Part shown: positions 1 through 64,000 of the stretch, piece after piece
Layout of the letters: every line of letters begins with the position of its first letter
Numbering within the stretch: position 1 is the stretch's first letter
DNA from: a virus
Reading direction: 5' to 3' (one strand)
Length of the DNA stretch: 64,000 bases
Virus record (IMG/VR): IMGVR_UViG_3300013004_000041
Location: 1-64,000 of that record
The notes under the pieces: model-generated
What the model saw: the letters and a program-made list of their open reading frames with translations, nothing else
What the model was told of the DNA's origin: nothing
Database searches by the model: none
Program-made: the position numbers and the translations under genes

Positions 1-605
1 GTTCCAGCAGTTGCGCCACCAAGAGTAGTAACAGTTACTGTATCAGCAACAGCGTTGCCGAAAATATCTGCTACATCAAGAGTTGCAGTTACCTTGCCAG
101 AAATATTTCCTGAAGCAGGGATTGACATCTTAAGTTCATATGCAGGACCTGCAACACCCTTAAGATAAATTGTTGTGCTTGCACCAGTTACAGAAACTGT
201 AACCGCAGATGCAGCAGTAGTTGTTGTATATGCATATACAGTCGCTGTTGTTGAAGCAGGCGTTACTGTAATTGAAGATGATCCAGCAGATGCATTAACT
301 GTTGAACCAACTGTAGATACTAGGCGTGTATTAGCACCGACTGCAGTAAATGTTACTGGTGTTCCAGCAACTACTGTAGCAGTGATAAGAAGTGCTTCGT
401 TGTTTGTTGCAGTTGTGGTATCTGCAACGCTTACTACGTTGTCAGAAGGAACCTTTACTGTGAATGGTGAGGCTGCTGTACCAGAACCAGATACTTCAGT
501 TGTTACGTCTACTGAAACGGTATTGGCACTTGCAGGTGTCACTACGAGTGTGCCCATAGTCATGACTGCAACCACGACAAGAGCGATCTTCTTAAATGAA
601 TTCAT
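1..605 (-). CDS. Secreted Thr/Ala/Val-rich Ig-like/surface-layer-type protein, 3' truncated by window edge
   Basis: Own translation MNSFKKIALVVVAVMTMGTLVVTPASA-NTVSV... with Sec signal and AxA cleavage site; AAAAGGAG RBS upstream; frame open to position 1; absent from ORF track because it has no stop in window. Confidence 0.8.
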   Translation of the reverse strand, partial: MNSFKKIALVVVAVMTMGTLVVTPASANTVSVDVTTEVSGSGTAASPFTVKVPSDNVVSVADTTTATNNEALLITATVVAGTPVTFTAVGANTRLVSTVGSTVNASAGSSSITVTPASTTATVYAYTTTTAASAVTVSVTGASTTIYLKGVAGPAYELKMSIPASGNISGKVTATLDVADIFGNAVADTVTVTTLGGATAG

Positions 606-632
606 TTTTCTCCTTTTATTATTCATTTTGAT

Positions 633-1358
633 TTATATTGTTTTTAATCTATCCAGATAGTCTTTTATATCTTCTATTTGGTTAGGTTTATATTGTATCA
701 CGTTCTCAGGGAGCGTGTCAACTCTGCGGGGCTGTCCTCTAAATGTGTGAACATCAACTTCAAGGTTTTGGTCTCTTGGTGTATAAGATATGGCACCAAA
801 AATAGAACCGCACACAGCATCGGCAAGGTCTTTAGATTTTTTGCGTGGGTGATCGACCTTGTCATTTTTCATAATCTTAAGTTCTGTTAGTTCTTCAAAC
901 AAAAGTTCGATAGCAGGCATTACTAGTCTTTGCTCATACACAAGCATAGCCATGTCTTCGTAATGCTTCTTGGCTACAGAAACTGTTTCTGTTCTCATGC
1001 CTACCGCCTGCAATTCGTTCTGAATATCAAAGGACTGCCAACGGTCAAAAGTAACCAGCCCTATATTAAATCCAAGTCTGCGTAGATTTTGTATCCACTG
1101 CTTTACCTCTGAAAGATTGACTGGGCCTTCTACTTTTGGTTCCCACCATGCAACAGCATCGACAACGACAATAGGTGATATCTGTTCGTAGTCTTTAATT
1201 ACCTGAACATTAACCCACTTATCAACATGTGCAATTGCTACCGCACACTTATCGTGCTTCTGCGCTAAGTCAGCATGGACATAATAAACCTTATCTAGAT
1301 CTGGCTTAAAGTTTTCTTCAAATCTTCTGAATTGATCCAAAGGATTTCTGGCTGTCAT
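633..1358 (-). CDS. terL: Terminase large subunit, C-terminal RNase H-like nuclease part
   Basis: VHADLA, FDRWQS, DHP..SKDLADAV motifs; in frame with the upstream ATPase ORF across a single TAG at 1383-1385. Confidence 0.85.
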   Translation of the reverse strand: MTARNPLDQFRRFEENFKPDLDKVYYVHADLAQKHDKCAVAIAHVDKWVNVQVIKDYEQISPIVVVDAVAWWEPKVEGPVNLSEVKQWIQNLRRLGFNIGLVTFDRWQSFDIQNELQAVGMRTETVSVAKKHYEDMAMLVYEQRLVMPAIELLFEELTELKIMKNDKVDHPRKKSKDLADAVCGSIFGAISYTPRDQNLEVDVHTFRGQPRRVDTLPENVIQYKPNQIEDIKDYLDRLKTI

Positions 1359-1382
1359 ACATGCTCTAACTTTGTCTGCCTG

Positions 1383-2417
1383 CTAAAAGAAAGCATCAGA
1401 TGCATAAGTTGGAACACAAGCAAAACGCATCATAGCATCGCCAAGGTCTGTCATAAATGCAATCTTAAAATCATCGATCTTTCTTGTTGGGTTAACTTCC
1501 CATGTAGGTCTTTTTAATCCGAATACTCCAGGATATTTATATGATTTAATATGGTCTTCATCCCAAGATATTTCAAACCAGTTATCCTTATCATCTTCTG
1601 GAAGTAGCGGGTTAATAATAAATTTATGAGTCTTTGTTACTACTTCTTTGTCAGCAATTACTGCTTCATACCGCTCAGAAATAAAGTCTCCGTTATAACG
1701 AGGAAATGAAAGAAGAACTACCTTGCCAAGATCTGGGAAACGAGAATCGACTGATCCACGAAAGGCTTTATAAATATTATCAGCAGTCTTGCCTTGTTCA
1801 TTTCCAGTACCTACTTCTGTAGCAAAACCAGAAATTTCATCAAGTACTGCAAGTAAAAGATTTAAGCCCTCATGAGACTCACGCTCTGAGTGACCAGAAT
1901 AAACTGTAATTGATTTATCAAAACTAATTGAATCCACCTTTGCTTCATACTTACCAGCAAACCAAGGGGACCTTTCAATCTTAGACTTAAAACCTTTAAA
2001 GAAAACGTTCTTAGCCTGTTGAGCGTTGATAGCAACGTTAATTAAATCTATAGCGTCTCCAGATGGTTTTCCGAAGTATCTTGCAGGGTCTTTAAGACAA
2101 AGTAGTTTGTATACAATATAAGCACAAGCCACAGTAGAGGTGAAATCTTTACCGCTACCCTTGCCAAGTTGTAAAATGATTTCGTTTTTTGTATATTTTT
2201 CATAATACCTTGCCCCCTCTTCTTCCCCCATAATAAATTGTAAATCTTCTTTACGATAAATCTGACTCATTGCTTCTACTATGTCATATTGAATTGTGGA
2301 TAATCCTGGCTGCCCCAAATAATCTGGAGACTCTATAAAAGTTTTTGCATCTACTGGAGTCTCTTCAAAATGATTATCTTTAAGAGCCTCAAGAAAATCA
2401 TCAAACATCGTGGACAA
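1383..2417 (-). CDS. terL: Terminase large subunit, N-terminal ATPase part
   Basis: Walker A GKGSGKD, Walker B LAVLDE, coupling motif LLSFP. Confidence 0.9.
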   Translation of the reverse strand: MSTMFDDFLEALKDNHFEETPVDAKTFIESPDYLGQPGLSTIQYDIVEAMSQIYRKEDLQFIMGEEEGARYYEKYTKNEIILQLGKGSGKDFTSTVACAYIVYKLLCLKDPARYFGKPSGDAIDLINVAINAQQAKNVFFKGFKSKIERSPWFAGKYEAKVDSISFDKSITVYSGHSERESHEGLNLLLAVLDEISGFATEVGTGNEQGKTADNIYKAFRGSVDSRFPDLGKVVLLSFPRYNGDFISERYEAVIADKEVVTKTHKFIINPLLPEDDKDNWFEISWDEDHIKSYKYPGVFGLKRPTWEVNPTRKIDDFKIAFMTDLGDAMMRFACVPTYASDAFF

Positions 2418-2934
2418 TTGTAATCACTTCATCTTTCTTTGCAATATCAGAAAGTCTACGCATAATTTCATCACGAATTTGTGGATACTCTGATGCAATA
2501 TCACGAAGAATAGCCATAAGAACTTCCTGTTTCTTTTCTATCTGAACCATTTCTTCTGCTAATTCTTTATTTTCTAATAGACCAGCCTTTTGCAACATAT
2601 CAATTCTTTTAGATTCAATGTCCATAACTAGTTTAATTGCTTGAGTCTTTGCGCCTAAATTATTGGTCATTGACGCTTCATCAATAACCTCATATGATTT
2701 TGCAATTAATTTATTGTAATGTGTATCAGCAACTGCTAATGCTTCTTTTGCACGAGCACGAATTGCATCGTTTGCAGAAGCCATTACCTTCCACTCATTG
2801 ATGTGTTGAACAACACGAGTTCGTGGTATTGCTAAATCTTTAGATATCTTTGTTGCATCATTACCTTTGAGGTACTCTCCAACAACAACGTTAATTTCAT
2901 CAAGATGTTTAACTAAATCTTCTTCAGTCGACAT
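2401..2934 (-). CDS. Probable terminase small subunit (HTH plus coiled coil)
   Basis: HTH-like ATKISKDLAIPRTRV, helical C-terminus, overlaps TerL start; start taken at MSTEED. Confidence 0.55.
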   Translation of the reverse strand: MSTEEDLVKHLDEINVVVGEYLKGNDATKISKDLAIPRTRVVQHINEWKVMASANDAIRARAKEALAVADTHYNKLIAKSYEVIDEASMTNNLGAKTQAIKLVMDIESKRIDMLQKAGLLENKELAEEMVQIEKKQEVLMAILRDIASEYPQIRDEIMRRLSDIAKKDEVITIVHDV

Positions 2935-3259
2935 ATCTCTCCTTAGCAATCTTCAATAAAATAAGATACCCGATTAAATCATCAATATCATTATCTCCTG
3001 GATATTCTGTACCACGCATCATACGACTAAGTTTATCATCTATACGAACATGTAATTGCTCTCTAGGGTCTGCTTTGCTAAAAACACGAACTGGATTTAA
3101 GGCTGAGTCTCCATAGGCTATATTCTTTTTAATTAACATATGAGCAACCTCATGACAAGAATCCCATATTTCTTTTCCAGCAGAGGTTCCCACTGTTAAA
3201 AGATATAGGTCCTCACACTTAAAACGATTCATGTCTTCAAATACTCGATCTAAACTCAT
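2924..3259 (-). CDS. Nucleotide-modification-associated domain 1 (DUF1599-like, MazG-like helical) protein
   Basis: KKNxxYGDS...RIDDKLSR...DLIGY pattern; ATG at 3259 overlaps upstream stop (ATGA). Confidence 0.7.
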   Translation of the reverse strand: MSLDRVFEDMNRFKCEDLYLLTVGTSAGKEIWDSCHEVAHMLIKKNIAYGDSALNPVRVFSKADPREQLHVRIDDKLSRMMRGTEYPGDNDIDDLIGYLILLKIAKERYVD

Positions 3260-3411
3260 CTCTTTGATTTCCTTAATCCAAATTTTGCCAAATATACATA
3301 AATAGTTTCCACGCTTACCCCGCATTCTTTGGCTATATCTTCAGGAGTTTTTTTGTCCATGTGATATCTTTTTTTTAGCCATAGTTCGTTTGTATATAGT
3401 TTACCAGCCAT
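3256..3411 (-). CDS. Small HTH DNA-binding protein (51 aa, not in ORF track)
   Basis: Own translation MAGKLYTNELWLKKRYHMDKKTPEDIAKECGVSVETIYVYLAKFGLRKSKR; fills the intergenic gap with coupled stop/start. Confidence 0.75.
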   Translation of the reverse strand: MAGKLYTNELWLKKRYHMDKKTPEDIAKECGVSVETIYVYLAKFGLRKSKR

Positions 3412-3413
3412 GA

Positions 3414-3989
3414 CTACCCCTTGTCAATTCCAATTGCTTTATTCCAGTTTTTTACAGCCCAATGACCAATGCCACAAGCATCTGCAACATCATTATCTGT
3501 AATTGTTCTATCATAATTTATGTTAATAAAATTAATAGTTCTTTCTTTACGAAGCATTCTTTCATAAGCCTTGTACCAAGAAGCAGACTTTCCAGGGTTC
3601 TGTGCACGAATAAGAAGTTGCTCTTCTTTAGAAATCTTTTTATTTCCAATATAGTTTTGCCAAGTTATTGGAGATACCTTTCCAATTACTTTAGTTCCAG
3701 ACTGTCCTGCTGACCCAAGGATAGCCCCTTGTACCAATGCAAGATCTGCAGCAGTCTTAGGGCTATTCATGAATACAGTATGCTCAATAACTATCGCTTC
3801 AAACCCACCATATATATCAAAAAAGGCTTTTACTTTTTTACCAGCATCCATAACTTTTTCATAAATATTGTCTCCATCAAAATGAATCTTTCCAATACTG
3901 TTAAGATCATTGTCAACAAACAAAGCAAAAGCAAGACTATTTGTGCTTGCATCGATTGCAACAAAAGTCTTTGGATTACTCTCTACCAT
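3414..3989 (-). CDS. RuvC-like Holliday junction resolvase
   Basis: VAIDAS, IVIEH, DNDVADACGI acidic catalytic motifs. Confidence 0.8.
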   Translation of the reverse strand: MVESNPKTFVAIDASTNSLAFALFVDNDLNSIGKIHFDGDNIYEKVMDAGKKVKAFFDIYGGFEAIVIEHTVFMNSPKTAADLALVQGAILGSAGQSGTKVIGKVSPITWQNYIGNKKISKEEQLLIRAQNPGKSASWYKAYERMLRKERTINFININYDRTITDNDVADACGIGHWAVKNWNKAIGIDKG

Positions 3990-4260
3990 TCGAAAACCCC
4001 TTTATTTGTTTTAATACTTTTTTAACATCTCCTGGATTAATGTTACATTTTGAACATAACTGATCATCATTATAAATAGAAAGTTTTTCTCCACACTGCT
4101 TGCATAATCTATTCTTACCTTTTCTTTTTTGTCTTCTGGTTTGTACATATCTTTCTGCTATTTTTTCTTTAGTAGCAAGATCTCTACATTCTTCAGAACA
4201 ATATATTTGATAAGATATTTTAGTGTAAAACTCTTTATCACACCATTTACAGTTCTTCAT
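3976..4260 (-). CDS. Cys-rich zinc-finger protein
   Basis: CKWC, YCSEEC, CKQC, CSKC. Confidence 0.7.
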   Translation of the reverse strand: MKNCKWCDKEFYTKISYQIYCSEECRDLATKEKIAERYVQTRRQKRKGKNRLCKQCGEKLSIYNDDQLCSKCNINPGDVKKVLKQIKGFSNGRE

Positions 4261-5089
4261 TTTCTAATGGCTCCAAGGATTTTATTTTAATAGTTCCATC
4301 CCCAGCATCAGCGCACATTTTCTGTAAAGGACATGTCTTACAAATTTTTGAATTAGATCTGTAATTCTTCGCAGGCAAAGTTTTATTTTTCCATGCCTCA
4401 CGAACTGTTCTCATCCAGTCAAACGCTTGATCTACCCACCGAATGTAATGACCGTTAACCTCTATAGGAAACAAAAGAAGTTCATGATTATTTTTATTTT
4501 CATAAATCAAAACACCTTTTTGCTTCTTAAGAATTTTCATATAAATAAGCAATTGCATTAAATGCCCTGCCTTTGGCTTGGAATGATTTTTTCTATATTC
4601 AAAGCCGTCACTCTGAGCGGTTTTAATTTCTATAACCATCTCTTCGTTATTCCAATTAATTATTCCGTCACCATAACCAAATATTGGAGGATCAGAATGT
4701 GTAATTTTGAACTCTGTGGTATCTTTTTCTTCTTTATATTTTTCAAAATGTTTTTCATCTAAGAATTTTTTTGCTATCCCAGAATCAAGCAATGCCTTTT
4801 GAATTCTTTCATGAGACAATGATCCGTTGCTCATATTGGCTACTGCAAAAGCATCAGAGAAATCTTCAAAATCTCCTCCCTCAAATGCAAGATACCAATA
4901 TCTTGCACACTCTCCGTGACCATAAACTAAAGTAGAGGGGGCAAATGTCTTCTTTTTTTGATTCTTAGTTTCTCTACCTACCAGGTATCCAGACTCTATC
5001 TTTTCTTTCATCCCACTAATATCAAATGAATTAAAGAATTCTTTAGTCTCTGTCTTAATCATAACTTCTTTTAATAAATTTTTTGTCAT
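4247..5089 (-). CDS. Cas4-like PD-(D/E)XK exonuclease with Fe-S Cys motif
   Basis: N-terminal CARY, GxxxHE, GDG...EIKT, QxxxY, C-terminal CKTCPLQKMC; start taken at MTKNLL. Confidence 0.8.
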   Translation of the reverse strand: MTKNLLKEVMIKTETKEFFNSFDISGMKEKIESGYLVGRETKNQKKKTFAPSTLVYGHGECARYWYLAFEGGDFEDFSDAFAVANMSNGSLSHERIQKALLDSGIAKKFLDEKHFEKYKEEKDTTEFKITHSDPPIFGYGDGIINWNNEEMVIEIKTAQSDGFEYRKNHSKPKAGHLMQLLIYMKILKKQKGVLIYENKNNHELLLFPIEVNGHYIRWVDQAFDWMRTVREAWKNKTLPAKNYRSNSKICKTCPLQKMCADAGDGTIKIKSLEPLENEEL

Positions 5090-5121
5090 AGTTTCCTTTG
5101 TTTGTATAATTATACCAGTTC

Positions 5122-5427
5122 TCATCGTGTTATGTATTTAAGAGCAGATACAAGATTGTTGATAGACTCTGCTGCAGTATAATAAATATTTTTCTTGCCT
5201 CTGTCTGATTTATCCACATTAGCCATCCATGTTGCTTTAAATGCCATTTTTGCTGCTATTGCCTGTAGCCTAACTATCTCTATAGTTGCAACATTCATAG
5301 GGATATCTGGCTTAATAATAATCTTAGCAATAAATGTAAGAGCAGCGGTTAACTCTTCATCCTCCATATATTCTGCTATTTCTGACAAGCCATTTACCAT
5401 TTCAAGCGTTGTGTTATTCTGTTCCAT
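5122..5427 (-). CDS. Hypothetical helical protein
   Basis: ORF overlapping upstream gene within the operon. Confidence 0.7.
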   Translation of the reverse strand: MEQNNTTLEMVNGLSEIAEYMEDEELTAALTFIAKIIIKPDIPMNVATIEIVRLQAIAAKMAFKATWMANVDKSDRGKKNIYYTAAESINNLVSALKYITR

Positions 5428-5704
5428 TATTCACCATCTGCTCTAGTAGTTCTAACTCTATTATAGCAAGTCTAACTTTCTTGCTTCCCTCGCCAAGTAC
5501 CACTACTATGGCTGGATCATTCCCGTTTTTGATAGCGTCAGTTGTTGCCTTGGCCCATACATCTTGATTTAATGTGAATGATTTACTATTTTCTTTAAAG
5601 TCAACAGTAAAATTATTCCATGTAGCATCGCCCTTTTTTGTATTTCTACCAGAATTCTTATGCTGTTTGGCACCTATTCTTTTACTTTCGCTTTTCTCAG
5701 TCAT
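5414..5704 (-). CDS. Small PD-(D/E)XK nuclease/resolvase-like protein
   Basis: E...SG...GDA...DFKE pattern. Confidence 0.55.
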   Translation of the reverse strand: MTEKSESKRIGAKQHKNSGRNTKKGDATWNNFTVDFKENSKSFTLNQDVWAKATTDAIKNGNDPAIVVVLGEGSKKVRLAIIELELLEQMVNNGTE

Positions 5705-5873
5705 TTATTTTTACCTTCTTGTATCCAACTTTAAATAACTGTACTTCTGATAAATGTTTTTCAGGACACATCCAAGAGGCCATGCCAGTTTTTACATAAA
5801 CTCTTATTGTTCTAACTTCTTTTTTACAAGTTTTACAAGGAAACTTACCCTCATAAATAGAATATTTATCCAC
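5697..5873 (-). CDS. Small zinc-ribbon protein (58 aa, not in ORF track)
   Basis: Own translation from GTG: MDKYSIYEGKFPCKTCKKEV...WMCPEKHLSEVQLF...; overlaps both neighbours. Confidence 0.65.
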   Translation of the reverse strand: MDKYSIYEGKFPCKTCKKEVRTIRVYVKTGMASWMCPEKHLSEVQLFKVGYKKVKIND

Positions 5874-6879
5874 TAATCTTAGCCTTGATCATATCTTGTA
5901 AGTCAAGATCCTCTCTTACTCTATTAACAAATGCTTCTCTACCTTGTACCTTTGATCCATCTGGCAGTAAGTACCAAGCGCCTGTGCGCTCAACGATACC
6001 TATCAACTCAGCGGTATCAACAAGATCAGCGATAGAATCAATGCCCACGCTGTCGCCTCTAAAATAGAAATCATACTCACCAGATTGGAAAGCAGGAGAA
6101 GTTTTAGAAAACTGTAACTCCCATCGAATTTTTCTACCAATCTTTTCTTCAATAGCCTTGTCACCAACATAGATCTTCCCCTTTATTGCTTGATTATCTG
6201 ATTCTGATGAAAACAACTTAATTACAGTAGATGAATAAAACTTTGTAGCCTGACCACCCGTAGGTTGTTGACTTGTATACATCGCATTAATATTATTTCG
6301 TGATTGACTAATAAGAACTAACAAAGTTGGCTTAACTTTATTGTTAGCATAGTTAAGCATTTTCCAAGCATTACTGAAATCTCTTGACTCTGCACCAATT
6401 TGTTTCGTATTTTCTAATTGCTTAAGTTCATCAGAATCTTTTTCAAAGTATATTGCTGGAAGTAATGATGTAATTGAATCTACTACAATAATATCTACTC
6501 CCGCTTCAATAAGATTTACTCCAACATCTACCATCTCATTTATTGTGCGAGCCTGAGATACTATGAGTTTAGATGTGTCCACTCCTAATTTAGTTGCCCA
6601 ATCTTTATCATATGACATTTCTGCATCGATCCAAGCACAGACCTTTCCTTCTTGTTGAGCAAGGGCAATCATCTGTAAACATAAAGATGACTTAGCGCTT
6701 GACTTGCTGCCCCATACTAAGACCTGTCTGCCATAAGGTAGTCCGCCATTTAGTGCACGGTTAAGCCCGTAACTTGGAGTTGCTGCATATTCTGTTTTTG
6801 GAATTGCATCTCCTACTAAAATATTCTTTCTTAACTTAGGGCTTAATTGCGCCAAAACATCTTCTATGCTAACTGACAT
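5866..6879 (-). CDS. recA: RecA-like recombinase
   Basis: GGLPYGR, variant P-loop GSKSSAKS, WIDAE, VVDS, GGQATKFYSS, GAWY. Confidence 0.92.
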   Translation of the reverse strand: MSVSIEDVLAQLSPKLRKNILVGDAIPKTEYAATPSYGLNRALNGGLPYGRQVLVWGSKSSAKSSLCLQMIALAQQEGKVCAWIDAEMSYDKDWATKLGVDTSKLIVSQARTINEMVDVGVNLIEAGVDIIVVDSITSLLPAIYFEKDSDELKQLENTKQIGAESRDFSNAWKMLNYANNKVKPTLLVLISQSRNNINAMYTSQQPTGGQATKFYSSTVIKLFSSESDNQAIKGKIYVGDKAIEEKIGRKIRWELQFSKTSPAFQSGEYDFYFRGDSVGIDSIADLVDTAELIGIVERTGAWYLLPDGSKVQGREAFVNRVREDLDLQDMIKAKISG

Positions 6880-9800
6880 TTATATCCTCCAATATAACAG
6901 TTCCGTCTTTTGTTTTTCCTAATGCAAACTTGTATGCGTGTCCTTCTTCAATCTTCATATACGCCTTAGCAAAAGCCGTAGGGAATACAGTTACAGGATG
7001 TAACTCTCTAGACGTATCTGCTAAAGTTAATGATGCCATCTTTTTACCAGCCTTTGTAATTCTTGGCTTAAAGGATACCACAAACAACTCGTCATCTTTA
7101 TACGGCAACATTCTATAGTTCAAAAATTTAATAAGTGCAGAATCAGAATTCTTTATTTCATCCACAGGAATAGCACTAACAATTCTATTATCAGAACAGA
7201 GTGCAATATAACTTCGTCCAGCCTCAATTGTGGTTTGCTCTTCATCAAATATACCTATACTTCCTGTTTTATCTAAAATTTCTACACGGCTCCAGCCTTT
7301 GCCACGCTTAATTCCTTTTACCATTCCCATAAGAATAAAAGATCCCTTTTCTTCAAAGTCTTCTATAGGATTAATAAAAGCATGGAAGTGAGATGGTACA
7401 GTTTGTATAAACTCTGGCAGACCTAAGTACTCATAAAGATTTTCTCTTAACTCATTATCATTACGAGGATTATCTGAAAACGTTGCGGCTCCAATAATTC
7501 TTAATGCCTGCAATGCACGACTATTTACTCCGCTACCTTTTGTGAATGTAAATTCTTCAAGTTCTTTGTAAGACTTAAAAGGTCGTGCCGATATATATCG
7601 TTCTGCAATCTTATCAGAGATAAACTTGATTGCCGAGAGTCCAAACCGAATACCTTTACCCTCAATTTTAAAATCAATATCCGAATCGTTAATGTGAGGT
7701 AGTTTAATGCTAATCCCCATTCTTTTCGCTTCAATAAGGTATTCAGTTCGTGCATCTTTGTCCTTTTCATTTTTTAGTAGAGAGTACATAAACTCAATTG
7801 GATAATAATATTTTAACCATGCCGTCCAATACGAGAGCGTAGAGTAAGCAACCGCATGAGACTTGTTGAACGAATAGCCCGCATGCGCCTCAAAGTCATG
7901 CCATAAATCACGAGCCTGATTAGGACTAATAAACCTACTGGCACCATCAACAAACTTATCACGAAAAACATCAAATTCTCTAGCATCTTTTTTCTTACCA
8001 ATGATCTTACGAACCTTATCGGCCTCAGACCAAGACATCCCTCCTAATTCAACGCAAGCCTGCATAACTTGCTCTTGATATAGGATACACCCATATGTGT
8101 CTTGTGTGATAGGCTTCATAACTTGGTGTAAATAATTTACAGCCTCTCTGCCATGCTTTCTTTCAATATAGTCTTTTCCGATAGTATTCATTGCTCCTGG
8201 ACGAACAAGGGCATTTGAAGCAGAAAGTTCTGATAAATTTTTAACACCCATTTTTACCAGCAAATTTGTATATGGTGTTGCTTCACACTGGAATACACCC
8301 TTTGTATATCCGTCAGATAGCATTTGATATACCTTTTCGTCTGACATATCAAGACCCAGTAGGTCTATATCTATGCCGTCTCTTTCTTTAATTACTTTTA
8401 CCGTGTCACTAATAACACTTAAAGTTTTAAGTCCAAGGGCATCGATTTTGATAAGCCCGATTTTTTCAGCCTCTTCCATGTCAACTGCCACAACAGGTAT
8501 ACGCTCATCAGAGCCAGGAGAATTGCGTGTCTCCAACGGTGCGTACCTAAAAATAGGATTTTTACTAGTGACAACGCCAGCAGCGTGTATGCCAGTGCCC
8601 CTAATACGACCACGTAATTGTTCTCCATATTGTTCTACCTCTGGATATTTCTCACGGAACTCCCGTGTTGTTTTTGAATTGCAATATTCATCCCAAGTAT
8701 CTACTAATTTTAATACTTTATTAACATCTACCAAGGGGATATTTAATGCACGAGCAACATCTCGCACTACGCCTTTATCTTTAAACTCTAAAAATGTTGC
8801 AATAGATGCAACGTGCTTATACTGTCTTACAAGATAATCTTTTACTTCGTCACGACGAGTGTCCTGAATATCTGTATCAATATCTGGAAAGTCATTACGT
8901 TCTGGATTAATAAAGCGGAAGAACAACAAGCCATGCTTTATTGGATCAATGTCTGTAATATTTAAAGCGTAACAAAGTAAAGAACCAGCAGATGATCCAC
9001 GACCTGGGCCAACCATAATACCTTCTTTCTTTGCCCATGTAATCATGCTTTGAACAACAAGAAAGTAAGGACCAAAATTCTTATCTTTAATTACCTTTAA
9101 TTCTTCTTCAAGTCTATCTATATATTCTTGATTACTATCAAGACCTTTTTCTTTTAGCCCTAAATATGCAAGCGACTTAAGTTCCTTATCTGGATCTTTA
9201 TACTGAACTGGCAAAAGGTTTAAGCCGTCTTGTATTTCATAATCTTCAATCTTATTTGCAAGTTCAATTGTATTTTCATAAATATCTGTTCTATATACTG
9301 CTTGTTTTTCCATAGCAGCCTGAATTTCTTCATATGAAAGAAGATGTATATCAAACTTATTAAATGACATCTGTCTGTCTGCGCCATATAGGTAATCAAG
9401 ACGCTTCATTAAATCCCCTTGCTTTTTGGACTTCTCGTATGTAGCATCTTTCTGAATTTTATTTGAATATGTATTTAAGATAAGTTTTAATTCTTGAATC
9501 TCTTTTTGTGATGAATCAACATGGTGACAGTCTGGAGTTACGATTGGCTTGATCTTAAACTCATCTGCCAATAGCAATATAGTTCTATTGATAGATTCAT
9601 CATTATGAGGCATTACCTCAAGATAATAATCATCTCCGAATGTTTCTTTAAACCATTTAATATATTTCTTTGCCATTCCAAGTTCTCCAAGTTCTATGGA
9701 CTTGGCAATAATTCCACTTGGACATGCTGAAGAAACTATAATTCCTTCTTTATATTTGGCAAGAACTTCAAAATCAATTCTAGGCTTTTTATAAAAACCT

Positions 9801-10147
9801 TCTGTCCATGCTATCTCATTTAATTTATTTAAATTTTCTAAGCCAACCTTGTTCTTGGCAAGAAGGATAATGTGGTTATACACCATGTCTAGTGGTGTAG
9901 TACGATCTTCTTTGTCTCTTTGGTCAAAGCGATCTTCACACATATACCCTTCTATGCCAAGAATAGGCTTAATACCACTTGCTTTAGCAACACGATACAT
10001 TTCTCTATGGCCAGAAAGGGAGCCATGGTCTGTAATTGATATTGCAGGCATACCCAACTTTTTAGCACGATCTACATATTCAGACGGCAACCCAATTCCG
10101 TCAAATAATGAAAAGTGAGTATGTAAGTGTAGTGGTACGTAATTCAT
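6869..10147 (-). CDS. dnaE: DNA polymerase III alpha subunit (family C)
   Basis: PHP HLHTHFS/TDHG, GRGSSAGS, PDIDTD, HAAGVV, YSFNKSH, C-terminal OB fold. Confidence 0.96.
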   Translation of the reverse strand: MNYVPLHLHTHFSLFDGIGLPSEYVDRAKKLGMPAISITDHGSLSGHREMYRVAKASGIKPILGIEGYMCEDRFDQRDKEDRTTPLDMVYNHIILLAKNKVGLENLNKLNEIAWTEGFYKKPRIDFEVLAKYKEGIIVSSACPSGIIAKSIELGELGMAKKYIKWFKETFGDDYYLEVMPHNDESINRTILLLADEFKIKPIVTPDCHHVDSSQKEIQELKLILNTYSNKIQKDATYEKSKKQGDLMKRLDYLYGADRQMSFNKFDIHLLSYEEIQAAMEKQAVYRTDIYENTIELANKIEDYEIQDGLNLLPVQYKDPDKELKSLAYLGLKEKGLDSNQEYIDRLEEELKVIKDKNFGPYFLVVQSMITWAKKEGIMVGPGRGSSAGSLLCYALNITDIDPIKHGLLFFRFINPERNDFPDIDTDIQDTRRDEVKDYLVRQYKHVASIATFLEFKDKGVVRDVARALNIPLVDVNKVLKLVDTWDEYCNSKTTREFREKYPEVEQYGEQLRGRIRGTGIHAAGVVTSKNPIFRYAPLETRNSPGSDERIPVVAVDMEEAEKIGLIKIDALGLKTLSVISDTVKVIKERDGIDIDLLGLDMSDEKVYQMLSDGYTKGVFQCEATPYTNLLVKMGVKNLSELSASNALVRPGAMNTIGKDYIERKHGREAVNYLHQVMKPITQDTYGCILYQEQVMQACVELGGMSWSEADKVRKIIGKKKDAREFDVFRDKFVDGASRFISPNQARDLWHDFEAHAGYSFNKSHAVAYSTLSYWTAWLKYYYPIEFMYSLLKNEKDKDARTEYLIEAKRMGISIKLPHINDSDIDFKIEGKGIRFGLSAIKFISDKIAERYISARPFKSYKELEEFTFTKGSGVNSRALQALRIIGAATFSDNPRNDNELRENLYEYLGLPEFIQTVPSHFHAFINPIEDFEEKGSFILMGMVKGIKRGKGWSRVEILDKTGSIGIFDEEQTTIEAGRSYIALCSDNRIVSAIPVDEIKNSDSALIKFLNYRMLPYKDDELFVVSFKPRITKAGKKMASLTLADTSRELHPVTVFPTAFAKAYMKIEEGHAYKFALGKTKDGTVILEDINVS

Positions 10148-10150
10148 CTA

Positions 10151-10810
10151 CTACCAGTCGATATTCGTCGCTGATGTAGTAGATGGAGAATCAAAGCCAA
10201 GATAGAACGCTTCTTGCTCTGCATACGGAACACGGCGCAATGCCTTCTCCAATTGGTAAGGCTCAATGCCATCCCAGTTAAACGGCTCCTTATCTGGAGC
10301 GGAAGGAATTAAAGTATAAGATGTTTCAGTTCCCTGTCCATTACGCTTTAACTTCCATGTAATATTTGAGATGCTTCCTGTTTCGAGGGCATACTCACGA
10401 ATTGTATTGAATGCTGATTGCTTGCTTACGCCCATTGACCAAATTGCAACATATGGCGCTTCAATTCCATCATCCACAAGTACATTACAATAGAAGCGAA
10501 GACGTCCACGCCATCCACTGTTACCCTTTGGATCCTTGCGATACATCTCCTCAGCCCAGTCACGGCCTTCTGTATCTAATGTATCTACTGCCTTACGCTT
10601 ATAGTCTTTAGGATTTGTATGCTCCTTAACAACAAGTGCAAGACCACGCTTTTCATTATAGTTTGCTGAATCTTCATCCAACTCTTCAACAAATCTAATC
10701 TTTACTGCTTGTCCATCTGCCAACTTTAACCAGCGAACCTTTGGACCAGTTTCATCAGTTTTCTTATCGAGCAGGGCATTAATGTTTTTGAGTCCCTTAA
10801 TAACGCTCAT
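10151..10810 (-). CDS. Single-stranded DNA-binding protein (gp32-like)
   Basis: KLKRNGQGTETSY motif, short acidic/aromatic tail (NIDW), position next to DnaE, strong AAGGAG RBS. Confidence 0.7.
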   Translation of the reverse strand: MSVIKGLKNINALLDKKTDETGPKVRWLKLADGQAVKIRFVEELDEDSANYNEKRGLALVVKEHTNPKDYKRKAVDTLDTEGRDWAEEMYRKDPKGNSGWRGRLRFYCNVLVDDGIEAPYVAIWSMGVSKQSAFNTIREYALETGSISNITWKLKRNGQGTETSYTLIPSAPDKEPFNWDGIEPYQLEKALRRVPYAEQEAFYLGFDSPSTTSATNIDW

Positions 10811-10850
10811 ATTTTCTCCTTTGTTAGTTATATATTAGTTTACCATATAG

Positions 10851-12344
10851 TTATTTAATTGTCCACTCGTCGTTCATAATCATATCAAAAAAATCTTTAC
10901 TCTTAATATAATTATCTAACTCTGAGTTTAATTTATTATCTATTCTTTTTAGTTCTTCAGAATAATCTTTTTCTTTTATTTCTTCTAATAGACGATCTCC
11001 ATTAAAGTCCATTCCAGTTGTTCCATAGTAAACCTTGTGTAGGTCATTTTTCCATGAATCCATATCCTCATGAGAGTATACAGGATTCTCTTTAATCTTG
11101 TCAAGGAACTTGATTAGATTATCTGAAATCTTATTGTCTTTCATATAGTCTCTCCAAAAAGGAAAGTCATCTCTATTTGTTATATAATGTATAGCAATAA
11201 AATCTCTACAATCTTCATAAAATTTGTGTACATGTTTATTAAAACTATCTACATCTTTTTGAGTATAATTTTCTAAGTCATAAGTTTCAATAATCTTATT
11301 TAACATTCTAATTGTTCCATGAATAGTAGTAGCCTCCATAGGCTCTAAGAATCCAGACGACAATCCTATAGCAATACAGTTATTAATCCAACTTTCTTTA
11401 TAGTGTCCCGCATTGAAATTAAACTTTTTAATAATCTGAACATCGCCATACTTTTCTTTTATTTCTTTTATTGCTTCTTCTTCTGTAATATATTTAGATG
11501 CATATAAATATCCAGCACCAGTTCTGTGTTGTACTGGAATATTAAATACCCACCCAGCATTCATTGCTATCAACTCTGTATATGGTGGCAATTCTTCCTT
11601 TACTGGAAGGGTAAATGCAAGTCCAGTATCTAATGGTAGATAGGGCTTATAATCAATCCATTCTGATTTAAAATGTTTTCCGATTACTAACCTTTGAAAT
11701 CCAGTACAGTCAATAAGAAAATCACAGTCTATTTCTGATTCATCTTCAAATATAACTTTATTAATGTTTCCGCTATCATCTGTATTAAAACCAGATACTA
11801 TGTTATCTATTATTTTTACTCCACGCTCTTCTGCCTTTTCTCCTAAAAATGCAGCAAGAAGTCTTGCATCAAAATGCCAAGCAACTGACATATGCCATAC
11901 AAATGCTGGATCCTTTATATATTTTGGATCTAACTTATCTCTTAAAAGCGGCAATCTATTGCTATATGCCTGTCTAGAATACATACTAAGTCTGTCAAGA
12001 TTTCCATCTTCTTTAACCGCTGTTGCTAAAACTTGTGGATATATAGAACTATCTTCATATGCAACTGGTGCAAGTCCCATAAAATATTCTGGATTATGCT
12101 TACTCCATCCAGTAAACTTTACGCCTGTTTTGATAGAAGACTTAGTTCTTTTTATAAATTCAAATGGATCTAATTCCATATATTCAAATGCATAATTTGA
12201 ATTTCCTACAGTTCCTTCGCCTGCACCTAAAATATCAAGTTTACTGCTGTTAACTACGGTAATATCAAAATGCGGATATCTTTTTTTAAGAAAGAGAGCA
12301 CTCATCCATCCAGCACTACCTCCGCCAATTATAGTTAATCTCAT
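10851..12344 (-). CDS. Tryptophan-halogenase-like flavin-dependent enzyme (PrnA/RebH family)
   Basis: GGGSAGW, GEGT, conserved Lys (SIKTG), HFDA, IDCTGF, WVFNIP, GFLEPME. Confidence 0.88.
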   Translation of the reverse strand: MRLTIIGGGSAGWMSALFLKKRYPHFDITVVNSSKLDILGAGEGTVGNSNYAFEYMELDPFEFIKRTKSSIKTGVKFTGWSKHNPEYFMGLAPVAYEDSSIYPQVLATAVKEDGNLDRLSMYSRQAYSNRLPLLRDKLDPKYIKDPAFVWHMSVAWHFDARLLAAFLGEKAEERGVKIIDNIVSGFNTDDSGNINKVIFEDESEIDCDFLIDCTGFQRLVIGKHFKSEWIDYKPYLPLDTGLAFTLPVKEELPPYTELIAMNAGWVFNIPVQHRTGAGYLYASKYITEEEAIKEIKEKYGDVQIIKKFNFNAGHYKESWINNCIAIGLSSGFLEPMEATTIHGTIRMLNKIIETYDLENYTQKDVDSFNKHVHKFYEDCRDFIAIHYITNRDDFPFWRDYMKDNKISDNLIKFLDKIKENPVYSHEDMDSWKNDLHKVYYGTTGMDFNGDRLLEEIKEKDYSEELKRIDNKLNSELDNYIKSKDFFDMIMNDEWTIK

Positions 12345-12643
12345 AATATCAACCCAAAGTATTTAGCAATAGAGGCAATTGCTAAGATAGACCATAATAT
12401 ATTAAACCAAATTAATGTTGGAATTGTCTTAATAGTAGATGACCATATAAGTCCTATGCTTGACACTAAAGCAAATATGTAAAACCACCAAACACTTATG
12501 TCAAACAGTAGTCCTGGAAGAATGATCATTGCTTTAGCAACAAAAGCAAAAAACTCCACAGTGTTAGCCCTAGTCCAATACTTTTTATGACCCATAGTTT
12601 TTAGGGCCTCATACCACTCCATGTGGGATCTCTTACTTGTCAT
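12341..12643 (-). CDS. Small multi-pass membrane protein
   Basis: About three hydrophobic segments in 100 aa; ATGA coupling on both sides. Confidence 0.7.
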   Translation of the reverse strand: MTSKRSHMEWYEALKTMGHKKYWTRANTVEFFAFVAKAMIILPGLLFDISVWWFYIFALVSSIGLIWSSTIKTIPTLIWFNILWSILAIASIAKYFGLIL

Positions 12644-13584
12644 ACTAGGATCTCCTTAATTTGATCTTGAAAATTTCTGTCTAGACTAATTATATCAGAG
12701 TCTTCCATATCCCCAATATCTTTATACTTGCTATCTATACTAACTATAGAAAGCATTCCTCCAAGTCTATCTATTAATCTGTCCTTCATCTTTTCCCCAG
12801 CCTCATCGTTATCGGCTATAAGAATAACATCACTAAAGTATTTCTTTAATAGTTCTATTTGTTTAGAAGATACGTTTGCACCCAATGTTGCCACTGCGGA
12901 TAGTCCAACCTGATCAAGCCTTATAGCATCGAATGATGATTCTACAACGTATACCCTACTTGCTGTTTTAACTTTATTCAAATTAAATAAGACTTTAGAC
13001 TTAGGAAGTCCTGGAGTATTTTTAAAATCTTTTCCTTCTATCGACCTTGCCACGAAGCCTACGCAAATACTATCGTGGTTATAAATTGGAATGGTAATCA
13101 TATTTTGATTTTCTGAATAACCTAACCTAAACTTAATAACAGATTCTTTTGTTATCTTTCTTTTTTTAAAATACTCTATGCTTTTTTCTGACGATAAGCC
13201 TTGAGTATTTAATCTAGAAATAATTGACTCGTCAAACTCTATAAACTCTTCTTTATCAACTAATTTAGAAACTATATCAGACACAATGTCTGTCTCAGTT
13301 TCCTTACTCTTAATGAATCTAATAGACTCAAAATATGTTCTGCCAGAAAAATGCATAACTAATTCTATTAAATCTGCCGTCTTGCTACAAGAAAAACAAA
13401 AGAACAGTCCTGTATATTTATTTATTTCTCCTGCTGGAGTTCTATGATTTGAGTGAAATGGACAAAATATAATATACTCTGAGTCTGCTTCTTTTTCTAC
13501 AGTTATGCCAGATCCTGCGAGTACTCGTTTGACCTGCTCTTGTGTGTATATATTGGCTTGTTGCCGTCTATCCCTACGATCCAC
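12640..13584 (-). CDS. dnaG: DNA primase (CHC2 zinc finger plus TOPRIM)
   Basis: CPFH...CFSC, VVESSFD, DNDEAG, KDIGD. Confidence 0.92.
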   Translation of the reverse strand: MDRRDRRQQANIYTQEQVKRVLAGSGITVEKEADSEYIIFCPFHSNHRTPAGEINKYTGLFFCFSCSKTADLIELVMHFSGRTYFESIRFIKSKETETDIVSDIVSKLVDKEEFIEFDESIISRLNTQGLSSEKSIEYFKKRKITKESVIKFRLGYSENQNMITIPIYNHDSICVGFVARSIEGKDFKNTPGLPKSKVLFNLNKVKTASRVYVVESSFDAIRLDQVGLSAVATLGANVSSKQIELLKKYFSDVILIADNDEAGEKMKDRLIDRLGGMLSIVSIDSKYKDIGDMEDSDIISLDRNFQDQIKEILV

Positions 13585-13829
13585 TCTATCTGCTTTCTTC
13601 CAACATAAATTCCATGTATTGTAAGTTCAAACTCAAAATATCTTTTCTTTTCATTATAGTCTATCGTAAAGTCTGGCTCAATGTCAAACCTTGGAACATA
13701 TCCAGAAAGTCGCATTTCAGAAACAATAAGGCGTATATACTCTGCCTTGAGTCTACCAATAGCAGATTCATCATGTATTACTCCGTCCAGGCCAAACTTT
13801 TTGATTGGCTTGTGATGATACCTTGTCAT
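13503..13829 (-). CDS. Hypothetical protein
   Basis: ORF between helicase and primase preceded by a -10 element; overlaps primase start by 82 nt. Confidence 0.6.
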   Translation of the reverse strand: MTRYHHKPIKKFGLDGVIHDESAIGRLKAEYIRLIVSEMRLSGYVPRFDIEPDFTIDYNEKKRYFEFELTIHGIYVGRKQIEWIVGIDGNKPIYTHKSRSNEYSQDLA

Positions 13830-13837
13830 GAAATATA

Positions 13838-15064
13838 TTATACCGACTTATCTTCATAATCCTTATATCTGTAGTATCCCTTGTCAAAATCTGCCTGTAC
13901 TAAAAATTCTCCCATAAATCCATTACGATTCTTACGAAATACACATTCAATAATATCGCTGTTATTTCCTCTACCCAAAGCCAATACCCAGTCTGCATCA
14001 TATGCTATCTGTCTAGACCATGCTGTCTGACCAAGGGTCGGCACGGTTTCTAGTTTAGTTACATCATCTGGAGTTGCAGATGAAATAGCAATAATCGGAA
14101 CCTCTTCTGAAATAGCCATTAACTTTAATTCACGAGAAAGATTTTTCATTCTAACTGTTTCATTATCAGACTTCTGGTTTGGTGACATAAGTTGTAAATA
14201 GTCAACAATAACAAAGTCTGGTTTGTACTGATCAATCTTTCCACGAAGAACTGAAGGGGTAATATCTCCACCAGTATCATTAGAAATAATATGAAACTCT
14301 GGTTTACCTTGAACAGTTTTTGTGTGCCAAGACTTAAGCATATCTAGTTCAATCTGACCAGCGCTAAGTTTGCGATGAGACCACAAGCCCTCTCCCATGA
14401 TAGCAAACACACGATTTCTAACTTCTGTTTCTGACATTTCAAGAGATATAATCATTGGGCTACGACCCTGCTTCCAAGCCTGAACAGCAAAGTACAAAGA
14501 AAGCCATGACTTGCCAATACCTGGGTATGCTAGAAATACTCCTAATTGTCCTGGCATAATTCCAGAAGGCAAATAGTTATCAAATCCTGGAAGACCTGTT
14601 TTAATACCAAGTGCTCCAGCCTCTTGTTGCTGTTTTAAATTTTCAAAATAAGCAACTGCAGAATCTAAATCTGTAACATCGATATCACGAATTGCTGCAG
14701 TATTTTTTCTAAGTTCAGATGTTTTAGATATTAAAGACTCTAAAGCCTCTACTCCAAGTCCGCCCTGAACGTCAATGGCTGTAGATCTTAAAATATCTTT
14801 TAGGCTATTTGTTAAATATTCAGCCTGAAGTTCTTCAAGGTGATGCTTTGTAGATCCGATATCTTTTACTGGTTCAAAATCTCTAAACTTTTCTACAACA
14901 AGAGATGTTGGTGGAACTGTGCCATTGTTCTCATAATAATTTCTAATAAATTGCCACAGGTCCACATGAGTTTTTAATATGTTATCTATGTTAGCCTGTA
15001 ATAGTACGTGAGCCTGCTTATCCTGTAATACAGCAGAGATTAGTCTTGACTCTGAATTACTCAC
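13838..15064 (-). CDS. dnaB: DnaB-like replicative helicase
   Basis: AYPGIGKS, SLEMS, VDYLQLM, YDADWV, KNRNG. Confidence 0.93.
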   Translation of the reverse strand: MSNSESRLISAVLQDKQAHVLLQANIDNILKTHVDLWQFIRNYYENNGTVPPTSLVVEKFRDFEPVKDIGSTKHHLEELQAEYLTNSLKDILRSTAIDVQGGLGVEALESLISKTSELRKNTAAIRDIDVTDLDSAVAYFENLKQQQEAGALGIKTGLPGFDNYLPSGIMPGQLGVFLAYPGIGKSWLSLYFAVQAWKQGRSPMIISLEMSETEVRNRVFAIMGEGLWSHRKLSAGQIELDMLKSWHTKTVQGKPEFHIISNDTGGDITPSVLRGKIDQYKPDFVIVDYLQLMSPNQKSDNETVRMKNLSRELKLMAISEEVPIIAISSATPDDVTKLETVPTLGQTAWSRQIAYDADWVLALGRGNNSDIIECVFRKNRNGFMGEFLVQADFDKGYYRYKDYEDKSV

Positions 15065-15365
15065 CTAACCACTCCTTAGCCAACTTCCTACGCTCTTCTC
15101 TGTCTTTTAAATCTTTTTCTTGTTCTTGCTTTGCTTTAAGTATATCATGTGCAACATACGCAAAATGATTCCATGTTGGATTTTCTGTTACCTCAAAATA
15201 ATATTCTAGCAACTCATAACAAACGTCCATGCCATAGGACTCAATTAAAGCATCAGCAGACCACTGTTCAATCCACTTATTGTATTGTGGCTTCTGTTCT
15301 AGTTTAAACTTATAGTGTTTATCAAACCTGCTTAACAGAGCCAATCGCTTCTGTTTATCAGTCAC
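15057..15365 (-). CDS. Hypothetical protein (possible helicase loader by position)
   Basis: ORF overlapping the dnaB start. Confidence 0.6.
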   Translation of the reverse strand: MTDKQKRLALLSRFDKHYKFKLEQKPQYNKWIEQWSADALIESYGMDVCYELLEYYFEVTENPTWNHFAYVAHDILKAKQEQEKDLKDREERRKLAKEWLGE

Positions 15366-15366
15366 A

Positions 15367-15573
15367 CTATTCAGTTTCTTCTAGTTCTATCTTTGCTTCT
15401 GTAATTTTTGCTGTTAATTTATCTTCAACGAATTTATATACACGCTCAAAGGCTTGATCTGTATTTTCTCCGTCACGCTTAGAATCTACAATACCAAGAT
15501 CTAATCTTAGTGATTGAAAGTTTCCAAGGTTTAATGTGTATCCAAGTGTTACTGATACCTTTGTGTCTTCCAT
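15367..15573 (-). CDS. Conserved-looking small phage protein
   Basis: GYTLNLGNFQSLRLD pattern; RBS present. Confidence 0.7.
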   Translation of the reverse strand: MEDTKVSVTLGYTLNLGNFQSLRLDLGIVDSKRDGENTDQAFERVYKFVEDKLTAKITEAKIELEETE

Positions 15574-15587
15574 TTCATACCCTTCTA

Positions 15588-16130
15588 TTATATTGATTCA
15601 GACCAAATAGGTATAAATCTACCGTCTTCGGTTCTCGTATATGTAAGTATACCATCGCCCATTCTTCGTGTCAACTCTGCTTTTGTAGGCGTAATATCAT
15701 TTGTTATTAAATTATCTTTTCTTGGTCTTCCTATATGATATGATGCAAGTATATCACGTATCTCTTTTACTTGCGATTCAGAATAATACGACCTTACCTG
15801 CCAACCTCTTGCACCACCCTTTTGTGATCCAGTTGGAAAAGGTATGACTCCACGCTTCATTAATGATGGCATATATTTTTTATGACGATTAACTAAATCT
15901 GCAGTTTCTCCTACAGTATATGCTCTTTCTCTTTTGTTTTTAAAATCATTAACTAAACAACTTTCAATTCTATCCTTATTAATATTATAAACAGACATAA
16001 TGCCATTAGATCTGTTATAGTGCATGACTCTTACTAAGTCACCGTTTAAGAACCAGACTTTTTTATTGCCAGGAATTACAGGGGCGACATTGTAATCTTC
16101 GCTCGTTCTATTTCCTTTTTTAACAGCCAT
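15588..16130 (-). CDS. MerR-like HTH DNA-binding protein
   Basis: YTVGETADLVNR...GVIP...RSYYSESQV; start taken at MAVKKG. Confidence 0.65.
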   Translation of the reverse strand: MAVKKGNRTSEDYNVAPVIPGNKKVWFLNGDLVRVMHYNRSNGIMSVYNINKDRIESCLVNDFKNKRERAYTVGETADLVNRHKKYMPSLMKRGVIPFPTGSQKGGARGWQVRSYYSESQVKEIRDILASYHIGRPRKDNLITNDITPTKAELTRRMGDGILTYTRTEDGRFIPIWSESI

Positions 16131-16267
16131 CTTCCGTCCTCTGATTCTGATGGCGGATGAAAGAATTTTCTTGATCCGCAGAATAAACAAAAAATTTCTA
16201 GATGAGATAAAGAATTAAAAATTCTATCTATCATCATATTTCTAGAACATTTTTTGCACTTAATCAT
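16076..16267 (-). CDS. Zinc-ribbon protein
   Basis: CKKC...CLFCG. Confidence 0.65.
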   Translation of the reverse strand: MIKCKKCSRNMMIDRIFNSLSHLEIFCLFCGSRKFFHPPSESEDGRWLLKKEIERAKITMSPL

Positions 16268-16707
16268 TAATTAGGAATACCCACAATAATTAAATTAACA
16301 CCGACTGATACATCTCCGTTTACGTTAAAATTAACTACCCCGTCTACTCTTGATGTTGTTACAGACTTTATAACTACGCTTATATTTTTACCAGCATCAG
16401 TTCCACCAATATTGACTGGACTTGCTGTAACTATTGGCGGGTATTTAAATTCTGGTTTAAATGGATAAGAGAAATCTTTTTGACCGCCTACGCTCTGGCT
16501 TCCCTTAAATACGTCTGTATATCCTGCAATAACTCTTGTTTCAGAAATCTTGGCGCTTTGTGAAGAAAAGTTTGGAACGTCAACCGTTACATACTTATAG
16601 ATTGCTGGAGATATTTGAACTGATAAATCGTTAACTGCTTTTACAATTTCATTAATGTAAGAAACATCAATTGGTTGTCCTGGTTCTGGTGTTGGTATTT
16701 TTGCCAT
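16267..16707 (-). CDS. Minor tail/virion protein
   Basis: Beta-rich FKYPPIVTAS domain at end of tail module; GGAGG RBS. Confidence 0.55.
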   Translation of the reverse strand: MAKIPTPEPGQPIDVSYINEIVKAVNDLSVQISPAIYKYVTVDVPNFSSQSAKISETRVIAGYTDVFKGSQSVGGQKDFSYPFKPEFKYPPIVTASPVNIGGTDAGKNISVVIKSVTTSRVDGVVNFNVNGDVSVGVNLIIVGIPN

Positions 16708-16723
16708 ATTTCCTCCTGTCTAA

Positions 16724-17164
16724 TTATATCAGACTGCCCTCATTTTCAAAAAGTATGGCATCTGCAAATCTTTCTAATGGAATAGTTTTAGGCTGTACTG
16801 CAATATGAATATAATCTTTTTCTGGCCCGTATACTATAGAATAATTTGGCTGGGTTGTTTTAGTATAATATTGCCACCCAGAATTATTCCATTTAATATA
16901 AATAAAATACTCTTCAATATTTTCCTGTGGCTCCCAGGCTAAATTGATAACTCTATTAGCAGTATCAATAACCAGACTATTTAATATTTCACTTGGAGTG
17001 TCCTCTGCAATTATCTTATAAACTGGAGACCAATGAGAAGTTCTATTTTTATCTTCAGATATAAATCTATAGCGCAAAATGTATTGTCTATTTTCACCGA
17101 AAAACCCTGGCAACTTTGACTTTGGTATAATTATTTTTTTTATACCCTGATCTGGATTTGCCAT
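16724..17164 (-). CDS. Minor tail protein (FN3-like)
   Basis: YILRYR...RTSHWSP, INLAW; tail-module position. Confidence 0.55.
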   Translation of the reverse strand: MANPDQGIKKIIIPKSKLPGFFGENRQYILRYRFISEDKNRTSHWSPVYKIIAEDTPSEILNSLVIDTANRVINLAWEPQENIEEYFIYIKWNNSGWQYYTKTTQPNYSIVYGPEKDYIHIAVQPKTIPLERFADAILFENEGSLI

Positions 17165-18312
17165 TATTGTACATCCATTGCAAATCTAAACTCAATATAG
17201 TTAGTTGTATTTGCTGCCTTTACTATAGTCTCTGCATTGTTATTTTTAATAACCGTATAACCAGTCATTCCATAAACTGGATTTACTGTAGAAATATTTT
17301 CAAATCTAATAGCGTCAAGCCCTACATAAAAATCAGAAGAAGGGATGCTATTTTTTAACACTGTTGTATATATTTTTACAATACTAACATTGTTCCATGT
17401 GAAACCTATACTTTTGTGTAACTCTTGTAACTCTTTTGTGATAACATAATATCTATTGGCTGAAAAATCATAATCCTCTGATGACATAATAACTTCAAAC
17501 CTTGCCCACTGACCTGATCCAGATGTATCAGTTTCTGCAAACTCAAGAATAATTCTAACCTCTTCTGGAATTATTGATGGATCTGGGTCTTTGTTAATAA
17601 TGCTAAACCCTAACTTTATCTGATCTGTTGGGGCATTCTTATTAAAATCTAATGCAGTACCAAGTAAGTGCATGTGCTCAGATCCAGAATCAATAGACAA
17701 ATGATCTCCAGACATTCCTAAATTAGAAACGTCTCCACGCATCATAACTATATTATTGTAAAATCTTGCACGTTCATATCTACTTAATCTATCTGAGTTA
17801 GTGAATGTTATATTGTCGGAGTTTGTTTGAAATACTTTTGCTACAAATGTTTGATCTCCGATTGTTTGATTAAAATCATTAATTATATTATCGTTATCTG
17901 AATCGTCTAAAGGAGAATATTTTACATCTAATGCACCAGCACCAAGTTCTCTATGATACTCCCAGTTTTCATTTACAGTAAAAGCAAAAAGAGATCTACT
18001 GTCATATGCCCCAGCAGATGGGTTAGCACCAGCGGAATATACACCAACTTCTGATATTTCATATCTTTCGTCTGTTGGTAATTCTGCTGTTAAAACTATC
18101 TTATTAATGCCATCTTCATTTACATATCCACGGGATGTGATTGGCACTCTAAACATTTCAAAATCTAAAGACTGCCTATCGCTATAGTCCCCAAAAGACT
18201 GATTGGTCGCTATTGGCTTGGCACCGCAGCCTATGGCTATGTATGAGGCATACGCTGGGGTTTGCCCTATAAGATATTTGGCAAGAATGCCTTTTCCTGT
18301 GTTAGTTATCAT
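17164..18312 (-). CDS. Minor tail protein
   Basis: MITNTGK..YIAIG, ISEVGVYS pattern typical of tail/baseplate proteins. Confidence 0.65.
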   Translation of the reverse strand: MITNTGKGILAKYLIGQTPAYASYIAIGCGAKPIATNQSFGDYSDRQSLDFEMFRVPITSRGYVNEDGINKIVLTAELPTDERYEISEVGVYSAGANPSAGAYDSRSLFAFTVNENWEYHRELGAGALDVKYSPLDDSDNDNIINDFNQTIGDQTFVAKVFQTNSDNITFTNSDRLSRYERARFYNNIVMMRGDVSNLGMSGDHLSIDSGSEHMHLLGTALDFNKNAPTDQIKLGFSIINKDPDPSIIPEEVRIILEFAETDTSGSGQWARFEVIMSSEDYDFSANRYYVITKELQELHKSIGFTWNNVSIVKIYTTVLKNSIPSSDFYVGLDAIRFENISTVNPVYGMTGYTVIKNNNAETIVKAANTTNYIEFRFAMDVQ

Positions 18313-18803
18313 AATGTCACCCCATATATTGTATCATCTAATACTGTCCCGTCAGAAATAATAGAAACCTCTACTTGCTCATCTGGAGCCATATTGATTA
18401 CATTAATGACCAGGTTTCCATCTTCGTCTAAGTATACTGTCTGACAATTTGGACCAGTACCGCAGTTAGGAACCTTGCTTAAAAAGTTTATAGGAAACTT
18501 TCTAAAATAATTAATATCTATATCTTGCAATGCTAAAATGTTTTGTGGGTTATATTGAAAGTATAGGTTGGTTAAATTTTTAATTGGTTGATAAACTACG
18601 TTTTGTCCATTTACCAAATCTGATCGCAATATGTTAATAAGTTCTTGACCACCAATATTTTCAAATATAAGGTCAGTCATTATTTCTATTGGCATTGTTT
18701 CATCGTCAAATAAGATAATGTCAGTAGTGGCAACCTTTACATCGCTTGTATTATCTGATGCAGGTTTCTGCGGATTGTCTGGTGTACTATTTAATGTTGA
18801 CAT
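18309..18803 (-). CDS. Minor tail protein (hypothetical)
   Basis: Tail-module position, coupled overlap. Confidence 0.55.
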   Translation of the reverse strand: MSTLNSTPDNPQKPASDNTSDVKVATTDIILFDDETMPIEIMTDLIFENIGGQELINILRSDLVNGQNVVYQPIKNLTNLYFQYNPQNILALQDIDINYFRKFPINFLSKVPNCGTGPNCQTVYLDEDGNLVINVINMAPDEQVEVSIISDGTVLDDTIYGVTL

Positions 18804-18804
18804 T

Positions 18805-21800
18805 TTATACCTCGCTTAAATACAAAACCATTTCTGGCCCTGAAGAATCCCTATTATATTCTATATGATAAACAACAAAGTTATTATTTTCTGATGAAAT
18901 AATGTCTTGTCCTTCTTCATCTTTATAAAAAATATTTACAATATCTCCCAATTGAATTATAGGATTGCTAAATATTTTTACACCAACACTTTTCCTTGGT
19001 CTTAATATTTTATTTATCATCCATCCCATCAAATCATTTGCATCATCATTTGACTGTATATATACTGGATCTAAAGAAAAATCTTTTTTACCATACGACA
19101 GTCTGCTAGTTTTAATTTTATCATAGTCAATAGATGACCTTATTGGAGAAACAATTGTACCGTCTTTATTAATTGCAGGATCAGAAAAATTACTATTCTT
19201 TGCAAAATAATTATCTACAGTTAATTGATCATTTGATTCTTGCGTAAATGTTATGCCCTGAATTCTTAAATAGTTACCACTTGTTTCATCTAAGTTTAAA
19301 GAAGTATCTGTTGAATTAAAAATTAAAAATTCTGCGCCATAGGAACCGCCTCTAAATCCAGAAACAACATATCCTTTAATTCTATTAAATACAGGAGACA
19401 GTTGAGAGTATAGCGCTGGATAAGCCTTGTCATATTTTGTTTTTATGTATGCTGCCTCACGCATTATCGTTCCAAACTCATCAAAATATATATTAAAGGA
19501 AGGTGGCTGGTTTGGACTGATTCCAGATAGGTATGTTGACTGAACTATACCAGACATAGCATATTTTCTAAAAGATTCATTTGCATTAATTTGTTCGTCT
19601 CCGAATGCTGCAGATACTGGGGTTGCTAAAGCAAAAGAGGTGTTTTGACTGTAGTTATTTGTAAGTGCATAGATATTTTCAAACATGCACTTTGAGCCAC
19701 CCCTTACAAATAAGGCGACATTGTTATATATTGGTAGAGGAGAGGTATCGTCAACAACCTTTACTAAGTTATTATTTATATACAAATAAAATCTTCTTGT
19801 AGATTGAATGTCTTGATATTCAACAGCAAGATCGTATACCGTTGGATTTTCTTCGCCTAACATTCTGGCCTGTCCAGTAAACTTTCCATCATCTACAATA
19901 ATGTTACTTAAACCACCCCAAAGTTTAATTGGTATAGCATTTCCATCACTGTCAGAATATATTTTATAAAAAATAATATTGTGCAAATTATCTACGTCAG
20001 AAGAATATTGACTTACATCCTTTTCTGTTAAGGCAATAATTTCAAAATAGTATCCTACATTTGTTGATGGATTCATCATAACTGCAATACCACCTGAACC
20101 TCCAGAAATATTTAACTGTTGGTTTGGTTGTGTTCCAGGCAAAACATAGTATGGTGTAGCATTTACTGGAGTCTGTTCTTTAGTTTCACTAATTTCTATC
20201 TTTCCAATAATTCTCATTCTAGTTCCAAAATGCTTATACTTATTGTCTAAAGGTTTATATTGATATGATAAGAATTCTAATGGTGACTCTGTTGTGCTAA
20301 ATGATGGCCCACTCATAACAAGTGCAGATGATTGCATAGACCCTGCTTGTGTAGATAGGTTTGTATTATTTTCAGATTCATTTAAATAAGAATAGGATAA
20401 GAAATTTTTTATAATTCCAGTTCTAATATTTTGTTTAGATCTTACATTATTTACTCCAGCAGCATTTGTAGAAAGTGGTAGAGTTGCAATTGCATCATTG
20501 GTATAAACATCTCCATTTGTTAATCCAAATAAATGTTTTGATTTCATGTTCATTCCACGTAAGAAGTTATCATCTTTCCAATGTTGTGGAAGTCCAGCAT
20601 TATGGTAAACAATTGGTGTGCCAAACTGTCCTCTACCATGTCTTGCTACTGCACCGTTTTTCATAACAGTAATTCCATTGATATCCTCATACTTCGGTTC
20701 TGAGTATATTCTTACTAGGCCAGTTGGGTATACCTTTCCATTGAACGGCAACTTAGACATATAGTCTTGATATTCTTGATTACTACTAATCCATACGTTT
20801 CCAATTGCGCCTACCGTGCTTGTGCTAAATGAAACTTGACCGTTAGATTCTTCTCTTGATATTATTTTTTCTGCACCAGGGATGTTATACTGAACTGCAT
20901 CAAATCTAATGATTTCTCCATTAGCATAAAAATATCCAGAATTTCTACCAAGCCAATATACTGCCTCACCTAAATCCATAACATTATTTGTTAATTGATT
21001 TCCGACAACAGTTGGTAGGGAATCAGAAAGATTAGAATTTAATGGTATTGCACTAAGGTTATAAGATGATTGACTAGAGACTTCTCCATTAATAGACCTT
21101 GAATTCTGATCGCCAGAAATTTCCCATAGTAATGCTGGCTTATATATCCAATTTTTTGCAGCAACTTGATTGTCAATCATAGATGCTTGTTTTATAGATC
21201 CATACGATCTTTGTATATATCTGTTACTATAATTAATAACGCCGTCGTTATATATATTTTTGTCAGAAGAAACTATTTCTTTAATGTTAGCAAGTTTATT
21301 AGAAGAGTTTTTATTTTCTATAGCACCCTCTTCAACAAAGTCATTTGATCCGTACAAAGTAAAAGAAGAGTCTCTGTTTTCTTTTGATGGAAGCATGTAG
21401 TTCTTGCTCATCATTACAAAATTATTATATTCATCAAAGAACATTGCTGTTTGAGTAGATATTGCTAAATCACTTAAAACATCTGTAATGCTTTTATCTG
21501 GCGCTATATAGAAAAATGGAATAATTAATTCTTTTTCACCGCTAACTCTTTTAAATGTATAATTTGAAAAACCTACAGAATCTAGCAATAGTGATACAGC
21601 ATAACTAAGAGATACATTTGTAACTAGCATTTCTGGAGCAGTTATAGACTCAAAATAAAAATATAAATCTCTTAAATTTAAATCAACCTTTTTATCTAAA
21701 TACGAATAAGTTGGAAAACCTTCAGAGTACATTGTTTTAATTGGAACAAAATAGTCATATCCATCTACATCTACTATGATGTCATAAAACTTAATCTGTA

Positions 21801-23214
21801 TATTATTTGATAAATAATCTTTAATTATACTGCTTGTATTGTTTTCATTAAAAGAATTATCATAATCGAAAACAGATAGAGTTCCAGTAGAGGCAAGCAA
21901 TTGTCCTACTGGCAATCCGCTATTACCTAAGTCTGAGGCTATTTTAGCAATATTAAAACTAACAACTTTTTCCGAAATATCTGAAACTAGTCTTGGAGAT
22001 AATTCAATTAAATCAAATGTAGAGTTTTCTTTATTCATTGTATCAACAACAACTCTAAGACCACGAATATAATCTATCTCACGATACATGGTGGATCCAT
22101 CTGACTCTGAAACAAATGATACTGGATTTGTAAAATCTGTAACAAAGTTTGTTAGCCTTGTTACAGTTTCTTCTTCAAGATACCAGCCGTATTCTGGTTT
22201 AAAAGTTTCATACTGATTATTAAACCAAATATGATATGTGCCTAAATCACCGTCATTTTCTTTAATTAAATAAGCATATCCGTTTATTGATTTTTCTGGA
22301 AGCCAATTAATGCTAGAGTATTCTTCTGCTTTTATAAAAACATCTTGATATTTTTGTGGTACTTTTAATCCATAGGCTAGTTCTACATATCCATCATTTT
22401 TAATAATAGCCGTTCCATCTAGTCTTCTTGAAGATTGATTAAAGTTAACTAAGTCAACCCAATTATTACCCTGCAAAGATTGTATCTTCCACTTTACGGG
22501 AGTTGTCTTATTGCTGTCACCGTATAGAGGGTCTGAGAAAGATCCTGAAGAATTAGAAAATGGTCCGAGGTCTATTGAGCCGACATTGGTCTGCATCTTT
22601 ACTACAACTCTATTTGCTGGAACAGGATTCTCATAAACAACAAAAGGAGAAGAATCATCAATGTAGTTTTGACCATTTACATATTTATTTGCAAGGCCTC
22701 TTAAATTTCCAGAGTCTGTTCTAAAAGATGTCCAGTATTTAAACTTATCACTCTTATCTGCCATATAATATCTTGGCCTATCAGCCATGTTTATATTTGA
22801 ATGATGTAGTTTTCTGCCAGGCAAGTACGCTGCTTTGTTGATGCCAGATCTTGGTCTAAATCTTTTAAAGCAATCTTCTAATGAATATAGCATACTATTT
22901 TTTTTATTATTTGGCAGTAAAAACCATGGCTCGTTGTTTGTTGTTGGGTCAATTCCTCCATCAACTAAAACATCTGCGTCTGTTGCTCCAGTGTAATAGT
23001 TTCCTAAGTCATTAACATCAAAAGTGTTTGGCAATATCTTATATTTAAAATTTGAATCATCTATATTGCTTGAAGCGGTTGGCCTATATCTATAGTTTCC
23101 TATTTTAAATATATTATTAGCAATGTTCATATTCCATTCAGCAATAACTGCTGTCTGTGTTTTAACTGTACTAGAGGACTCAAGGTGAGCCTTAAGTTCA
23201 TTATTTTGAAACAT
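18805..23214 (-). CDS. Large tail tip/hub protein
   Basis: 1469 aa downstream of tape measure and Dit-like gene; C-terminal NPIIQLGDIV hub-type motif. Confidence 0.7.
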   Translation of the reverse strand: MFQNNELKAHLESSSTVKTQTAVIAEWNMNIANNIFKIGNYRYRPTASSNIDDSNFKYKILPNTFDVNDLGNYYTGATDADVLVDGGIDPTTNNEPWFLLPNNKKNSMLYSLEDCFKRFRPRSGINKAAYLPGRKLHHSNINMADRPRYYMADKSDKFKYWTSFRTDSGNLRGLANKYVNGQNYIDDSSPFVVYENPVPANRVVVKMQTNVGSIDLGPFSNSSGSFSDPLYGDSNKTTPVKWKIQSLQGNNWVDLVNFNQSSRRLDGTAIIKNDGYVELAYGLKVPQKYQDVFIKAEEYSSINWLPEKSINGYAYLIKENDGDLGTYHIWFNNQYETFKPEYGWYLEEETVTRLTNFVTDFTNPVSFVSESDGSTMYREIDYIRGLRVVVDTMNKENSTFDLIELSPRLVSDISEKVVSFNIAKIASDLGNSGLPVGQLLASTGTLSVFDYDNSFNENNTSSIIKDYLSNNIQIKFYDIIVDVDGYDYFVPIKTMYSEGFPTYSYLDKKVDLNLRDLYFYFESITAPEMLVTNVSLSYAVSLLLDSVGFSNYTFKRVSGEKELIIPFFYIAPDKSITDVLSDLAISTQTAMFFDEYNNFVMMSKNYMLPSKENRDSSFTLYGSNDFVEEGAIENKNSSNKLANIKEIVSSDKNIYNDGVINYSNRYIQRSYGSIKQASMIDNQVAAKNWIYKPALLWEISGDQNSRSINGEVSSQSSYNLSAIPLNSNLSDSLPTVVGNQLTNNVMDLGEAVYWLGRNSGYFYANGEIIRFDAVQYNIPGAEKIISREESNGQVSFSTSTVGAIGNVWISSNQEYQDYMSKLPFNGKVYPTGLVRIYSEPKYEDINGITVMKNGAVARHGRGQFGTPIVYHNAGLPQHWKDDNFLRGMNMKSKHLFGLTNGDVYTNDAIATLPLSTNAAGVNNVRSKQNIRTGIIKNFLSYSYLNESENNTNLSTQAGSMQSSALVMSGPSFSTTESPLEFLSYQYKPLDNKYKHFGTRMRIIGKIEISETKEQTPVNATPYYVLPGTQPNQQLNISGGSGGIAVMMNPSTNVGYYFEIIALTEKDVSQYSSDVDNLHNIIFYKIYSDSDGNAIPIKLWGGLSNIIVDDGKFTGQARMLGEENPTVYDLAVEYQDIQSTRRFYLYINNNLVKVVDDTSPLPIYNNVALFVRGGSKCMFENIYALTNNYSQNTSFALATPVSAAFGDEQINANESFRKYAMSGIVQSTYLSGISPNQPPSFNIYFDEFGTIMREAAYIKTKYDKAYPALYSQLSPVFNRIKGYVVSGFRGGSYGAEFLIFNSTDTSLNLDETSGNYLRIQGITFTQESNDQLTVDNYFAKNSNFSDPAINKDGTIVSPIRSSIDYDKIKTSRLSYGKKDFSLDPVYIQSNDDANDLMGWMINKILRPRKSVGVKIFSNPIIQLGDIVNIFYKDEEGQDIISSENNNFVVYHIEYNRDSSGPEMVLYLSEV

Positions 23215-23870
23215 TATACCTCTTCCAAGGTAACGTTAATATTCCAAAAGTCAAAATTGCTGCCGCCTCTTTTTACTACAGAATAGTTAAAATCTGAAAA
23301 ATACATTTGTATTAATTGACTATATTGCGCTAAGTGGGTATAGGCGTTATCATCTTTTCCAAAGTTAGAATATTTATCATAAGATAAATAGACCCAAAAA
23401 GGACCTTGATGATTTTCGTACCAATCTAATAATTCTACTCCACCAGCCCCTCCGTCTGTAGTATATTGTAGGTCTGGTCCAGAAGAACTACCATATACAT
23501 TGTGCGGAGAAATACCTGTGCTTGGGTTAAAATCTGGTAATGAAAAATATGATCTTGATGGAAGCATTTGCCAGGATGTGCCTATTGTTAACTTATCTGC
23601 AATATGATGTGATCTCATGCGACCATTAATCATTCTCTCTCTTGTTTCTATCCTTGTTGGCGTGAAATCTATTGGGCTTCGGTTATCATCGGACAAAATT
23701 AAAAATTGATCATATTGAGATTCATCTGTTTCTGTTCCTGGATTTTGTCCAACCTCTAAACCATTTGGAACATATAACCCATCGATCAATGTTCCAGAGT
23801 TATCTGACCATAGCATAGCCTGTGGTCTTTGATATTTTTTACGTCCAAGCATATAGTTAGAAGTTGACAT
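23214..23870 (-). CDS. Distal-tail-like minor tail protein
   Basis: RMINGRMRS..IADK, WNINVTLEEV; immediately after the tape measure. Confidence 0.65.
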   Translation of the reverse strand: MSTSNYMLGRKKYQRPQAMLWSDNSGTLIDGLYVPNGLEVGQNPGTETDESQYDQFLILSDDNRSPIDFTPTRIETRERMINGRMRSHHIADKLTIGTSWQMLPSRSYFSLPDFNPSTGISPHNVYGSSSGPDLQYTTDGGAGGVELLDWYENHQGPFWVYLSYDKYSNFGKDDNAYTHLAQYSQLIQMYFSDFNYSVVKRGGSNFDFWNINVTLEEV

Positions 23871-26800
23871 TATAATCTAGTACCCCCAAGTTTTCTAGAA
23901 TCTACCTGCTTAATATGTGACATAACTGCTCGTGCAATTTCGTCTGGATTAGCATCAGATTTAACATTTACGTTAATACTATAATTATACACTGACTCTC
24001 CTACTGAATCCCCATTGTTTATTGCTTTTAATTTGTCTACCCCGTGATTTTGAACAGCATATCTACTCATAACAAATTCTCCAGGAGTTAGCATTGCAGG
24101 AACTATATCTGTTCCAAGCGCCATTCCTCCAGAGGCTAAATATTTTGCAATTAGGCCACCTTTATTTTCATAGCCCCAATCACCCATAAATCCTCTTTTT
24201 CTGTTTCGGGCTTCTTCTTCTGCTGCCTTGGCTGCTGCTGCTGCTGCCGCTGCTGCTGCTGCTTCTGCGTCTGCTTTTTCTTTAGCAGCCTTAGCAAGTG
24301 CATCAAGATGTCCATCTTCACCACTTTGATTGATAGGAACACATTGGCCACTTGCGTTTTTAACAAAACCTGTAGGGCAAGTATTAGTATTATTATTTTT
24401 GTTGTTATTGTTGTTATTGTTGTTATTGTTGTTATTGTTATTATTATTGTTGCTGTTATTGTTTCCAGAACTTCCATTATCAATGGTTGTAATATATCTT
24501 GTAATATATTCAGTAATATTTCTAATTTCATCAATAATTTGTTTTGTTGTAACGCTTTCTGGAATAGCCTTAATAGTATCTAAGATACTTTGCCAAGAGG
24601 CGTCCGCTGCTGCTGCTGATGCTTCCGCTGCTGCTAATGATATGGCATAATCTTCTGCTAATTTTTCAATATCTATTAACTTATCTACTGTTTCTTCCCA
24701 CTTCTCTAAAGTCATTCCAGTACTATCGTCAAGCGCAATTGCCTCATCTACAATAGACTGCAGATATGCTTCTTGAGATTCTAACTCTAAATCTTGCGCT
24801 TCTAATGTAGCCAAAATTTTATCCTGGTTTTCTAATTCAAGTTTTACCCTATCTAATTTTGCCTGAGCATCTGCGATAGCCTTTTCATTTAAAATTCTGG
24901 CCTTATCTAATTCAACAACTCTTTCTTTTTCAAGTCTGGTTATTTCTTTTTGTGCAGCCTCTATTTGCTTTTCAAGTTCAAGTCTCTTAGGATCATTTTC
25001 TAATTTATATATTGCTTGAGTTATTTGGAACTGTCTTTCAGTTATCTGCTCTCTTGTTAATCCACTTTCAGCACCACGTAAGTTACCAAGTTCTCGTTGA
25101 CGTGCTTGCTCTATACTTGACATCTGAGCATTTAACATAAACTCTGATGAAGAGGCTCTCATCTCTTGCGCTGCACGTGCTGCTGCTGCGATATCTCCTT
25201 GAGATAAAGCATCTGCCAAACCTAATTGCTGCTTCTGACTATTAGCAATTTCTGAATTAATATCGCTAACCTTTTGTAATGCTTCTACCTGCTTATCATA
25301 TTTTGTATTAATCTTTTCAGCAAGATTATCCATAATAGCAAGATCATTGCTTAACTTTCCGCTTTCTTTGTTTAGTGCAGATACCTTATCTTCAAACTCT
25401 GACTTAATTTGTTCTTCAAGAGAATCAATCTTGTCTCTTTGGGTTTTTACTAAGTCGTCATATTTCTTGTCTACTGAATCTAAAGCCTTTTCTAAATTGT
25501 CTTGTGCAGCAGTTAACTCATTTTGTGCAGCAGTATATCTTCCCTGTATCTCTCTTGTTTTTAATTGAACAGCCTGCATTCTCTTTGCAAGTTCTTCTCT
25601 TTCTTTCTTTACACCCGTTAAAGTTTTTCCTGCAATACCCACTGGAACTCCTGGACCTCCTGGAGCATTAAATCTAGCATTTACTCTTTCTTGTGCTAAT
25701 TTGCCTACCTGAGTTATTTTTCCAGTCAAAGGATTAGTTACTGATTGACCGCCAATTTCTCCTACAGTCATATTGTTATAGGCAACTCTTTTTGCTGCAA
25801 GAACTCTTTGCGCTGCCTGCATGCCTGCTTGAGCCTTTTCAGATAAATTCTTAGTAGCAAAGTCAATTGCTATCTTTATATTAGAGTTTGCTTTAATTGC
25901 GTTTAAGCCGTCAACTATTTCTTTTAATCTTTCAGCAGCACCTGCTGCTCCATTCTTGTAATCTTGCATTGCTGCAATTGCTGCAGCAAGTTGTGTTGGG
26001 TCTCCTATAAGGTCTAGCATTGCTCCTGATGATAATTTAAGTCCTCCACCTGCTAACTCTTGGAAGAACTTAATAACATCTGGAACCTGTTTAATATTTG
26101 CCTGCTGTTGAAGAGCGTCTCTTCCACTCTGAATTAATCCATTAATTCTTTCTCTAATTGATACCTGCTTTGCAAGACTAGCGTTTGTATTTAATTCTTC
26201 TTTAGTAATTTGTCCAATTGCTATTTGCTGCGTCATATATTCGTCTTCAAGTATTCTTTGAATAGTTAAGTTGTCATACCCAGCAGCAATTAGTTTTCTA
26301 TAAGCCTGCTCTTGATAGTTAATATTATTTAAAGATTTTTGCTGTGCAACATTGAAATCCCCAACTATTGCTGCATCTAGCCCTTGCTCATATTTCTTTG
26401 CATTAGGACTTAGAACTACCTGGCCTGGCTTAATGCCCTTTTCTTTTTTGCCAGTAAACGGATTAACATTTTTCTTAGTTGCAGTCTTAACCCATTTTGC
26501 TTGTTCTTTTGGATCCATACCAGTTATCCAGTCAATGAACTGCTTGTTAGCCTTCATCCCCATTAACTGTTGCTCTAATCCATCAAACTTATTCTTTACT
26601 GCCTTATCTCCACTTTTAGCCAATGCCTTATTAAGTTCTGCAATTCCTCCTGCAGCATTAATGGCAGCATTTCTTACATTCTTTAATCTTGACAATACCC
26701 ATTCATAAGGATCTTCTTTAGTACCTCCGCCACCAGCGCCAGTACCAGGACCTGAATTCTTTGACTCAATAGCATTCTTTACGGCTTGAGGAACTAGGTC

Positions 26801-27415
26801 TCCAGCAATAGCCCCGACATCGTAAATTGGCTTACCCTTTTTATCGTATCCAGTAATATACTGAGATCTTACGGCATCGGCAATATGTGAAGGAAGCCCC
26901 TTTGTTTTTTCTGCTACAAATGATGATGCCTCAGCATCTCCAATAGTTTTATAAATGCTTATATATTCTTGAACAACTGTCTTCTTGACTTCATCTGGCA
27001 GGTTTGCATATTTATCCCAAATATCAATTAGTCCTTGCATAGGAGGCATGTCTGGATCTGTTTTTTGCAAATCAATTAAAGTTGTCTTGGTTAATTTCTT
27101 TGGAAACTTTTCAACTTTACTTAAGAGTGTTGCAAGTTTTTGTAGTGCTTGTAATGGGCTTCCGCCTTCTGGAGTATTGTTTTTAATGAAAGCATTAATA
27201 TTAATTTCTTTGCCATCCATTGTATTTAATAAGTTAAGGACGCTTTGATATTCTTTTAATTCTTTAGGGTCTATACCAGCAGCATCAACTAATATAGTTT
27301 TCTTTATTGATGGATCCAAGCCTCCTAGTGAATTGACTAACTCTGTTACAGATCCTGGATCGTGAATTTTTGTCAATAAATCAAATGTTTTTTCAAATGT
27401 TTCTTCGTCCAGCAA
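23870..27415 (-). CDS. Tape measure protein, C-terminal part (+1 frame relative to upstream part)
   Basis: Long coiled coils, GTDIVPAMLTPGEFV motif and NYSINVNV terminus typical of TMP ends. Confidence 0.8.
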   Translation of the reverse strand: MLDEETFEKTFDLLTKIHDPGSVTELVNSLGGLDPSIKKTILVDAAGIDPKELKEYQSVLNLLNTMDGKEININAFIKNNTPEGGSPLQALQKLATLLSKVEKFPKKLTKTTLIDLQKTDPDMPPMQGLIDIWDKYANLPDEVKKTVVQEYISIYKTIGDAEASSFVAEKTKGLPSHIADAVRSQYITGYDKKGKPIYDVGAIAGDLVPQAVKNAIESKNSGPGTGAGGGGTKEDPYEWVLSRLKNVRNAAINAAGGIAELNKALAKSGDKAVKNKFDGLEQQLMGMKANKQFIDWITGMDPKEQAKWVKTATKKNVNPFTGKKEKGIKPGQVVLSPNAKKYEQGLDAAIVGDFNVAQQKSLNNINYQEQAYRKLIAAGYDNLTIQRILEDEYMTQQIAIGQITKEELNTNASLAKQVSIRERINGLIQSGRDALQQQANIKQVPDVIKFFQELAGGGLKLSSGAMLDLIGDPTQLAAAIAAMQDYKNGAAGAAERLKEIVDGLNAIKANSNIKIAIDFATKNLSEKAQAGMQAAQRVLAAKRVAYNNMTVGEIGGQSVTNPLTGKITQVGKLAQERVNARFNAPGGPGVPVGIAGKTLTGVKKEREELAKRMQAVQLKTREIQGRYTAAQNELTAAQDNLEKALDSVDKKYDDLVKTQRDKIDSLEEQIKSEFEDKVSALNKESGKLSNDLAIMDNLAEKINTKYDKQVEALQKVSDINSEIANSQKQQLGLADALSQGDIAAAARAAQEMRASSSEFMLNAQMSSIEQARQRELGNLRGAESGLTREQITERQFQITQAIYKLENDPKRLELEKQIEAAQKEITRLEKERVVELDKARILNEKAIADAQAKLDRVKLELENQDKILATLEAQDLELESQEAYLQSIVDEAIALDDSTGMTLEKWEETVDKLIDIEKLAEDYAISLAAAEASAAAADASWQSILDTIKAIPESVTTKQIIDEIRNITEYITRYITTIDNGSSGNNNSNNNNNNNNNNNNNNNNNKNNNTNTCPTGFVKNASGQCVPINQSGEDGHLDALAKAAKEKADAEAAAAAAAAAAAKAAEEEARNRKRGFMGDWGYENKGGLIAKYLASGGMALGTDIVPAMLTPGEFVMSRYAVQNHGVDKLKAINNGDSVGESVYNYSINVNVKSDANPDEIARAVMSHIKQVDSRKLGGTRL
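24385..24462. repeat. (TTG/TTA)n microsatellite encoding a poly-Asn linker in the TMP
   Basis: gttgttattgttgttatt... run; translates to GNNNSNNNNNN...KNNNTN. Confidence 0.9.
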
Positions 27416-30400
27416 AACTCTCCATTAACTTTAATGCTGTTGCTGGAGGCATTTGCCCAGCAGCAACAATTGTATTTATCTTAACTTCTAACTCTTTACT
27501 CTTTAAATCTGCTGTACCCTCTAGGAATGGATCTAGGAATGCCTCTTGTGAAGTCCCCTTATATTTTGTCCTTACTTGAGACTTTAAAGAATCAAAGAAT
27601 GCATCTTCTGTTAAATTACTTCCTTGTGCTTGCTTAAATAAATCCATTTGATCTTTTAATAATTTTTCATTATTTGCAACAAGAACTCTTTGACCATCTG
27701 CTCTTTTTGTTTCAAGATCAAGTATTTTTGTTTCTAGTTCTACTTGCTTTGATTTATCAGTTGTTGCTTCCTTTTGCTTCTTTAATGATTCAATTTGCTT
27801 ATCGTAATACAAATTAAATGAATCTAGTTGTGCTTGATTTAACTCAAGATTTTGAACAGACATAGCGGCACCTGCTGCTATAAGTTTTTTATCTCCTACA
27901 AAAGAATCTCCCTTAATAAAGGCATTCTTAACAATATCTTGAAATAGTCCTCTTCCTTCTTCAACAATCTTTAACCTTGTTTCAAGAGGATTGTTTATTA
28001 AATCTTCTCCATTTGGACCAACAAGATTTACAATCTTTCCGTTAATGTCCATCGCAAGAGTCATGTCTTCCATATTAATTCCAATTGCTCTTGCAATACT
28101 CTTTGCTTGCTCTACTGTTAATATTCCATCAGAAATATAAGCAGATAATTCTAACGCTAATTTCTTTACAGCAGCGTCTCCTGCAGTTGCAAAATCTTTA
28201 GTAAAGGAGTCAAGCATTCCCTTGCCAACTTCGCTTTCTAAGAATGTAGTTCCAAACTGCTGCTTTCCTCTTTCAAATCCAGTTGTATATTTATCAGAAA
28301 AGGCATTTGATCTTCTTCTTCCCATGATTTCTGAAGCGCCAACTTTATTTGTTATGGCTCCAATCTTTGCCATTTTTTCTGTTGTTGCTGTCACGGAATC
28401 TACATATGAAGATTGAGATTCAGCAGCCTTTTTTGCTGCTCTATCAAGTAAGTACATTCCTCCAACAACAGCAGTTATTCCTGTTGCAGCCCAACCTGCA
28501 GGACCCATACCAGCAAGCATAGGGGCCATTCCAGCGACTGCAGAGGCTCCCATAAGGCCCATTCCCATGCCTTGGTTGCCTGCCATCATGGCAGCCATAC
28601 CAGCCGTTCCTAGAGCCATTGAAGCCCCTCCAGACCACCTTCCAACCTTTTCTTGACGTGCTATTTTTGTTTCATTTCTTAATTTTTTCTTTGCTTCTTT
28701 TGCTTCTTGTTTAGCAAGTCTTTCATTTATTCTGTCTCGTTCAATTTTTGATTGCCTTCTTTGTTCGGCCTTTTCTGCATCTTTAATTGATTTTCTATGA
28801 ATATTTTCTTCTTCCTTTTGTCTTGCTAATTCTCTCTTTGCTGCTTTTTCAGCAGCCTCAGCCTCTCTTCTTTTTGCATCTATCTCTCGCTTTTGAATCT
28901 TTCTTAATGTCTTGTCAATTTCTTCTTGAGAAAATCCTTTACGACGCATTTCAACTGCTGCTTCTCCCATTTTTTTGGTAGGGTTTACAATTCTTGCTCG
29001 TGGATCTCCTTGGTCTCTACCACCCATAACCAGAGTACGACCAGCGGCTCTAGCCTGTTGTGCGGTTACAACTCTTTGTGTTGGAGTTTCCGTTGCTACT
29101 CTTCGGTCTGTTGCTTTACCAGTATCTGCAACAGCGCCCTTAGGCTTTGCTCCTGTATTTGCTGAAGTCAGTTTTGTAATTTGTCCAGTTTCAGTATCGA
29201 GCATATATTCTTTATTAGGATTTACCAAAACATTTTGAGTTCCTGTTTTACCAGTTCCTAAATCAAATTGCGGTCTCCATTGTTTGTAATATCCAGTTCC
29301 TAGTCTATCGTCAATTAATTGCGCTACCGCTCTAGACTGTCTAACTTCTCCAAGATTTGGAAATCCTGTTGGTTTTTTGCTTTGAGAATTTAAGAAATCT
29401 TCAGAAATAATATCTAACTGTGCTGCTGCACGAACTAGTTTAACTTGAGCCTCAGTTGTTGGATGACCTTGGCTAGACATAAAGTTTGCTGCAGATCTAA
29501 ATTCTTTAATTTGATCTGGAGTTAATCTTAATGGATTATTATTTTTTGCATTCCAGTCAAGTATGCTTGCAGATCTTTTGCCAGTATTCATGTAGTTATT
29601 TAATAGTCTTACGTCAAATAATGCAGTTCCTTTAAGCCATTTTTCAGCGCCTCTTCCAGACTCTCCAGTCTTTGCAATGTGAGACAATTCTGGCCTTAAG
29701 GCTTGTGCAATTTGCTTGTCTGTATATCCTAACCCCTTCATTGATTCTTTTAAAGAACCAAGTGGATCATTTTTTCCAGACATTGCATTTGCTGCTTTAA
29801 ATTCTTTTTCTTGTAAATCTAAAGTCTTGTATAGTAATGATCCCTTAGGTATTGCATTTCTCCATCCACCACTTGCTTTTCCTGTTGGACTCATATCAAA
29901 GCGTAATTTAGAAACATTCATCTTTTTAGGGTTGGTAAATTCTCCACCCTTAGTTACTGCTCCTAATCTATAAAGAACATTCTTCCTTACTTCATCGTAT
30001 GTTTTACCAGCACTCGTTACATTGGCACCAGCGTCAATAGATTTTTTATCATAATATAATCCATCTTTATAAACTAATTCATCATTTACATATTTAAATA
30101 AATCATGCTGTGATATATTTGATGGAGTTATTCCCTTTTTATTTAATAAGCCAGTCACAATATCATATTGCTTAGGGTTTGAGTTTTTTAAACCTTCTAT
30201 TTCTGTAACTGCGTCTTTGCCTAATCTTTGTACAAGAGCGTCTATTTGATTTTTTGATTGTGGGGCAGATTTTAATTCATCAAAAGTTCCCAAGCCAAAT
30301 TTCTTTAATTGTTTTTCTACAGCAGAAGCATTAGCGTCATCATTAACACCTTTTATTAACTTTGATACTCCTTCTCCAGCCCTGGCATGAATTGCTTGGA

Positions 30401-33400
30401 ACTTAGACCAATCTACCTTTTTACCGTCTTCAAGTCTTTTAATCATATTCTGATATACGACTTGCTCTGCAGGATTTAAGTCAAAGCCAGCAATTGTGCT
30501 CTTTAGTTTAGGTAATACTTTATCTATTTCTTTTATAATAGCATCATGGTATTGCTTTGGTGTCATGTTTGCTGCAACGCCAGACGTCTCTTGTGCAAAG
30601 AATTTCTTAGCACCACCTTTAACGCCTAATAAATTAATCATCGCTTGCTCTTCCATTGAAGGAAGTGCTTTTGCAAAATCTCTAAACCCAGATGCCTTAG
30701 TAAATACACCAGCGTTACCTACGTCTGCTAAAACATTGCCAGAAAGATTAGCCTGTTGTAAATCTTTATCTGCTCTTAATAATGATGCAACAAGTTGAGA
30801 TATTGTTTCCTTTTTAGTAAACTTTCCAGGCGTTGTTGCAAACCTTGGATCATATGGAGACTCTAAAACAATAAACTTTCTTTTACCTGATGGATCTGTT
30901 GGATCAATCATAGTTTTAATATTTTGTTTTGGAGCAACTAGTCCGTGGACATCTCTTGCTATCTCAGTAGCACGAACCTCTGCAAGCGCAGTCTTTTCAT
31001 CTATTGTAGGTTTTACTACTACGAGTTCTCCATTAGGCTTTCTATAAATACCGCCAACTCCACGCACAGGAAAACTTCTACCAGAGAACGGTTGAATTAA
31101 TGTTCCAAAGTCTGTTGGATCTACTCCAGCATATCTTCCAGAAGATACATCCTTTGCAATTTTATCAACAACTTCTCTTGATTGAGAAACTTCTTTAATT
31201 CCCTTAGGCATTCCAACATGCACTGCGCCAGACTGAGTTTTTGGATGTGGTACGCTACTGCCCCATGGAAGTCTTCCAGCCATGAATCCTGGAACCTTGT
31301 CATGAAAAATTGCTGTAATTAATCCACGATACTTTTCTGATGTTTTTGCAGGAATAATAGATTCACCAGGAGAGACAAGTGCAGGAATGATGTCTCCAGC
31401 ACCCTTTGGTCCTGGAACACTAATAATTCCATCTTCATACCCCTTTGGTCCCTTAGGTAGTTTTGCAACTGCTCTTTTTGCTCCGCCAAGTCCTCCAGCA
31501 AATAATCCTGGATTTTGTGCAGCCATAGTATTCATTTGTGAAGTTAGAGATCCGTAGGCTGCCGCTAATTGCATTGCTGCAGTTTTCTCGACATTGAATA
31601 CTTCAACTAATCTAGTATGAGTGTTATGTAATGCCTGACCTGCTGCCTGCTGCTCAATTTGTTCTTGAGTAACATAATTAAATCCTGCTCCAAGTACACT
31701 TGTCTGACCATTTAATTTTGCTATTCCACCACGAATTGTTGCAAATAGTTTAATGAGGTTAGCAAGTCCGTTTGCAAGCAAACCAAAGGTCATCAAAGCA
31801 ATTGGACCAAGCCCTGCTATAACTCCTACTATTACCGCTATAACCTTCTTTGTATTATCGCTAAGTCCATTAAACTTTTCAAATAAACTTCCAAAGAATT
31901 TTACTATTGGAGTCATTGCTTCTAGGAATGCTTTTCCTAATGGCATAATATCTTGCTTAAATTGTTCAACAGCAGCCTGAAACTTTGTCCCTACCGCATC
32001 TTCTACCTTCTTCATTTCTCGTTCAGATAGAATTGCTAATTCTTCAACAGATGCACCAGCCAAATCAAATGCTCTTGCTGCCTGAGTTCCATCTTTGCTA
32101 ACATTTTGAAATAGTGTTGATAAACGTGCAAACTGGAATTTACCGAATAACTGCTCGATAGCACGTGCACGATTTAATGGATCTAGTGTATCTAATGCTC
32201 TTGCAAAGCCAACAACTGTTGCTTTAATATCTCCCTTGTTGCCTTCTACAATTCCCTTAATATTAATTCCCATTTCAGCAAGCATCTTTGATGCTTTTTC
32301 TGTTGGGTTAATTAAGGAAGCAAGACCAGACTTTAATGCGTTAGCACCTTCTGATGCATTAATTCCGCCTTCTTTCATAGCAGTTAGGAAGAATGCAAGA
32401 TCTTCAACATTACCGCCTAATTGCTTTACTACTGGTGCCGCTTTTGGAATAGCAATTGTTAAGTCTTCAATAGATAGAACTGTTTGGTTTTCTACTGCGT
32501 TTAAGAAATTAATCTTACTTGCAAGTTCTTCTGTAGATAACCCAAATGCATTCTGAAGTGAAATGGTTGTCTCTAGTGCCTGCTGCTGTTCTACTTGTCC
32601 TAATACAGAAAGTTTTGTAGCAGTTTTAATCTGCTCCTCTAAAGCCTTGCCTTGGAAACCTGCTGCTGCAGCAGTTGCTGCCATTTCTACAGTATCTTTA
32701 ACTGCAACGCCATACTTAGTAAACTCTTCAGCAAGTTTTCTTATATTGGCTACTGCAGCCTCTGTCTCTGCCTCATTTGTAAACGCATCTCCATAAACAC
32801 GTCTAAATTTTAATGTAGCCTGTTCTAATTCTCTGAATGCTTTAGACGCATAACCACCAAGCATCATTAATGGGATTGTCATACCGACCATTAACTGACG
32901 ACCAGCCCACTGCATATTCTTACCAAAGTTTAGTAGTTGAGTTGATCCTTGTTTTAATAGTTGATTTAATAATTGCTGTCTTTGTGCTGCATATTGAATT
33001 CGAGTTCCAAGTTCTGTAAATCTACCATTTGCCATAACTAATGTTTTTGGCATAATCTTCATAGCATCAATAAACCCACCCTGGGCTTTTGACAATTGAA
33101 TGTATTGGGATTGAAGAGCCTTTACTCTATCTCTACGTGCACGGTTTATTATTTCTCGCTCTTGAGCAAATGCTTTGCCCATAACTTTTGTATTGGCTGT
33201 AGCAGCAGCCATGCTATATCTGTAGTATTCACGAAGAGATAATTTATTTTTTTCTAAGGCACTTGTAAATGCCATAGTACTTGATGCAACTTTTACTTGA
33301 CTTGCAGAAAACTTTCCAGTTGCGCCAACTGCTTGAATAAGTTGAGCGTTTAAACCTTTTTGTGCATTTGCTGCAGCCAGGTTTCCCTCAGCAAGTGATT

Positions 33401-33497
33401 GATGGAAAGTGCTGAGGGCTGCCTGTAATCTGCGTAATTGTGCTAAGGCATCGGCAGTATTAAAATTAATATTTATATTAGAGTTTACATCTGCCAA
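27393..33497 (-). CDS. Tape measure protein, N-terminal part with TP901-type core and inserted enzyme-like domains
   Basis: KNMQWAGRQL, EGANALKSGL, AIEQLFGKFQ core; follows tail chaperones; internal kinase-like segment. Confidence 0.88.
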   Translation of the reverse strand: MADVNSNININFNTADALAQLRRLQAALSTFHQSLAEGNLAAANAQKGLNAQLIQAVGATGKFSASQVKVASSTMAFTSALEKNKLSLREYYRYSMAAATANTKVMGKAFAQEREIINRARRDRVKALQSQYIQLSKAQGGFIDAMKIMPKTLVMANGRFTELGTRIQYAAQRQQLLNQLLKQGSTQLLNFGKNMQWAGRQLMVGMTIPLMMLGGYASKAFRELEQATLKFRRVYGDAFTNEAETEAAVANIRKLAEEFTKYGVAVKDTVEMAATAAAAGFQGKALEEQIKTATKLSVLGQVEQQQALETTISLQNAFGLSTEELASKINFLNAVENQTVLSIEDLTIAIPKAAPVVKQLGGNVEDLAFFLTAMKEGGINASEGANALKSGLASLINPTEKASKMLAEMGINIKGIVEGNKGDIKATVVGFARALDTLDPLNRARAIEQLFGKFQFARLSTLFQNVSKDGTQAARAFDLAGASVEELAILSEREMKKVEDAVGTKFQAAVEQFKQDIMPLGKAFLEAMTPIVKFFGSLFEKFNGLSDNTKKVIAVIVGVIAGLGPIALMTFGLLANGLANLIKLFATIRGGIAKLNGQTSVLGAGFNYVTQEQIEQQAAGQALHNTHTRLVEVFNVEKTAAMQLAAAYGSLTSQMNTMAAQNPGLFAGGLGGAKRAVAKLPKGPKGYEDGIISVPGPKGAGDIIPALVSPGESIIPAKTSEKYRGLITAIFHDKVPGFMAGRLPWGSSVPHPKTQSGAVHVGMPKGIKEVSQSREVVDKIAKDVSSGRYAGVDPTDFGTLIQPFSGRSFPVRGVGGIYRKPNGELVVVKPTIDEKTALAEVRATEIARDVHGLVAPKQNIKTMIDPTDPSGKRKFIVLESPYDPRFATTPGKFTKKETISQLVASLLRADKDLQQANLSGNVLADVGNAGVFTKASGFRDFAKALPSMEEQAMINLLGVKGGAKKFFAQETSGVAANMTPKQYHDAIIKEIDKVLPKLKSTIAGFDLNPAEQVVYQNMIKRLEDGKKVDWSKFQAIHARAGEGVSKLIKGVNDDANASAVEKQLKKFGLGTFDELKSAPQSKNQIDALVQRLGKDAVTEIEGLKNSNPKQYDIVTGLLNKKGITPSNISQHDLFKYVNDELVYKDGLYYDKKSIDAGANVTSAGKTYDEVRKNVLYRLGAVTKGGEFTNPKKMNVSKLRFDMSPTGKASGGWRNAIPKGSLLYKTLDLQEKEFKAANAMSGKNDPLGSLKESMKGLGYTDKQIAQALRPELSHIAKTGESGRGAEKWLKGTALFDVRLLNNYMNTGKRSASILDWNAKNNNPLRLTPDQIKEFRSAANFMSSQGHPTTEAQVKLVRAAAQLDIISEDFLNSQSKKPTGFPNLGEVRQSRAVAQLIDDRLGTGYYKQWRPQFDLGTGKTGTQNVLVNPNKEYMLDTETGQITKLTSANTGAKPKGAVADTGKATDRRVATETPTQRVVTAQQARAAGRTLVMGGRDQGDPRARIVNPTKKMGEAAVEMRRKGFSQEEIDKTLRKIQKREIDAKRREAEAAEKAAKRELARQKEEENIHRKSIKDAEKAEQRRQSKIERDRINERLAKQEAKEAKKKLRNETKIARQEKVGRWSGGASMALGTAGMAAMMAGNQGMGMGLMGASAVAGMAPMLAGMGPAGWAATGITAVVGGMYLLDRAAKKAAESQSSYVDSVTATTEKMAKIGAITNKVGASEIMGRRRSNAFSDKYTTGFERGKQQFGTTFLESEVGKGMLDSFTKDFATAGDAAVKKLALELSAYISDGILTVEQAKSIARAIGINMEDMTLAMDINGKIVNLVGPNGEDLINNPLETRLKIVEEGRGLFQDIVKNAFIKGDSFVGDKKLIAAGAAMSVQNLELNQAQLDSFNLYYDKQIESLKKQKEATTDKSKQVELETKILDLETKRADGQRVLVANNEKLLKDQMDLFKQAQGSNLTEDAFFDSLKSQVRTKYKGTSQEAFLDPFLEGTADLKSKELEVKINTIVAAGQMPPATALKLMESFAGRRNI

Positions 33498-33522
33498 TTC
33501 TCATAACACCTCTTTTTATTTT

Positions 33523-33849
33523 TTACTTTCCTAGCGAACTAAGAACCGCTCCTGCATCTGAATTTGGAATACCAGACGCTGCATCCACAATTTCATATAC
33601 TGTTGGTAGATCAAGAAGTTCTTCTAATTGCTCCTTGCTATCTGCCAACTCTGGCTTGTACTGCTTCATTGCAATCTGTACGCAATCAAGAAGAATGTCT
33701 ACTGACTTATCATTGTCTTCTGTTACCGCTGCTAATTCAGCGAACTTTGCCATGAAAGGCTTTAGTAATGATAACTTTAATGCTCTAACTTCGATTTCTG
33801 TACCATCGATTAGTGTTATTGTCTTTTTGTTTGAAGGCTTTTCGGCCAT
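33523..33849 (-). CDS. Tail assembly chaperone, short (gpG-like) paralog
   Basis: Position before TMP; aligns with N-terminal half of 33895..34581; AGGAGG RBS. Confidence 0.75.
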   Translation of the reverse strand: MAEKPSNKKTITLIDGTEIEVRALKLSLLKPFMAKFAELAAVTEDNDKSVDILLDCVQIAMKQYKPELADSKEQLEELLDLPTVYEIVDAASGIPNSDAGAVLSSLGK

Positions 33850-33894
33850 TATTCCTCCTTAAGGTTAGTGAAATAATTATACCACAGAGGAGTT

Positions 33895-34581
33895 TTATTT
33901 TTTGGTTAAATCCTCATATTCTAGACCCATACCAATACCAAATCCAGCCTTTTGTGCATTAACTCCTTGTAGGGCCAATACATCTTTTGCATTTGCTGCT
34001 TTACCCTGACTAAATACTCTAGCCTTCATTTCCTGCCAAGCATCTTGTTTGCCACTTGCCTTGTCTAAGTCTACTCCTTGCATTGCTGCCAAAAACTTTT
34101 TATTTTGATAATCTAGATCTCTTTTTATTTTTAATGTTGCTGTTAATTCAGGCATTGACATGGATGACTCTAGTTCATCATAATCTTTCCATATACCAAG
34201 CAAAAAAACCTCAGACTCTAATTCTGCTAAATCTAAGTCGTCCCAGGTAGAACCTCCCTTTTCTGCTTGATCTTTCACAGGCTCTTCTGACTTATCATTT
34301 ATTTTAATACCCGCCGAATATTCTAATATTTTATATATAGTTGGCATATCAATATTATCTTCTAATTGCTCTTGCGTCTTAATATCTGGACAATACTGTC
34401 TCATCATTATTGTTGTGCAGGCACATAATGCATCAATTGCATCTTCATCATTTTTTGCTTTTTTAACAGTTTCAAATTCCTGCATAAATAATTTAAGATA
34501 TTTTATTTTTAATGGGGTAATATATAATTCTCTACCGTCCATTAAAGAAACAATAGTATTGGGATAAATTTGAGTTGGCAT
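33895..34581 (-). CDS. Tail assembly chaperone, long (gpGT-like) paralog
   Basis: G-like N-half plus WDDLDL..EVFLLGIWKDYDELE T-like C-half. Confidence 0.75.
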   Translation of the reverse strand: MPTQIYPNTIVSLMDGRELYITPLKIKYLKLFMQEFETVKKAKNDEDAIDALCACTTIMMRQYCPDIKTQEQLEDNIDMPTIYKILEYSAGIKINDKSEEPVKDQAEKGGSTWDDLDLAELESEVFLLGIWKDYDELESSMSMPELTATLKIKRDLDYQNKKFLAAMQGVDLDKASGKQDAWQEMKARVFSQGKAANAKDVLALQGVNAQKAGFGIGMGLEYEDLTKK

Positions 34582-34600
34582 AAATTAATTATACCAAACA

Positions 34601-34627
34601 GAAAAGCCCAGCCTTTTGGGCTGGGCT
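34601..34627 (-). terminator. Intrinsic terminator after major tail gene
   Basis: Minus strand AGCCCAGCC-CAAAA-GGCTGGGCT followed by TTTC. Confidence 0.8.
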
Positions 34628-34647
34628 AATCTTTTTATTTAATTGTA

Positions 34648-35265
34648 TTATAGAGAACGATCTACGATTTTACCGTAAGATGCGTTATCATTTGGAAGCA
34701 GACGGAATGAGACTTCAAACATTGTTGCCTCATCACGCTTTGCACCAACAGTTACGCTCTCAATTGAGAGTGCACGATATGCAACATAGACTCTTTCAAT
34801 AGAATCTGAGTCAGCACAATCGCCAGTTCCTGGACCAACTGCAACCAAACCACGCTCTACTGGACATTCGCCAATATCGCCTGCTGAAAGATTGAGTGTT
34901 GGATTACCAGATACTGTAGTTAGATTATCATCCTTGCTTGCAAGTGCGAACAAGAGATTTTCCAATGTTGCCTCAGCAAATGTAGTATTTAGGTTAACCT
35001 GCATACCTTGCTTGAACAACTTGGCAACGTCGAGAACCTGGTCAACCTGTACTTCGCCGAAGTCTGGTTGGAACTGTAATTCAAGACCGTTCATTGTGTA
35101 ACCTACGTTACGGAACCCTTCCTCTGTGGAAAGAGTTTCCTTGTAGGATGTACCTGCTGTGTATCCTGGAAGGACACCAGCCTCTGGTAGTGGACCGCCT
35201 TCATACGTAAAAAGTGCTGCTGCACCTACGATGATTTGTGTACTATCACCACGTGTATATGCCAT
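34648..35265 (-). CDS. Major tail (tube) protein
   Basis: IIVGAA, GYTMNG, VDQVLD, FAEATLENL; strong RBS; followed by terminator and chaperones. Confidence 0.85.
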   Translation of the reverse strand: MAYTRGDSTQIIVGAAALFTYEGGPLPEAGVLPGYTAGTSYKETLSTEEGFRNVGYTMNGLELQFQPDFGEVQVDQVLDVAKLFKQGMQVNLNTTFAEATLENLLFALASKDDNLTTVSGNPTLNLSAGDIGECPVERGLVAVGPGTGDCADSDSIERVYVAYRALSIESVTVGAKRDEATMFEVSFRLLPNDNASYGKIVDRSL

Positions 35266-35333
35266 TTATTTCACCTCTTTATTTTTCTAGAAATTAAAGG
35301 GGATGTTTCCTCATTGATTATTATACAGCCTGT

Positions 35334-35858
35334 TTATTGATTTATAATATCTGGCATTTGATGATAATCATAGTCAATAATAATCTTATTACCAGCATAG
35401 GTTCGGGCTGTTCCGAAATCTACTATGTCCCGTGCCTCTTCTAACTGATATATTTTGAAGTCGTGGAAGTAGAATTTACAAGACATGTCATCAAAAGTCT
35501 TGCCTTTAGTCCAGGTGTTGAGTTCTTGGGCACTTTCATCTCCACGATCTAAAAGTCTAAGAACAGCCTCCTGTATCTTAACCATTTTCAAAGTAGGTTC
35601 ACTTGCTGAAGCATAAAAATAATATAAGACCTGCTCACATTTTATATGAGGAAACGGTCCTCTACGCATTCTAAACATTCTGTCATAAACAGCCATAGCA
35701 CCACCTTCTGGAAACTGTGTTTGTAAGGTTTCTAATGTTGATGGTCCAGTAGGGAAAAATGGAATAAAGTCACCTTCTAAAACATCTTGTAGTTTTTCCT
35801 GAAGATATTTATTAATCCACAGCACTGGTGTATTTAATACTGATGTTGATTCTGTCAT
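35334..35858 (-). CDS. Tail terminator-like protein
   Basis: Position just upstream of MTP; size. Confidence 0.55.
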   Translation of the reverse strand: MTESTSVLNTPVLWINKYLQEKLQDVLEGDFIPFFPTGPSTLETLQTQFPEGGAMAVYDRMFRMRRGPFPHIKCEQVLYYFYASASEPTLKMVKIQEAVLRLLDRGDESAQELNTWTKGKTFDDMSCKFYFHDFKIYQLEEARDIVDFGTARTYAGNKIIIDYDYHQMPDIINQ

Positions 35859-36529
35859 TATAATCCTACCCCCGCATTAGCAATCCATTGAAATCCTGTT
35901 CGAATTCCGACTGCTCTTCCACCACGCTTACCAGCATTTAGATTTTTGCTGTAGACCTTAGGATACTTTAAGTATTCCTGTAATCCACTTGCTTGTAAAA
36001 ATGATTGTCTAAAGTATACACCAAAAAAGTTATTAAGTACATTTTCAAATTGACCCTGTGTTTGTCCTCCAGGATTTTCTACTCGTACCTCTCTTGATGT
36101 ATAAACTTCTTGTCCATCTATTTCAAATCTTAATGCTTTTGCCTTAACTGGTTTTATTGTAACTCCAATGCCGTTTTCCATAATCGTTGCTTTATTATAA
36201 AACGGAACTGTTGATCCATCTTTAATCGAAGAAGATTGTCTTAGTGATGACTTAAACGTTAATCCTACATTGCTTACTGTATAACTAATATCAAATAGTC
36301 TAGCCCTTGGACTTCCTACTCTATTCCATTCATATATGTGATGTAACATTTCTGGAGATACCCTTGCGTTTGCATCAACAAACTGAGATGCTAATTCTGA
36401 TATCTTTGGTCCGAGAGACATGTATAGCGCTTTCTTTCCTCTATTTACACCTTCGATAAAACCAAAAGAATAATCGACTATCTTATTCATTTCCATTTTA
36501 AACTTTTTAGAATCAACTCTAACTAACAT
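35858..36529 (-). CDS. Neck/tail-completion protein
   Basis: IKPVKAKALRF...VENPG pattern; connector cluster. Confidence 0.55.
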   Translation of the reverse strand: MLVRVDSKKFKMEMNKIVDYSFGFIEGVNRGKKALYMSLGPKISELASQFVDANARVSPEMLHHIYEWNRVGSPRARLFDISYTVSNVGLTFKSSLRQSSSIKDGSTVPFYNKATIMENGIGVTIKPVKAKALRFEIDGQEVYTSREVRVENPGGQTQGQFENVLNNFFGVYFRQSFLQASGLQEYLKYPKVYSKNLNAGKRGGRAVGIRTGFQWIANAGVGL

Positions 36530-36978
36530 TAAACATCTACCGCCTGATTTTCAGATCTGCGAATAACTAACTTATAATATTCTGTACTGCCAAAAGGACC
36601 AACAAATGGATCTTGTGTGGCTATTTCAAATATTGTAGATTTACCTGCACGTGGTCCAGATGTTTCTAAATATATTTCATTACAGTTTTTATCTCTTATA
36701 TTTGTAATAATGACGTTAGTAATTGAATTACGAGCCTCTAAACTTGAGATACGAATATCAGTTCTAGCCCGTCCAAGTAGCACCTTGTCTTGTGTAATAT
36801 TAATATTTGGGGTTACTTCTTCTTTAAATGCAGTTCCAGCAGCAGTAAATGAGCATGCAATAACTCTATCTAAAATCCAAGTTTTCTTTACTTCTCCGTA
36901 AATGCCCTGCTCAACTATTGGGTGATATACATCTGCTTGCATTGGGAATGCGAAGTCTGGAGTTTCGCATATAACCAT
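36529..36978 (-). CDS. Head-tail stopper-like protein
   Basis: YGEVKKTW pattern; position. Confidence 0.55.
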   Translation of the reverse strand: MVICETPDFAFPMQADVYHPIVEQGIYGEVKKTWILDRVIACSFTAAGTAFKEEVTPNINITQDKVLLGRARTDIRISSLEARNSITNVIITNIRDKNCNEIYLETSGPRAGKSTIFEIATQDPFVGPFGSTEYYKLVIRRSENQAVDV

Positions 36979-37856
36979 TACAGAACTCCGACAAATTCTA
37001 TTGGCTTGCTGTATTTATCAAGAATCTTATCTACAATTAAATTACCAGTGCCTTCAAAAACAGCCTTATCAAATTGAATTCTAAATTGATCTGTATTATA
37101 AGCACCGATGTATCTCTTATAATAATCTAACTTACCGCACTCAATATCATGTATTAACAACTCGGTTGCTCTCTTAATATCTTGTGGAACTTTGTTATAT
37201 CCTACTTCAAGAGTAATTCTATAATCCCAGCCCTTGGGAAATCCTCTTGCAGAATAATCTAATTCAACAATATCTGTTGGAGATGCTGGCAATAAAATTC
37301 GTGCTGATTCATCTCTATTGATTGCATCAGAATACTTCATTGTAATTGCAGATCCGTCCGCAATGATTTCAAAATCTGTTACTGCATTCTCTAAATCATT
37401 TATATCATAAAGCAAAACGTTATTTTCATATACCTTAATAACTTCTTTTGCATCTACCCAAATTGGAATATAGTCTACTCCAAGTCCTGTTGTTTCTAAA
37501 ACTCTTTTCTTATAATAAAACTCTACATCGCATACGGAGTCTATAATTGCTCTTGCTAATTCTTCATTATTAGCATACGCTGCGATTTCGCTTGCTGTGT
37601 TTCCATGTTCATTTGGATTTACATATGGACGAACTACATCTACATATGTATCTTCTCCATCTACCGTGATTTTATACTGAGTGTCATATTTTGAAGAAAG
37701 TGGAATTATTACTTTGCTTTCTGTACTAGAAGTAACTTCTCCAACTAATTCTGAAAAGTCCGCCATATCAACTACAGTATATTCATACTCAGTTGAAGCA
37801 TTAGAAACATCTAATGTAACTGTTAAATTATATGGCGGAACTCTCAAAATTTGCAT
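36978..37856 (-). CDS. Head-to-tail adaptor
   Basis: GYNKVPQDIKRAT, TGNLIVDKIL..Y adaptor-type motifs. Confidence 0.7.
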   Translation of the reverse strand: MQILRVPPYNLTVTLDVSNASTEYEYTVVDMADFSELVGEVTSSTESKVIIPLSSKYDTQYKITVDGEDTYVDVVRPYVNPNEHGNTASEIAAYANNEELARAIIDSVCDVEFYYKKRVLETTGLGVDYIPIWVDAKEVIKVYENNVLLYDINDLENAVTDFEIIADGSAITMKYSDAINRDESARILLPASPTDIVELDYSARGFPKGWDYRITLEVGYNKVPQDIKRATELLIHDIECGKLDYYKRYIGAYNTDQFRIQFDKAVFEGTGNLIVDKILDKYSKPIEFVGVL

Positions 37857-38369
37857 TTAGCGACCAAACTCCTTGGCTACTTCTTCTGGTGTAGCAAGTC
37901 TAATATGACTACGTGTTAACCACTTTTCTGCTTGATCTGGTGTAACAATGTTATATCCACGATACACCTTGCCTACTGGACTCCAACTTACATTTTTAGT
38001 TGAGTAAAGTGCTACTGTCTTTTCTGCTTTCTTAGGTGCAGAAGCGGCAGGCTTATTTACTTTACGTGGAGTTTCAGTAACACCAATTACACCGTTAACG
38101 ACTGATCCAATTCCCTGAACTGTTTCAGAGTTTGATCTGCCGAAATCTGATGTTGTAATTGCATCTGTAGATTCTTGAGCCTCAGAAATTGATGCTTCAA
38201 GATTATTTTCTACCGCCACCTCTTCAACCTTAGTTTCTGGCATAGGAGCCTCTACAACTGGTTCTTCGACAACTGGTACTTCTACTGGTGCTTCTACTGG
38301 TGCTTCTGGAGCAACAGTATCTTCTACTGGTGCTTCATTAACTTCATTATTAAAATTATTTTCTTCCAT
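37857..38369 (-). CDS. Hypothetical protein with Glu/Pro/Val-rich disordered N-terminus
   Basis: EAPV repeats; GGAGG RBS; own promoter. Confidence 0.7.
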   Translation of the reverse strand: MEENNFNNEVNEAPVEDTVAPEAPVEAPVEVPVVEEPVVEAPMPETKVEEVAVENNLEASISEAQESTDAITTSDFGRSNSETVQGIGSVVNGVIGVTETPRKVNKPAASAPKKAEKTVALYSTKNVSWSPVGKVYRGYNIVTPDQAEKWLTRSHIRLATPEEVAKEFGR

Positions 38370-38408
38370 TATTTAACCTCCTATGTAAACTATTATAACA
38401 GAATACTA

Positions 38409-38447
38409 AAGATAAGAGGGGGAGGAGAATTAACCCCTTCCCCCTCT
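38409..38447 (-). terminator. Intrinsic terminator after MCP
   Basis: Minus strand GAGGGGGAAGGGG-TTAATT-CTCCTCCCCCTC then TTATCTTT. Confidence 0.75.
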
Positions 38448-38467
38448 CAAAAGGTACTGATTACAGA

Positions 38468-39595
38468 TTATGCATCTGCTGCAGCATCTGCCCACGCAAT
38501 TGCGTCTTCTTCTTCCCATTGAATACCGAAGCGAACGAACACAGTATATTCAATTGTGTCCTTCTTAGCAACATATTCACGGTTGACGACGATATCACGC
38601 TGGAAGCCCCATACACGGTTCTGTGGGAATGTCAAATCGACATATCCTTCAGGGTAGTAAGGAACTTCTTGGACATCAATTCCGAGGACACGAGTTGTAC
38701 GTGCTCCACCGAATGTCTGGCCTTGACCATCAAGGTATGCCTGTGTATTTGCATAGGTATTACCATTCTTACCAAGTGCTTCAGCGATTGCATCAGACAA
38801 TGTACCGTTATTCTTAACGATACCTGCGAATGCATCTGTACCTGCGTAGAACTTAAGATTGTTCTTAAGTGCACGGTACTTGCGTGGCATAGCAAGGATA
38901 ATTTCCTGCATCTTCTCTGGAGTCCATGCATTGTCAGCAACGGTAATTGCTGCTTCATGTGAGTCTCCATTGTCCTTGTGCTTCTTGATGAAGCCAGACA
39001 TAATTGAAAGGAATGGCGCTGTTGCACCATCACCATTGATAGCAAGATCCTCAATATCGTTAGCAAAAGCATTGGTCATCAAGCGAACTAGATGATCTTC
39101 CAATGCACCTCCTTCGACATTGTCTTCAAGTGCTTCAGCAGAAACTTCCCAATCAAGACGAATCTTCTTGGTTGTTAGTTCTACCTTTGAGAATGTAGCA
39201 CCAGTGTTTGTGTAATTACCAACTGCCTGAGCAGCGGCACGAATAACACGCTCACCAACATTAATCTTCTCTAATTCCATACTGTTTGCTCGCATAGTCA
39301 CACGACGACCATCTTGAGCAAGAATGGTTGCATCCCAAACATAATCGATAAAACGACGTGCTTGTTCAGGACGTAAAATTCCGCTTGCAGCATCACCCGA
39401 AGGATTTACGGCATTAGGACCAGTGGTTACTCCAAAGTTAGCATTTGGGATGTTACCAAGTGTGTCTGCACCTGGATCTGTTACACCACCAACACCACCT
39501 GAAGCAAAAGCGCCTTGACCTTGATAAAGACCTGGTGCTGTTCCGCCTAGTTCGCCAGTTTCTCCTGGCTGGTTTTTCTTAATCTCTTCCGACAT
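38468..39595 (-). CDS. Major capsid protein (HK97 fold)
   Basis: GILRPEQARRFID, EALEDNVEG, DIEDLAING; GGAGGTG RBS; follows protease. Confidence 0.92.
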   Translation of the reverse strand: MSEEIKKNQPGETGELGGTAPGLYQGQGAFASGGVGGVTDPGADTLGNIPNANFGVTTGPNAVNPSGDAASGILRPEQARRFIDYVWDATILAQDGRRVTMRANSMELEKINVGERVIRAAAQAVGNYTNTGATFSKVELTTKKIRLDWEVSAEALEDNVEGGALEDHLVRLMTNAFANDIEDLAINGDGATAPFLSIMSGFIKKHKDNGDSHEAAITVADNAWTPEKMQEIILAMPRKYRALKNNLKFYAGTDAFAGIVKNNGTLSDAIAEALGKNGNTYANTQAYLDGQGQTFGGARTTRVLGIDVQEVPYYPEGYVDLTFPQNRVWGFQRDIVVNREYVAKKDTIEYTVFVRFGIQWEEEDAIAWADAAADA

Positions 39596-39618
39596 ATTGT
39601 CACCTCCTAAGTGATTAC

Positions 39619-40953
39619 TTAATTAAATAAGTCGGCTGTTTTGAGGAAACGTCCGCCCCATAGGGATTTTTCAACCATTTCTGGTTGTTCCTGTACGATC
39701 TCGCCTAGATCGCCAGACTTTCGGAAAGCAGTATCTGCTTCTACTGCGTCTACTCTCTTTCCAAATTTATTAACTTGTTCTGTTGTTGCAGCAATGTCTT
39801 TGGCGACTGCATCAAGTGAACTTTTTACTGTTTCTGTATCAACCTTTGTAGACTTAAGCATTTCTACTTCTGCCTGCAAAGACTTTACAGTTTCAACTAA
39901 ATCGCTAAAGGCTGATGTGATTGTATTCTTGATTTCTGCAACTGCGTCAACAATTGCTTCATCTGATTTAGATACTTCTGTAGCAACCTCTGCTGCTGGT
40001 GCTTCAACTGATTCCTCAGCCTTTGCAACTTCTTCTGCTGCAGCCTCTTCAGACTTTTCAACAGTTTCTTCTGCTACGACAGTCTCTTCAGACTTTTCAG
40101 TAACTTCTGCAACAGGAGCCTCAACTACGGCATCTGCCTCTGGAGCGATTTCTTCTGACTTAATAACTTCGACTGAATCATCAGCCTTTGTCTTTTTTGC
40201 CATAGGATCTTCCTCCTTGTTAATCTTAGCATCAATGCCTTTAGCACTATCTACTAAGAATTTGATTATATCCATTTTTTCATTATCCGTTTTTTCAACG
40301 AACCCTATATTTTTCATTTCGTTTCCAGTAGTTGGACTAACGACTGTTTCTTCTTCTGATACCATAACTAATCCAGACTCTTCATCATAAAAAACATTTT
40401 CAAGTGCTACATCTGCACCCTTAACAATTTCAACACCGTCAACTTTTTCTACATGCATAATATTTGCAAATTGATTTGCTGGAGAATCTACAAGAGATAA
40501 CTCTACAAGATCATAATCTTTAATAATTCTAATTGTGGAATCTGACTTCTCATCATAACCATCATCCCACTTATTCATACGACCACCAATAGAAAATCCT
40601 GTTAGTGTACCGTCCAAAACTTTTTCCCATGTATCTTGTGCACCTTTTGAAACATATGCTGAAACAAAAACTCCAGAATAAAATTTCTTTGTCTCTGGAT
40701 CGAAATATCTATCTTCTTTAAAATTAACCATCTTGCCAACTGCTAGTGGTTGATGCATTTCACGAATGTTTCCACGAAACTTTGAAAAGGCTTTCATGGA
40801 TGCATCTGATGTAACAATATCTCCTTGCTTATCAAGGTTATCAAGGGATGCAAATCCTGAGACGATACGTCTCTCTTTATCTACCTTCGCAAAAGGAAGG
40901 GAAAGGCGAACATTCTCGCCCTCTGTATTCCAATGGGCTTTTGATATAGTCAT
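39619..40953 (-). CDS. Prohead protease fused to acidic scaffold
   Basis: GFAS..NLDKQGD, REMH, GFSIGG, ELSLVDSPAN; Glu/Ala-rich C-terminus. Confidence 0.9.
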   Translation of the reverse strand: MTISKAHWNTEGENVRLSLPFAKVDKERRIVSGFASLDNLDKQGDIVTSDASMKAFSKFRGNIREMHQPLAVGKMVNFKEDRYFDPETKKFYSGVFVSAYVSKGAQDTWEKVLDGTLTGFSIGGRMNKWDDGYDEKSDSTIRIIKDYDLVELSLVDSPANQFANIMHVEKVDGVEIVKGADVALENVFYDEESGLVMVSEEETVVSPTTGNEMKNIGFVEKTDNEKMDIIKFLVDSAKGIDAKINKEEDPMAKKTKADDSVEVIKSEEIAPEADAVVEAPVAEVTEKSEETVVAEETVEKSEEAAAEEVAKAEESVEAPAAEVATEVSKSDEAIVDAVAEIKNTITSAFSDLVETVKSLQAEVEMLKSTKVDTETVKSSLDAVAKDIAATTEQVNKFGKRVDAVEADTAFRKSGDLGEIVQEQPEMVEKSLWGGRFLKTADLFN

Positions 40954-40986
40954 ACTAGTATATATTATAGAGCCTTTTTATATAAA

Positions 40987-41018
40987 TGTGGAAAAACTGT
41001 GGAAAACTATGTGGATGA
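40987..41018. promoter_or_regulatory. Three tandem DnaA-box-like 9-mers
   Basis: TGTGGAAAA (40987), TGTGGAAAA (40998), TGTGGATGA (41010); two match TTWTNCACA exactly on the minus strand. Confidence 0.45.
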
Positions 41019-42608
41019 ACGGCCTTCACCCTTTGGGTTTCTACCACTAATTGTGGCAGCACCGTCAGACTGATTGTTCATTCGTTCTCCGTCCCTTGCC
41101 CTATCAGCATTATCATTTGCTGCTTGTTCTGGCTTAGGATTAAAAGGCTCGTCTCCTCCTTCCCTTTGTGGGAGGCCAAGGATTGATCTAGCCTCATTTG
41201 GAAGCATAACCTGTGTCTTTATATATCTTTCTACAATCTGAGATTGAGCAATTTCGTCTGTTAAAGTTAGTTCATTAAACTTTAATACTAGAACGTCCGT
41301 CTTTTCTTTAACTATCTTATTTATAATTTTTTCTAATTCTCTTTGTGCTGGTCTTGCAACCTGCTCTTTAAATGTACGGTCTTGAGCCATCGCTGCTGCT
41401 ATTGAGCCAGCGTCACCTCCACCAATCTTTGACAATGGAACTTGGTGAGCAATTAAGACATCGTCTCTATTTTGTTTGCGATATCTTTCAAATGATCCTT
41501 CTTGGACACCATTTTCAATCGGTTCCATTTTAAACTCAACCTTGTTGGTATCTGAATCACCAGGGAGTGGGATATAAAGCGTTCTATGAGATTGACCCTT
41601 AAGTCCCGTTTGCAAAAATCTAAACATTTTATCTTCTGCGTCAGCCGAAAGTTTAGCACCCTTTAACGTCACAACATAACGAGGGACAGCCTTATTGCTA
41701 AAGTAGTCAATGTTATATTGCGACGCTAACTGGTCTCCATGGAGCGATGTTATTGCCGACATGATATCTGGAACACCATAAAAAGTATTTAAAGGCGAAT
41801 ACTGTTTAAAGTGAATAATCTCGTTAGGTCTTGGATCGTCCGTAACTGGATTATTGTTTTTTGCTCCAAAATTTCTAAAGTATACAACTTTACTTCCAAT
41901 GATTTGAACATACCCATCACGTAATCTACGAACACGCATTGTGGTTGCAGGAATGTGTCCGATGTATCCAATTTCTCCACGAGTTGTTCTACCAACTTCT
42001 AAGAAACCGTTTCCTACTGCCTGAACATCTGTATATACTTTCATCATTGTTGTTGTAAAAGAATCATCATCATTTAATGATTCAATCCATTCATGCATTT
42101 CAATTTTTGCACGTTCAATTCTATTTCTTGCTCTTCCTACTTGATCTTTATCTTTATTAGATTCAAGTCGTAACATTGTGCTTGGAGATACTTCAAAGTC
42201 ATACCCAAGTCCTACAATATTTTCTACCTTTGCGTCAATCGCTGCGTGGTTTGCAAAAGATGTATCATAATAATTTGCAAGTTCGTAAACATTCCATGGT
42301 GGTGTGATTACATCAAATAGTCCGTATCCATTTCTGTATACCGTTCCAGGATTAATTTCTTTTGACTTTGCATCTCCTAAGCCATGCTGCTCTGCTCTTG
42401 CACTATCAATATATCCCTGACTTGGGTTATTAGCAGTTGCTTTTTCAACAACTCTGTTAGTTCTTCTTTTAAAATTATTATCAATACCAGAATAGGACTT
42501 TAATTCTGTCCAAGACTTGTTAAATGGATCTGCAGATTTAAATGCATCGTTTTGATTGATTGGCTCATCAATTCTTGCGCCGAGCACATATTCTCTTTCT
42601 TCTGACAT
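41007..42608 (-). CDS. Portal protein
   Basis: GNGFLEV, HIPATTMR, NEIIHF, FYGVP, YFSNKAVP, NEARSILG. Confidence 0.92.
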   Translation of the reverse strand: MSEEREYVLGARIDEPINQNDAFKSADPFNKSWTELKSYSGIDNNFKRRTNRVVEKATANNPSQGYIDSARAEQHGLGDAKSKEINPGTVYRNGYGLFDVITPPWNVYELANYYDTSFANHAAIDAKVENIVGLGYDFEVSPSTMLRLESNKDKDQVGRARNRIERAKIEMHEWIESLNDDDSFTTTMMKVYTDVQAVGNGFLEVGRTTRGEIGYIGHIPATTMRVRRLRDGYVQIIGSKVVYFRNFGAKNNNPVTDDPRPNEIIHFKQYSPLNTFYGVPDIMSAITSLHGDQLASQYNIDYFSNKAVPRYVVTLKGAKLSADAEDKMFRFLQTGLKGQSHRTLYIPLPGDSDTNKVEFKMEPIENGVQEGSFERYRKQNRDDVLIAHQVPLSKIGGGDAGSIAAAMAQDRTFKEQVARPAQRELEKIINKIVKEKTDVLVLKFNELTLTDEIAQSQIVERYIKTQVMLPNEARSILGLPQREGGDEPFNPKPEQAANDNADRARDGERMNNQSDGAATISGRNPKGEGRSST

Positions 42609-43012
42609 TATTCTTCGTCTCCATACTTTGCAATAGTATCCTTGGCTGCTTGTACTGCTCCAAGGTCGTTAAGGTTAGGTATAAGTCCAGCCTTCATTCT
42701 ATCTACTTGCTCTGAGTATTCTTCATCAGTTACTCTACCCATACCAGCAAAAAAGTATGGCTCTCCATCTGGCTCTCCATAGTATGCTGCTGCCTGCTTT
42801 AATTCTGCGATTCTTCCAAGATCACCCTTCATTGATGGAATATTTAATATGTTTCCATTTCCATCAGTAAACCATTTGCCATTAGACTTTTTCCAAACAT
42901 AGATTCCCCAGTCATAGTTTTTATCTATTAGAGTTACCTTAGTTTCGCCTATCTGTCCAGGCATTCTGGGCTTACCGTTTTTGTCAAAAAGTGACTGATC
43001 TTTGTTTTTCAT
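42608..43012 (-). CDS. Hypothetical protein upstream of portal
   Basis: ORF coupled to portal (TAATG); ATG 7 nt after a TGGTATACT element. Confidence 0.7.
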   Translation of the reverse strand: MKNKDQSLFDKNGKPRMPGQIGETKVTLIDKNYDWGIYVWKKSNGKWFTDGNGNILNIPSMKGDLGRIAELKQAAAYYGEPDGEPYFFAGMGRVTDEEYSEQVDRMKAGLIPNLNDLGAVQAAKDTIAKYGDEE

Positions 43013-43030
43013 AACCACCAGTATACCATA

Positions 43031-46000
43031 TTATACTGGATCTGATATCTGAGATTGCCATGCTATATCCTTATATACAGAATATTCGTAACTCTTAAAC
43101 CTGAATGGCCTTGTGTCATCAACAATTATTTTATTAGTTCCTGTATATGCCTTATATAAATCTACTGGGCTAACTCCATAATAACTTATTGAAGACTGGA
43201 CTAAGACTCCTTGCCAAACAAAATAGTCTGACCAATATTCCCAATTAAATAATCCATCAGTAGCAAACTTTACTCTAGACCAAGGTCTTTCCGCTACTGT
43301 CTGAATTGCCTGAAGGCTAGTAGTTTCATAAAAGGACAGAGCGTTAAAAATAATTGGTCCATTAATCATAATTGAGCCAGTATAAGATTTAAAATTTAAT
43401 ATTTGAGGGAATCCTATTCCAAGCATTATCCACTCATTAACATTTATTACTGGCTCTTTAACTATTTGACCGTTTACATAAAATGAAACACCATTATATA
43501 ACGCTCCAGTACTTGCGTCTATTGCATATATTTTTGCCCTTTTGCCTGTAGGATGATTTGCTACCATATAAAACTTTATTGTTTTACCCTTTGCATTAAT
43601 TTGCATTATTTGTGTTGGTGCGTATGAGAAAAAATCTCCATTAAACCTAATCAATGATTGCATAGCCATGACTTCATAATCTTGATATTTATTTGAGTTT
43701 ATAGGAATTGCAACTCCACGATTTATAAAAGGATCATAGTCTCCTCTAAGTTCTAGCCCAGAATGTCTAGTTAGATATAGGTAAGGGGATGAACCTTTGT
43801 AAACTGTTAATGGGTTTTTAGTTTTGTAGTTATAGTAATAACCGCTATTTGTATATGGATATACTTGTGTTCCAAATCTTGTACCTATATTGTTTGCTGT
43901 ATTGTAATTAAATGCCTGAGATGCCACCTGCAAACTTTTTATCTTTATTGGATGATATTTTATTCCATTTACATTAAACTCTAAATGAAAAACAATTGCT
44001 ATATCATTAAAGTCTACACCACTTGGCGGATAGATAACTATATTATCCACAACCTCATATTTTGTTGTCAACCAGTCGCTGCCTGGAGTTACTACTCCAT
44101 TTTTAGGAACACTTTCTGTATTAGTAAAAAATCCATTAGATGCATTAGCGCCATCTTCTAAATACTCAAAAGTAATATAAGACTTTAACATAGAATTTGA
44201 TGTATCATAAAAATATGACTTAACAGATCTTTCTGCTAAATCTTCATAGTTAACGTAACCAGTGTATAAATAATTGTCTAAAGATTCATAAGTTCTTTGT
44301 TGTGGGAAGGAGTATTCTGCAGATAGTTCTGAATATGTCCAACCGTCTTCGTCTATAACTTCAGACTCAACAAATTTAACTGGTGCTGGATAGTTAATAT
44401 TAAACTGTAAAAAGTCTAAACTAAATTTACTATTACCATATTCATCTGTAATGTATTGTCCAAAATATGACAACGGAACATAGTCTTTCCAAGATCCGTT
44501 TACATCAACATCAACATAAAATGAATCAAAATAATTTTTAGGATTTATAGCAATGCTTGGCTTATGATCTGTTAATTTGTTTACAATAAATACAGAGGCG
44601 TCAAATTCAAAAGGATTTTCAGAGTTTATATAAGATGTCCAAAACTCTTGATCTGCGTCTCCACCATTATAATCAATTCCTGGACCGTATAAATTAAATA
44701 TGTTCTCATAGTCTTTTGGTACTCCTAAATTATTAAATAAATTTTCTAAGTCTTTAATATTTTTTTCTGAGCATATACCAATCTTATAAATGTTTCCAGT
44801 AAATGTTTTATCAAAGTTTTTTGTTCCTCCAACATACAGTTTTGAGGAATACAAGTTGTTGAAGAATGCTGTTAGATTGTTTCCGAAGTAGTCCCTAAAT
44901 ATGTCAATCTCTACTCCTACTGTAAAAATTTCATTATTAGGCACCTCTAAAGATTCATAAATAGTTATTGGATTTTCTTGTCCGTACTTAAGAATATACT
45001 TAACTTTTTCTATGTCATCTTCTTTTATACACTCAATTGAAAAATATCCCGACTCATTCTCTATTCTCATTAAAACTTGTGCGCTGCCATTAAATGCTAA
45101 TTCTTTTTTAAATATTCCGTAGAATCCATGAACTGGTTGGTTGTATAAATTAAAGTTATCAAAGTATAAATAAGAAGATATGCCGTCCCACTCTTCTGTA
45201 GGCTTTAAATTTAAAAATAGTTCTTCCTCATTTTGAATGACTGCACAATCAGTTAGTAGATCTAATCCAGTTAATAACGTATTATTAGTTATTATTTCTG
45301 GTGTTGAGAATGTTGGCATGCTTAAAGTATTGTCTTGAACAACTATGTTGTCTAAAGATCCCTGAGACCAAGAACCAAGGTCTGGGTAATTATAGTTCTT
45401 TGTGTAATCTGCAAATCCATAGTCAAAGAGAACAGAACTGCCTCCGTATGACGCATTTAAATTTTCTGGATACTGGACGCCTTGTCCATAAACAAATCTT
45501 CTTTTGGCAACAATTAATGGAACTAAGTAAGGATATATCGCTATACAGTCTACTTCTATTGGCTGAATATCTGAATATGCATAAAAAGCAATCCAATTAT
45601 TAGACTTTCCAGATTCATCATAGTCATCTGGTAAAGAAAGAGAATCCCTTTCACTATTAATTTGCAAAGATATGATCTCTTCACCATTAACTAATACCGT
45701 TGATAGCCCCTCAGAGTATCTCCAATGCATTAAAATAGGTCTTTCCCATTCACCTATGTAGTACGATTGGTAATTATTATTTATTTTTAAAACTATAAAT
45801 GGTCCATCCAAATATATACCGTCGGTAGATCCTATTGGACCTACAATTCTTTTTGATGTATTTGATGAATTGTTTGTTCTAATCCAAAACTCTAAAGTAT
45901 AATCTTTATATCTTCCGCTTTCAGACATCATTCCATTTGAAGGTATAATTAAAGATGGCTTATTTGAATTATCATACAACTTAGTAATGTTTCCAGATCC

Positions 46001-46756
46001 AAATACCATTGGAACACCAAAGTTTTTTGCAACTAGAGCATTGTCATTAATAAAATAATATCCAGGATTTTCTACTAATCCATATGCCTTTGCTTCTACA
46101 ACCTTTGACGCTGAAAGAGAAATTGATGACGGTAAATCTATAGATGTAACACCTAAGGAACTTGACTGAAATTCTTCAGACCACTGACCAAAAGTTACTC
46201 CGTTAATATAAAAAACATAGTCTTCTGTATTTAATGAAGATCCTAAATAATTTACATTAATTACTATTCTTACTGGTTCTGATGTTTGCTCTGGACTAAA
46301 TGTTTCTGATAAAAAGAACCATCTATCTTTAATTGATCCGTCATATGATTTTAAAACATCTACATATGATTCTAAAGCATCATCATAATATCTATAACCT
46401 ATTTGAATTGTTAAGATGTATGGACTATTTGAATAAAAATAAGACCCTATGGAAAATGTTTTTAAAACATCGTTTATTTCATCGGTGTTAATCAAATTAG
46501 GGCTAACTAATGTTAATGAAAAATTTTCAGATGATACAGATGTTGGAGTTATCTTATTAATAATGCTATCTGGAAATGGTGCATCTAGCAGTTCTTCTGT
46601 TTCTTCAGAGGCACCGTTGTCTATACTCCAGAGCGATGTATCCCTGTTGGAATCAGAAATTAAAGATACGTAGTCAGCCTTATCATCTAAGGCCCAAAGA
46701 TACTGAGGGTGCTCAGAGAATATTTTTTCAGCATATAGATTAGAAGCGCTAGACAT
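43031..46756 (-). CDS. Large virion protein with LamG/concanavalin-like domains
   Basis: HPQYLWALDD N-terminus, YTLEFWIR...VLVNGE..DCIAIY LamG-like pattern. Confidence 0.65.
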   Translation of the reverse strand: MSSASNLYAEKIFSEHPQYLWALDDKADYVSLISDSNRDTSLWSIDNGASEETEELLDAPFPDSIINKITPTSVSSENFSLTLVSPNLINTDEINDVLKTFSIGSYFYSNSPYILTIQIGYRYYDDALESYVDVLKSYDGSIKDRWFFLSETFSPEQTSEPVRIVINVNYLGSSLNTEDYVFYINGVTFGQWSEEFQSSSLGVTSIDLPSSISLSASKVVEAKAYGLVENPGYYFINDNALVAKNFGVPMVFGSGNITKLYDNSNKPSLIIPSNGMMSESGRYKDYTLEFWIRTNNSSNTSKRIVGPIGSTDGIYLDGPFIVLKINNNYQSYYIGEWERPILMHWRYSEGLSTVLVNGEEIISLQINSERDSLSLPDDYDESGKSNNWIAFYAYSDIQPIEVDCIAIYPYLVPLIVAKRRFVYGQGVQYPENLNASYGGSSVLFDYGFADYTKNYNYPDLGSWSQGSLDNIVVQDNTLSMPTFSTPEIITNNTLLTGLDLLTDCAVIQNEEELFLNLKPTEEWDGISSYLYFDNFNLYNQPVHGFYGIFKKELAFNGSAQVLMRIENESGYFSIECIKEDDIEKVKYILKYGQENPITIYESLEVPNNEIFTVGVEIDIFRDYFGNNLTAFFNNLYSSKLYVGGTKNFDKTFTGNIYKIGICSEKNIKDLENLFNNLGVPKDYENIFNLYGPGIDYNGGDADQEFWTSYINSENPFEFDASVFIVNKLTDHKPSIAINPKNYFDSFYVDVDVNGSWKDYVPLSYFGQYITDEYGNSKFSLDFLQFNINYPAPVKFVESEVIDEDGWTYSELSAEYSFPQQRTYESLDNYLYTGYVNYEDLAERSVKSYFYDTSNSMLKSYITFEYLEDGANASNGFFTNTESVPKNGVVTPGSDWLTTKYEVVDNIVIYPPSGVDFNDIAIVFHLEFNVNGIKYHPIKIKSLQVASQAFNYNTANNIGTRFGTQVYPYTNSGYYYNYKTKNPLTVYKGSSPYLYLTRHSGLELRGDYDPFINRGVAIPINSNKYQDYEVMAMQSLIRFNGDFFSYAPTQIMQINAKGKTIKFYMVANHPTGKRAKIYAIDASTGALYNGVSFYVNGQIVKEPVINVNEWIMLGIGFPQILNFKSYTGSIMINGPIIFNALSFYETTSLQAIQTVAERPWSRVKFATDGLFNWEYWSDYFVWQGVLVQSSISYYGVSPVDLYKAYTGTNKIIVDDTRPFRFKSYEYSVYKDIAWQSQISDPV

Positions 46757-46776
46757 TATGAGTCTATTTTATCACA

Positions 46777-48807
46777 CTACGAGATTTTTATTTCACAAAC
46801 ATCTGTAGTACAGTACATTTCGCCCTGTGCCTCAAGATTTTCTGCTCCGTCATAAATAGCGGACCAGTCTATCTTTTTAATCTGACCAATATATGCATTA
46901 TATTCTTCTTCGGTAATTTCTGTATATGGCTGTTGTGGATATACTTTATTTCCCATTGGCAAGAATGAAACTGCTTTTAATTGTCCTTCATACATATGTA
47001 ATGCAGGAGCAACATGCTTTGACTCTGTTTCTTTGTCAAATGAAAGTGTTACAGAAACACCATTATCAGACCAGTACTTCTGAGCAGTAGCAGCAAGCGC
47101 AATCTTTTCAAATAATGTAACATCCTTTTCAGATCTTGAGTGGCCTGAGTGAACTGGGAAATATACGACAGTTGTATTTGCTGATACAAGGTCATCTTCC
47201 ATTTTATATCCAGCAGCCTTGAATAAATGCAACATGGGGTCAGTATTTCCAAAGCGAATTGCTCTCAAGAAATAATTACCTCCTGGTGCCCAGTGAACTC
47301 CTGGCGTTGCGCCAGAAAGAATTGATACAGACCCTGATGGCTTAATAGTTGTAACTCTAATGGACTCACGAACGCATAGCCACTCTGAATACTGATGATC
47401 ATATTTACGAATAGTATTATAACCTTCGTCCATCCATTCTCTTACAACAGGTAAGCCATTCTTGTCTGAGAATGAGGCAATGCCTGTAAGTGATGTTCCA
47501 ATGCGACGATTACGCTGCATAATCCCATTTGTCTGTTGCCAGTGTGTAGGAATCAGCGTTACAGTCTTTCCGTATAGATAGGCAAACTTAAGGGTACGCA
47601 AAAAGTCTTCCTTGGATTCATGTCGATTTAAGTGCACTTCTACAAGTGTACATAATTCATATGATTCCAATGGCTGCTCTGCACATGGATTGAATCCCAT
47701 AACACGGTAATCCTTTCCATCTGGCGCATCCTTAAGTCTGCCGTAGTTACGAGCAACGTCAAGCCAGATAAAGCCTGGTTCTCCGTTGTTAACGATAAGA
47801 TCTACATAGTCTTCGTACTTTGTTCCTATTTCAGCAGCGATAGAATTATTAGACATCCATGCCCACCCTGGATTTTCTGGATCAAATGAATTTCTTTCTG
47901 GGAATACCTCTGCATTTTTTAAATTCATAAAGTCTTCATCTTTAGCAGCACCCAAAGCCAAGGTAGCAGATCTTCTAACATTTCCTGATACAACGCAGGT
48001 ACCAATCAAATTAACTATATCTACTATTGCTCTTGAGTCAAGTGTTTCTCCAGCCCTTCCGCCAATTACAGACCTAATCTGATTGTGGAGTTGAATTAAT
48101 GGTGCTGGACCACTTGCTGTACCGCCAAAACCCTTGATAGGCGCTCCTAGAGGCCTAATTAGGTCATAGTTAAACTCTTGAATAAAATGATTTGGCCTTA
48201 AGTATGAGTTAATAATTAATCTTACAGACTCTACCCAGCCTTCTCTTGTATCTGGAATTTCATATACTTGTGCTGGCTCTGTTGGTTCATAAATAGGAAG
48301 TTGCTTATCAGCACCGACAGTATCGAACCCTACTCCTACACCCATCATTAATGCGTCCATAACCCAAGCAAACAAAGTACCTGGATCGTTTCTATCTATG
48401 TCTTTTGTAGATACCATCGCACAATTTTGTAGTGCTGCAGAGTTTTTCTTTTCCATGGTTAGCGGAGTTCCAAATGCCCACATACCACGTCCTGGTGGCG
48501 TCCACTTTAAATTAAACATGCGATCAAACGCTTCTTTGGCAGATGCTTGTGCCTTATAGTCATTCCAAGGTAGCCTGTTTTCTTTAGCATGATTCTTTTG
48601 AGCCGAATACATACCCTCGATTACTCTACGACAAACCTCATGCCATCTTTCTTTGGTTCCGTCTTCTTTCATACGAGAGTAGGTACGAATAAAAGTAATC
48701 TCTCCAAGTGAATTACCACCAGCATCTGCAAAACCGAATGGTGGCTCTTTTGTTTTATACTCTCCTACAAACTCTTCTGACAAACGAAAACTAAAAAAAT
48801 CTGACAT
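46777..48807 (-). CDS. nrdJ: Class II (adenosylcobalamin) ribonucleotide reductase, monomeric type
   Basis: PPGRG, LQNC, GNVRRSA, NPCAE, TIKPSG, C-terminal CTTDVC. Confidence 0.92.
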   Translation of the reverse strand: MSDFFSFRLSEEFVGEYKTKEPPFGFADAGGNSLGEITFIRTYSRMKEDGTKERWHEVCRRVIEGMYSAQKNHAKENRLPWNDYKAQASAKEAFDRMFNLKWTPPGRGMWAFGTPLTMEKKNSAALQNCAMVSTKDIDRNDPGTLFAWVMDALMMGVGVGFDTVGADKQLPIYEPTEPAQVYEIPDTREGWVESVRLIINSYLRPNHFIQEFNYDLIRPLGAPIKGFGGTASGPAPLIQLHNQIRSVIGGRAGETLDSRAIVDIVNLIGTCVVSGNVRRSATLALGAAKDEDFMNLKNAEVFPERNSFDPENPGWAWMSNNSIAAEIGTKYEDYVDLIVNNGEPGFIWLDVARNYGRLKDAPDGKDYRVMGFNPCAEQPLESYELCTLVEVHLNRHESKEDFLRTLKFAYLYGKTVTLIPTHWQQTNGIMQRNRRIGTSLTGIASFSDKNGLPVVREWMDEGYNTIRKYDHQYSEWLCVRESIRVTTIKPSGSVSILSGATPGVHWAPGGNYFLRAIRFGNTDPMLHLFKAAGYKMEDDLVSANTTVVYFPVHSGHSRSEKDVTLFEKIALAATAQKYWSDNGVSVTLSFDKETESKHVAPALHMYEGQLKAVSFLPMGNKVYPQQPYTEITEEEYNAYIGQIKKIDWSAIYDGAENLEAQGEMYCTTDVCEIKIS

Positions 48808-48846
48808 TGTTTTTCTCCTTTAAATTCTATGTTGGTTAAGTATACC

Positions 48847-48871
48847 AGAGTTTTTGTTTTTATAAAACTCT
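48847..48871. other. AT-rich inverted repeat between epimerase and nrdJ, abutting a -10 element
   Basis: AGAGTTTT...AAAACTCT; TGGTATACT (minus) at 48839-48847. Confidence 0.4.
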
Positions 48872-48894
48872 AATGTTATTATTGAGGGTTGTTG

Positions 48895-49908
48895 TTAAGA
48901 ATTAAAAATGCTTTGATCTATCCAAGTTTTTGGAGTTAGATCATTTACAATTTCCACTGGCAAATAAAAATTAAATTCTTGTGGGCCACGGCTTCTTACA
49001 AATTCAATCATTCTAGTTAATGTTGTATCTAGTGGAGTTGAAGGATTATAATCTAAAAGCATCCTTGCTTTATCTGCTGAACAGTTAGCAAACCTTACTT
49101 CCTTTGGTCTATCTGGAAGATAGATTGGATCTAAGTCAAATTCTAATAAGTTTGCTATTCTAGATGCCAATTCATTAATTGTTATAAAGTTTTGATCTGG
49201 TCCAAGATTTACTACTTCTCCATCTGCAACATCTGTTTCCACTATTTTTGCAATAGGATCTACAACATCCTGAATGTCTGAAAAACATCTCATCTGTGAA
49301 CCATTACCGTATATGATTGGCTGTCTTCCTTGAAGCATTCTATTTATCATAATACCCGCAACATTTCTAAAAGGGTCTGTATAGACCTGTCCAGGGCCTA
49401 TGATGTTGTGGGGTACAGTTATAGTAAAACTAATGCCGTGAACCTCTGAAAGGACCCTCAGAGACTGTTCAAAGGCTACTTTAGCGACTCCATAAGGATC
49501 CTGTGGTTTTGGAGTCATATTTTCCGTAAATGGCAAAGAGTCCTGGGTTCCGTATCTAGCCATACTGGAGGTAAATATAAACTTTTTTACATTAGACTGT
49601 ATTGCACATTTTAGTACATTCATAGATATTCCAAAGGTGTTATCAGTAATTGTCTTGGGAGAAAATATAGACAAACCCTCATGTGGTGTACATGCTGCGT
49701 GAATTACTATATCTATATCAGCAAAATCTTCTGCTGTAAGATCATTGCAGTCTTTTTCAATAAACTTAATATTTCCTGGAACATTGTCTTTGTACCCCCC
49801 AATAAAATTATCAACACCGATAACCTTATGCTTTATAGAAAGTCTATTTGCTATGTTACTACCAACTAACCCAGCAACTCCAGTTATTAAAATATTACTC
49901 ATAGCCAT
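48895..49908 (-). CDS. NAD-dependent nucleotide-sugar epimerase/dehydratase (SDR)
   Basis: GVAGLVG, TSS, YGVAK, NIIGP, RCFSDIQD. Confidence 0.92.
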   Translation of the reverse strand: MAMSNILITGVAGLVGSNIANRLSIKHKVIGVDNFIGGYKDNVPGNIKFIEKDCNDLTAEDFADIDIVIHAACTPHEGLSIFSPKTITDNTFGISMNVLKCAIQSNVKKFIFTSSMARYGTQDSLPFTENMTPKPQDPYGVAKVAFEQSLRVLSEVHGISFTITVPHNIIGPGQVYTDPFRNVAGIMINRMLQGRQPIIYGNGSQMRCFSDIQDVVDPIAKIVETDVADGEVVNLGPDQNFITINELASRIANLLEFDLDPIYLPDRPKEVRFANCSADKARMLLDYNPSTPLDTTLTRMIEFVRSRGPQEFNFYLPVEIVNDLTPKTWIDQSIFNS

Positions 49909-51043
49909 TACCTAAAAAATAATCAAAACTATTTTTTGCTAACTGCTCATGCCTTTTGCCATAACCAATATTTGAAAAAATAATATCTGATAACTGCTCT
50001 AATATATTTTTTTCAAAATCTGTAATATCTTTAGACATGTTTAAAATATTTATAAAGTCTAACTCTATATCTGATAAATAATAACTGCTCCAATTTTTAT
50101 CATTTCCTTCAAAGAAATCTTTATCAATTTGTAGATACTTTATAACTTTATTCAATTTATCATATTGCTTGGTTTTTATATAAATAGCAGCAATTCTTAA
50201 ATACAAAAACATTTTTTGATATTCGCTAATATCTGTATTCATTAAAGAATCATAAACTGTTTTTGTTTGTTCTGGGTTAAATAATGTATAGGCTAAACTA
50301 ACCAAATATTGATCAGGGATTTCAACATTAACTGAAGATTCTACGTCTTCTATAAAAGCGCTAAGTTCTTTATATATTAAGTTAAAATTATCCTTGTCAT
50401 CTTTTTCATAATATGAAAGAGCAAGGGACATTAGGCCAGATAACATTATTTGATTATTTCTGTATCTTTTAATCTTGCCAACATAATTTAAAAATGAATT
50501 TATATATAATGTTTCTCTATTTTCAAATCTTTCATAATCTCCTGGCATATCTCTAACTTCTACATCTAAAAAAGTTCTTGTCATTTCTTCTGGGAAATAC
50601 CCATATTTTTTAATCTCTGGCCTATATCCGAACCAAAAGCATCCCTGTCTTTTGTGAATTCTAAATAATTTTTTAACAACATTTCCATCTGCCAAACCTT
50701 CAGATGACATTAAGTTACAAACTAAAATTTCTTTATCATCATTATGATCAATTACTTTTGCTTTCCAGTCTTTTGTAATCATGTGCTGATCTATGTCTAA
50801 ATTAATACAATAATCATATTCTAAAGGAATTAAAGAAAGTGCTGTATTTTTTGCATGTGTTTCATCCCATGGATTAAATGCTGCATTTATTACGTTTATG
50901 CCGAAAGACTTTGCGATTTCTATAGTTTTATCTGTGGATCCAGTATCAAGATATAAAATATAGTCTGCATCTTTTATGCCCTCATACCATCCAGCAATAT
51001 TAGATTCTTCGTTTTTACCAACACCATAAGCAGCAATTTTCAT
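49895..51043 (-). CDS. GT2 glycosyltransferase with helical (TPR-like) C-terminus
   Basis: KNEE, DTGSTD, LDID; start at MKIAAY coupled to upstream TAATG. Confidence 0.85.
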   Translation of the reverse strand: MKIAAYGVGKNEESNIAGWYEGIKDADYILYLDTGSTDKTIEIAKSFGINVINAAFNPWDETHAKNTALSLIPLEYDYCINLDIDQHMITKDWKAKVIDHNDDKEILVCNLMSSEGLADGNVVKKLFRIHKRQGCFWFGYRPEIKKYGYFPEEMTRTFLDVEVRDMPGDYERFENRETLYINSFLNYVGKIKRYRNNQIMLSGLMSLALSYYEKDDKDNFNLIYKELSAFIEDVESSVNVEIPDQYLVSLAYTLFNPEQTKTVYDSLMNTDISEYQKMFLYLRIAAIYIKTKQYDKLNKVIKYLQIDKDFFEGNDKNWSSYYLSDIELDFINILNMSKDITDFEKNILEQLSDIIFSNIGYGKRHEQLAKNSFDYFLGNGYE

Positions 51044-51168
51044 TATGGCTTTATCCTTTTTGCCCCGCATCTAGTACATGTTTGATAGGTTCTCATTGTA
51101 TATGGGCATGTTACTTCATCCTTAGATGTTTTATGACCTTTAATATTACACAATATTTTTTTAATCAT
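51043..51168 (-). CDS. Small Cys/His zinc-binding protein (41 aa, DUF1660-like; not in ORF track)
   Basis: Own translation MIKKILCNIKGHKTSKDEVTCPYTMRTYQTCTRCGAKRIKP; AAGGAAG RBS; overlaps both neighbours. Confidence 0.7.
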   Translation of the reverse strand: MIKKILCNIKGHKTSKDEVTCPYTMRTYQTCTRCGAKRIKP

Positions 51169-51358
51169 TTACTTCCTTAAATGAAATTGCCCTATTCGGA
51201 CAATGAGATGCAGCAAGTTCAACCTTATCTTTTAATTCATTAGGAACTGAATATTTCCAAGTTTTTCTTTCACTATCTACAAGTTGAAATATTTCTGGAG
51301 CATCAAAAACACATTGTCCCCACGACTGGCATGCTTTTCCAATCTTAATCTCAATCAT
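51161..51358 (-). CDS. Ferredoxin (single cluster, [3Fe-4S]-type)
   Basis: CQSWGQC...APEIF...AASHCPNRAI; start taken at MIEIKI. Confidence 0.85.
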   Translation of the reverse strand: MIEIKIGKACQSWGQCVFDAPEIFQLVDSERKTWKYSVPNELKDKVELAASHCPNRAISFKEVND

Positions 51359-51668
51359 TTTTAACATCTCCGTAAAACTCAATTTCTTTTAGTGCGCTTA
51401 TTAACTCATACTTTGCGTCGCCATCAAAGTTGTCAAAGTCTGTTTCTTCAATATCCTTTATTAAAACATCTATTCTTTTTTTAACATTTTGATATTGTGC
51501 ATCATTAACTTTTGACTCCTTATTTAAAAAATAAAGTCTATTCCATAATGTATTTCTAAAATAATCTTTATCTTTCTTTAGTTCTGCAATTGTTAGTCCA
51601 GTATCTATAGAATACTTTTTAAAAACAATTAATAAAAAAATAAGCGCAACTAAAAGAACATAAGTCAT
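51351..51668 (-). CDS. Membrane-anchored hypothetical protein
   Basis: N-terminal hydrophobic helix then coiled coil. Confidence 0.65.
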   Translation of the reverse strand: MTYVLLVALIFLLIVFKKYSIDTGLTIAELKKDKDYFRNTLWNRLYFLNKESKVNDAQYQNVKKRIDVLIKDIEETDFDNFDGDAKYELISALKEIEFYGDVKND

Positions 51669-51669
51669 A

Positions 51670-52332
51670 TTACACCAGTGGAATCCAGTGTTGTTCCCAT
51701 TCCTTTGGAATAAAGCGTAATGGAATTACGTCGTATGCCATTGTAATTCTTGGACCATCCCAGTCCCAATCTCCCATAGCATGTGGATGCCCTGTTTCAG
51801 AAAGAATTGCACGATTATTCTTATTGTGATTTTCTATTTCATTTTCAAATACACGATAATGAGTAATAGATGGTTCAGCCTTTACACAATAATAACCGTG
51901 GAAGTACGGAGCACCATCTCCTCCATGTTCATGCCAGTCTAATTTTCCAATGTGGTTATAGTTTACGTTAAACCATCCTTGAACCATAAACTGCTCTTGA
52001 GTAAAATCTAATTCATAATAATCACAAGCATCCTTAGTCATATCACGAACTGCACGGAAAAGAGTATGAATATTAGGATCGTACATTTGAAAAACATTAT
52101 ACTTATTCCAGTTCATAGTAGTAATGCTTCCAGAATTATCCCACGGAGTATTATCATTAAGTTTTTGCTTAACAACCTCTCCTCTTTCAATTCTCTTATA
52201 CTGATCTAAAAGAAATACTTCTAAATCTTCTAGATTATTGATGTCAATTTGTCTCTCAAAAAACTTATGTTCTTTGGTAGATTTACTTGTACTAGGCTGT
52301 GTTGCATCGCCATACTCTGATTGATTTTTCAT
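51670..52332 (-). CDS. 2OG-Fe(II) oxygenase-like protein
   Basis: WFNVN...WHEH...GYY...HPH...RITMAYD double-stranded beta-helix pattern. Confidence 0.7.
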   Translation of the reverse strand: MKNQSEYGDATQPSTSKSTKEHKFFERQIDINNLEDLEVFLLDQYKRIERGEVVKQKLNDNTPWDNSGSITTMNWNKYNVFQMYDPNIHTLFRAVRDMTKDACDYYELDFTQEQFMVQGWFNVNYNHIGKLDWHEHGGDGAPYFHGYYCVKAEPSITHYRVFENEIENHNKNNRAILSETGHPHAMGDWDWDGPRITMAYDVIPLRFIPKEWEQHWIPLV

Positions 52333-52340
52333 TTTTTATC

Positions 52341-53102
52341 CTATCTATATTTTTTTCTCACCCAACGGTGCTTTTTGTAGAACCCATAAAGATAATTTCT
52401 TTTTCTTTCTACGTCCCAGATTCCTTGATTTTGTAAACTATGATCTATCTTTTTTTCCCAATTAGCACGTTTAATTGGAATAAACTGAATAATAGGTGTT
52501 CCCTTTTTAATTGTACCTTCAAAATCTTTTCTTAAAAAGAATGTAACTACATTTCCACTAAACCATCTGTCTGAATCTTGAACTGCAGTCATAGTAAAGA
52601 ATGGAAGGTCATATCTATTAGTTGGATGAGTAATCATTAAAGACCATCCATCTGGTAATTTGCATCCCCATCTCATGTCCCATAAAAAGTGTATAGGATA
52701 GCATCCTGATGGTACTGGGATCTCTAAATGGCCACGCATTTCGATTGGTCTTGGCTCGTCATCTCCCCAAGTAACTTCTGGCTTATTTGGATCATCTGTT
52801 TTTTTAACATGAACATCACATGCAAGTGGTAACTGATATCCCATAGTTAGGGCATCAAAAAATGGCATACAGTGCTTAATGCTAATTGCAGCAGAGTCTG
52901 CTCCTTTATTCCAAGTGACACTAAGATCGTCTATATTGTCATGTAATTGGTATAAGGGTCTATCCTTCCACCAGTCTGGTAAATTGTCAATTGCTGCTAC
53001 TGGTTCTGGTGTAAACTGATAAGCAGTTGAAGCCCAGAACTCTGCCGTAAGATTTTCCATTTCTGGAACATCTTTATACATATCCTCTAACTTATCTCCC
53101 AT
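52341..53102 (-). CDS. DUF6065-like protein, paralog 2
   Basis: PDWW, IKHCMPFFDA..GY, HPTNR, KKGTPIIQFIPIKR. Confidence 0.6.
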   Translation of the reverse strand: MGDKLEDMYKDVPEMENLTAEFWASTAYQFTPEPVAAIDNLPDWWKDRPLYQLHDNIDDLSVTWNKGADSAAISIKHCMPFFDALTMGYQLPLACDVHVKKTDDPNKPEVTWGDDEPRPIEMRGHLEIPVPSGCYPIHFLWDMRWGCKLPDGWSLMITHPTNRYDLPFFTMTAVQDSDRWFSGNVVTFFLRKDFEGTIKKGTPIIQFIPIKRANWEKKIDHSLQNQGIWDVERKRNYLYGFYKKHRWVRKKYR

Positions 53103-53815
53103 TACTTAAACACCTTCTTTTCCCACATAAAATTTTTATAAGATCCGCCAAACTTAGCCCTTAGTTTATACGAAATTGCTTTAAGAGCATGCATATCTGG
53201 CTTTTCTAATATTTCAGATCTAAACTCTTCTCTTTTATAAGGAATACATTGTACTAGGGGAGTGCCCTTTTCAATCGTACCCTTAAATCCTCTTTTTACT
53301 AAAAGAGAGAATGGTCCATCTGAGATGTACATATCGGTATCAATTATAGCAGGAACAATAACAAAAGGCAAATCATCATGAAATGATGGATGGATAAACA
53401 TAGTACTATATCCTTTTTCAGTTCCAATTACCCACATAGGGTGTACTCTAAAAATATCATCTACATATAAATTTTTATCGTATGTCCATCCATCTATCTG
53501 CTCTCTGCTGTGCTTACCAATTACATCATTATGTATTGGATGTACTTGAACTTCAAGGCTTTCTCCAGTTGCATCAACATAAACATCACATGGAAACTTT
53601 AACATGTAACCCGTAACCATTTGATCTAAAATTCCTGGACACTTTTTAATTGTTTCATTATATTGTCCACCAATTAATTTTCTTTCTCCCCCAACAAAAG
53701 GCTCTGTCTTTCTCCACCAGTGAGGTATATTCTTAGACATTGGTTCTGGATGTGGCGCATATTCAAAAGTAAACTCATCTTTTGGAATAAATTTAATATT
53801 TTTTTGTTTTGACAT
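53102..53815 (-). CDS. DUF6065-like protein, paralog 1
   Basis: PHWW, IKKCPGILD...GY, HPSFH, EKGTPLVQCIPYKR. Confidence 0.6.
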   Translation of the reverse strand: MSKQKNIKFIPKDEFTFEYAPHPEPMSKNIPHWWRKTEPFVGGERKLIGGQYNETIKKCPGILDQMVTGYMLKFPCDVYVDATGESLEVQVHPIHNDVIGKHSREQIDGWTYDKNLYVDDIFRVHPMWVIGTEKGYSTMFIHPSFHDDLPFVIVPAIIDTDMYISDGPFSLLVKRGFKGTIEKGTPLVQCIPYKREEFRSEILEKPDMHALKAISYKLRAKFGGSYKNFMWEKKVFK

Positions 53816-53817
53816 TA

Positions 53818-54594
53818 CTATTCCTCTACTCTCATGTACATAAAAATCTCATCATGTTTAATATAAGGAGATTTGCTTCTTACATTGACATACAATTGTA
53901 CAGGAACCTGAACACTTTTGGTATCAACTGGACAATCTATTGTTATTTCTTCAACCTTTATTCTTAATCTTTTTTCTATTTCTTCATCTGTAAAAAATGT
54001 CACCTTAGAAGAATTTTTTGGAAGCCATCGAATATTCCATAAATACCAGTAAGGGTACAGAGCATTCGTATCGTTTTTGCTATATAAGTTATCTATCTCT
54101 TCTTTTGTTAATTTTATATCTTTAATTTTTTCATCATCAACCTCTAGGTGCTGATAGAGAGTTCTACTTAAAGGCATTGGCATTGGAAGGCTAAAATCTT
54201 GTCCAGTTAAAGTATAATTATAATTAAAACTATTCTTTAAAAAAAACACATCAGCAGAAACACGAAGACGATATAGGTTATCTTCAACTTTTTCTGGCTT
54301 ATAATTTGTTTCATGAACCCATCTATTTTCAGGAACCCAATAAGATGCTCCATCATCATATTCTTTATGCCAATCACTTGGAGAATATTGTGGTTGTAGT
54401 TCTCCAGAATCTAGTTTTGGCTGAATTTTTTTTTCATATTCTTTAGTCTCCATGGCAACCTGAGAACTAATTAAAAATGGAGTAGACCTTGTTTTTGACA
54501 AAGTTTCTTTATTCATTGCAACTGTATCATCAGACCACAAGAACTCTTGTTCGCTATAATCTGGATAATAGTTGTCGTTATATTTACGAGACAC
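53818..54594 (-). CDS. Hypothetical protein (possibly divergent member of the adjacent family)
   Basis: GTG start 2 nt after precursor-like gene; WYLWNIRW resembles HFLWDMRW of 52341..53102. Confidence 0.6.
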   Translation of the reverse strand: MSRKYNDNYYPDYSEQEFLWSDDTVAMNKETLSKTRSTPFLISSQVAMETKEYEKKIQPKLDSGELQPQYSPSDWHKEYDDGASYWVPENRWVHETNYKPEKVEDNLYRLRVSADVFFLKNSFNYNYTLTGQDFSLPMPMPLSRTLYQHLEVDDEKIKDIKLTKEEIDNLYSKNDTNALYPYWYLWNIRWLPKNSSKVTFFTDEEIEKRLRIKVEEITIDCPVDTKSVQVPVQLYVNVRSKSPYIKHDEIFMYMRVEE

Positions 54595-54596
54595 TA

Positions 54597-55643
54597 TTAG
54601 TTATCTTTCGTATCGAAAACCAACATTGTTTCTGTAAAGAAGTTGTCGTACGGCTCACAGTTAATAGAGATAACATTGTCAATATAGTTTAATTCTGTTA
54701 CGCTTGTAACTGCAATCCAGTCTTGATTAGAATAATCATAAACTTCATAAGATGTATCTATATCTCTTGAAAGAACAAACTTATAAACATCATCTTTTCT
54801 TGCAAAGATCCAGTGTGTTGGAGAGAAAAGGCTTCCGTTGATGTTGTAAATCTTATCAACAGTCTTTTCTTGTATCGCAACCACCTGAGTTTCAACAACT
54901 TCGATCCCGTCGAATGTTGAAGATGTCCATACTGCTGGATCAAATTGAGAAGTTCCTACTTCTGCGATATTTAGTCCTAGAAGTGTATCTCCAACTTGTA
55001 AAGAACCTGCAGTTACAATTCCTCCTGGAGTTCTAACACCAGTTGATGGTGATAATGAGAAGTAAGATCCGAAACCACCGTATCCTGCTGGAGCATGGCT
55101 AAAACCACCATAACCATGACCAAAGTTATGGTAGAAGCCACCATATGAGTGTGAGAAGTTGTGGTAGAACCCACCATATGAGTGTGAGAAGTTGTGGTAG
55201 AACCCACCATATGAGTGTGAGAAGTTGTGGTAGAAGCCATGGTAGAAACCTGCGTAATGGCTAAATGAGTGGTAGAAGCCATGGTAGAAACCAGCATAGT
55301 GGCTGAAACCAGCATAGTGGCTGAAGCCTGCGTAGTGACTGAAACCAGCATAGTGGCTGAAACCAGCATAGTGGCTGAAGCCTGCGTAGTGGCTGAAACC
55401 TGGATAAACATACTGATAGTAATTAATAGCAACGCTGGTACCAATATTAACTACGGTACCAGCGGTCACTGATTGTGTATTTATCTTTTGATCTAAGTTA
55501 GCATCAGAGGTAGTAGTGCTTGTCTCTGTATATGTTAACCCCTTTAATGTAAGTTCTGCCTGATACTGACTTCTTGTCATACCAGATAGGCTAGGTACAG
55601 AAACCTTTCTTATACCTCTATCACCAGTTCTTTGTAGTGCCAT
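54597..55643 (-). CDS. PASTA-like domain + His/Tyr/Phe/Gly repeat region + C-terminal Hint (intein/hedgehog-like) domain
   Basis: VPSLSGMT..Q..AGT.V PASTA pattern (aa 14-78); repeats aa 80-195; Hint S(196)LSPSTGV..LQVGD, SPTH, VISINCEPYDNFF..MLVFD. Confidence 0.8.
   Translation of the reverse strand: MALQRTGDRGIRKVSVPSLSGMTRSQYQAELTLKGLTYTETSTTTSDANLDQKINTQSVTAGTVVNIGTSVAINYYQYVYPGFSHYAGFSHYAGFSHYAGFSHYAGFSHYAGFSHYAGFYHGFYHSFSHYAGFYHGFYHNFSHSYGGFYHNFSHSYGGFYHNFSHSYGGFYHNFGHGYGGFSHAPAGYGGFGSYFSLSPSTGVRTPGGIVTAGSLQVGDTLLGLNIAEVGTSQFDPAVWTSSTFDGIEVVETQVVAIQEKTVDKIYNINGSLFSPTHWIFARKDDVYKFVLSRDIDTSYEVYDYSNQDWIAVTSVTELNYIDNVISINCEPYDNFFTETMLVFDTKDN
55059..55406 (-). repeat. Coding tandem repeats: 18-nt YAGFSH units and 33-nt FYHNFSHSYGG units
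   Basis: Six GFSH units with synonymous variation in a 54-nt period; CCACCATATGAGTGTGAGAAGTTGTGGTAGAA three times at about 55138-55236. Confidence 0.95.
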
Positions 55644-55687
55644 TTAGATCATTCTCCTATCAATATTTTATTTAATTTTACTGCTTT

Positions 55688-57505
55688 TTATGAAGAGGCA
55701 AGGTCTCCAACAACAACGAAGGTGTTGGCTGCTCTCTTAATAATTGTCGCTCCAGACCAAGTAGTTCTTGTCTTAGCGGTTGGTGTTCCATTTACAGTTA
55801 CACCTGATCCACCAGCAATTGTTACCTGTCCTGCAGCAACTTGAAGAACTTCAAGTCTTTGACCCACTGGCCAGAAAGAGTTATCTGCAGGAATTGTAAA
55901 TGTTCCTGCTGAAGCAGAGTTATACTCAATAATCATATTGACATCGCTTGATACGAATGTATATGCGCCTGTCTTTTGAGCAATGTCTGCCGTCTTATTA
56001 GCCTTTGTATCAAGTGTTGTTGAAAGTGCTGTTCCGTTTAATGTTACAGAAGATGATGCTGGAAGAGCAACTGTTCCTGTAAATGTTGGAGATGCTAACG
56101 GAGCCTTTAATGCAAGTGCATTAGTTACTGTAGTAGCATAATTTGCATCGTCTCCAAGTGCTGCAGCAAGTTCATCAAGAGTATTTAATGCTCCTGGCGC
56201 TGCTGCAATAACTGCATCAACTTCAGCCTTTACGAATGCTGTTGTAGCAATTTGAGTAGTGTTTGTGCCTACTGAAGCAGTTGGAGCAGTTGGTGTTCCA
56301 GTTAATGCTGGTGAAGCCAACGGTGCCTTTGATGAAACTGCAGTATCTGTATATGTGTTTGCAGATGCTATTGCATTTGTTCCTGCTGTGTCAGCATATG
56401 TCTTTGTAGCAAGTGCTGATGTGTCTGCAATACCATGAACAGATGTTGTTGCTGCTTCGTGTGTATCAAGATCTGAGACAACAGTTGCTAAAGTACCTTC
56501 TGCTGTATCAAGATCTCCCTGAAGTGTAGAAATATTTGATTCTGCAGTATTTACATCAGACTGTAGGGTAGAGACATCAGACTGTAGGGTAGAAACATCT
56601 CCCTGTAAGCCAGTGATGCTTACTTCTGCTGTATCGAGGTCTCCCTGGATAGCAGAGATATTTGACTCTGCGGTTCCAAGGCTTGTATTAATTGTTCCAA
56701 TGTCTGTTTCTGCATCAGTAACTCTTGAAGTTAAAGATGATAGATCAGATGTAGTAGTAGAAATTGTTCCTTCTGCTGCATCTACTCTTGTGTCTAATGA
56801 TGCAATTGCAGATTCTGCATTATCAACATCAGTTTGTAATGTTGTTATGTTTCCTTCTGCTGTAGAAAGATTAGTCTGCAATGACCCAACATCAGTCTGT
56901 AGTGTTCCAATGTTTCCTTCTGCTGTATTTAAATCTGTTTGCAGATTTGTAATATTTGTTTCTGCTGTTGCTAAATCGCTTGCAGTATCTGATAAAGTTG
57001 CTGCATCTGCATACCCCTGAGACTTAACCCAAAATGTTGTTGCAATTCTTGTTGAATTTTCGTTAGAGTCTGGGTTTGGTGCTGCTGGTGATCCAAAGAA
57101 TGTTGGGGATGTCAATGGAGCCTTTGTAGATAAAGCATTAATAATCGTATTTCCAAAAGATGAATCTTCGTCAATTGCTGTTGCAATCTCGCTCAAAGTA
57201 TCTAATAGGGCTGGTGCTCCATCAATAATATTTCCAAGTTGTGACATTGGAATATTTCCTGTGCTATCAAGAGTTGCAACGCCGTTTGCTGATGCCTTCT
57301 CTGTTAACAAAATATAATCGTCTAAATTACCACCTAGGTCTTCTAGGTTCTTAAAGTAGGAGAGATCTTCCCAATGGTTAACACCGTCACCAATTTTAAA
57401 TTGGTTTGTGTCAGTTTCAAATCCGATTTCTCCTGCTGCCAAAATTGGATCTGCATCTGTCCATTGCTGTGCAGTTCCTCTGCGTTGCTGCATTCTTGTT
57501 GCCAT
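55688..57505 (-). CDS. Tail fibre protein (Mtd-like N-terminus, coiled-coil stalk)
   Basis: QQRRGT..W...PILAAGEIGFETDT; heptad repeats TAEGNITTLQTD; APLASP.FTG repeats; VVVGDL terminus. Confidence 0.8.
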   Translation of the reverse strand: MATRMQQRRGTAQQWTDADPILAAGEIGFETDTNQFKIGDGVNHWEDLSYFKNLEDLGGNLDDYILLTEKASANGVATLDSTGNIPMSQLGNIIDGAPALLDTLSEIATAIDEDSSFGNTIINALSTKAPLTSPTFFGSPAAPNPDSNENSTRIATTFWVKSQGYADAATLSDTASDLATAETNITNLQTDLNTAEGNIGTLQTDVGSLQTNLSTAEGNITTLQTDVDNAESAIASLDTRVDAAEGTISTTTSDLSSLTSRVTDAETDIGTINTSLGTAESNISAIQGDLDTAEVSITGLQGDVSTLQSDVSTLQSDVNTAESNISTLQGDLDTAEGTLATVVSDLDTHEAATTSVHGIADTSALATKTYADTAGTNAIASANTYTDTAVSSKAPLASPALTGTPTAPTASVGTNTTQIATTAFVKAEVDAVIAAAPGALNTLDELAAALGDDANYATTVTNALALKAPLASPTFTGTVALPASSSVTLNGTALSTTLDTKANKTADIAQKTGAYTFVSSDVNMIIEYNSASAGTFTIPADNSFWPVGQRLEVLQVAAGQVTIAGGSGVTVNGTPTAKTRTTWSGATIIKRAANTFVVVGDLASS

Positions 57506-57571
57506 ATTTTATCTCTCCTTATAAGGGTTCTGCCCCTATTTTTTTTTCTACTGCTTATTATAACATCAATT

Positions 57572-58027
57572 TTAGTTGAAGTTATCTACTGGAGAACCAC
57601 CGTCAAATACTTGAGTCCAAGAATTTGAAGAAGGAGACCCTCCGTCTAAACTAGTGCCTTGTGGGCTATTGAAACTACCACCTTCACGGAAAGTAGTAAC
57701 AATAAATCCTGTTCCATCGATTGCTGTATCGTGGATATGTTGTGGTAGGTTTAATGTATCATCAATTGTTGCTTGTGTGTGCCATGCACCATTATAATAA
57801 AAGTTAACTCTATTTGTTAATGTATCAAGCCATTGTGTACCATTTGTTGGTGAAGAAGGAGCAGTATCGCCTACTGCCATAGATCCAGTTAATGAATCAA
57901 CATATTCTTTGGTTGCTGCATGAGAGGCTAGTGTTGGTGCCCCTACTGTTACTGCACTTCCGAATGTACCGCCGTTAGTTACGACTAATCCATTCTTGAC
58001 CTTAAAGTCTTTATCTACTGTTGCCAT
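57572..58027 (-). CDS. Tail-fibre-associated/adaptor protein
   Basis: DFKVKNGL N-terminus, HAATKEYVD, APSSP..G..WLDT, DGG ends. Confidence 0.65.
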   Translation of the reverse strand: MATVDKDFKVKNGLVVTNGGTFGSAVTVGAPTLASHAATKEYVDSLTGSMAVGDTAPSSPTNGTQWLDTLTNRVNFYYNGAWHTQATIDDTLNLPQHIHDTAIDGTGFIVTTFREGGSFNSPQGTSLDGGSPSSNSWTQVFDGGSPVDNFN

Positions 58028-58056
58028 TTACTGCTCCTTCTTACCGTTTTATTTTA

Positions 58057-59688
58057 TTACTTTAAAAGTGTTCCCATAACAGCAACTGTTGAGTTGTTAT
58101 TATCGGTTGTTACACGAAGACGAACATCATTTCCAGAAACATCTGCTGAAACTGATCCAAGTGAACCATTTGTTCCAACCATTGCGTATTCTGTTACTGC
58201 GACATTGTCTGATGTATCAAGTGTCAAGATAACCTTTGAAACCTCTGTATGAGTTCCATTTGCAATCTTAACAAGGAATTCAGCAGAACGATAGTTTGCC
58301 TTAGCCCATGAAACTGCTGTGTTTGTGCTTGCAGTTGCAACAGATGCTTCTGCTGCCACCTGCTTTGCTACTGAGGCAATCTCTACTGCAGGGAAGTCTG
58401 GAGTAACTGCCTCAAGAGCAGAAACTGCACGAGCATCTGTGAAGTAAAGGTTTGTTGTACCTTCTGCAAGTTGATCAGTATTAGAATCTGCTACACCGTT
58501 TTCTGCGGTGATGATAAGACCTGTAGTACTGTTACCTGTAATTGCGATATTTGTTAGTGATGCATTGAGAAGAAGATTTGCTGCTGAAGCCTTTGCACGA
58601 GCATCTGTGTGGTAAAGGTTTGCTCCTCCCTCTTCAATATCATCTGTGTCAAGACCATTTATTGCATTTGTTGTAAATGTCTCAGCATTAGTCTGTGCTG
58701 TTGAAGCAGAACCTGCTGCATCGTAGTTGATTGCAAGGCCGTCTGCGTAGTCTTCTGCTGCTTCTTGTGCTGCTGCTGCTGCACCATACATATCGTATGC
58801 TGCTGCTGTTGCTGCAAGGGCTGCTGTGTTAAAGTCAGAAATCTCTGCAGAGGTAAGACCTGTTACAGAAATAACATCATTTGTAATATCAATATTTGAG
58901 CCTGCAGTTAGAGTATCTTGCTTTCCTGCAACCAAGTTAGCAACATCTGTTGCGTAGTTTGGATTGTTAGCGATTGCATCAGCCAACTCATTGAGTGTAT
59001 CAAGAAGTGCTGGTGCGCCATCTACAAGTGCTGCGACTGCCTCATCTGCATGCTGCTCTGCTGCTGCTTGTGCTGCTGCTGCTGCACCCTTTGCATCGTA
59101 TGTATTAGATAGATCTAATGCTGTAATAGCATTATCTGTATAGGTATTTGCATCTGTTTCTGCATCTGCAATCTGTCCTTCAAGAGTTGTTACTGCTGAA
59201 GAAAGAGCATTTGATGCTGTTAGTTCTGCTGCTGCCTGGGCTGCGTTAGCCTTTGAAGTAGCGTCTGCTGCTGCATCTGCAATTGCTTCACCCTTTGCTG
59301 TAGCAACCTCTGCGTCTGTAGCAAAATCGCTATCAAGGGTTGTTGAAATTTGTACGTTTGCTGTACCGTCAAAAGATACAGAACCAGTTACATCACCAGT
59401 AAGTTCAATTGTACGAGCAGTCTCAAGTGCTGTTGCTGTATCTGCATTACCAGTTACATCGCCTGTAAGATTTGCTGTTATTGTTCCAGCAGAAAAGTTG
59501 CCTGAGCCATCACGCTTTACAACCTTATTTGCTTCATTTGCTGATGTGGCAGTTCCGCCAATCAGGCTGACGATATAATTCTGATCGTCTGTTTTCTTTG
59601 TAAGAATGTCAAAATTGTCAACCGTTGCTGTTGTGCCTTCAACAATGAGACCATTCTTTACCTTAAAGTCTTTATTTAATGTTGCCAT
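58057..59688 (-). CDS. Tail fibre protein
   Basis: DFKVKNGL N-terminus, KRDGSGNFSAGTITA, ARTIELTGDVTGS, EG..NLY.TDARA repeats. Confidence 0.78.
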   Translation of the reverse strand: MATLNKDFKVKNGLIVEGTTATVDNFDILTKKTDDQNYIVSLIGGTATSANEANKVVKRDGSGNFSAGTITANLTGDVTGNADTATALETARTIELTGDVTGSVSFDGTANVQISTTLDSDFATDAEVATAKGEAIADAAADATSKANAAQAAAELTASNALSSAVTTLEGQIADAETDANTYTDNAITALDLSNTYDAKGAAAAAQAAAEQHADEAVAALVDGAPALLDTLNELADAIANNPNYATDVANLVAGKQDTLTAGSNIDITNDVISVTGLTSAEISDFNTAALAATAAAYDMYGAAAAAQEAAEDYADGLAINYDAAGSASTAQTNAETFTTNAINGLDTDDIEEGGANLYHTDARAKASAANLLLNASLTNIAITGNSTTGLIITAENGVADSNTDQLAEGTTNLYFTDARAVSALEAVTPDFPAVEIASVAKQVAAEASVATASTNTAVSWAKANYRSAEFLVKIANGTHTEVSKVILTLDTSDNVAVTEYAMVGTNGSLGSVSADVSGNDVRLRVTTDNNNSTVAVMGTLLK

Positions 59689-59705
59689 TTGTTATCTCCT
59701 TTTTA

Positions 59706-60152
59706 TTACGCCTTAAGTCCAATTCGTGCATAACGAACTGTGACTGGACGGATTGTTGGGTCTGGAGTTACTGTAATTGAAACAGTATTTCCTACCCTAG
59801 AGACGCTAATGGTGCCAATATTCCCATCGTTGTCTATTGTTCCATATTCAGAGACGCTTACATTTGTACCGTCTACTAAAATGGTCAATTCTGTTGCATA
59901 GAATTTATTGTCTCCTGCTGTTACTTTAGCAATCGACACAAGGTACTTAACCATACGCCATTCAGTGGCATCGAAGTTATCGATAACTGTTGGGTTCTCA
60001 ATACCGTTGATTGTATTTTCATTATTACCGTGTGAACCAAGATCAAGCGACTGACCAGCAGCGCTGTCAATTAAATCTTCGTAGTCTTGTTGACTTGGAC
60101 GATCTCCAGATTCAAACTTTGTTTTTAGTGTAGCAAGTGATATTTTTGCCAT
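59706..60152 (-). CDS. Virion/fibre-associated protein
   Basis: LKTKFESGDRPSQQDYEDLIDS N-terminus; C-domain similar to that of 58057..59688. Confidence 0.65.
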   Translation of the reverse strand: MAKISLATLKTKFESGDRPSQQDYEDLIDSAAGQSLDLGSHGNNENTINGIENPTVIDNFDATEWRMVKYLVSIAKVTAGDNKFYATELTILVDGTNVSVSEYGTIDNDGNIGTISVSRVGNTVSITVTPDPTIRPVTVRYARIGLKA

Positions 60153-60182
60153 GGCTATATTATAACTCCCTTTTTATTTTTT

Positions 60183-60428
60183 TCAGAGGATGTAGTTATT
60201 GTAGCCAACAACTGCAACTCCAATACCAGCAGGATTTTCTTTAGAAAACCCAAAAACACCAACATTTATAAATTGCACCCTGAAAGGTAAAATATCTTCT
60301 ATTGTAGATTTATATTTTATATCATTTATTCTAATTGATCTTTTATCGAGTTCTGTTATTTGTGCATGTGCTAAACGATGAGTGGTTCTATATATTTGCT
60401 TAGATAGTTTTTGTGCGTTTGTTTGCAT
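60183..60428 (-). CDS. Hypothetical protein
   Basis: ORF coupled (TAATG) to upstream gene. Confidence 0.55.
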   Translation of the reverse strand: MQTNAQKLSKQIYRTTHRLAHAQITELDKRSIRINDIKYKSTIEDILPFRVQFINVGVFGFSKENPAGIGVAVVGYNNYIL

Positions 60429-60817
60429 TATTCCGTTACATCTTCAATGATAACCATAGATCCCTTGGCTACCGTCCAAACTCTTGTGCCAGAATCTAAT
60501 TCTGTGAGTTGGATATCAAAGATGTCTCCTGTTTCTAAAATTTCTGATTGTGCTGCTGTCAAAGAAACAGTAAAACTACCCTCTACATCTTGAAACTCAA
60601 TTGGTTCAGGAGTTAAAGATAAAACAACTTCGTCTGTTGATGGACGATAAACATCCATGGCAACTTCCCAATCTTCAAATAATAATGGATTTCTTTCGTC
60701 ATCTGTTACATAAACTCTAAATGCTGCAGAGTCTCCTCTAACTACCGTCCAACGAATTTCTGGTGGTGTTGAACCTAAAGAATAACTATCTGTTGTTTGA
60801 TTTCTAAAGGTGGCCAT
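60428..60817 (-). CDS. BppU-like/Ig-fold virion protein
   Basis: VRGDS..F.V, LTAAQS, FDIQL, TVAKG pattern. Confidence 0.55.
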   Translation of the reverse strand: MATFRNQTTDSYSLGSTPPEIRWTVVRGDSAAFRVYVTDDERNPLLFEDWEVAMDVYRPSTDEVVLSLTPEPIEFQDVEGSFTVSLTAAQSEILETGDIFDIQLTELDSGTRVWTVAKGSMVIIEDVTE

Positions 60818-60834
60818 ATCTTGATTATATCATA

Positions 60835-61350
60835 TTAGGCTAGTCCAGCCTTCAATGCTCCCCATGTTCCATTGCCTTTTGCTTGAATAACAATTACACC
60901 AGTTGTAGGGTTTGAAACAGCAACAATTCCAATGGCCCCACCAACGACGGTATCTGTAAGAGAACCAGAAGAATCTACATATAATAATTCTCCTACAGAA
61001 AAACCACTAGTATTAACATTTGTTAAAACGCCAGCAACTACCACTTCTCCACTTGCACCATCTGTCAATGATGTTTTTGTCAACCCAAGAAATGGATAAT
61101 TATCTGATAGTGATGATGTAAATAATTCTATTTGAGTTTTATTATTAATGTGACCTACAGCATAGACTGGCTTTGCTGCGCCTATTGTTGATCCTGAATT
61201 ATTTATTACTTTTACCCGCACATTTGACGCATCAAGAGAAGCAATAGCATCGTCAACATCGTCTGCTAATTTTTTAATATCATTATGCACATTAACAGAG
61301 TCAGTTGCCTGTGGATAAGTTAGACCATAGTTATTAGTTATTTCAGCCAT
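60835..61350 (-). CDS. Virion protein (decoration/fibre-like)
   Basis: YGLTYP..D N-terminus; NNSGSTI..PVY, GEVVVAG, GELLYV beta-clip-like pattern. Confidence 0.55.
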   Translation of the reverse strand: MAEITNNYGLTYPQATDSVNVHNDIKKLADDVDDAIASLDASNVRVKVINNSGSTIGAAKPVYAVGHINNKTQIELFTSSLSDNYPFLGLTKTSLTDGASGEVVVAGVLTNVNTSGFSVGELLYVDSSGSLTDTVVGGAIGIVAVSNPTTGVIVIQAKGNGTWGALKAGLA

Positions 61351-61371
61351 AGACAAATATTATATCATTGT

Positions 61372-61401
61372 TTGACTATATGTCCCAAATTGTGTTATAC
61401 T
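61372..61401 (+). promoter_or_regulatory. Sigma70-type promoter for the plus-strand gene
   Basis: TTGACT-18 nt-TATACT with extended TG; back-to-back with a minus-strand TGATATAAT at 61359-61367. Confidence 0.7.
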
Positions 61402-61457
61402 AAGAAGTAACATGGCACCCTTTAACAAGGTGTCATTCCGTTTCTAAGGAGGAAACT

Positions 61458-62021
61458 ATGATGAACTTTATGAATAATAACAGGCAAATCATTGGCACAC
61501 TCAGCATATTAGCAATGTTTGGCGTTTGGTCAAATGCCGCTAATGCTTCTGAAAACCGATTAGACGATAGTAAAAATATCGTGCTGCAAGAAACAATAGA
61601 GGCCACGAAAGTGGCCAAAAGTGTTTCTGAGGCTAAAGAAGATCAGTTAGAAAAATATAAAAATGCTGTAAATCTATCTGACAAAGAACTTAAAAATCTA
61701 CTATATTTAGTAGGTTTTGAAGGTCAAAAACTAAGAGAGGCTTGGGCTATTGCTAAGAAAGAATCTGGCGGTAGACCAATGGCGTTAAACCTTAGTAAAA
61801 GAACTGGAGATAGTTCTTATGGCTTATTTCAAATAAATATGATTGGCGACCTTGGTCCTGAGCGTAGAGATAAGTTTAAATTAGAATCAAACTACGAGTT
61901 ATTTAATCCAGTATTAAATGCTCAAATTGCATTTCACATGTCAAACGGCGGTGAAAATTGGATTGCCTGGAAGGGCATCACTCCAAGAACAAAAAGTCTA
62001 ATGTCTAATTTTCCACATTAG
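61458..62021 (+). CDS. Secreted lysozyme-like/SLT lytic transglycosylase
   Basis: Signal peptide ending ANA; AIAKKESGG, SYGLFQIN, NPVLNA, W.AW; AAGGAGG RBS. Confidence 0.88.
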   Translation: MMNFMNNNRQIIGTLSILAMFGVWSNAANASENRLDDSKNIVLQETIEATKVAKSVSEAKEDQLEKYKNAVNLSDKELKNLLYLVGFEGQKLREAWAIAKKESGGRPMALNLSKRTGDSSYGLFQINMIGDLGPERRDKFKLESNYELFNPVLNAQIAFHMSNGGENWIAWKGITPRTKSLMSNFPH

Positions 62022-62721
62022 TATTTTCCCATAAGTGTTTTTCTTTTTGATATCTTTCTTCAAATTCTAAAACACCACGGTAATCACAGCATGGGCATAT
62101 TGGTCTTCCGTCGGAATAATCTGGCTGAGACCAATATCCCATTCTGGCCCTAAATCTAAAGTCTGCCTCATGTCCATGCTTATCAAAACCAGCCTTTCCG
62201 CCTTCTGTAAAAAACCAATGGTCTGGCTCCGCAAATTGCATAAACAATAATGTTACATAGTCATCTTCGTTATCGCTTGGGTATGGAGTTCTCCAATGAA
62301 GCATATCATTTCCAGAAAATAACACACAACTATTAGGCTCTTCTTCAAACTCTTGATCTTCAACAACAAGTTTCCAATCTACAGTTTTCTCAATACAAAT
62401 ATCTAAAGAATATTGACAAGCAGACTGATCCCAATGCTTCCACAATTGTGGCTTAATTCCATTTTGCATTTGGTACCTTGCTGTATGAAAGCCTGCACGT
62501 TTTAAGTTTGGATTATTAAATGTTTTTCTTGCTATATCTAAGATTTCTTTTTCTGTTTCTTCATCAAAATGAATTTCTGTAAGCCATCTACCAGCAACGG
62601 TATGATAGAAATGATTTCCGTCTGGTCCCATATTTTTATCTAATATTTGCTTTTTAACATTGCCAAACATATGCGGTGGCAAAAAATTTTTAATAGCGAT
62701 TGGGCTAGTTATTGATGACAT
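62005..62721 (-). CDS. 2OG-Fe(II) oxygenase
   Basis: HWD...HWR facial-triad pattern; C-terminal CPCC. Confidence 0.75.
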   Translation of the reverse strand: MSSITSPIAIKNFLPPHMFGNVKKQILDKNMGPDGNHFYHTVAGRWLTEIHFDEETEKEILDIARKTFNNPNLKRAGFHTARYQMQNGIKPQLWKHWDQSACQYSLDICIEKTVDWKLVVEDQEFEEEPNSCVLFSGNDMLHWRTPYPSDNEDDYVTLLFMQFAEPDHWFFTEGGKAGFDKHGHEADFRFRARMGYWSQPDYSDGRPICPCCDYRGVLEFEERYQKEKHLWENTNVEN

Positions 62722-63265
62722 TATTACTCCTATTTTGTTCTCTTATTTTTTCAACATACCCTGGGCCTTCTGTAAAAAACCAATGGTCTGGCTCTACATA
62801 ATGAAAAAACACTACACCAATTTTATCATAATTATTAACTTTAGTATCTCTCCAATGCTCGTACTTTTCACCCATAAACATAACTGCCTCATTTGGCTCT
62901 GCCAAAAATTCAACACCATCTACAAATATTCCCCATGGCTCATTTTGATACAGAACTAGGTCTAGGGTATATGTACATGCATTGGCATCCTTGTGTCTAT
63001 GTAAACTAATAGTTTCTGATGAATATTCAGCAAAAAGAGAGTATGAAGGAAGGGCTGTTTCTGTTCCAAAAAACTCCCTTACTTTTGGCAATAATATATT
63101 ACTATATTCTTTTAGTATTGACTCTGACCCATCACCAAGTAGTTTTCTGCCAAACTCGTCTGTTCCTATTCTAGACAATAGTTCATGATTTTTAAAATAT
63201 TCACAGATTCTATTAAAGTCTTCTGGGCTAAGAGCATTTTTTATAATTCCTAACTCTTTATTCAT
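62705..63265 (-). CDS. 2OG-Fe(II) oxygenase, paralog
   Basis: HKD...HWR; shares EPDHWFFTEG with neighbour. Confidence 0.75.
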   Translation of the reverse strand: MNKELGIIKNALSPEDFNRICEYFKNHELLSRIGTDEFGRKLLGDGSESILKEYSNILLPKVREFFGTETALPSYSLFAEYSSETISLHRHKDANACTYTLDLVLYQNEPWGIFVDGVEFLAEPNEAVMFMGEKYEHWRDTKVNNYDKIGVVFFHYVEPDHWFFTEGPGYVEKIREQNRSNNVINN

Positions 63266-64000
63266 TTATATACCTCTTCATATTTCCAGAAAAATAATGA
63301 TGTATAAAGACATCATCTTTATTTGTTGTATCAAAGTCTGTACCTAAACATATATCTTTATCTTCAAAATACTCATATTTTATATTGCTTTGACGAATAT
63401 TATAATATGCAGCATATTGAGAAACATTCCAGAAGAAGATGTGATCTGTATTTGAATTAAGGCTACTAAAAATTTTATCTGTAAAATTATTAATTGTATC
63501 TATCCACAGTAGTTCAAAGTCTTTTAAGATTTTATTTATTTCTGTTTTACTTAATATCATTTGTCCATCATTGATTCCTGGATTTATATTAAGACTCTTT
63601 ATAAAATTTTGAACAACGCCGTCGTTAAACTCTTTTTTAAAATAACACATGTCCTTATTGTATTTATTTAATAATTCTATTGGACTTTTATAAAAAATAG
63701 TATCTGTATCTAAAAATAAAACTCTATCATATTCATGCTGTTTGATAAAATTTAAAATATTTATCCATCTATGATGAAGCCAAATGTTCCATGGATGAAC
63801 TGGAACTTTATTGCTCCATCTTTTAAAAACCTCATCATTGTTAAAATCAATAAGAATAACTTTATTATCTATAAAAAACTGGTCTATAATTTTTGTTTTA
63901 GATGATATGTAAACAAAAATATCAATATCTGAAAACTTTCTTATTGAAGATATGGAATGTTTCAATTGTTTATAGTTATGATGAACTGATGGATTGTCTT
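63258..64000 (-). CDS. GT-A fold nucleotide-diphospho-sugar transferase, 5' truncated
   Basis: FLDTDTIF, INDGQ, IHHY; frame stays open to the window end. Confidence 0.7.
   Translation of the reverse strand, partial: DNPSVHHNYKQLKHSISSIRKFSDIDIFVYISSKTKIIDQFFIDNKVILIDFNNDEVFKRWSNKVPVHPWNIWLHHRWINILNFIKQHEYDRVLFLDTDTIFYKSPIELLNKYNKDMCYFKKEFNDGVVQNFIKSLNINPGINDGQMILSKTEINKILKDFELLWIDTINNFTDKIFSSLNSNTDHIFFWNVSQYAAYYNIRQSNIKYEYFEDKDICLGTDFDTTNKDDVFIHHYFSGNMKRYINE

Follow-up and report, generated by a model that had tools for sequence, protein, structure and literature searches.

The locus considered here raises the question of why a phage gene for a PASTA domain, an aromatic repeat and a Hint domain should head a run of enzyme-like genes, and whether those enzymes act upon the repeat. 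It lies in a stretch of 64,000 nucleotides from an uncultured phage, hereafter the window (positions 1 to 64,000 of the IMG/VR virus record IMGVR_UViG_3300013004_000041). An earlier note, made from the sequence alone, viewed it as a candidate RiPP-like or protein-modification system, the product of which could be a modified peptide or a decorated appendage of the adjacent tail fibre. The best explanation overall, to which a probability of about one half is assigned, is that the PASTA-repeat-Hint protein (PRH) and its cassette serve as a partner of the fibre, with PRH processed by its Hint domain and modified on its repeat.

Organization of the locus

The 348-aa PRH gene is trailed by nine tightly packed genes on the minus strand, and all genes listed in the earlier note are present. 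The features are as follows:

55688..57505, minus strand: tail-fibre gene, 605 aa (PHROG tail-fibre families, best 6.4e-42)
54597..55643, minus strand: PRH, 348 aa (open reading frame)
55425..55604, minus strand: PASTA domain of PRH, residues 14-73 (Pfam PF03793)
55059..55406, minus strand: uncharged Gly/Tyr/Phe/His/Ser repeat of PRH, residues 80-195 (composition, 19 F-x-H)
54600..55058, minus strand: Hint domain of PRH, residues 196-348 (profile matches, invariant Ser196/His277)
53818..54594, minus strand: hyp258, orphan protein limited to the His-repeat cassette (open reading frame)
53102..53815, minus strand: A237, first DUF6065-like gene (phrog_7084, 6.8e-40)
52341..53102, minus strand: B253, second DUF6065-like paralog (phrog_7084, 4.6e-30)
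51670..52332, minus strand: ox220, possible 2OG-FeII_Oxy_5-like oxygenase (ESM Atlas; motifs by eye)
51351..51668, minus strand: mem105, small protein with a hydrophobic N-terminus (open reading frame)
51161..51382, minus strand: single-cluster ferredoxin (Fer4_15 1.3e-7, Fer4_13 1e-6)
51043..51168, minus strand: zn41, 41-aa Cys/His-rich peptide (DUF1660 5.7e-4, phrog_2670 5.7e-5)
49895..51070, minus strand: GT391, GT-A glycosyltransferase with a helical tail, optional (phrog_13126, 1.4e-31)
48895..49908, minus strand: NDP-sugar 4-epimerase/dehydratase-type SDR, optional (PF01370, 5.3e-42)
62005..64000, minus strand: start of a second cassette (locus L083), which continues past the window

The intergenic gaps in the run behind PRH measure 2, 2, 8 and 1 nt, and the ordinary overlaps 1, 8 and 14 nt. 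Two nominal overlaps, of 32 nt (ferredoxin, with a TTG start) and 28 nt (glycosyltransferase), would be smaller if these genes started at later ATGs, where the homologue alignments begin. PRH is separated from the upstream fibre gene by 44 nt, and the downstream end of the run lies 87 nt from a class II ribonucleotide reductase gene, which occupies the fibre-reductase gap region amid structural genes.

The PASTA-repeat-Hint protein

The combination of a PASTA domain, 19 F-x-H motifs and a Hint domain in a gene heading a packed, co-oriented run, as first described in the earlier note, is borne out by the open reading frames, PF03793, shuffling and the Hint profile. PASTA is present as a single copy (E 5.9e-7; its 29.8 bits exceed the cut-off of 23.2). 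The F-x-H motifs number exactly 19 between residues 83 and 181, whereas 2000 shuffles of the protein contained 1.65 on average and never more than 7. Residues 80-195 comprise G24 Y21 F21 H19 S16 A9 N4 P2; the charged residues D, E, K and R are absent, and this repeat is the Pro-free His/aromatic variant of the module. Its DNA recurs every 18/54 nt (87-98% matches) and every 33 nt (96%), and the number of F-x-H motifs among PRH relatives ranges from 9 to 26.

The Hint domain of the window is the sole PF14890 match of the genome, at 13.7 bits (E 0.0016, below the Pfam cut-off), and 14 of 54 members of the PRH family match PF14890 at E<=0.01. A profile of the C-terminal domain built from the 54 members matches the solved bacterial intein-like (BIL) domain 2lwy (E 3.5e-4), the gp41-1 intein 6riz (E 5e-3) and 9hth (0.069). 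In the PDB profile alignment Ser196 falls on intein residue 1, and the C-terminus of PRH carries Phe-Asp where the terminal His-Asn would be. The C-terminal domain is thus best read, from these alignments, as a non-splicing Hint domain (B-type BIL or Hog-like), with Ser196 as the predicted nucleophile and His277 in block B, a reading that agrees with the Hint autoprocessing proposed earlier. Both residues are invariant in the 54 distinct IMG/VR members, whose Hint domains are 35-87% identical to that of the window, and Ser196 is kept in all 54 + 19 sequences, which argues for catalysis being kept in most members. In one subgroup of relatives Tyr replaces the block-B His and the enzyme genes are retained, so that the enzyme set does not strictly depend on Hint catalysis, or the reverse.

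PRH has 50 relatives among 5.8 billion proteins, and its family is confirmed in 189 stretches of IMG/VR. The N-terminal module is PASTA in 20 of 54 members and fn3 in 23; fn3/Ig-like domains are typical of phage virion-surface proteins. The repeat chemistries include GFxH, FGFxP, GAF, FFP, PPF and NPGF. Taken together, these sequences suggest a large phage family in which the binding module varies, the Phe-rich repeat differs in chemistry and the Hint domain is conserved. The suggested link to the adjacent tail fibre is upheld across this family: at 50 of 51 distinct loci, the gene directly upstream is a fibre gene that ends within -200 to +250 nt of the start of the Hint-family gene. This pairing extends to all repeat classes and to two backbones. 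These fibre genes share a conserved C-terminal domain, which in the 605-aa protein forms the last ~115 residues and which is found family-wide before Hint genes.

A second pair of fibre-like and PASTA-repeat genes is encoded in the same genome. The second cassette comprises, inside the window, two paralogous oxygenase-like genes and a glycosyltransferase-like gene and, past it, a P4H-type oxygenase (PF13640, 3.7e-16), a small Cys protein, a 489-aa PASTA + PPVT-repeat protein that lacks a Hint domain (its PASTA match, 3.4e-4, is below the cut-off) and a 209-aa fibre-like gene. The C-terminus of the latter protein is 38% identical to the C-terminal domain of the tail fibre (E 3e-14).

Enzymes of the cassette

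Among the labels given earlier, those of the epimerase (PF01370) and the ferredoxin (Fer4_15) stand, and those of the GT2, the DUF6065-like proteins, the 2OG oxygenase and the Zn peptide have weak support. No match to hyp258 was found in Pfam, PHROG, NCBIfam or PDB. Its family counts just 20 representatives among 1.84 billion proteins and has the conserved polar motifs NRWxHE, SRTLY, WxxRWxP and YIKHD. In all 26 of its IMG/VR loci it lies directly downstream of a His-repeat Hint gene, with no other setting found.

The homologues of A237 and B253, which are 25% identical to each other, do occur independently of repeat-Hint genes, an outcome that by the earlier note would speak against the proposed system. 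Their link to DUF6065 is weak (3 of 31 members at E 0.016; hhalign E 0.0019; an ESM Atlas lead). The family, with at least 598 stretches in IMG/VR, is far commoner than Hint genes, and a Hint gene is present in 37 of the best 80 of these loci. In the same best 80, 34 of 43 tandem pairs are without a Hint gene, 15 of them having 5 kb or more of flanking sequence on either side. In a close relative phage (reductase 93% identical) about 60 kb separate the pair from the Hint locus, the pair being part of a different enzyme island and adjoining a carbamoyltransferase gene, and 50 haloarchaeal-virus and cyanophage records, all without a Hint match, have the family beside thymidylate synthase and DNA polymerase.

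For ox220 no oxygenase domain is detectable by HMM, and neither a Pfam or PDB match nor a profile relation to the P4H-type genes was found. In the ESM Atlas 19 of its 30 nearest clusters have PF13759 (score 0.96), and HxH...H...R motifs can be spotted by eye; it is possibly a 2OG-FeII_Oxy_5-like oxygenase. Among 57 loci of genes like it that have flanks of 5 kb or more on each side, 52 have a Hint gene nearby. The ferredoxin, past the cut-off for both of its Pfam families, has three Cys in a Cx5C...CP pattern (by eye) and presumably holds a 3Fe-4S cluster; 2OG oxygenases are not known to require a ferredoxin. mem105 is conserved across cassettes and has no family match, its membrane-protein label deriving solely from a visibly hydrophobic N-terminus. 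The DUF1660 match of zn41 falls just under the cut-off.

GT391 scores 19.4 bits as a GT2, under the Pfam cut-off. The proposed analogy with SunS was not sustained, the only solved relative being the flagellin O-GlcNAc transferase domain of GmaR (E 1.4e-7), described as a protein O-glycosyltransferase (PMC9638930). Besides the window, 14 distinct His-repeat loci extend 3.5 kb or more downstream, and GT391 is found in 8 of them; the glycosyltransferase sits at another position in loci L021 and L024. The epimerase, whose nearest solved relative is the UDP-glucose 4-epimerase 4zrm (6e-35), is limited to a subset of loci. Both are missing from about half of the cassettes and cannot be counted as core parts, as had been supposed. 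By eye, their presence has no visible link with the Ser/Thr content of the repeat.

Repeat chemistry and block inheritance

The co-variation of repeat type with enzyme set, proposed earlier as a check, is observed: His, Pro-rich and Gly-Ala-Phe repeats each differ in their neighbours. P4H-type genes (PF13640) occur within 7 kb downstream at 18 of 21 loci with Pro-rich repeats (Pro making up 25% or more of 30 residues) versus 3 of 27 others, and at none of 16 His-repeat loci; behind PT-rich members lie both a P4H-type gene and a PF11397 GlcNAc-transferase. Gly-Ala-Phe repeats are accompanied neither by the His-type set (hyp258, ferredoxin and second DUF6065-like gene) nor by P4H-type genes, with one DUF6065-like gene only behind them. 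The FGFxP repeats, in which Pro is present and the P4H-type gene absent, speak against such tracking of chemistry.

Among 60 distinct loci in which the reductase gene is full-length and the Hint gene complete, hyp258, the ferredoxin and two DUF6065-like copies occur in all 14 His-repeat loci; in the 46 others hyp258 and ferredoxin are absent, and two DUF6065-like copies occur once. No chimeric block was found among the 60. The reductase tree implies 7 or more changes of the His block, each time as a whole, and over 7 independent pairs on well-supported branches hyp258 and ferredoxin are concordant in 7/7 (p 0.0156), the second DUF6065-like copy in 6.9/7 and mem105 in 6/7. In an AU test on 26 rows, monophyly of the His-repeat cassettes is rejected (p 1.1e-5). 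The Hint-domain tree yields 1 independent pair for the His/hyp258 association on well-supported branches and 3 on all, and for the P4H/Pro association 3 and 5, respectively, which is not significant; on this tree the His-repeat class would remain compatible with a single origin. The seven-gene block hyp258-zn41 appears to be inherited with PRH as one unit, although block transfer is expected from linkage alone, since the cassette genes are contiguous.

That linkage also underlies a different explanation, which is possible though doubtful, whereby the fibre-reductase stretch is a recombination hot spot that gathers unrelated genes, the reductase included, into a plastic accessory island tied to PRH by adjacency only; its enzymes would have as targets glycans of the host envelope, small molecules or other proteins of the virion. 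Such an island would accommodate the ribonucleotide reductase among structural genes, the wide differences in gap gene content among lineages, the gain, loss and shifting position of the glycosyltransferase and epimerase, and the DUF6065-like genes that lie apart from Hint genes or, in haloviruses, next to nucleotide-metabolism genes. It leaves unexplained, however, the lack of chimeric blocks despite the repeated exchanges relative to the adjacent reductase and the confinement of hyp258 to one context, and the pairing of P4H-type genes with Pro-rich and of PF11397 with PT-rich members is hard to square with random cargo.

Proposed processing and modification of PRH

In the favoured explanation, PRH would partner the fibre encoded just upstream as a component of the virion, with PASTA as a peptidoglycan-type (cell-wall) binding module. 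Ser196, assisted by the block-B His277, would attack the Phe195 carbonyl in an N-to-O acyl shift, and water or another nucleophile would resolve the ester, with loss of the Hint cap; the PASTA-repeat polypeptide would then, at the fibre or close by, be set free or passed on. This part, the partnership with Hint processing, is considered probable. Some at least of the products from hyp258 to zn41 most likely act on or with PRH. Chemical modification of the repeat is plausible, and its attribution to the cassette enzymes is tentative, at somewhat less than even odds. The leading guess is that ox220, the ferredoxin, hyp258 and the two DUF6065-like proteins may oxidatively change the His/Tyr/Phe-rich repeat. 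GT391 and the epimerase, as an optional add-on, could O-glycosylate Ser/Thr of PRH or another virion protein.

It is also conceivable, but improbable, that the repeat serves only as a spacer, flexible or sticky and without modification, its length varied by slippage, and the Hint-like domain an inert attachment or a cap for folding and assembly. The nearly identical repeat units of variable number, as in contingency-type surface repeats, the great freedom of repeat chemistry, the reduced enzyme set of GAF-class genes and the loss of the block-B His in one subgroup would all suit a spacer, yet neither the invariance of Ser196 and His277 nor the strict association with hyp258 and ferredoxin would be expected of one. 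The RiPP label, under which the repeats would be multiple core peptides tailored and released as small modified peptides, is rejected as very unlikely, since the general look of a repetitive reading frame before oxidase-like and glycosyltransferase genes is offset by the lack of any class-defining enzyme, recognition element, peptidase or exporter (Pfam, PHROG, NCBIfam), of a leader/core layout, and of cleavage motifs or charged residues between units, as well as by the folded PASTA or fn3 domain at the N-terminus, the consistent fibre pairing and the free drift of repeat number and type.

Comparison with known systems

Two likenesses to known systems bear on the Hint domain. The C-terminal chaperone domains of tailspikes self-cleave, and it is to these that an assembly cap would liken the Hint-like domain of PRH. 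With regard to the preferred explanation of PRH as a processed fibre partner, a parallel is offered by Erwinia phage Alexandra, which encodes a Hint-capped collagen-like "virion structural protein" amid its tail genes.

Genomic context

The virus record spans 81 kb and is about 75% complete, the window being its initial 64 kb. From upstream to downstream, the block under study is arranged as follows.

Gene order of the fibre and cassette block
605-aa gene (-), tail fibre (PHROG tail-fibre families)
54597-55643 (-), PRH, the 348-aa PASTA-repeat-Hint protein (repeat at residues 80-195, Hint domain at 196-348)
hyp258 (-), hypothetical protein
A237 (-), phrog_7084 member, DUF6065-like
B253 (-), phrog_7084 member, DUF6065-like
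ox220 (-), 2OG-oxygenase-like
mem105 (-), putative membrane protein
ferredoxin (-)
zn41 (-), putative zinc peptide
GT391 (-), glycosyltransferase-like
epi337 (-), epimerase, followed by an 87-nt gap
46777-48807 (-), class II-type ribonucleotide reductase (phrog_367, 1e-144)
1241-aa gene
portal gene

The reductase lies among structural genes, between the fibre and cassette block on one side and the 1241-aa and portal genes on the other. Phages with entirely different adjoining cassettes share it at 83-94% identity, so that it is convenient as a marker of the phage backbone. It shares 63.6% identity with its counterpart in Actinomycetia phage DSL-LC01 and 61.4% with that of Mycobacterium phage Gaia; an actinobacterial host is likely, as judged from this similarity together with the PASTA domain. 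A search for WhiB as a host marker gave a 14-bit match, and the host assignment is accordingly based on those two indications. The tight gene spacing described in the earlier note, which was made from sequence alone, holds if two genes with uncertain starts are taken to begin where their homologues do. Promoter and terminator scans returned sites no more numerous than in shuffled sequences, and no claim on operon boundaries is therefore made. Among INPHARED phages, the region had no DNA match and the whole of PRH no protein match. Elsewhere in the window, a full-length, flavin-dependent tryptophan-halogenase-type gene occupies 10851-12344 (-) (PF04820, E 2.6e-103; phrog_2928).

The Hint domain of PRH

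PRH had been described as joining a PASTA domain, 19 F-x-H motifs and a Hint domain, and each of these elements was confirmed. The PASTA domain matches PF03793 at 29.8 bits (gathering cut-off 23.2), and the motif count is exact, 2000 shuffles having averaged 1.65 motifs and never exceeded 7. The repeat comprises 116 residues without any charged residue, including Lys and Arg.

Relatives were gathered from a 5.8-billion-protein set (50 matches) and from IMG/VR (189 confirmed stretches, of which the best 80 were kept); statements on folds are based on sequence profiles and the ESM Atlas. The conserved part of 54 distinct full-length relatives is the C-terminal ~155 residues, in which little or no variation is seen at Ser196, Gly218, Thr252 and His277 and in the INCEPYDNFFT...LVFD stretch. 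Hint sequence blocks are detectable in this region, and a profile of the 54 C-terminal domains matches the bacterial intein-like (BIL) domain 2lwy (E 3.5e-4), the gp41-1 intein (5e-3) and the PolB intein (0.069). PF14890 (Intein_splicing) matches 14 of the 54 family members at E<=0.01, and the window PRH alone at just 13.7 bits. The predicted position-1 nucleophile, Ser196, is invariant in two sets of sequences (19/19, and 54/54 in IMG/VR; alignment one residue ahead of gp41-1 chain position 5 = intein residue 1). Block B, (T/S)xxH, is present as SPTH in the window and aligns with the TxxH of the PolB intein, and His277 is invariant in 54/54 IMG/VR members, with Tyr in its place in a distant subgroup.

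A splicing intein, which needs a C-terminal His-Asn and a nucleophilic first C-extein residue, was considered and rejected, since the His-Asn positions of inteins are occupied by Phe-Asp and the protein ends four residues further on. By the definitions given in PMC7765530, domains of the B-type BIL/Hog kind form an N-terminal (thio)ester, leading to cleavage or transfer and not to splicing. By its sequence features the C-terminal domain of PRH is a non-splicing, B-type BIL/Hog-like Hint domain, predicted to cleave or transfer N-terminally.

A distant His-repeat subgroup (loci L093, L136 and L195; IMGVR_UViG_3300017917_001147) has the block-B His replaced by Tyr and INCEP by IKAQP. It retains hyp258, both DUF6065-like genes, mem105, ox220 (in a moved position) and the ferredoxin; the enzyme set is thus kept here although Hint catalysis may have been lost.

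Matches in cultured phages cover the Hint part only (26-34% identity); the proteins concerned, "virion structural proteins" of ~480 aa, belong to jumbo phages of Erwinia, Dickeya and Yersinia. In Erwinia phage vB_EamM_Alexandra, gp112 (L085 2978-4420) sits between tail and tail-fibre genes and has collagen-like G-x-y repeats and, at its C-terminus, a canonical Hint domain (Cys1, THEHP, His-Asn then Thr, 10-residue tail); Hint-capped tail-module proteins thus exist in cultured jumbo phages too.

The protein family and its pairing with a fibre gene

The Hint domain is the constant module of the PRH family. The N-terminus carries PASTA in 20/54 members and one to several fn3 domains in 23/54, and the middle is in every member a Phe-rich low-complexity repeat of variable chemistry, which is GF(S/Y)H in the window and elsewhere FGF(T/A)P, (GAF)n, FFP, PPF, NPGF or PT-rich. 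The strongest association found is that with a fibre gene. The PRH-family gene directly follows a fibre gene with a conserved ~115-residue end domain in 50 of the 51 distinct loci that have enough upstream sequence, and all repeat classes share this pairing, which occurs on two phage backbones. A PDB profile search with the fibre C-terminal domain returned chance-level spike matches only.

Because of the fibre pairing, PRH is read here as a fibre partner and not as a precursor peptide. The earlier note had proposed a RiPP-like precursor followed by an operon of tailoring enzymes, and the RiPP label cannot be retained: Pfam, PHROG and NCBIfam scans of all ten proteins revealed no class-defining enzyme, recognition element, peptidase or exporter. 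The supposed precursor has 348 residues and several domains, its gene is paired with that of a fibre, and cleavage motifs are absent from its repeat.

The same genome contains a second arrangement of this type.

Second cassette
62005-64000 of the window and beyond (locus L083 1006-6333 = genome 62005-67332), fibre, PASTA-repeat protein and enzymes

Its 209-aa fibre-like gene shares the fibre C-terminal domain (38% identity, E 3e-14), and the gene after it encodes a 489-aa PASTA-like protein with ~40 PPVT units and Cys-rich modules, without a Hint domain. Further on lie a prolyl-4-hydroxylase-type (P4H-type) oxygenase (PF13640, 3.7e-16) and a GT-like gene, and the cassette also holds two paralogous oxygenase-like genes and a small DUF6171-like Cys protein. 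The small protein, ending in CKKCGC...K..CPLGKW (a weak DUF6171 match), occurs in two copies, at L083 3601-3831 (-) and 13323-13523 (+), one in the second cassette and the other elsewhere. Two collagen-like (G-x-y) proteins stand beside further fibre-like genes at L083 9042-10574 (genome about 70041-71573), and are candidate alternative substrates for the P4H-type oxygenase of this genome.

Identities of the cassette genes

The genes that had been labelled 2OG oxygenase, DUF6065-like, GT2 and Zn peptide are all present, but the labels are weaker than was implied. For ox220, 20 of 20 members had no Pfam match at E<=1, PF13759 had no match in the genome, no PDB profile matched, and no relation to the P4H profile was found. 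PF13759 is carried by 19 of the 30 nearest clusters in the ESM Atlas; the HEH...H...R pattern is recognized by eye only, and the more distant members lack it.

The assignment of A237 and B253 to phrog_7084 is firm. Only 3 of 31 members match DUF6065 (PF19541; best E 0.016), and a PF19541 search of the genome gave no match, so the gathering score is not reached. Aligned with the true DUF6065 genes of sister cassettes (hhalign), the family gives E 0.0019 and a probability of 14% over 166 colinear columns, and the ESM Atlas provides a DUF6065 lead for phrog_7084 as well; the two proteins are best read, from these profiles, as distant relatives of DUF6065. A PDB profile search with the DUF6065-like family yielded nothing usable. 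A dUTPase-like fold for phrog_7084, suggested by a GxxDxD...GTPxxQ pattern and one weak match, was dropped, PF00692 having no match in the genome.

The invariant polar motifs of hyp258 look catalytic. No known relative of this protein was found: the PDB profile search gave one chance-level match, NCBIfam gave nothing, and an exhaustive profile search retrieved 20 representatives among 1.84 billion proteins, apparently one small family without a bridge to any known one. For the cassette proteins in general, the NCBIfam scan added nothing new.

GT391 falls below the Pfam GT2 cut-off. Its residues 11-147 match the glycosyltransferase domain of GmaR (E 1.4e-7), the only solved relative at E<=1, and the suggested analogy with SunS-type peptide S-glycosyltransferases, whose structures are presumably present in the PDB, was not borne out. 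Matches to PF01370 (5.3e-42) and to UDP-glucose 4-epimerase 4zrm (6e-35) identify epi337 by homology as an SDR NDP-sugar epimerase/dehydratase.

Enzyme set and repeat class

The enzymes encoded behind the Hint gene differ with the chemistry of the repeat.

Enzymes found with each repeat class
His repeats: hyp258, two phrog_7084 genes, ox220, mem105, ferredoxin, zn41; GT and epimerase with or without
FGFxP repeats: a single phrog_7084 gene, joined in some loci by one or two ox220-like genes
GAF repeats: a single phrog_7084 gene, nothing else
FFP and PPF repeats: P4H-type oxygenases, from two to six, together with a true DUF6065 gene (PF19541, 3.6e-36)
PT-rich members: one P4H-type gene, with a "GlcNAc" transferase (PF11397)

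P4H-type genes were counted in the 48 of 54 distinct loci that have at least 3.5 kb downstream (6 dropped). Such a gene lies within 7 kb in 18/21 loci with Pro-rich repeats versus 3/27 with other repeats, and in 0/16 His-repeat loci. On the tree of Hint domains, independent pairs on well-supported branches number three for the P4H/Pro association and one for His/hyp258, which is too few, and the His-repeat class may have a single origin on this tree.

The reductase tree comprised 60 distinct loci in which both the reductase gene and the Hint gene are complete (122 before removal of duplicates). Among these, hyp258 and the ferredoxin occur in 14/14 His-repeat loci versus 0/46 others, and two phrog_7084 copies in 14/14 and 1/46, respectively. 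The tree requires eight changes of cassette label. Over seven independent pairs on well-supported branches, hyp258 and the ferredoxin follow the same direction in 7/7 (p 0.0156), the second phrog_7084 copy in 6.9/7 and mem105 in 6/7, with ox220 and GT391 reaching merely 4.3/7 and 4.1/7. A tree of 26 rows gave 5/5 pairs, and the AU test rejected a single clade (p 1.1e-5) for a group that was named after the data had been seen. This all-or-none inheritance relative to the backbone supports the idea that the enzymes tailor, and the Hint domain processes, the repeat protein. In IMG/VR, hyp258 stands directly behind His-repeat Hint genes in 26/26 cases, in a search limited to sequences in which its two conserved peptides are retained. 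Genes resembling ox220 occur in 393 IMG/VR stretches, with a Hint gene near in 52 of the 57 loci having at least 5 kb on both sides, partly within the same conserved region.

Several observations speak against a coupling of the enzymes to PRH. Since the cassette genes are contiguous, their transfer as a block is expected from linkage alone. The phrog_7084 family is far commoner than the Hint family, occurring in at least 598 IMG/VR stretches, and a Hint gene is present in 37 of the best 80 loci. Tandem pairs of A237- and B253-like genes lack a Hint gene in the fetched flanks in 34/43 cases, 15 of these 34 having at least 5 kb on each side. A close relative, IMGVR_UViG_3300035670_000069 (reductase 93% identical), carries its pair ~60 kb from the Hint locus, in another island.

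Island of the close relative
L232 1904-15032 (IMGVR_UViG_3300035670_000069), PA14 protein with a long Pro/Glu/Thr-rich tract, CHAP, tandem DUF6065-like pair, GT-like gene, two 2OG-oxygenase-like genes (one PF13640), NodU/CmcH-type carbamoyltransferase, 324-aa family gene

The 324-aa family recurs in the window genome (L083 11661-12563) and in cassettes of the PPF class. Members of phrog_7084 are also found in 50 records of haloarchaeal viruses and cyanophages, none of them among the 33 records that match the Hint domain at E<=1, and in HSTV-2 the gene adjoins those for DNA polymerase and thymidylate synthase. Not every cassette has GT391 and the epimerase, and both are mobile. A 2OG oxygenase is not known to need a ferredoxin as partner.

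Interpretation

The data are consistent with a family of phages which would tailor fibre-associated repeat proteins with cassette-specific enzymes, the Hint domain processing them. What the window adds to this family is a His/aromatic variant whose repeat is Pro-free and whose enzyme set is its own, with no prolyl hydroxylase; it can thus serve as a natural control for the family-wide hypothesis and as a good entry point to new protein chemistry. A more daring scheme, to which we would give roughly one chance in eight, is that the Ser196 ester ligates the PASTA-repeat polypeptide to a nucleophile of the fibre C-terminal domain or the host cell wall, after the orphan enzymes (hyp258, the two DUF6065-like proteins, the 2OG-Oxy_5-like protein and the ferredoxin) have oxidatively modified the repeat in a new way or cross-linked its His and Tyr residues. 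The result would be a chemically cured adhesive appendage, sister cassettes achieving the same via hydroxyproline glycosylation.

If the tailoring view is true, a large group of uncultured lake-type phages builds its fibre appendages out of low-complexity repeats, which undergo self-processing by a Hint domain and modification by cassette-specific enzymes. It would provide substrates for orphan enzyme families that phage genomes commonly encode, namely DUF6065/phrog_7084 (at least 598 IMG/VR stretches), the 2OG-FeII_Oxy_5-like proteins (393) and the viral P4H-type oxygenases. Virions would have a second kind of post-translational chemistry beside glycosylation, and Hedgehog-type autoprocessing a non-developmental use.

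A literature search, mostly of titles and abstracts, found no paper describing the module of fibre-partner repeat, Hint domain and enzymes, and none mentioning DUF6065. No title or abstract reported a phage virion module of hydroxyproline/P4H and glycosyltransferase, and no title such a module with BIL domains in phages; the available parts of two papers on phage Hint domains (PMC3556154, PMC5259590) treat terminase inteins only.

Comparison with known systems

The C-terminal domain of PRH resembles BIL/Hog domains in its Hint blocks, its position-1 nucleophile, the block-B His and the missing C-terminal His-Asn, from which only N-terminal cleavage or transfer is predicted. Like them, it is found in variable, non-conserved proteins, and among solved structures it best matches the C. 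thermocellum BIL domain 2lwy. It differs in having Ser instead of Cys at +1, in lacking a sterol-recognition region, and in its location: in PRH, read as a phage fibre partner, it forms the extreme C-terminus and comes after an aromatic low-complexity repeat. In the Nup98/Nup145 nucleoporins, too, a low-complexity repeat rich in Phe precedes a C-terminal domain, which uses a Ser nucleophile to cleave itself at a Phe-Ser bond. They offer a working analogy ("sticky repeat plus autoproteolytic cap") with no homology claimed, fold and biology being unrelated.

In mycobacteriophages, phage-encoded glycosyltransferases act on the phage's own structural proteins, at the C-termini of capsid and tail-tube subunits (Freeman et al. 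2023, as cited in PMC12619734). GT391 and the epimerase could, by analogy, act likewise on their own virion proteins, but here the glycosyltransferase is optional, and the cassette core consists of other genes. GmaR of Listeria monocytogenes, a flagellin O-GlcNAc transferase, also modifies a filament protein (PMC9638930). Both GmaR and GT391 have an N-terminal GT-A domain and then a helical region, yet the similarity is restricted to the first ~140 residues, and GT391 has no anti-repressor part.

The Skp1 pathway of Dictyostelium and Toxoplasma pairs a prolyl 4-hydroxylase with a Hyp-GlcNAc transferase. A similar pairing is encountered in sister cassettes, where PF13640 oxygenases and a PF11397 "GlcNAc" transferase stand behind Pro/Thr-rich Hint proteins, and one element of it recurs in the window genome, as the P4H-type gene behind the PPVT-repeat PASTA protein. 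The PRH cassette departs from this pathway in its Pro-free repeat, its want of a P4H-type gene and its enzymes of other families.

Follow-up and report, generated by a model that had tools for sequence, protein, structure and literature searches.

The last 153 residues of a 348-residue phage protein were confirmed, on the basis of a predicted structure and profile comparisons, as a genuine Hint (Hedgehog/intein) domain with a Ser nucleophile and with Phe-Asp in place of the terminal His-Asn. The gene was located in a window of 64,000 nucleotides, i.e. the whole stretch of viral DNA that we analysed (positions 1 to 64,000 of the IMG/VR record IMGVR_UViG_3300013004_000041). We considered it probable (about 0.65) that residues 196-348 represent a BIL-like autoprocessing domain, which is predicted to perform an N-to-O acyl shift at the F195|S196 junction and to release the PASTA-repeat part of the protein. 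Hint domains are known as inteins, hedgehog processing domains and a few bacterial BIL domains, and, to our knowledge, little is understood of what they do naturally apart from splicing. The domain described here belonged to a large, so far uncharacterised Hint clade that was fixed to the C-terminus of phage tail-fibre partner proteins.

The gene occupied positions 54597-55643 on the minus strand and encoded 348 amino acids and a stop codon, with a PASTA domain, His/aromatic repeats and the C-terminal Hint domain following each other along the translation. The same reading frame, ending four residues past the ...MLVFD motif, had been proposed previously, and it agreed with both the ORF list and the translation. 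The N-terminal PASTA domain (residues 14-73; 55425-55604, minus strand) matched Pfam PF03793 with an E-value of 5.9e-7 and 29.8 bits at a cut-off of 23.2, and the C-terminal region of the NCBIfam PknB_PASTA_kin model also matched this part of the protein (E 1.6e-4). Further downstream there were low-complexity repeats rich in His, aromatic residues and Gly (residues ~81-195; 55059-55403, minus strand) that were composed of units such as GFSHYA and GFYHNFSHSYG. At the DNA level, tandem repeats with a period of 18/54 nt were present at 55287-55400 and with a period of 33 nt at 55123-55239. These repeats formed the end of the N-extein nearest to the Hint domain, and their last residues read ...GSYF195. 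A similar composition was typical for the relatives with Ser at position 1, where Phe, Tyr, Trp and His accounted for a median of 30% of the last 60 residues before the Hint domain (135 sequences).

The 153 residues in question (196-348) corresponded to positions 54600-55058 of the minus strand, and the Hint domain proper covered residues 196-344 (54612-55058, minus strand) according to the AF2 model, Foldseek, VIA-align and the profile match to 2lwy. A Hint-like stretch had been claimed here by the original prediction, which had also proposed a structure prediction against known Hint folds, and the fold that was predicted was indeed that of a Hint domain. Namely, the AF2 model of residues 190-348 had a pLDDT of 92.9 and a pTM of 0.88. 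A Foldseek search with this model produced 45 PDB matches at E<=0.001, and all the matches listed were intein, BIL or hedgehog entries. VIA-align comparison with 997 chains yielded 83 matches at Z>=5, including more than 40 intein, BIL and hedgehog entries with Z-scores of 15-19. The best of them was the Tetrahymena BIL2 (Z 19.3, rmsd 1.7 A, 138 aligned residues), accompanied by the Ssp DnaB mini-intein (18.0-18.2), the C. thermocellum BIL domain (17.8), hedgehog (17.3) and gp41-1 (16.9). At the sequence level, the profile of the 86-member family matched the C. thermocellum BIL domain 2lwy (E 1.1e-8) and the gp41-1 intein (7.7e-8) when it was built from a domain-centred alignment, while a profile of the full-length proteins gave mostly FN3 matches among the PDB sequences. 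Taken together, the profile E-values, the confidence of the AF2 model and the Foldseek and VIA-align matches placed the Hint identity far beyond chance.

The window protein alone stayed under every Pfam Hint threshold. Its score against Intein_splicing (PF14890) was 13.3 bits (E 0.074) at a cut-off of 35.8 bits, and the domain had no match to PT-HINT (PF07591) or Hint_2 (PF13403) at E<=1. Among the 86 relatives, 20 matched Intein_splicing at E<=0.01 (best 8e-8), four matched PT-HINT and one matched Hint_2.

Three motifs had been quoted for this region, SLSPSTGVRTPGG..AGSLQVGD, FSPTHW and VISINCEPYDNFFTETMLVFD, and all of them were found in the translation at the expected places. The predicted scissile junction F195|S196 (55056-55061, minus strand) was placed by the family alignment column and by the structural alignment, with S196 as Hint position 1 and putative nucleophile. 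This residue was Ser as read from the DNA (codon 55056-55058), and the structural and profile registers agreed on its position, as the original prediction had proposed. In the VIA-align superpositions, S196 (residue 7 of the model) fell on residue 1 of the Mtu RecA, Ssp DnaE and PI-PfuI inteins as well as on Cys258 of hedgehog. The suggested block-B motif was also recovered: residues S274-P-T-H277 (54813-54824, minus strand) formed an S-x-x-H counterpart of the intein TxxH and aligned by HMMER with TFDH of 2lwy. Blocks F/G, with the sequence VISINCEPYDNFFTETMLVFD, spanned V324-D344 (54612-54674, minus strand) in the HMMER alignment to gp41-1 and 2lwy and in the terminal-dipeptide table. Here the family ...LvhD lined up with the terminal ...LVHN and ...LTHN of 2lwy and gp41-1 in the profile alignment, and D344 (model residue 155) superposed on the last residue of inteins. 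The claimed lack of a terminal His-Asn thus held in both the dipeptide table and the structural alignment, with F343-D344 at this position. The protein ended right after ...MLVFD with the four-residue tail T345-K-D-N348 (54600-54611, minus strand), which carried an acidic residue at +3, as did most tails of the F-D class.

In the alignment to gp41-1 and 2lwy, the residues that usually assist catalysis in inteins were replaced, with Ser326 for the block-F Asp, Asp333 for the block-F His and Phe343 for the penultimate His, an observation that speaks against catalysis. A class 3 intein with the conserved C329 as a block-F nucleophile was rejected because C329 was three residues past S326 (aligned with D107 of gp41-1) and position 1 was Ser.

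The HMMER search revealed 131 clusters of Hint relatives at 50% identity, and such relatives were encoded in 90 of 121 candidate stretches of viral contigs. A tblastn search with the whole window protein against 50,697 phage records had no match at E<=1e-5. Cultured-phage relatives were matched only when two other family members were used as queries, and the identity was 24.7-33.3% among the matches listed. Residue counts were based on 168 complete, non-identical domains. Position 1 was occupied by Ser in 139 of them, by Cys in 27 and by Trp in two, so that a Ser or Cys nucleophile was present in 166/168; the block-B His was found in 164/168 and the block-B Ser/Thr in 163/168. In addition, T201 was conserved in 136 of the 139 Ser1 domains. 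Overall identity among the family domains was only 25-45%, and conservation across the family was highest at the residues on which the N-terminal acyl shift depends. Both members with Trp1 also lacked the block-B His (Leu and Tyr were found there), suggesting that the nucleophile and the His were lost together.

The nature of the terminal dipeptide followed the nature of the nucleophile. A His-Asn ending was present in 26 of the 27 Cys1 domains and in none of the 139 Ser1 domains, whose endings were F-D in 78, H-D in 33 and Y-D in 10 cases. We rejected this correlation as proof of mechanistic coupling: on a FastTree tree with the trait columns removed, the association of Ser1 with the lack of His-Asn required three Fitch changes, i.e. 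essentially one evolutionary transition, and therefore it was not independent statistical evidence. The tails past the Hint domain were short (median 5 residues; <=20 residues in 162/168), and neither a sterol-recognition region nor a conserved C-extein was present among the 168 domains. The N-exteins varied, with FN3 domains in 25 and PASTA domains in 22 of 86 relatives.

Since the acyl-shift residues were conserved, the domain was located at the extreme C-terminus and there was no sterol-recognition region or C-extein, cleavage at F195|S196 was the best-supported activity, as we infer from conservation and C-terminal placement. After folding, Ser196 would attack the carbonyl of F195 with the assistance of the block-B residues S274 and H277, and through the resulting N-to-O acyl shift an ester would take the place of the peptide bond between F195 and S196. 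This ester could then be resolved by water or another nucleophile. The predicted products would be a 195-residue part with the PASTA domain and the His/aromatic repeats, having F195 as its new C-terminus, and a free Hint domain of ~17 kDa. Asp344, which takes the place of the intein Asn, is probably in the active site, where it may act as a general base, either towards Ser, which is the poorer nucleophile, or towards the one that resolves the ester.

Several known systems resembled the proposed arrangement. BIL domains (A-type PT-HINT and B-type Hint_2, with 2lwy as the representative structure) had the same fold (Z 17.8, rmsd 1.5 A over 130 residues); like the phage domain, they have no homing endonuclease and occur in variable, non-conserved proteins instead of interrupting conserved enzymes, and 2lwy was the best sequence-profile match. 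According to excerpts of a review (PMC7765530), BIL domains have variable N-exteins, as is the case here, and the B-type possesses all intein motifs but the C-terminal one and cleaves at its own N-terminus. The motif pattern of the B-type fitted the window domain, yet the Hint_2 model did not match it at E<=1 and matched only one of the 86 relatives at E<=0.01. The A-type has a conserved His-Asn, whereas the window domain had F-D, and His-Asn was found in the distant Cys1 relatives. Moreover, the nucleophile of BIL domains is usually Cys, while the phage domain had Ser, an F-D end and a ~5-residue tail at the extreme C-terminus of fibre-partner proteins. Hedgehog/Hog (1at0) is also a two-part protein with a C-terminal Hint domain, where the acyl shift at the N-terminus of this domain frees the N-terminal part. 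However, its nucleophile is Cys, and a sterol-recognition region after the Hint domain is needed for cholesterol transfer (excerpts of PMC7765530), whereas only four residues were present past the Hint domain in the window protein. Mini-inteins (Ssp DnaB, 1mi8; gp41-1, 6qaz) shared the fold, the alignable blocks A, B, F and G and the nucleophile at position 1.

A similar architecture was found in two proteins of jumbo phages, Dickeya phage AD1 gp108 ("virion structural protein") and Phage NCTB BN7874_136 ("putative phage tail protein, contains intein domain"). Both are encoded within tail gene clusters and have a terminal Hint domain, which is preceded by a fibrous part with collagen-like G-x-y repeats and followed by a tail of 7-10 residues. 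They differed from the window protein in having Cys1 and His-Asn (...SGC|IVFG..., ...LAHN|TDIV...). Self-removal of a C-terminal domain is also known for phage tail spikes and fibres with an intramolecular chaperone of the Peptidase S74 type, which cuts itself off at a conserved Ser once assembly is complete, although its fold and mechanism are unrelated to Hint. Our literature search found no functional characterisation of AD1 gp108 or BN7874_136 and no paper on C-terminal Hint domains of phage fibre or virion proteins. Where Hint was mentioned in papers on phages (PMC3556154, PMC5259590, PMC7412058), the available excerpts dealt with terminase inteins.

The gene upstream of the Hint gene encoded a 605-residue fibre protein (55688-57505, minus strand) with an Mtd_N-type N-terminus (Pfam Mtd_N, E 3.4e-14), coiled/fibre repeats and a conserved C-terminal domain, and it also matched PHROG tail-fibre families. 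The conserved C-terminal domain was ~100 residues long (within residues 470-605; 55691-56098), and its relatives in viral contigs numbered at least 586. Of 80 loci, 70 had a relative of this fibre gene ahead of the Hint gene, and a fibre gene stood directly before the Hint gene in 80 of the 80 loci with a same-strand relative of any gene of the window upstream. Downstream, the phrog_7084 paralogues were considered as candidate partners. Their predicted model (pLDDT 87.9) resembled dUTPase-like folds only weakly (E 8.6e-4 at best, query-normalised TM 0.25-0.42), they had no family of note in Pfam/NCBIfam and no significant match among PDB sequences, and they were set aside because nothing linked them to Hint chemistry.

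The genes that followed fibres with the same C-terminal domain were not uniform. Among 68 complete partner genes, a Hint domain formed the end of 25, a Cys-rich tail that of 31 and bare repeats that of 11, suggesting that the Hint domain was one of several interchangeable endings. The existence of three alternative C-terminal endings in the fibre-partner family was absent from the original prediction. The partners with Cys-rich or cap-less ends show that the Hint domain is dispensable for the basic role of the family, a point against the self-cleavage reading. Since the 11 cap-less genes ended directly in aromatic repeats, the N-extein was able to stand alone, in line with its predicted release. 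One of them ended in ...GFSPSY, and the junction of the Hint-type relatives read ...FGPSYSEY|S.

According to the first alternative to self-cleavage, the Hint domain would have no catalytic role and would stay in place as a folded knob at the C-terminal end of a very hydrophobic repeat stalk, serving as anchor, docking module or solubility cap. The Cys-rich small module filling the same C-terminal place in the partners was consistent with it, and the second cassette of the same genome encoded a PASTA-(PPVT)n protein with a Cys-rich end and without Hint. The two Trp1 members, in which the fold was kept although both the nucleophile and the block-B His were gone, and the replacement of several assisting residues pointed in the same direction. 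On the other hand, such a knob leaves unexplained why the nucleophile, the block-B His and the block-B Ser/Thr were the best-kept positions in so divergent a family, and why the nucleophile and the His were lost jointly. Therefore, we regard a purely structural role as unlikely.

Another possibility concerns the fate of the F195 ester, which might be passed to a specific acceptor, such as a Lys in the C-terminal domain of the preceding fibre or a host envelope molecule, giving a C-terminal covalent tether of the adhesin-like part. The direct adjacency of the Hint and fibre genes was in line with this, and so was the fibre C-terminal domain, where an alignment of 39 sequences had an invariant Lys at column K121 and a nearly invariant one at K109. 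The location of a binding-type PASTA or FN3 domain at the N-terminus and of Hint at the other end would also provide the geometry for such a tether. Furthermore, the top structural match, BIL2 from the BUBL1 polyubiquitin-like locus of Tetrahymena thermophila (6tmm, 6y75; Foldseek E 1.4e-6), hands the C-terminus of its N-extein to a lysine with formation of an isopeptide, according to an excerpt of PMC8616854. However, its Z-score was tied within ~1 with ordinary mini-inteins, and BIL2 is a eukaryotic domain with Cys1 and Asn143 (C1A-N143A in the entry title) that lies between two ubiquitin-like domains and has 13% identity to the window domain. Gene adjacency would also be explained by a simple non-covalent partnership, and 43 of the 68 partners followed the same kind of fibre without Hint. 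Transfer to a specific acceptor was therefore judged very unlikely. In a related reading, which we consider quite unlikely, the Hint domain would act as a single-use ATP-independent ligase joining the F195-activated PASTA/aromatic-repeat adhesin to a nucleophile on its own tail fibre (e.g., the invariant Lys) or on the host envelope, with the Cys-rich sister endings as a disulfide-based alternative. Cyclisation, or ligation to another protein or a small molecule, is speculation by analogy.

The least probable alternative, Asp-dependent C-terminal cleavage or true splicing in which Asp344 would cyclise and Thr345 would act as the +1 nucleophile so that ...YF195 is joined to TKDN, could draw on the Asp at the Asn position in most of the Ser1 class, on the Thr at +1 of the window protein, on the Ser/Thr at +1 in 29 of 33 members of the H-D subclade and on the C-terminal Asp, Gln or Glu inteins that are able to cyclise and splice (excerpts of PMC4031507), but it is hardly compatible with the F-D class of the window protein, where +1 was Ser/Thr in only 27/80 and Arg in 34/80 members and the tail behaved as a conserved portion of the domain (+3 was Asp in 70/80), with Asp333 and Phe343 at the places of the two His that assist cyclisation (same excerpts) or with the lack of an evident use for four extra residues on a repeat protein. 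The window Hint also differed from class 1 inteins in that it interrupted no conserved host protein and had no real C-extein, and from the canonical mini-inteins in carrying F343-D344 for His-Asn before a +1 position that was not conserved as a nucleophile. The original prediction had called the domain non-splicing; because of the +1 residues, splicing was unlikely as the family function, but for the window protein itself, with Asp344 and with Thr345 at +1, this part of the claim was unproven.

Judging by its sequences, the phage Hint clade has shifted its chemistry, with Ser as the likely nucleophile, Asp in place of Asn and no penultimate His. Since the Hint, Cys-rich and cap-less endings were interchangeable on the same scaffold, they provided a natural experiment on the role of the ending. 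If the domain does cleave, it would define a step by which a widespread class of fibre accessories matures in environmental phages, and a natural Ser/Asp variant of Hint would become available for mechanistic study. If the cargo were transferred, phages would possess an equivalent of the cholesterol transfer by hedgehog or of the conjugation by BIL2, which might also be of use as a tool for protein ligation. Finally, if the ligase reading were true, these phages would have tail fibres with covalently tethered, exchangeable binding modules.

The 348-aa protein was encoded at 54597..55643 on the minus strand, according to the ORF list and translation. Its residues 14-73 formed a PASTA domain (Pfam, E 5.9e-7), and approximately 115 residues of His/aromatic/Gly repeats (such as GFSHYA and GFYHNFSHSYG) lay between this domain and the Hint domain. 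In translation, the repeat region (55059-55403, minus strand) contained solely G/F/S/H/Y/A/N/P-type residues with F-x-H motifs, and it was encoded by tandem repeats with units of 18/54 nt and 33 nt (87-98% matches). The relatives had FGFTP or PFFPP repeats in place of the F-x-H units; thus, composition rather than sequence was conserved in this region. The stretch under study corresponded exactly to residues 196-348 of the ORF translation (54600-55058, minus strand), and the codons of S196 (55056-55058) and F195 (55059-61) were read from the same strand.

When the 348-aa protein was searched alone, its match to the Pfam Intein_splicing family (E 0.074, 13.3 bits) was below the cut-off of 35.8, and PHROG returned a 'virion structural protein' match (E 1.6e-7). 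The case for a Hint domain became strong once relatives were included. Of the 1.84 billion representatives searched with HMMER, 131 proteins matched at E<=1e-3 and 74 of these reached E<=1e-10. A profile of 86 relatives matched both a BIL domain (2lwy from C. thermocellum, E 1.1e-8) and an intein (gp41-1, E 7.7e-8), and the profile alignments placed the S-x-x-H motif of the family over TFDH and its terminal ...LvhD over ...LVHN or ...LTHN. When residues 190-348 were modelled with AlphaFold2 from the 86-relative alignment, the pLDDT was 92.9 and the pTM 0.88. Foldseek identified 45 PDB matches at E<=0.001 and, among the matches listed, all were intein, BIL or hedgehog structures. VIA-align superposed the model on Tetrahymena BIL2 (Z 19.3, rmsd 1.7 A over 138 aligned residues), the Ssp DnaB mini-intein (Z 18.2, 2.0 A over 136), the C. 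thermocellum BIL (Z 17.8, 1.5 A over 130) and Hedgehog (Z 17.3, 1.9 A over 129). Moreover, its aligned ranges fixed the Hint register: S196 (model residue 7) aligned with hedgehog Cys258 and with residue 1 of three inteins (Mtu RecA, Ssp DnaE and PI-PfuI), and D344 (model residue 155) aligned with the last residue of the same three inteins. Accordingly, the original prediction of a Hint domain at 54600-55058 with Ser at position 1 and no terminal His-Asn was correct in every observed detail, as judged by the profile, AlphaFold2, Foldseek and VIA-align. In the gp41-1 alignment, S326 occupied the block-F Asp position (D107 of gp41-1) and D333 the block-F His position.

For the family survey, database proteins and ORFs from 80 viral loci were pooled, identical sequences were dropped and the rest were aligned to the domain HMM. 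This gave 207 domain matches, and the 168 that were complete at both ends were counted. Most of them (139) had Ser at position 1, compared with 27 that had Cys and 2 that had Trp; block B had His in 164 and Ser/Thr in 163, and both Trp members also lacked the block-B His. The Cys1 domains ended with H-N in 26 of 27 cases (H-S in the remaining one), and no Ser1 domain did so: their endings were F-D (78), H-D (33), Y-D (10), Y-N (7), K-D (3) and others (8). In a FastTree phylogeny that was built after the three trait columns had been removed, nearly all Ser1 sequences grouped in a single clade, and Fitch parsimony counted 3 changes at position 1. Thus, the association between position 1 and the ending reflected one historical switch rather than repeated co-variation. 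The tail after the Hint domain was short (median 5 aa; <=20 aa in 162/168). Its +1 residue was Ser or Thr after 29 of the 33 H-D endings. After the F-D ending, the class of the window (n=80), it was Arg in 34, Thr in 20, Ser in 7 and Ala in 7, and +3 was Asp in 70. C329 was conserved in 125/139 of the Ser1 class; as a class-3 nucleophile it was ruled out, since the alignment to gp41-1 did not place it at the corresponding position.

Gene order was kept in the 80 loci, which had been collected by the family's own motifs. Small baseplate/fibre-connector-like genes were followed by a 543-aa fibre-like gene, a 151-aa gene, the fibre gene, the Hint gene, phrog_7084 and ribonucleotide reductase. The 605-aa fibre gene had a relative in 70/80 loci, and phrog_7084 was found in 63/80; the 258-aa gene that lay between this fibre gene and phrog_7084 in the window was present in only 5/80. 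Glycosyltransferase-like (PHROG 13126) and nucleotide-sugar-epimerase-like (PHROG 540) genes lay downstream of the fibre module (48895-51070). They co-occurred with the Hint gene in 4/80 and 3/80 loci, respectively, and phrog_7084 was the only one of the three that travelled widely with it. The window had two tandem phrog_7084 paralogues (52341-53815) that were 24% identical to each other, and the AF2 model (pLDDT 87.9) resembled dUTPase-like folds only weakly (best E 8.6e-4).

The source IMG/VR virus record was 81 kb long and estimated to be 75% complete; the window was its first 64 kb and had a G+C content of about 35%. Despite this G+C content, Streptomyces phages of ~130 kb accounted for 127/129 records matching positions 38468-42608, where the portal, protease and capsid genes had 65-69% DNA identity to them. 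This likeness and the PASTA domains together hinted that the host may be actinobacterial or otherwise Gram-positive.

The common feature of the fibre genes was a C-terminal domain of ~100 aa ending in ...TPGLKLRxQWSSATLFKRAxxTWVVxGDLSA, and a search of viral contigs with this domain yielded at least 586 relatives. We classified the next downstream gene in the best 80 of these loci. It was complete with a Hint end in 25, with a Cys-rich tail in 31, with a plain aromatic/Pro/Gly repeat end in 11 and with another end in 1; in 3 it ran past the locus edge, and in 9 there was no ORF of >=100 aa within the limits used. The 68 complete partner genes were one family with three alternative endings (Hint, Cys-rich or none). 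Its members began with a short basic segment, which was followed by an FN3 or PASTA domain and then by extremely aromatic repeats (e.g., PFFPPFFP or FGFTPFG).

Some contigs had a second, shorter cassette upstream, composed of a ~270-aa fibre and a ~305-aa Hint protein. The two cassettes of one contig (L008 and L011/L056) differed in their FN3 N-termini but had near-identical repeat and Hint parts and, conversely, in another locus (L004) the PASTA part was 75% identical and the Hint domain just 45%. These sequence comparisons were evidence of module shuffling or gene conversion among the cassette parts. The genome of the window also had a second cassette just beyond it (65226-67332 of the full record, 1226-3332 of locus L084; minus strand), where a fibre of 209 aa, which shared its C-terminal domain with the 605-aa fibre, preceded a 489-aa protein. 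The latter had a weak PASTA match (E 3.4e-4), long (PPVT)n tracts and Cys-rich modules and end, with no Hint domain found in it, and a search of the genome with the Hint domain returned a single copy. This genome carried both partner kinds, Hint-ended and Cys-rich-ended.

By fold and motifs, the domain was a member of the Hint superfamily, and profile matching assigned it to none of the existing Pfam Hint families. Unlike inteins, it interrupted no host protein and had no C-extein; unlike the Hog domain, it had no sterol-recognition region. The B-type BILs were the most similar in their mode of working, as far as its predicted function was concerned, and the A-type BILs resembled its distant Cys1/H-N cousins. 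Such Cys1/H-N versions occurred in jumbo phages behind collagen-like repeats. UniProt-derived models from uncultured phages matched our model at TM 0.88-0.91 under the names 'Hint domain containing protein', 'PASTA_pknB domain containing protein' and 'Fibronectin type III'; together with the jumbo-phage versions, they indicated that the domain had already been annotated automatically. A literature search on C-terminal Hint domains of phage fibre or virion proteins found no study. In Phage NCTB (L083), two proteins adjoined the Hint-ended tail protein: an 'intein domain protein' of 153 aa that stood alone and ended in ...LVHNKVD (4480-4941), and a 'large intein domain protein' (6305 onward). 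Hint modules were thus multiplied in this tail cluster.

According to PMC4031507, the N-S or N-O acyl shift of Hint domains is the work of the nucleophile at position 1 and the Thr/His of block B, C-terminal cleavage is carried out by the terminal Asn together with two His residues (the penultimate one and that of block F), and splicing requires Cys, Ser or Thr at +1. In the family alignment, the acyl-shift residues were under strong constraint and the C-terminal-cleavage residues were replaced. Since the first catalytic set was kept, the second was replaced, there was no real C-extein and the same type of N-extein occurred naturally without a Hint domain, the most economical reading was a self-removing or self-activating C-terminal domain, with a probability of about 0.65 for this predicted activity. 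PMC7765530 described B-type BIL domains in the same terms, namely intein motifs minus the C-terminal one and N-terminal cleavage. It was rather unlikely that the Hint domain was a purely structural knob, and this alternative was given weight mainly because other small modules were able to occupy the same place. Asp-driven C-terminal cleavage or splicing, chemically possible according to PMC4031507 and compatible with Thr345 of the window protein, was highly improbable because the F-D class had no conserved +1 nucleophile. Under self-removal or self-activation, an N-to-O shift would first take place at F195|S196, and the conserved Asp344 and Asp347 argued that the tail belonged to the active-site region, where Asp344 might act as a general base. 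The resulting ester would then be resolved by hydrolysis as the default, and transfer of the repeat-bearing part may represent an interesting minority case.
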